The notes: a model not told the origin generated them from the letters alone. DNA of 17,863 nt from Methanobacteriota archaeon (GCA_963787255.1 CAWBCJ010000008.1:1-17863), one strand, 5' to 3'. Shown: positions 1-17,863, counted from the stretch's first letter. Program-made: numbers and translations.

Positions 1-440
1 TGATCCGAATCCTGAAAGAATTATTCCAATGGCATTTTCTTCTTGATCCTCTGCTAAAGCTTGAAAGAATAAATCAATTGGTCTTCTAAAACCATGAGGT
101 TCTAAAGGCTTAATAAGGCTTAATACACCATCTATAATTCCTATGTCCTTATTGGGGGAATGACATACACTTTATTTGGTTTAACAGGCATATTATCTTG
201 AATTTCAAGAACATCCATATCAGTATATCTTGCAATTAATTCTGCCATAGTGCTTTTATGTGTGCGGATCCGATGTTGAATCAAAACAAATCCTATACCC
301 ATATCAGAGGGCATATTACTAAATAAATCCTTTAAAGCTTCCAGTCCACCTGCAGATGAACCAATACTTACTATGGGAAACTTTCCTTTGGGGTTGATTT
401 TTGATTTTTTTAGAGTTTTATTCTGATTTTGTATTTTAAT
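1..440 (-). CDS. cheB: CheB-type methylesterase domain (probably the N-terminus of a CheB/CheR fusion); partial, frameshifted, runs off the window
   Basis: Manual translation: FPIVSIGSSAGGLEALKDLF...GFVLIQH...HKSTMAELIARYT...NKVYVIPP...RRPIDLFFQALAEDQEENAIGIILSGFGS. It contains the catalytic Ser (GSSAGG) and His (IQH) motifs. Frame breaks near 268 and 155. No ATG/GTG/TTG follows the GGGGA RBS. Confidence 0.9.
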
Positions 441-779
441 TCCCCTTTAAGCTAATTTAAATTAATTAGATTCATTTAAATTTTTAGCAAATTGAAAATT
501 ATTGAAGTCTAATTGATTTATTGTTATATTATACTTCAACTAATTAATAATGATATCTAAGTAAAAAAAATAGAGTTACAAACAAAGTTTAAACTATCTA
601 GACAAGATATAACTGTTTTTTTAATAAAATTAGTTGAAAAATGGAAAGATTGAATTAATCAGTAACTGAATCCCCCATTTGAATTACTATAGTTTAACCA
701 TTAAAACTATATTAACAATTTTTTTATAGTTATTAAAACAAAAAATATACTCATGCCTCAAAAAGATTATAAAAAAATA

Positions 780-1087
780 ATGGAAGAAAGCAACAAGCAG
801 AAAAAAATCATAGAACAATTGAATAAAACTCGTATTAGTATAATTAGGACCATTAAAGACAGGAAAAGAGTTGAATGGAATATTTGGATGCAGTAAAAAA
901 ACAAATGGGATACTGGACAAGCCAAATAGAAAATACTGATCCTGAAAAAGATAAAGAAAGATATAATGTAATTAAAAAGAATATTGAAATGGAAAAAACA
1001 CATATTAAACAAATCCAAGATGAATTAAACAGAATAAATGAAGAACTTAAAATGGAAAATGAACATAAAAATTCATATGATCATTGA
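780..1087 (+). CDS. Hypothetical coiled-coil protein (one frameshift near 873)
   Basis: ATG at 780 gives MEESNKQKKIIEQLNKTRISIIRTIKDRKRVE, which joins ORF 875..1087 (MEYLDAVKKQ...) with one indel. Charged, helical composition. Confidence 0.55.
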
Positions 1088-1183
1088 TTTACTTCCTATA
1101 TTCTTATAACGCAGTAAATTAACTTTAATACATAATTTAATGCATAAATAATTGTTTTATTATTTCATCTCCATTATTTCACC

Positions 1184-1297
1184 TCAGAATTCTCCATCAT
1201 CCAACATGAGCCATGGATCATTAAAGCTTTCTACCTTACCAGTTTGGCACCATCGAGTTCCGATCTTGTAATTGTCATCACTTGCAGCTGCTGCGGG
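1184..1297 (-). pseudogene. C-terminal remnant of a Pei-like pseudomurein endoisopeptidase
   Basis: Translates to PAAAASDDNYKIGTRWCQTGKVESFNDPWLMLDDGEF*, with the same W-L-x-x-DDGEF* ending as ORF 10154..10360. An in-frame TAA lies immediately upstream. Confidence 0.65.
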
Positions 1298-1448
1298 TTA
1301 AACTCGACTTTATCTAGCCAAAAGGTCGTTATAATGGTAATTATTTAAAATTGGCAAGATATTAAAAATTTATGAATTTATTGAGTTTTGTATAAAATTA
1401 GAACAATTAGATATATGTAGAGATAGTTATATAAGTCAAAGTTGAATT

Positions 1449-2038
1449 ATGGAATCTACACTATTTTTTTTAGCCATTGTGAGTTTTATAGCCACTAATT
1501 TAGATGATCTTTTTGTTTTAATGATATTTTTCGCACATCCCGATTATAAAAGTACCCAGATTATCATAGGCCAATACATTGGAATTTCTTCTTTAATTCT
1601 AATCGGCATTTTAGGTTATTTTTTCAAGTTTATCATACCTGCAGCATGGATAGGTTTATTGGGCATTTTCCCCATAATTATAGGTCTTAAAAAACTGATT
1701 GAATTAAAGAAAAAGCGATGATTCAAGCGATACAAAAGAAATAAAAGGTTTTCGTTCAAGATTTATAAATTCATCCATACTTTCGGTTGCAATTGTGTCT
1801 TTTGTTAATGGTGGAGACAATATAGGCGTTTATGCTCCTCTTTTTGCTACTTTAAACATTTATCAACTATATTTTGTAATTTTAATCTTTTTAATGATGG
1901 TGGGAGTATGGTGCTTTATTAGCTACAGATTAGTAAACAACAGGAGATTAGGTGGGAAGAATTCGTAAATATGGGCATTTAATCCTGCCATTTGTACTAA
2001 TTATCATTGGAATTTCTATTTTAATCCAGACATTCTAA
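1449..2038 (+). CDS. cadD: Cadmium resistance transporter (CadD family), frameshifted
   Basis: FIATNLDDLFVLMIFF, IIIGQYIG and WIGLLGIFPIIIG motifs. It continues in other frames as VSFVNGGDNIGVYAPLF...KYGHLILPFVLIIIGISIL, stopping at 2036-2038. Confidence 0.88.
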
Positions 2039-2187
2039 TACAAGTATAAATTTTTTTTTGAAAAATAGCACTAACCAACAATAGTTGGAGGGGGTTGAAG
2101 GCTAAAAAAATGGATATTAGACTTAGTAAATATAATTAAAATATAAATTTAATGAAATAATTGAATATAATTATCTAAAGGAGTTAT

Positions 2188-2280
2188 ATGAACGCTAAGC
2201 TCACTAAAAGAGCGCTGAAATTATCCTATTTCACTATTATCTATAATATTGCAGAAGGAATACTGGCTATTTTTGCAGAT
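2188..2280 (+). pseudogene. N-terminal fragment of a cation diffusion facilitator-like transporter
   Basis: GGAG RBS, then MNAKLTKRALKLSYFTIIYNIAEGILAIFA, resembling CDF TM1. The expected GSIALIGFGLDS continuation is absent. Confidence 0.6.
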
Positions 2281-2493
2281 TTAACTAAAATATCATGGTC
2301 CTCCATTGTGATCATTCTATGCTATTTCCTCACTCCATGTTTGACCGCAGAATTTTACACTTATAAAAACGTCCTCTTGTACAATTTCAATGATGTTAGA
2401 CCCCATTCATGGTAAAAATTTTTAAATCGGTAAATTTATTAATTTCTAAGATTATATTAATATAAAATGAGAAAAATAATTAAGAGGTAATTT

Positions 2494-2981
2494 ATGAAAA
2501 AAAACAACTCTCAATCAACAAAATCCCGGCCACTGAGCGAACAAGGCGGACCGGAAAATCACCGTGCTCGCACCCTAAGTGCAGAGAGCGTATTGGCAGT
2601 CTTGTTTGGGTTTGGCTTCATTTTAGGCTTTCTGTTGACTCCATTGGGAGTCGAAACTCGTATGCCTGAACTACGGACCCTGGCGTTCGCAGGGTTCTTC
2701 ATAACCGTGGGGTTGTTGCTTCCACTTGCCGGGCTGGTTTCGCTGTGGCTACGAAGACCGAGGCTCGCCGGCGTCTTCGCAGTAATCGACGCAGCGCTCC
2801 TTTTCCTCACCGCACCCGCCGACCAAGCACTGGTTTTCTTCACGGTCCCCCTCCGCCTGCCGTTACCCTCGGTGAGTACATTCTGATCTTCGTGGGCATC
2901 GGATACATGCTTTACGGACCACGAGTCTATGCCGAGAACCGAACACAGGCTGCGAATCTCTCTCAAGAACCGAACGAATAG
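2494..2981 (+). CDS. GC-rich hypothetical integral membrane protein (about 4 TM), frameshift near 2850
   Basis: ORF 2494..2886 joins the frame of 2745..2981 at the C-run (VFFTV-PPPPAVTLGEYILIFVGIGYMLYGPRVY). GAGGT RBS upstream. A hand count gives 35/60 GC at 2521-2580, against AT-rich flanks. Confidence 0.7.
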
Positions 2982-3044
2982 CGCATACTGTCCTCTTCGC
3001 GGGCCAGCTTCCAGAGCTCACTTTCTGAAGCCCAAAATGGTTAG

Positions 3045-3159
3045 TGGAGAAATTTATATGCACATTCTTCTATAGATTCCCTTACAGAATGCTCTTTTTT
3101 ATCTGATGCAAATTTCAATAAAGGTAGATTTATACTTTGAAATCTGGAATACCCATCAT
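3045..3159 (-). pseudogene. mrr: Mrr restriction protein N-terminal (Mrr_N wHTH) fragment
   Basis: MMGIPDF / SINLPLLKFASDKKEHSVRESIEECAYKF (one indel) matches the typical Mrr start IPDFQSIMLPLL..ASD.KEHS. It is cut off by a stop near 3042. Confidence 0.75.
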
Positions 3160-3167
3160 ATCACATC

Positions 3168-3230
3168 TTAACTTAAACTATCATCAATAATCCCTATTTC
3201 ATCATCTGTAAGCCCATATAACTCATGGAG
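3168..3230 (-). pseudogene. Extreme C-terminal remnant of a type IIG (Eco57I/TaqI-like) restriction-modification protein
   Basis: LHELYGLTDDEIGIIDDSLS* matches the common YELYGLT.EEI.II tail and lies directly upstream of the mrr fragment. Confidence 0.65.
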
Positions 3231-3348
3231 AATATTATAATATCAAGTTGTAGACTTTAAGGGCTATTTTTGATATAATTAATTTAATATTAGTATTAAT
3301 AGAAAGCAAGACGGAATAAATATTAATTTAAATGTTTATATCATTTTC

Positions 3349-3613
3349 CATTAATTAACAGTTACAGAATTAAAAAAAGCACAGTCTCCTGCAGGTGAAA
3401 GATAGAATCGGTATATACAGTATAAAAGCCTTGAGATTTGTAACATAATTTACACATTTAGATATAAAAAAAGCCTATAAAGTATTAAACAATATCCTAT
3501 AATTCTATTATTAATTATCCGATTCATTAATTAAATAATTAAAAAAGCACATTCTCACGCAATTGAAACTTGAATTCTGTATATACGGTATATACAAAAT
3601 ATATGGTATATAC
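3349..3613. repeat. Imperfect ~57-bp direct repeat (3368-3424 / 3537-3592) plus four GTATATAC palindromes
   Basis: AATTAAAAAAAGCACAGTCTCCTGCAGGTGAAAGATAGAATCGGTATATACAGTATA versus AATTAAAAAAGCACATTCTCACGCAATTGAAACTTGAATTCTGTATATACGGTATA. Both are preceded by CATTAATTAA. GTATATAC occurs at 3411, 3579, 3588 and 3606. Confidence 0.8.
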
Positions 3614-3665
3614 GAAAAGTCGGATAGACCTTCGTAGAGAAGTGAATAAAAAAATAGTATTATAC

Positions 3666-3942
3666 TTATTTATTTTTAATTATTTCTTTTAATTCTTTTA
3701 TTTGAACTCTTAATTTGAGTATGTGGGGAATTCCTTCCATAAAGAATAATTCAGGCTCTTTCTCCACATCATATAATTTTCTGTCATTTGCAATGAAACT
3801 ACCTTTGTTAAAGCTTGATGCAAGCATTTTTTTTTTTAACTAATTTATTTTTAGAATTTGTTGTAATTGCTTTTTGGAGGTCTTGTTCCTCAGTATCGTA
3901 AGTGAATCTGCCGTATTTAGTGTTGTAATAGTAAATGGCCAT
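3666..3942 (-). CDS. Small hypothetical protein, frameshifted
   Basis: MAIYYYNTKYGRFTYDTEEQDLQK... and ...MTEKLYDVEKEPELFFMEGIPHILKLRVQIKELKEIIKNK*, separated by A-homopolymer frame breaks. Confidence 0.4.
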
Positions 3943-4240
3943 TAAACCCTTATTTTATTTAATGTGATTTGTTATTTATTTTTGTGATTTTGATTTTCTT
4001 AACAAGTTTAAAAAGAGTAGTTTCTAAGTTGTTATAGCAGTGTATGGTGAAATGTATATAATCAATTTAGCAAAAAATTAACGATGCAAAATTGGAAATA
4101 CTGGTGTAAAATGCTTTAGAATCTATAATAGTAACTGATTTTTTGTAATTTAATTTTCTTAGACATTAATAATTGATTCATAAAAAACATAAGTATCATA
4201 AAAAATTTTTATGTTTATTATGAAATTTATGGTGAAAATA

Positions 4241-5390
4241 ATGAACCCCTTTAGAAAGAGAACAGGTATTTTTCCTTCGTATTTTACAGGTAGAGAAGAT
4301 GAACTTAATGAATTAAGGGAAATTTATGAATCTACGAGGGCAGGAGCAGCAGGACATATAATTATCTATGGACCTAAAGGTATTGGTAAAACTTGTTTAT
4401 TAATGAAATTTGAAGGAGAGCTAAAAAATACTAAAGATGTTTATCCAGTACGTATTCCACTTGTAGAAGGCAATTTTGATGATATTTATAGTTTAATTGT
4501 TGATAAATGTTCTGATGCTCTTGAAATTAAAGTAAGTCATTTTTGGGATAAAATTACATCATTAGGTGTTAATATTCCATTAGTAGGTGGAATGACCGTA
4601 TCAAAAGAAATACCTACCACAAGCCCTTCTGTGGCTCTTGAAAAGATATTGAAGACTATTTATGGAGAATTAGAAGGGGAAGATCCTGTATTAGTTCTTT
4701 TATTCGATGATCTTCAAAGAATATATCTCAGATAATGGTCCTACTAAGGTTTTAAGTATATTGCAGAATGCACTAGTTGAACTTAACCATAAAGGTATGA
4801 ATATTATGTTTGTAGCAACTGGGGCTCATGATATATTTTCACAAATACAAGATCATTTAGATTCTGCAGTAAGGATATTTGAACCGTATGAACTTAAACC
4901 ACTGTCTAAAGATGAATTAAGGGATGCTATAATTATACCGGCCCAATATGAAGGTGTTGAAGTTACTGGGGAAGTTGTAGAAAGAATATATGATATTTCG
5001 GATGGAATACCATATTATATGCAGGTTATAGCATACAATTGTTTTGCTGAAGCTTCTGAAAGTAAAATAGGGATTGAGGAATTCAAAAAATCTTTCCCAC
5101 GTTCATTAGATTTGTTGGCTCAAAGGGAATTTAGGGGAATGTATGAAAAATCAACTAATGAAGAAAGAAAAATCCTTGGATTAATGGCAGAAAGTCATGA
5201 AGATATTCTTTCTTATAATGAAATTAAAGAAGGCTTAGATTCGAAATCAGAACCTTCATCATGGTTAAGAAATATGGAAAAAAAGAATACTATTGTAAAA
5301 AGATCTAGAGGAAAATATCAGCTTCGTGATAGGATATTTAAGGAATATTTGAAAACAATGAAGCCATATAAAGAAAATGGAACTTATTAA
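4241..5390 (+). CDS. Archaeal AAA+/P-loop ATPase (AAA_16/ATPase_2 type) with C-terminal winged helix; frameshift near 4725
   Basis: GGTGA RBS then MNPF...FTGREDEL, Walker A GPKGIGKT, Walker B LLFDDLQ, and a GIPYYMQ motif. The C-terminal RSRGKYQLRDRIFKEYL looks like a wHTH wing. ORFs 4211..4735 and 4707..5390 overlap. Confidence 0.88.
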
Positions 5391-5515
5391 TTAAGAAATT
5401 ATTTTTTGTGGAATATAATTGATAGCTTCATTATAGGGCTATATATTGAACATGTAGGTTAAAAATAATCGAGTTTAACGAAATAAACCAAGTTAAACAA
5501 TCATTAATGAACTAT

Positions 5516-6069
5516 TCAAAGTATTACATTTTCTAAAAGTATTTTAAATCCGATTGCTTTAAAATTAAACCGCCAAAAATTTCAATTTTATTTTCAAATA
5601 GATGCCCTACATTTTTACCAATATAGACCCCTATAAATGAAAGTACAAATGTTATAAGACCAATTACTATGATTGGAGTTATTATCGGAGTATTTAAAAT
5701 TGCAAAAGTTACACCAACCGCAAAAGCATCAATACTAGTAGCAATAGAAAGAATAAGCAGTTCTCTAAGTGAGAAAACTTTACAAACATCTTCTTCACTA
5801 GTGAAAACACTTTCATAAATCATTTTCAAACCAATTCCAAGTAAAAGTATAAATGCAATCCATGGAGCCAATGTTGAAACAATACTCTGGAGTTGTATAC
5901 CTGAAAACCATCCTAGTACTGGCATTAATGCCTGAAAGCCACCGAAAAAGAGGGCTATTATCAACGCATACTTAATATTACATTTTAAGGTTAATCCTCG
6001 AGTTATAGAAACACTAAAGGCATCCATTGAAAGACCAACTGCCAGAAATATTATTGAAATGAAATCCAT
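5516..6069 (-). CDS. mntP: Manganese efflux pump MntP
   Basis: LAVGLSMDAFSVS, FGGFQALMPVLGW and IATSIDAFAVG motifs. The true tail AIGFKILLENVIL* is in a shifted frame ending at 5516. Confidence 0.93.
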
Positions 6070-6086
6070 GTTAAAATCTCTTATAT

Positions 6087-6720
6087 TTATTTTTTATATT
6101 TTTTGTAAATAATGAAACCTATTACAGCTATTACTAGTCCAATTACCACTATTTCTTCAGATATTGCTAATTCAGATTCTATTTGTCTATATAAGCTTCC
6201 AAATTGCCATGCCAGGAATCCTAAAATAAATGCTCTCACTAATGTTCCGAAAAAAGTTATAGTAATGTATTTTTTAATATCAAACTTAATAAATCCGCAA
6301 AATGCACTGATAACAACACTAGGCACTATAGGAAGAGCTCTTGTAGTGAAAATTGATAATTCCATTAGATTATTTTTGGAATATTTTTCTTCTGTTTTTT
6401 CTATTTCCTTCCAGGATAATCCAAGATATTTACCCCACCGGTCAACAAAAGGCTTACCTACCCGGTAAACAATTCCATAAATAAGTAAAGAATCCAATTG
6501 TAACTCCTGCGGCTGCAGGTAATGCTATATAAAGGAAAAGTTTTTCAAATGCTTGAACTGATATTTGAGAATTTTCCATTATAAAAAAGCTTGAACCCAT
6601 TATAACAGCCGTAGAAGGGATAGGGGCAATAATTTCTTCAAGAATACTCCCAAAAAAGATACCCCACGAACCATAAGTGATTATAAATTCTTCTAAGAAC
6701 ATTGCTAACTCTGCAAACAT
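6087..6720 (-). CDS. DedA/VTT (SNARE-associated) family membrane protein, frameshift near 6490
   Basis: GSILEEIIAPIPS, YRVGKPFVDRWGKYLG and RALPIVPSVVISAFCG motifs across two overlapping ORFs. Confidence 0.88.
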
Positions 6721-6845
6721 GAATTAAAAACCTCTTTAGCTTGAATATTGAATTCATTAAAATATCATCAAAAATAGATTTTTCATTTTTTTAAGTACTT
6801 TTCATAATATATATTCAATGTATAATTTATACTATACAAAACTAA

Positions 6846-9098
6846 TTAATCGGTAGGTATAGTAAAATAAAAAGTAGAACCCACGCCAAAATCTGACTCC
6901 ACCCACACACGGCCACCATGACGATCAATAATCCTCTTAAAAACCGCTAATCCTATTCCTGTTCCTTCATATTCATCAATGGTATGTAAGCGCTTGAATA
7001 CTTCAAATATTTTGTGAGTGTATTGTTTTTCCATTCCTATTCCATTATCACTGACTGAAAAGACATATTCATTTTTTATTTTATCTGTTCTAGCTGAGAT
7101 ATGGATCCTTGGAGGAAATTGAGGTTTTCTATATTTAATAGCATTACCAATCAAGTTCTGGAAGACCCTAACCATCTGATCAGGATCCGCAATAACATTT
7201 GGAAGATTATCAAATGTTATTTCTGCATTAGACTCATCAATAGCAAAATTTAAGTTAGAAACAGCCTTTTCAACCTTAACATTCATATCAACTTCTTCAA
7301 ATTCTTTTCCGTCGCTATCAATACGTGAATATTCAAGTAAACTGTGAATCTGCTCTTTCATGCGAATACTTGCTTCTACAATGTAATTAATGAATTCGTC
7401 CGCATCTTCATCCAATTTATTTTTATAACGCCTTTCAATGAGTTGTGTGAAGCTTGCAATAGTACGTAAAGGCTCCTGCAAGTCATGAGATACCACATAA
7501 GCAAACTGTTTTAGTTCTTCGTTGGAATGTTCTAAATCTGTTAATGATTTTTTTAATCTGTCTTCTGCTTTTTTACGTTTTGTAACATCATTTAAAATCA
7601 ACACAACAGAAATAGAACCATCAAGGTTAGTTATAGGAGTAGATAATGCATCATAAGTCTTATCTAACTTGGATAAGTATTGTTCCCATTCAAACGTGCC
7701 GCCTTGAAATGATTGTTGCATTTTGCATTCCGAACAGACTTCAGGATTATTATAAAAGTATTCATAACATTTATGTCCTTTTAATGGTCCAAACTCCTTT
7801 TTCATTGCAGGATTAATGTACTCTATTTCATAATCCTTATTTATAATAGAAATTCTGTTAAGTGTTGTGTTCAATATATTACTCAGTTTATTTCTTTCTA
7901 TTTGAAGCTCTGCTGTACGTTTTTCAACCAGTTCTTCAAGATTATCATGTGCACGTCTTAACTCTTCTTCTATTTGCTTGCGCTTGGTAATATCCATTGC
8001 AATACCAATCACGTATTTTGGCTTCCCTTTACTGTCAGGAATAACTGTACTTGACCATGCCAGTTGAATTAGGCGTTCATCCTTTGTTTTCCAGTAATTC
8101 TCAAAATAATCAAGAGACATTTCTGCCTTTAACTCACTCCAGGCCTTTTTAACCGCATCAACTTCTTCGGGTATAAGCAAAAAATCCCAAACTTTCCGAT
8201 TTTTGACCTCTGCAAATGAATATCCTGATACCTCCTCACAGTAACGGTTAAAACCTATAATCCTTCCATCTTTATCTTGGATAAGAATAGCTGCCCTTGC
8301 AGTTTCAAGCACCGCCGCATTAAACTCAGATTCCCTACGAATAGCTTCATCTACTTTTTTTTGCTTGGTGATGTTTTTTGTGATTCCAACAATGCGAACC
8401 GGGTTTTGTTTTGCATCTTTGATGATGGTGGCAATGTTACGAAGCCAAACTGGTTGTTTTCCATAACGAAACTCAATATCTGATTTTTTCCCTGTTTCCA
8501 CCAATAACTCCATAGAGCGTTGCACTTTTTCCCTGTCATCTGGATGAACAGGAGAAAACGCATCTTCAAAAGTATCTGGTAGTTCAAAATCTGGAATGCC
8601 CAGAACTTGCGTAGCGTTTGAAGACCAGGTAATCTTTTGCGAGACTAAATCAATATTCCATGAATACATATTAGCGGCTTCAATTGCTATTCGCATTCCC
8701 GCTTCACTATCCTCAAGAGCCTCTTCTACCTGTTTACGCTCGGTAATATCGGTGGACAGTAGAAATATTCCTTCAGGCACAGGCTCTACACGTGCATCAA
8801 ACCAAGCTTTATGGCCATCCGGAAACGTAAATTCATTTTCAAATGAAACGGCCACCCTTTCGTTCATACACTTTTGAAGTACAGCAAAAAGTTCTGTCTG
8901 TTCAATAAAGGGATACACATCCATAATGGCCCTACCTATAAAATTATCCTTTTCGGCACAGTTTTGTCTGGCAGCAGCATCATTAACATACAAATACCGC
9001 CAATCAGAACTAATTATCTGACAACCTTCAATAAAATTATCAAATATACTGTAATTTCCTCCCACACTTAAGAAAACCTCTGCATTGCTCTTTTCCAT
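6846..9098 (-). CDS. Cytoplasmic multi-PAS sensor histidine kinase (bacteriophytochrome-type kinase core)
   Basis: Four PAS/PAC units ending DITER, NITKQ, DITKR and DVTKR. H-box SHDLQEPLR, N-box QNLIGNAIKY, G1 DNGIGM, G2 GTGIGLA. Intact 750 aa. Confidence 0.96.
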   Translation of the reverse strand: MEKSNAEVFLSVGGNYSIFDNFIEGCQIISSDWRYLYVNDAAARQNCAEKDNFIGRAIMDVYPFIEQTELFAVLQKCMNERVAVSFENEFTFPDGHKAWFDARVEPVPEGIFLLSTDITERKQVEEALEDSEAGMRIAIEAANMYSWNIDLVSQKITWSSNATQVLGIPDFELPDTFEDAFSPVHPDDREKVQRSMELLVETGKKSDIEFRYGKQPVWLRNIATIIKDAKQNPVRIVGITKNITKQKKVDEAIRRESEFNAAVLETARAAILIQDKDGRIIGFNRYCEEVSGYSFAEVKNRKVWDFLLIPEEVDAVKKAWSELKAEMSLDYFENYWKTKDERLIQLAWSSTVIPDSKGKPKYVIGIAMDITKRKQIEEELRRAHDNLEELVEKRTAELQIERNKLSNILNTTLNRISIINKDYEIEYINPAMKKEFGPLKGHKCYEYFYNNPEVCSECKMQQSFQGGTFEWEQYLSKLDKTYDALSTPITNLDGSISVVLILNDVTKRKKAEDRLKKSLTDLEHSNEELKQFAYVVSHDLQEPLRTIASFTQLIERRYKNKLDEDADEFINYIVEASIRMKEQIHSLLEYSRIDSDGKEFEEVDMNVKVEKAVSNLNFAIDESNAEITFDNLPNVIADPDQMVRVFQNLIGNAIKYRKPQFPPRIHISARTDKIKNEYVFSVSDNGIGMEKQYTHKIFEVFKRLHTIDEYEGTGIGLAVFKRIIDRHGGRVWVESDFGVGSTFYFTIPTD

Positions 9099-9437
9099 CT
9101 TTATCCCCTGTCTAGTTCGGCAAATTCACAAGATAACTCTCTATTGCACTAAAAAAAGGAACCATTATTCTCTTGGACTAATGTTCAATAATAATATATT
9201 TTCCATTTATTTATTTTTTATGATTTATTTTCAACAAAAAAAATAATATTTAATTTAAACTATTATGAGATTAAGTTTATAAGCATATAACTATATTATT
9301 ATGCTTTGATTTACATTATTTTTTATTAAAGTTTCTATTATTTGATAATACTATTTTATTGATCATTTAAGTTAGTATTTACTAGTATATGCAAATGATT
9401 TTATATAAGATTTAATCTTATATCATTTTAGATAAAA

Positions 9438-9854
9438 ATGACAATAAAAATACTCTTAATAGAAAATAAAACTGCTAAAAATAGTGTAGCGAATATATTG
9501 CAGGATTTAACTGTTGAAAACAGTGTAGAACTAAAAATTTTAGAGGATGAAAATGAATTAAGTGATTTCTTTAAAAAAGAGCCCAACCAACATTTTTCAA
9601 ATCATATCATTATATTTAATTTAAACCAATTATCAGAAAACGTTCTTAATGTTATACAAACTATTAAAGAAGATTCACAGTTAAATCATATCCCTATCTT
9701 TGTTTTAACAGATATTTCAACTTATGAAAATACTATTAAAGCTTATACGTGTCATGTGAATTGCTATATTATAAAACCTGAAGATTTAGAAGGGCTTATA
9801 AGTATTTTAAACTCATTTAAAGAGTTATGGTTAAAACACGCGGAAATACCATAA
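9438..9854 (+). CDS. Stand-alone response regulator receiver (Rcp1-like), degenerate phosphorylation site
   Basis: KILLIEN...IIIFNLN...IPIFVLT...KAY..HVNCYIIKP...ELWL. The fold motifs are kept but the acceptor Asp position is Asn. Confidence 0.85.
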   Translation: MTIKILLIENKTAKNSVANILQDLTVENSVELKILEDENELSDFFKKEPNQHFSNHIIIFNLNQLSENVLNVIQTIKEDSQLNHIPIFVLTDISTYENTIKAYTCHVNCYIIKPEDLEGLISILNSFKELWLKHAEIP

Positions 9855-9864
9855 CATTTTTCAA

Positions 9865-9999
9865 TTATTTAACGATTTCAAAACAATCTCTAACTGTTTC
9901 TTCTTTTATATTATCCCTACATTCACACATTTTAAAACGTCCAGTGCCGACAGACCAACCTAAACCACCGCAAAGTGGACATTTTTGTATTCTTTCCAT
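9865..9999 (-). CDS. 44-aa putative zinc-finger microprotein
   Basis: GAGG RBS, then MERIQKCPLCGGLGWSVGTGRFKMCECRDNIKEETVRDCFEIVK* (CxxC...CxC). It falls below the ORF-track length cutoff. Confidence 0.6.
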   Translation of the reverse strand: MERIQKCPLCGGLGWSVGTGRFKMCECRDNIKEETVRDCFEIVK

Positions 10000-10070
10000 T
10001 AATAGGCCTCAATTTAGTTTAACTATAATTAAATAAAATATAAAAAGTAGATTTGACATATTAAAATATT

Positions 10071-10120
10071 GGACCACTCCGGGACATGGCTTGGTACCCC
10101 CATATATGTCCCGGACAATC
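10071..10120 (-). other. GC-rich stem-loop in the 3' flank of the pei-like gene
   Basis: Perfect 10-bp inverted repeat TCCGGGACAT (10078-10087) / ATGTCCCGGA (10106-10115), extendable with G-U pairs on the minus strand. Confidence 0.6.
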
Positions 10121-10153
10121 CTTCAAAACTTTTTTTCATTTATATCTGCAATT

Positions 10154-10860
10154 CTAAAATTCTCCGTCATCAACGAGAAGCCATAATGGATTTTTCACAA
10201 GTTCTGTAGGTTTTCCACTGCACATATACTGTCCAATGCTTACTTTCCATTTCATCATACCTGCTGCGTCGAATATCTTATTATTTTCATCGTAAGTAAC
10301 CCAAATATGGCCGCCGCATTTAAATTTACCCCGCCAAATATTAACATTTTTACGGTTCATTTCAATTAAAATAACTCCTTACAATCTGGCTTATATCCAC
10401 ACAGTTAGCTCCTGGAGGACCTATTTTTTCTAAATCTTTTAAGACTGATTCTGGTTTTTTCTTATCATTTACATAATGTTCATAGTCGGGATGGTTTTGA
10501 AATGCTACTTGCATTTCTTCGGGAGTATCAAATTTTCTTTTTAAAACTCTTTCAAGTCCTAACCATAATTCTGATTTTCTGTTTTTTCCAGTTACAATAC
10601 TCCATGGTTTCATCAAAGCAAAATCAGCAACCATTCCACTAGTATTGAAATAGTCTAATATCATACTGTACATGTAGACTAGGTTAGGTAAATCCTAGAT
10701 GGTTTCCTAGGCTGGTTTGATATGCGAAGTCCGGTGCCCTGTTTTCCTTGTCTGCAAGCTTTTTAATTGCAGATGCGATAGTCAAGTATTCATTTCTAGG
10801 TATGTTGCCCGCTGCTTGATCTCATCTCTTGGATTTGCAGGTCCACTAATATTTTTATAT
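10154..10860 (-). CDS. Pseudomurein-binding repeat protein with PeiW/PeiP-like cysteine endoisopeptidase domain; 5'-truncated, frameshifted
   Basis: Joined frames: GNIPRNEYLTIASAIKKLADKENRAPDFAYQTSLGNHLGF..LVYMYSMILDYFNTSG..KPWS (PMBR-like), then YEHYVND, GANCVDISQ (Cys), KCGGHIWV (His), IFDAAG (Asp). Confidence 0.8.
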
Positions 10861-13023
10861 TGGAACAATTTTCTAAGACACTTATGGATTTTGGACTTAC
10901 ACAGATAGACGCCGATATCTACATTTTTCTTGCAAAGAAAGGTACTCAAAAAGGACTAGAGATACGCAACGCACTAAAACTAACCAAAGAACAAATCTAT
11001 TCCAGTTTAAAAAACATGAAGAGCAAAGGAATCATAAGCTCCACCATTGAGCATCCCGCTCGGTTCAGCGCTTTGCCCTTCGAAAAAGTTTTAGATCTAT
11101 TCATAAAAGCAAAGGTGGAAGAAACACAGCGTCTTCAACAAACCAAAGATGAAATTCTCTCCAATTGGGAGAGCCTCAAAATTGCAGAAAACGACAACTC
11201 AGCAAAGTTCACAGTGATCCAAGGCCGAACCTTCATCTACTCAAAAATCCAACAAATGATTCAAGAAACAACAAAACAAGTCCTCACCATAACCACAGTG
11301 CCAACCCTGGCACAAGCCGACCAACGAGGCATTTTCGATCTAATCAACAATCTTCCCTTGAAAACAAACGTTAGATTCCGATTTCTAGCTGAGTTATCAC
11401 AGCAAAACGCATCCGCAATTAAAGCTCTACTAAACGACACAACAAACGCTAAGCTCAACATTGAAGGCAGAAACCCTGACCTCGGATTGACTCTTTTTCC
11501 TCAGATGCTCATAAGAGACGAGGAAGAAGCGCTGTTTTTTGTTAAGCCCAGAAAGGAAACATCAATAATAGAACAAGACGATGTATGTCTTGTGGACTGA
11601 CTGCAAAACTCTTGTAAAAGCGTTCACAGCAATTTTTGAGGAACTTTGGCACAACTCAACAGACATACGAGAAAAAATACTTGAAATCGAAACCGGCAAA
11701 CCCGCACCAAAAACGATTATTATTCAAGATGCCGAAACTGCAAAAAAGAAGTATGACAAGATCTTGAGGATCAGCTAAAGAGGAAATCATAGCCATGACT
11801 TCCTCCAAAGGTCTTGTAGAATTATCAACAAACTTGCCGCAACTAAATGATTGGAGCGAAAACAACAGTTAGTCGTGAAAATTATGGCTCCAATAGTTGT
11901 CGAGAACCTCGAAGCGGCTAAACATCTCTCACGCTTCTGCTCGGTTAAGCATGTTCCACCAAACTATAAGCAAACTATCATAGTCGATGGAAAACACCTC
12001 TTCCAATTCACCACTTCAAATCCGAGAAACCCACAGAGCGATTCAACATTACAATTCGAAAATACGCTTTACACAACTGATCCCAAATATGTCCAAAAAA
12101 CCAAAGCGATGCTACATGAAATCTGGAAAAATTCAAATTCTCTATCGAGTGATAATCTGGAATCGATATTTGGAACAAGTGTTCGAAGTCAAAGTGCATA
12201 TTTTCCAGGAGCAATTCGAAGGTCCTGGTCCTGACGGAACGTTTCAGCCTCTTCCTCCAGCTGACCAAGCAAATAAAGACAATTATGCAGTTATCGAAAT
12301 TGTTGACGATGACCCATTGGAAAAACTGACAGAGCAGGACGTTTTAAACGAAATCATTAGTACACAGAAATTTCCAGAAAAAAATCACATTGGACTATAC
12401 AAAATCTATTCCAGTCAAGCAATAGCTATCATAAACCCACCAGACTTCTTCAAACTACCACCAATTCTGATTCGAATTCACCATATTGAAAAACACTCCA
12501 CTTTTGGAGAAGAAGATGTCATAATAATTAACTTGTGGCTTGAGACACCGAATGGTTATGCATATGTGCCAGTCGCTGTCTTTACCGACAGCCCCGAAGC
12601 TCAAGACAATGTGGAAAAAACAGTTCTCAGCAACACCTGCAGGTCGAAACGTTCAGTTGGCCAAAAAAGACGAGTTACAAGTATCGGTGCATGGCAATAC
12701 TATGTTTGCAGGTTGGACAATGCCAATCCCGCTTTTTCCTGAACAAAACATCCTTCCACCTGCATGCATATTAGTTGAAGGATACGGAAACGTCAAGAAC
12801 CGAAGCTTACACAGTCGTTCAACCTTCTGGAGGAAAGTTTAGCGCCAAACAAAACGGCTTCGATGCCTTCGTAACTTTCATGCATCCATCTTCAAAATAC
12901 TCTGGACCAGGTACCGATGGATTCTTAGTAAGAGATTTCATCGGCGAAATTAACCTGGAATTCATCAAAGGTTTCCAATCACGTCTCCAAACTAAACTAA
13001 TTGAAAAAACGAAATCCCAGTAA
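10860..13023 (+). CDS. Long (~700 aa) TrmB-family transcriptional regulator, split by several frameshifts
   Basis: N-terminal wHTH LMDFGLTQIDADIYIFL...YSSLKNMKSKGII...PARFSALP. Two effector-like units end AFTAIFEELWHNS and KAMLHEIWKNS. Consecutive overlapping ORFs 10860, 11581, 11851, 11987, 12540 and 12775. Confidence 0.85.
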
Positions 13024-13141
13024 AACGTGATACTGGATTATTTTAGACTTTGACGATTACTTTGCTAACCTTCGTAGCTGCATCTAACAAAGCTCATGAG
13101 AAATACCTCTTTAGCCAACTAAAGTATTTTTACTGGTAAAT

Positions 13142-13169
13142 TGGGGCTAGGATCCCCCTCTCGGCGCCA
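13142..13169 (+). repeat. tRNA-Ser 3'-end fragment / att-like site, copy 1
   Basis: TGGGG-CTAGGAT-CCCCC-TCTCGGC-G-CCA: T-stem, 7-nt loop, acceptor 3' strand, G discriminator and CCA. No 5' half is present. Confidence 0.8.
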
Positions 13170-13454
13170 ATTAACCAGTTAGGGTTATTCTCAAGCTTAC
13201 TTTGTATAAAACCTACATAGTTGAGACGAATAGTCTTCGCTTAGGTTTAGTTTCCCTAATCCATCTGAGCGAAGGAAGGTCCCAAAGTTTCCGGACACCA
13301 AATAAGTCGAAAACTTAAGAGATGATAAAAGATTGGAAAAAAAGTTCGGCGAGTACATTGCCGGGAAAGATGACGCTGGAATTGGGCGCTAACAAGATTT
13401 GCTTTTGAGATTTGGGGTCAAACTAAAGAAGAAATGGAATAGCTGGTTGACTTC

Positions 13455-14039
13455 TCATTTGGCGATCACTGGTTTGAATGATCGAATCCCGATAAATCGT
13501 GGAACTTTCTTGCAATATTCTTCATATGGTTGCCCGTACTGTTGACGTAACCAGGGTTCTTCGCTGAAAGGAATGATGAAAAATAAAAATATTGCAAATG
13601 CGCCAGTAACTAAAGCCATCAATGACCAAGAAACAAGAATTATTATCCCGCTGTATAGAATTATAAAGCCAACGTACTGTGGGTTTCGTGTGAAATGGTA
13701 AGGTCCCTCGGTTACTATTTTTCCCTTCTCGCCAAGACTTTGTTGTGCAGTTAACGTTTTAGTTCCCCAAAGGTCAATTCCCAATCCAAGCCCAAATAAA
13801 AATCCTCCAACCACGAATCGGATCCAATGGCTGTAACTTAGCGATTGAAAATCAAGTAATCCAATCAATGGTACGCCAAACATTACAATGGTAAATAGCG
13901 TCCAGCTTACCCATTGTTGCCACGAATCTTTTCTTGGAGGCGGCCATATACGTGACTTCGGAAATAATGTGCTGACTGCTATAACTAGGAGTAGAGAGAA
14001 ATCCGAAAAAAGGATCAATGCAAACAGCCATAGGTTCAT
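13455..14039 (-). CDS. Isoprenylcysteine carboxylmethyltransferase / PEMT family membrane methyltransferase
   Basis: IVTEGPYHFTRNPQYVG and EEPWLRQQYGQPYEEYCKKVPRF motifs with multiple TM segments. Confidence 0.92.
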   Translation of the reverse strand: MNLWLFALILFSDFSLLLVIAVSTLFPKSRIWPPPRKDSWQQWVSWTLFTIVMFGVPLIGLLDFQSLSYSHWIRFVVGGFLFGLGLGIDLWGTKTLTAQQSLGEKGKIVTEGPYHFTRNPQYVGFIILYSGIIILVSWSLMALVTGAFAIFLFFIIPFSEEPWLRQQYGQPYEEYCKKVPRFIGIRSFKPVIAK

Positions 14040-14185
14040 GACTTCAGTTAGAGTAGGTAGGAGTGATATTAGGTTTTGGAAAAAATTACATTCTGAACAG
14101 GCGTCAGCAAATTATTAATTGCTAGAAAGCCTTTCTGTTTAATTGTATTAATAATTCTAAATGATTCTAAAAGTGGAGTAGTGAA

Positions 14186-14757
14186 TTGCAGTTGAAGATT
14201 CGGGAAAGTGACATGCCAAAAGAGGAAGAATGGACCCAGTTTTTTGACCCTGAAAAAGCACTGAGCCTTTTAGGCTTAAATCATAAAGTAGTTAATGTGG
14301 CGGATTTTGGTTGTGGCTATGGAACTTTCACTATACCTGCTGCAAAAATAATCGCTGGAAAAATTTACGCTTTTGATATTGAACCTGAAATGATTGAGGC
14401 TATTGGGAGGAGGGTGAAAGCACTTTCTCTTGGTAATGTGGAGGCGATTCTTCGAGATTTCTTGGCGAAAGGTTCTGGGCTAAAGGATGGGAGTGTTGAC
14501 TATGTATTTCTTTTTAATATCCTCCATCTTGAAAAACCTGAAGGCTCTACTAAAAGAAGTCTTACCGAATTTTGGAGGTTGGCGGTAGGGTTGGAATTAT
14601 TCACTGGAACTATGACCCCACAACCCCCAGAGGTCCGCCAATGGATATTCGCCCCAGACCTGAACAATGCAGAAGATGGGCTGAATCGGTTGGGTTTATT
14701 TTTGAAAAAAAGCTCGACTTAAAACCATATCATTATGGCCTTGTTTTGAGGAAGTAA
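14186..14757 (+). CDS. Class I SAM-dependent methyltransferase, frameshift near 14545
   Basis: Motif I VADFGCGYGTF, YAFDIEPEM and VDYVFLFNILH. C-terminus GGRVGIIHWNYDPTTPRGPP lies in ORF 14572..14757. Confidence 0.9.
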
Positions 14758-14782
14758 GCAGTTTTTTTTCAGCGCTTAATAA

Positions 14783-14884
14783 TTATTGTTTTCTTGGGGC
14801 ATTACGCCTTCTAAATAACAAGAAGGCAACTATAACAACGGCGATAGCTACAACTATCAATATTGCAACGTATACCAAGAGCAT
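14783..14884 (-). CDS. Small single-pass membrane peptide or C-terminal anchor remnant
   Basis: MLLVYVAILIVVAIAVVIVAFLLFRRRNAPRKQ*: a hydrophobic helix plus basic tail. It may extend upstream through a frameshift. Confidence 0.45.
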   Translation of the reverse strand: MLLVYVAILIVVAIAVVIVAFLLFRRRNAPRKQ

Positions 14885-15110
14885 GTCTTGTTCCCGCTTG
14901 CGGAATTTCTTTATTCCCAGTTGGAGCACTATCAGAAAACCTAAAAATCCGCAATATCCGCTTGAAGAAATCCGCAAGCCAGGTCCAGTGGGCGACTGTG
15001 ACATGGTGTATGAAATAAAAAATTGAAAGCAAGAATTGTCGCGTCAATCATTAGTTAAAGTTCCGTAACTTTAAATTTCAGCACTTAACAATACATTACT
15101 GGAGATTTTT

Positions 15111-15548
15111 ATGCCTGAAATGAATTTTGAAGGAACTGCCACGTGGAAAGGTGCAACTGAATGCGAACTCTCAATCAAAGGAAATAAACTTGTAACGGTT
15201 AGCCCACCGCCATCTTTTGGAGGAAAAGAAGGCTACTGTGTTCCTGAGGACATTTTCGCCGCTGCACTGGCTTCATGCATCAACACACTATTTCTGTTGA
15301 TTGCTAAGAACAGCCAATTGGGGCTCAAGAACCTAGAGACTGTTGCAAACGTAAAGATGAATGTAGAAGGCATGGAGAAACTAATTTTTACAAACGTCCA
15401 CTTCAACATGAATGTTGGCTTGGAAAACGACAATGAGCGTGAACGCAAAAAAGCTACCACAGTCTATGGAATGGCGCAGAAGATTTGTCCCATAAGGCAA
15501 TCTTGGGGAGACGCAGTTCCCATAAGTTTTGAACTCAACTTTAAGTAA
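15111..15548 (+). CDS. OsmC/Ohr family protein
   Basis: GGAGA RBS, PPPSFGGKEG..PEDIFAAALASC and AQKICPI. Both conserved Cys are present. Confidence 0.92.
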   Translation: MPEMNFEGTATWKGATECELSIKGNKLVTVSPPPSFGGKEGYCVPEDIFAAALASCINTLFLLIAKNSQLGLKNLETVANVKMNVEGMEKLIFTNVHFNMNVGLENDNERERKKATTVYGMAQKICPIRQSWGDAVPISFELNFK

Positions 15549-15720
15549 AACCTATTTTCACCCTTCTTTTTTAAAATGTTCAACAAAAGAAAGATATGGA
15601 ATTAACTTCAAAAAATATAAAAATAAAGTTTCGTTTAAAAACCCACAATAGGTTATAATTGAGGCAACAGTTTCAGTAACTTAATTTTTTCATAAGAGGA
15701 AAAACAAGAATAATTAAGTA

Positions 15721-15750
15721 ATGGGCTAGAATCCCCCTCTCAGCTCTCGG
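15721..15750 (+). repeat. tRNA-Ser 3'-end fragment / att-like site, copy 2 (degenerate)
   Basis: ATGGGCTAGAATCCCCCTCTCAGC is near-identical to copy 1, followed by a second TCTCGG. It lacks GCCA. Confidence 0.7.
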
Positions 15751-15868
15751 AATTCAGGCTTCAGAAAGACCATAATATCAAAGTTCGTCAACGATGCGTT
15801 TTATGTGCTATGTTGTTCCATTAATTGCCCATTTTAAGGGAATGATTATCATTTTTCCTTTAAGCATG

Positions 15869-16140
15869 TTAAGTCTTACTTTTGAACCTGGTAGGTTCAC
15901 CCATCAGTTTTGAATACGGATCTTGAATAATTATGATTTCAGGTTCCTTCCCCAGTCCTTTTGTCAAGGTTTCTAACTCGGTAAAGGAAAAAATTAGACC
16001 CATTCTCAACTTTTCGCGCGGCATCCCATTCAAGGGCGGTAAGCTCAACATTCTGCAAATCTCCTTTGGAAGACTTAACTTCAATTTCTCTTGTTTCCCT
16101 TTTGCATCTGGAAAGAATGTCGTATCCGCAATGAACTTTT
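15869..16140 (-). pseudogene. C-terminal part of a hypothetical protein
   Basis: The open frame KKFIADTTFFPDAKG...EPEIIIIQDPYSKLMGEPTRFKSKT* abuts the oppositely oriented hicA remnant. No convincing start. Confidence 0.4.
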
Positions 16141-16143
16141 TCT

Positions 16144-16269
16144 TTCGATTCGACAATGAGAACAGTCGTAGTTCCAAAGCATCAAGAAATTGCCATTGGC
16201 ACGCTCAAAGGCATTTTGTTGCAAGCCGGGCTTCCAGATGATGAATTTCTCAACTCAGTTGGTAACTAA
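16144..16269 (+). pseudogene. hicA: HicA toxin, C-terminal half only
   Basis: RTVVVPKHQEIAIGTLKGILLQAGLPDDEFLNSVGN* is a canonical HicA tail. An in-frame TGA sits at 16132 and no GSH motif is found upstream. Confidence 0.8.
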
Positions 16270-16482
16270 ATTTTTAAATCCAAAACCAAGGTAGCTACTG
16301 GTTCGCCGTTCAACGCCCGTTCCTTCTCCCAAGCTTCAGCGTATTCAAACCAAAGCTCAAAAGCCTCTTGGAAATTTTTTAAAGCTTCATCACAAGTTTT
16401 CCCTTGACTAGTAAACGCCAGTTACCGGATCAGCTGCAACATACAATTCCCCTTCTTTGTGTACAGTAATTCCGATTTTCAT
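16266..16482 (-). CDS. hicB: HicB (UPF0150) antitoxin, one extra base near 16413
   Basis: MKIGITVHKEGELYVAADPVTGV-TSQGKTCDEALKNFQEAFELWFE...LDLKI*. Confidence 0.85.
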
Positions 16483-16641
16483 CGAAGATGCCTGAAATCA
16501 TAACTGTGTACGGTTCTTATTAAACTCGCTCATGCAAAATTCCATTCTATTGCCACAAAATTTGGGCACTTACACACGTAAACTGGTGATAGAAGCCGGG
16601 TTATGAATTTGAGTAAGTGAAAATTTTGACATGCGATTTGA

Positions 16642-16667
16642 ATGGGGTTAATAATCTCTCGGCGCCA
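16642..16667 (+). repeat. tRNA-Ser 3'-end fragment / att-like site, copy 3
   Basis: ATGGGGTTAATAATCTCTCGGCGCCA shares CTCTCGGCGCCAATT exactly with copy 1. Confidence 0.78.
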
Positions 16668-16801
16668 ATTTACGGGTAAAGTACTTCAGTTTTTATGCAC
16701 AAATAAGTGCAATTAAAAATTATTTGCACCTGCATTAGCATACGAAAGTACAAAAATGCTTTTATTATCGATACAGCATTCGTATTACCAACTGATGAAC
16801 G

Positions 16802-17014
16802 ATGGAAACAGTTACAGTATCTAAGAAATATCAAATCGTAATCCCCGAGAAGATACGCAAACAATCAGGAATTAAACCCGGAGATAAGATGGTTGCTATT
16901 ACTAAACATGGAATTATCCAGTACATACCTGTTCGACCCATAAAAGAAACAGAAGGATTTATCCTAGGACTTGACACAAAAGGCTTACGCGACGAGTCTG
17001 ATAGAATTGATTAG
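16802..17014 (+). CDS. vapB: AbrB/MazE/SpoVT-family antitoxin (VapB)
   Basis: VTVSKKYQIVIPEKIRKQSGIKPGDK motif, overlapping the downstream PIN gene. Confidence 0.92.
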   Translation: METVTVSKKYQIVIPEKIRKQSGIKPGDKMVAITKHGIIQYIPVRPIKETEGFILGLDTKGLRDESDRID

Positions 17015-17378
17015 TATAGATAGCTTTGGATGGACAGAACGATTCACAAAAGGGCCGAAGGCACCGCAATACAAAAAAATAATTGAATCAATGCAGCCTA
17101 AAGAGATAGTGACTTCGGTTGTTGTACTCTACGAAGTCTACAAAAAAATAAAAAAAGTAAAAGGAGAAGAAGAAGCTTTACTAGCAGTTGCCGCTCTTAG
17201 CCAGACGACGATTGTGCCAGTTGACCAATCAATTTCACTTGAAGCAGCAGATTACAGTCTTGAACATAATCTGCATTTTGCTGACGCACTTGTTTATGCC
17301 ACTGCTCGCCATTTGAAGGCTAAACTCTATACGAGCGATGATGATCTGAAGGCATTAAAAGACGTGTATTTTGTGTAA
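17007..17378 (+). CDS. vapC: PIN-domain VapC toxin
   Basis: Probable TTG start at 17007. Acidic catalytic residues in IDSFGW, LYEVYK, FADALVYA and YTSDDD. Confidence 0.93.
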   Translation: MISIDSFGWTERFTKGPKAPQYKKIIESMQPKEIVTSVVVLYEVYKKIKKVKGEEEALLAVAALSQTTIVPVDQSISLEAADYSLEHNLHFADALVYATARHLKAKLYTSDDDLKALKDVYFV

Positions 17379-17456
17379 CAGTACGAGAAGTATCGTTTCA
17401 ACAACTCCTTGTACGATATTGTTTTGTCATGAAATTCAAATGAGTTTAAGCAAATA

Positions 17457-17466
17457 CTCGGCGCCA
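17457..17466 (+). repeat. tRNA-Ser 3'-end fragment / att-like site, copy 4 (short)
   Basis: CTCGGCGCCA, intergenic, followed by the same downstream motif as copies 1 and 3. Confidence 0.65.
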
Positions 17467-17514
17467 TTTTTCAGGTAAAAATGCTTACCTTTCCATGTTA
17501 TAAACGGATACTTG

Positions 17515-17863
17515 CTATGCAGTGCCTTTTCTGAAAAATGCGGAGTCTTTCATCGCTGCCATGGCTCCCTCTCCTGCTGCGTAAGAGACTTGCATTCCCC
17601 CGCAAGTGCAATCTCCCGCTGCAAAAACGCCCTTTATGTTAGTCCTTTGCTGTCGATCAACAGTTGGCATCCGGTTCTATCGGTGGTTATTCCTGCGCTT
17701 TTACTATTGCCGTCATGGGTACACCGCCCAAAGAAACAAAGACTCCGTTTACAGCTTTTTCTGTAGCTTGTTTATTGTCATATTCGAGTATTTTTACGGC
17801 TTTAACAACCTGATCACCTATAATTTCAGTAACTTGTCCCTTAGCGATTTCAATGTTAGGTCT
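17515..17863 (-). CDS. trxB: Thioredoxin reductase-like NAD(P)/FAD oxidoreductase, C-terminal part (frameshifted, starts beyond the window)
   Basis: VTEIIGDQVVKAV...VNGVFVSLGGVP...VDRQQRTNIKGVFAAGDCTCGGMQVSYAAGEGAMAA, including the second FAD motif. Confidence 0.85.

Follow-up and report, generated by a model that had tools for sequence, protein, structure and literature searches.

An attC site is an imperfect palindrome that contains R''/L'' and L'/R' boxes and has its crossover at GTTRRRY. CIMEs, cis-mobilisable elements formed by accretion in streptococci, and IMEX, which borrow the host Xer recombinase, are both bacterial, and She et al. are said to have described 'gene capture' by mobile elements at archaeal tRNA genes. 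According to an excerpted account, archaeal elements can integrate in tandem at one locus and may lose their integrase genes afterwards (PMC8371274); SSV-type integration splits the integrase gene (PMC7253208, in extract), and phage-ICE accretion has been described (PMC13651849, in extract). Integron cassette arrays and CALINs have been reported in Archaea, with an array taken as at least two co-oriented sites less than 4 kb apart and with the suggestion that cassettes of arrays lacking a nearby integrase could move in trans; the main text of that report mentions 'tRNA' 0 times (PMC9668308).

In the current work, we analyzed a stretch of 17,863 nucleotides (the window) from a contig binned with a methanogen genome. 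Our best explanation, to which we give a probability of roughly 0.6, is that its segment 10,863-17,863 is Bathyarchaeia-type DNA and constitutes an integration hot spot, extending from a tRNA-Ser(GGA) gene to a thioredoxin-reductase-like gene, that was filled by the serial insertion of small modules. The features of this segment are given below, where P is a conserved element end of ~30 nt found on copies 1 and 2 of the repeat.

10863-13023, + strand: TrmB-like regulator gene, broken into several frames (Pfam TrmB HTH, 44 bits)
13127-13186, + strand: att copy 1, comprising P (13127-13156), a tRNA-Ser core (13152-13169) overlapping P, and the P'-like start of the next module
13455-14039, - strand: PEMT/ICMT-family membrane methyltransferase, module 1 (Pfam PEMT, 59 bits)
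14186-14757, + strand: class I SAM methyltransferase, module 1 (Pfam Methyltransf_25, 47.7 bits), frameshifted near 14560
14783-15004, - strand: small ORF, module 1, from the ORF list (Pfam matches all sub-threshold); its sequence reads as possibly membrane-like
15111-15548, + strand: OsmC-like protein, module 1 (Pfam OsmC, 43.1 bits)
15715-15750, + strand: att copy 2, in which P is degenerate and the 3' half of the core altered; it has a 19-mer in common with copy 1
16156-16266, + strand: C-terminal fragment of hicA, module 2 (Pfam HicA_toxin, 27.5 bits, profile positions 32-58 only)
16269-16482, - strand: frameshifted hicB-like ORF, module 2 (HicB_lk_antitox, 14.9 bits, below cut-off)
16640-16680, + strand: att copy 3, a decayed T-arm-like stretch, a 12-nt tRNA end and a P'-like flank
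16802-17378, + strand: vapBC, module 3 (vapB 16802-17014, AbrB/MazE-type, Pfam MazE_antitoxin, 35.2 bits; vapC 16971-17378, Pfam PIN, 64 bits)
17446-17490, + strand: att copy 4, an 11-nt tRNA end with the native flank downstream of it
17512-17863, - strand: 3' part of a thioredoxin-reductase-like gene (weak Pyr_redox_2 match), its frame broken by single-base indels

An earlier note on this DNA had described four intergenic copies of a tRNA 3' end in the same orientation, and the description held. Exact copies of CTCGGCGCCA stand at 13160, 16658 and 17457, each time on the + strand; with 1 mismatch allowed, 0.17 matches are expected and 0/200 shuffles gave at least 3, which places the exact and near-exact matches far above shuffle expectation. 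A repeat finder grouped the same three positions into a 23-nt family that extends 13 nt beyond CCA, and the 19-mer common to 13144 and 15723 is expected 0.01 times by chance. All four copies (4/4) are intergenic according to the ORF list, and they follow one another, co-oriented, at spacings of 2.6, 0.9 and 0.8 kb. Copies 1, 3 and 4 carry exact 10-18 nt portions of a tRNA-Ser(GGA) end, and copy 2 is degenerate, with 4 substitutions relative to the 18-mer at 13152-13169; within 15723-15750 its T-arm-like half is kept and its 3' half is changed, without GGCGCCA. Copy 4 retains ~11 nt, its flank resembles the sequence 3' of an intact tRNA-Ser in L027, and it would be the oldest remnant.

That 18-mer is identical to the 3' end, CCA included, of an intron-bearing tRNA-Ser(GGA) of Bathyarchaeia, as the reading of the repeats as duplicated tRNA-Ser 3' ends had implied. 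Among its 30 matches in total, 15 lie at the 3' terminus of intron-containing tRNA-Ser(GGA) genes in MAGs of Bathyarchaeota or uncultured archaea, 9 are tRNA-Ser genes in Methanolobus and other euryarchaeal records, 5 are chance matches in GC-rich genomes, and 1 is a non-tRNA copy in L030 that resembles copy 1 (85% identity over 59 nt). The binned methanogen genome was rejected as the source of the repeats: its three tRNA-Ser genes end differently and lack CCA. The tRNA end, with up to 2 mismatches allowed, had no match in 40 relatives, P occurs nowhere else in the binned genome, and ARAGORN detected no tRNA in the window, so that the array's left end falls outside the contig's Bathyarchaeia-like part. 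A Ser tRNA with this end, as predicted in the earlier note, exists in Bathyarchaeia; none was found in the binned genome or the window. From ~10,860 rightward, GC content and best relatives are Bathyarchaeia-like (GC 0.27-0.32 left of 10 kb versus ~0.40 to the right), both genes adjoining the join at ~10,860 are truncated, and alignments of metagenome contigs begin at 10863, with none of them reaching further left. The left 10.8 kb are methanogen DNA, probably joined by misassembly into a chimeric contig.

This probable chimera and the many single-base indels in the contig lend some color to the idea that the repeats were collapsed or misjoined during assembly of noisy long reads, but such an artefact is hardly credible for an arrangement that recurs piece by piece in independent assemblies: the TrmB-like gene with P (X3 record 18; L197, L219, L230), P plus core and then vapBC (L227), the tRNA joined to vapBC (X1 record 6), and the last copy with the thioredoxin-reductase-like gene after it (L027). 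As for the frameshifts, those in array genes fit decaying islands, as expected, and those in the thioredoxin-reductase-like gene at least look like assembly errors, with indels relative to short-read contigs at 17580-17698.

Relatives show the hot spot empty and differently filled. The thioredoxin-reductase-like gene is 82-85% identical at the amino acid level (tblastx) to its counterparts in L027, L048, L042 and L038, and it is the native right neighbor of tRNA-Ser(GGA): it lies 153 nt behind this tRNA in L027, an unoccupied site, and in L048, L038 and L042 intervening genes place it 1.9-3.1 kb away. A soil-metagenome contig (X1 record 6, 642 nt, 15 differences) joins an intact tRNA-Ser body to the vapBC module at 16656. 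Given the adjacency of the two native genes in relatives and this tRNA-vapBC contig, the modules were inserted serially between tRNA and thioredoxin-reductase-like gene, which agrees with the repeated insertion at tRNA-Ser that had been proposed earlier; filled sites carry single or double inserts (L048, L140). L140 and L180 have the tRNA, then a 917-nt insert whose end is P plus core, then the sequence found immediately behind the tRNA in L127 and L178, and inserts of 1555-2198 nt stand behind tRNA-Ser in L160, L048, L136, L127 and L129. An intact tRNA precedes the inserts in L048, L127, L129, L136, L140, L160, L180 and X1 record 6, and in L190 a tRNA-Ser(TGA) is accompanied by a P with a TGA-type core. 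Of the two forms that the earlier note had suggested looking for, the empty site is present in L027, but a circular form, sought as terminal overlap, appeared in 0/55 P-bearing metagenome loci, many of which are partial contigs. No junction skipping a whole module occurs among the metagenome contigs aligned to the window.

The module contents read from the sequence alone (ICMT, methyltransferase and OsmC; hicA'/hicB; vapBC) were recovered by Pfam, with hicB weak and frameshifted. The TrmB-like gene, which lost its first codons at the junction with methanogen-like DNA, shares 74% amino acid identity over 243 residues with the Bathyarchaeota locus L131, and an intact 699-aa relative with TrmB and Regulator_TrmB domains stops 13 nt short of P in L230; the gene is the body of a further, leftmost module ('module 0') ending in copy 1. 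In module 1, the PEMT protein is 83% and 78% identical to those of the Bathyarchaeota MAG loci L119 and L120, respectively, and the methyltransferase is syntenic with PEMT in L119, where 13470-14757 matches at 73.6% nucleotide identity. Metagenome contigs matching from 15107 carry different sequence upstream, and the OsmC gene is possibly a separate sub-module. The vapBC proteins are 73% identical to those of a Bathyarchaeial relative, and the module matches metagenome locus L227 at 81% nucleotide identity over 623 nt; there it lies between P plus core and a decayed tRNA-like copy, and its right end is homologous.

Within one Bathyarchaeia genus, P is present (at most 2 mismatches) in 28/81 genomes at 1-9 copies each, compared with 3/121 genomes in a family sample and 4/201 in an order sample; with up to 3 mismatches, five genomes hold 5-7 copies. 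Scattering of the motif in both orientations, raised earlier as a possible objection, applies in part: P is an element end at several loci per Bathyarchaeia genome, but clustered copies (neighbors at most 13 kb apart) are co-oriented in 12/13 clusters. Co-oriented arrays with at least two sites less than 4 kb apart also occur in G178, G207, G477, G483 and G525. P forms the end of 0.9-2.2 kb inserts behind tRNA-Ser, and flanks reassort at it, a single left cluster occurring with 6 different clusters on the right and a single right cluster with 7 on the left. A genome-wide dispersed repeat of the MITE/REP type was considered and rejected on the grounds of 1-9 copies per genome, co-oriented clusters and the presence of a tRNA-Ser tail. 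At many copies, situated at loci other than tRNA-Ser, non-tRNA-like sequence follows, which is unexplained by a simple one-target model; a co-oriented tRNA-Ser(GGA) lies upstream at 9/92 P-bearing loci, most of these loci being too short to tell.

In att copy 1, P, the core and the P'-like start form an imperfect palindrome whose DNA hairpin (z = -4.07) was equaled in 0/200 shuffles. On the same scale, copy 1 (-4.1) stands beside L225 (-6.3) and L030 (-5.1), L140 is weaker (-2.0), and the hairpin is absent from copies 2-4 (z = +1.38 in copy 2). The right arm of the palindrome contains a GTT followed by purines. The crossover cannot lie in the T-loop-like part of P, where 4/7 positions deviate from the real T-loop.

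Two readings would dispense with a dedicated recombinase. In the first, P plus core together with the ~190 nt conserved after it would be units of ~80-280 nt between which host homologous recombination excises, inserts and shuffles DNA. The ~190-nt stretch is common to 7 contexts, and module exchange by homologous recombination in tandem archaeal elements is discussed in the excerpted PMC8371274; even so, independent contigs break within a few bases (13157-13163, inside att copy 1) and not along the whole homology, and the palindromic architecture is kept, with one compensatory change in L030, so that we regard this reading as improbable. The second, which we hold to be very improbable, takes P plus core as a cis-element with a function at the 3' ends of genes, a terminator with a tRNA-like processing or stability signal, whose repetition reflects selection. 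A T-run in archaea is a transcription terminator, and at many loci the T-run of P plus core stands right behind a co-oriented gene, DnaJ-like in G177, G178 and G477 and TrmB-like in at least 4 contexts; P plus core also has a T-arm-like hairpin and CCA. Yet the T-run, lying upstream of the tRNA-like part, would stop transcription before that part was reached, the T-loop is non-canonical, and Rfam gave no match at P plus core sites; duplication of a real tRNA end and the empty and filled sites would be left unexplained.

The description of the modules as small and integrase-free was likewise confirmed, by Pfam on the module ORFs and by a six-frame search. Phage_integrase was not matched among the ORFs sent to Pfam from 13.1-17.5 kb, and the six-frame search of the whole binned genome with PF00589 placed no tyrosine recombinase on this contig (C8). 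By ORF list and Pfam, no integrase-like ORF touches any of the four copies, and the reading frame across copy 1 closed after 36 codons; no IntI-type integrase with attI beside the array was found on the contig, nor any recombinase tied to P or core sites. Elsewhere, ORFs of 230-560 aa lying no more than 6 kb from a P were compared with Phage_integrase, and 2/119 of them, counted without redundancy, matched it. ORF clusters upstream of tRNA-Ser in relatives comprise an FKBP-type isomerase, an iron-containing alcohol dehydrogenase family protein and a 127-aa protein that looks glyoxalase-like on reading.

Such scarcity bears on whether the array descends from tandem integrase-bearing islands or proviruses at tRNA-Ser that were later eroded by deletion of integrase and backbone genes, an origin we consider unlikely. 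Tandem integration and post-integration integrase loss are described for archaeal elements (PMC8371274, as excerpted), the array contains frameshifted genes and a truncated hicA/hicB, terminase fragments (named from reading the sequence, not from a family search) adjoin the L030 copy, and in L237 and L248 a P site has an element with ParB and an integrase at a distance of ~250 nt. Against erosion, the independent inserts behind tRNA-Ser are all small (917-2198 nt) and share the same conserved 30-nt end, the cargo is of chromosomal type without replication or capsid functions, no att context surrounds PEMT and methyltransferase in L119 and L120, integrases make up just those 2 of the 119 ORFs near P, and the same gene-plus-P unit is seen with different right neighbors.

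Serial tRNA-anchored capture is the reading we return to, and it is supported. Small modules would enter one by one at the tRNA 3' end via site-specific, in preference to homologous, recombination; the incoming DNA would rebuild the tRNA end at each insertion, and the earlier tail copy would be displaced rightward with all prior inserts. Because each insertion would push earlier copies to the right, age would increase along the array, from copy 1 at its left end to copy 4 at its right end, the most decayed of the four. In this model, the younger modules make up a lineage-specific family whose members each terminate in a T-run, the ~30-nt element end and the tRNA-Ser core, a unit that combines with the beginning of the following module into an imperfect palindrome of 13-17 bp. 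The cargo is one to few ordinary accessory genes. As the modules encode no recombinase, the enzyme would have to be supplied in trans, and an integron-like mobilization of this kind is plausible.

In comparison with known systems, the locus resembles archaeal tandem tRNA integration in its direct repeats of a tRNA 3' part, the stacking of several inserts, now devoid of integrase genes, at a single tRNA, and the decay of its older copies. However, archaeal tandem elements measure several to tens of kb, whereas the inserts here measure 0.8-2.6 kb and lack an element backbone, and the younger ones share a palindromic ~30-nt end found in 28/81 genomes of one genus. Unlike in tRNA-targeted integrative elements, the Pfam and six-frame searches detected no integrase gene inside or beside the inserts, and unlike SSV-type integration, they are not flanked by integrase fragments. 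With CIMEs and IMEX, the locus has in common integrase-less, att-bounded DNA stacked by a specific chromosomal site, with the recombinase presumably encoded elsewhere; it differs in that the analysis turned up no autonomous element sharing its att site and no dif-like site is involved. Integrons and CALINs are matched in the co-oriented small modules of one or few genes, in the imperfect palindrome at the end of the younger ones, in the toxin-antitoxin cargo, in the lack of a neighboring integrase and in the number, orientation and spacing of sites by which arrays are defined. Unlike in an integron, the site is conserved in sequence and not in structure alone, and no IntI was found; and where an integron has attI behind intI, here the tRNA gene is the primary insertion point and the tRNA-Ser 3' end forms the right half of the site.

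The earlier note described co-oriented, intergenic repeats of a tRNA-Ser 3' end, and this description held for the window, which is the entire contig C8 (17,863 nt) of a 2.47-Mb bin comprising 29 contigs. CTCGGCGCCA occurs exactly at 13160, 16658, and 17457, always on the + strand, where 0.17 matches with up to one mismatch would be expected in the window; three or more were seen in none of 200 shuffles. The 19-mer just 5' of CTCGGCGCCA is present at 13144 and 15723 (0.01 expected), and a repeat finder recovered a single 23-nt family (13160, 16658, and 17457) that reaches 13 nt beyond the CCA. All four copies (copies 1–4, near 13142, 15721, 16642, and 17457) are intergenic, with the GGCGCCA end gone from copy 2 and approximately 11 nt left of copy 4. 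ARAGORN called no tRNA gene in the window, and Rfam returned only sub-threshold chance matches over 12,900–17,863. The proposed cargo was likewise borne out by Pfam, which assigned a PEMT/ICMT-family methyltransferase, a class I methyltransferase, OsmC, HicA/HicB-like proteins, and an AbrB/MazE plus PIN pair (vapBC); the HicA is a C-terminal fragment, and the HicB-like ORF is weak, frameshifted, and on the opposite strand to that fragment. No integrase was found in the modules, as had been claimed, or elsewhere on contig C8.

The bin is a methanogen, since an McrA domain lies on its contig C29; a search of the bin for archaeal AmoA gave no match, and neither did the search control. Contig C8 itself appears to be of two origins. 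Its GC content is 0.27–0.32 up to approximately 10 kb and about 0.40 from 10.5 kb onward. Positions 1–5400 are 81–99% similar (tblastx) to bin contig C25, and are therefore a strain variant or duplicate, and a 750-aa histidine kinase of the window has paralogues in methanogens. This PAS histidine kinase is a large paralogous expansion, with 55 matches in the bin (G000) and 23–58 in most genus relatives. A patch of GC 0.41 at 2001–3500 is set within DNA of GC 0.27–0.30, and overlapping ORFs on both strands at 2494–3063 have predicted proteins that appear compositionally unusual for the region. The methanogen-like part ends in the following feature, for which Pfam gave no family over 10,584–10,812:

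10,581–10,865, - strand: repeat domain that has six or more paralogues in C25

From 10,863 on, the best relatives are Bathyarchaeota loci: amino acid identities are 74% for the TrmB-like gene, 83% and 78% for PEMT, and 82–85% for the thioredoxin-reductase-like gene at the right end, and nucleotide identities are 73.6% over 1.3 kb for PEMT plus methyltransferase and, to a related locus, 81% for vapBC. At the junction near 10,860, the repeat-domain gene is cut short and the TrmB-like gene lacks its first codons. Because both genes are truncated at this switch, we read it as pointing to a chimeric join; a real transfer of the Bathyarchaeia-like part is a possible alternative. In three soil-metagenome runs of one study, in which 5–8% of sampled words were present, contigs match the window only from 10,863 rightward; none covers 9000–10,860, and none bridges a whole module. 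Single-base frameshifts split genes at 4211–5390, 6087–6720, 10,860–13,023, 14,186–14,757, and 17,380–17,700. Compared with short-read metagenome contigs, the thioredoxin-reductase-like gene has 1-nt indels at 17580, 17587, 17665, and 17698, and the frameshifts therefore appear to stem from assembly error rather than to mark pseudogenes, which suggests the same for many of those on contig C8. In practice, the contig should not be taken as methanogen DNA.

The tRNA genes of the methanogen host were considered as the source of the repeats and rejected, as its tRNA-Ser genes (TGA, GCT, and GGA) have other ends and no encoded CCA. The repeat motif was not found in the bin outside contig C8, nor was the 18-mer at 13152–13169, with up to two mismatches, found in 40 relatives of the bin. 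A 20-nt T-arm-plus-acceptor pattern gave more than 500 matches in all across 151 methanogen-family genomes, the closest among the matches listed having two mismatches. When one genome per species was searched, the 18-mer had 30 exact matches. Half of these (15) are the 3' ends, including CCA, of intron-containing tRNA-Ser(GGA) genes in Bathyarchaeota or uncultured-archaeon MAGs, which ARAGORN called in L048 and others when introns were allowed; nine belong to tRNA-Ser genes of Methanolobus and further euryarchaeal records, and five are chance matches in GC-rich genomes. The remaining one is a non-tRNA copy in L030, a locus of a Bathyarchaeia MAG, that is 85% identical to 13112–13170 of the window over 59 nt. 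A variant-specific 17-mer gave 49 matches in representative genomes, with L030 alone related and the others at chance level, and 0 matches in a viral collection. Adjoining the non-tRNA copy of L030 is a protein fragment, present twice, that resembles a terminase large-subunit C-terminus on sequence reading (L030:3–380 and 2377–2847).

The native setting of the tRNA is visible in Bathyarchaeia relatives, where tRNA-Ser(GGA) has the thioredoxin-reductase-like gene as its convergent neighbor on the right. The two are 153 nt apart in L027, and copy 4 with its flank is similar to the tRNA end and flank of that locus; in L048, L038, and L042, the distance is 1.9–3.1 kb, with differing small genes in between. 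A 642-nt contig of metagenome run X1, with 15 differences, joins an intact tRNA-Ser body at 16656 to the vapBC module, so that a close relative has tRNA followed by vapBC where the window has copy 3 followed by vapBC. In metagenome locus L227, the vapBC module (81% nt identity) stands behind a different module and ends in a homologous, decayed tRNA-like copy. Such polymorphisms would be expected were modules to insert themselves at the tRNA end and shift older ones to the right. Of the traces of mobility named in the earlier note, an empty-type site was thus found (L027), and evidence of circular junctions did not emerge, as none of 55 metagenome loci that carry the element end P (described below) overlapped at its termini.

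P denotes a conserved element end of approximately 30 nt on the left side of the tRNA core (13127–13156 in the window); it is found in L030 and at the right edge of the L048 insert as well as in copies 1 and 2. Immediately 3' of tRNA-Ser, L127 and L178 share a conserved stretch of approximately 190 nt; in L140 and L180, the tRNA is separated from this stretch by a 917-nt insert that contains a single 144-aa ORF and ends in P plus a duplicate tRNA core. Another unit of this kind follows 1.1 kb downstream in L140. Other inserts behind tRNA-Ser measure 1555, 1748, 1756, 1845, and 2198 nt. Pfam gave no family for the cargo of L140 and L048. A P located 767 nt behind tRNA-Ser(TGA) in L190 has TGA-type bases in its core; the core's right half thus comes from the target. 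As for P cores being the tails of other nearby tRNAs, those for Val, Pro, Glu, and Arg mismatch, and the tRNA-Ser(TGA) of L190 alone fits. A co-oriented tRNA-Ser(GGA) lies upstream of P in 9 of 92 P-bearing loci, most of which are too short to tell.

An 18-nt degenerate pattern derived from the 30-nt stretch matched 43 stretches in representative genomes, 27 of them on Bathyarchaeota/Bathyarchaeia MAG contigs, and at least 80 metagenome contigs, with the full 30-nt form (up to five substitutions) in 55 of the 80. With up to three mismatches, P is present in 5–7 copies in each of five genomes; with up to two, it occurs in 28 of 81 genomes in the genus of G177, 3 of 121 in a family sample, and 4 of 201 in an order sample. 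It is absent from the remainder of the methanogen bin, and its two matches in the viral collection are both chance, inside a phage gene. Of 13 clusters in which copies are up to 13 kb apart, 12 have all copies in one orientation. The flanks of P reassort: six right clusters are joined to a left cluster with a 131-aa gene and four to the TrmB-like gene left of P, and the tRNA-flank cluster right of P is paired with seven left clusters. Serial insertion would place the same module before different older neighbors and different modules before the same native flank, which matches this reassortment. Sequence reading also identified a DnaJ-like 306-aa gene (L244:8106–9046, L247:5185–6145, and, flipped, L256:7675–8635), which is followed within approximately 20 nt by a P variant in G178, G177, and G477, with differing sequence after P. 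Bathyarchaeia loci including L133, L141, L179, L185, L244, and L252 have a second recurrent element 100–300 nt right of P; its opposite strand resembles a tRNA T-arm remnant, and it may be the attachment site of other, oppositely oriented integrated elements.

The two variable positions of P are third codon positions of an opposite-strand reading, as would suit a gene on that strand whose coding sequence ends in P; this explanation was rejected because the frame is not kept between L133 and L172. P resembles the reverse complement of the last tRNA bases plus flank, so that P and core, taken together with the beginning of the following module, make up an imperfect palindrome of 13–17 bp with a loop of 14–16 nt. 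In the folding test, significant hairpins are predicted for copy 1 (z = -4.07), L225 (-6.28), and L030 (-5.10) and a weaker one for L140 (-1.99); copies 2–4 have none. The arms of L030 contain one compensatory change, the variation being too low for a real covariation test.

Among 119 non-redundant ORFs of 230–560 aa within 6 kb of P, only two matched Phage_integrase. One of these, a zinc-ribbon tyrosine integrase according to Pfam, is part of a ParB-carrying element:

L237:1153–7620 and L248:10,253–16,501: element of approximately 6 kb with ParB-like, winged-helix-like, and unknown genes (from sequence reading)

The far end of this element is approximately 250 nt from a P site. As an autonomous partner of the modules, it was nevertheless rejected: its integrase abuts a different tRNA-like 3' end, on the opposite strand, and a second P was not found. 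Zinc-ribbon tyrosine recombinases of 425–440 aa occur in all five P-bearing genomes examined, but no link between them and P was observed.

The most far-reaching interpretation, to which we give a probability of roughly 0.35, is that one Bathyarchaeia genus possesses a tRNA-Ser-anchored cassette system whose recombinase-less modules are moved in trans, analogous to integron cassettes. The modules would be minimal, lacking a recombinase and carrying one to a few genes, and each would end in a conserved palindromic site composed of a T-run, the approximately 30-nt element end, and a stretch mimicking the tRNA-Ser tail. Insertion, both at the 3' end of tRNA-Ser and at sites already present, would depend on a recombinase encoded elsewhere, and the same enzyme would excise and reshuffle the modules; the system would be a functional counterpart of integron cassettes with its evolutionary origin in a tRNA attachment site. 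If modules do move as units through a borrowed recombinase, an abundant, uncultured archaeal class would have a gene-cassette platform with a tRNA tail as its docking site, and thus a second, independently arisen route to integron-like gene shuffling. This would account for the turnover of accessory genes, here toxin-antitoxin pairs, stress proteins, methyltransferases, and regulators, at fixed Bathyarchaeia hot spots. The conserved site of approximately 45–60 nt offers a handle for metagenome searches and for tests of candidate recombinases.

Related phenomena are known from archaea. According to the available text of one report, archaeal elements can integrate in tandem at one locus and lose their integrase genes after integration (PMC8371274); according to that of another, archaeal MAGs contain integrase-less integron arrays that are movable in trans, with tRNA unmentioned in the main text (PMC9668308). 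The available text of a paper on Bathyarchaeia viruses mentions integrases and no site resembling P plus core (PMC10848311). We found no published description of the P-plus-core unit, although the archaeal attC supplementary tables of PMC9668308 might include such sites. We file the P-plus-core arrays as a variant of tRNA-anchored accretion and do not at present place them in the integron/CALIN family, because they have no IntI; the likeness to integrons and CALINs is that a P-plus-core array would work in like manner.
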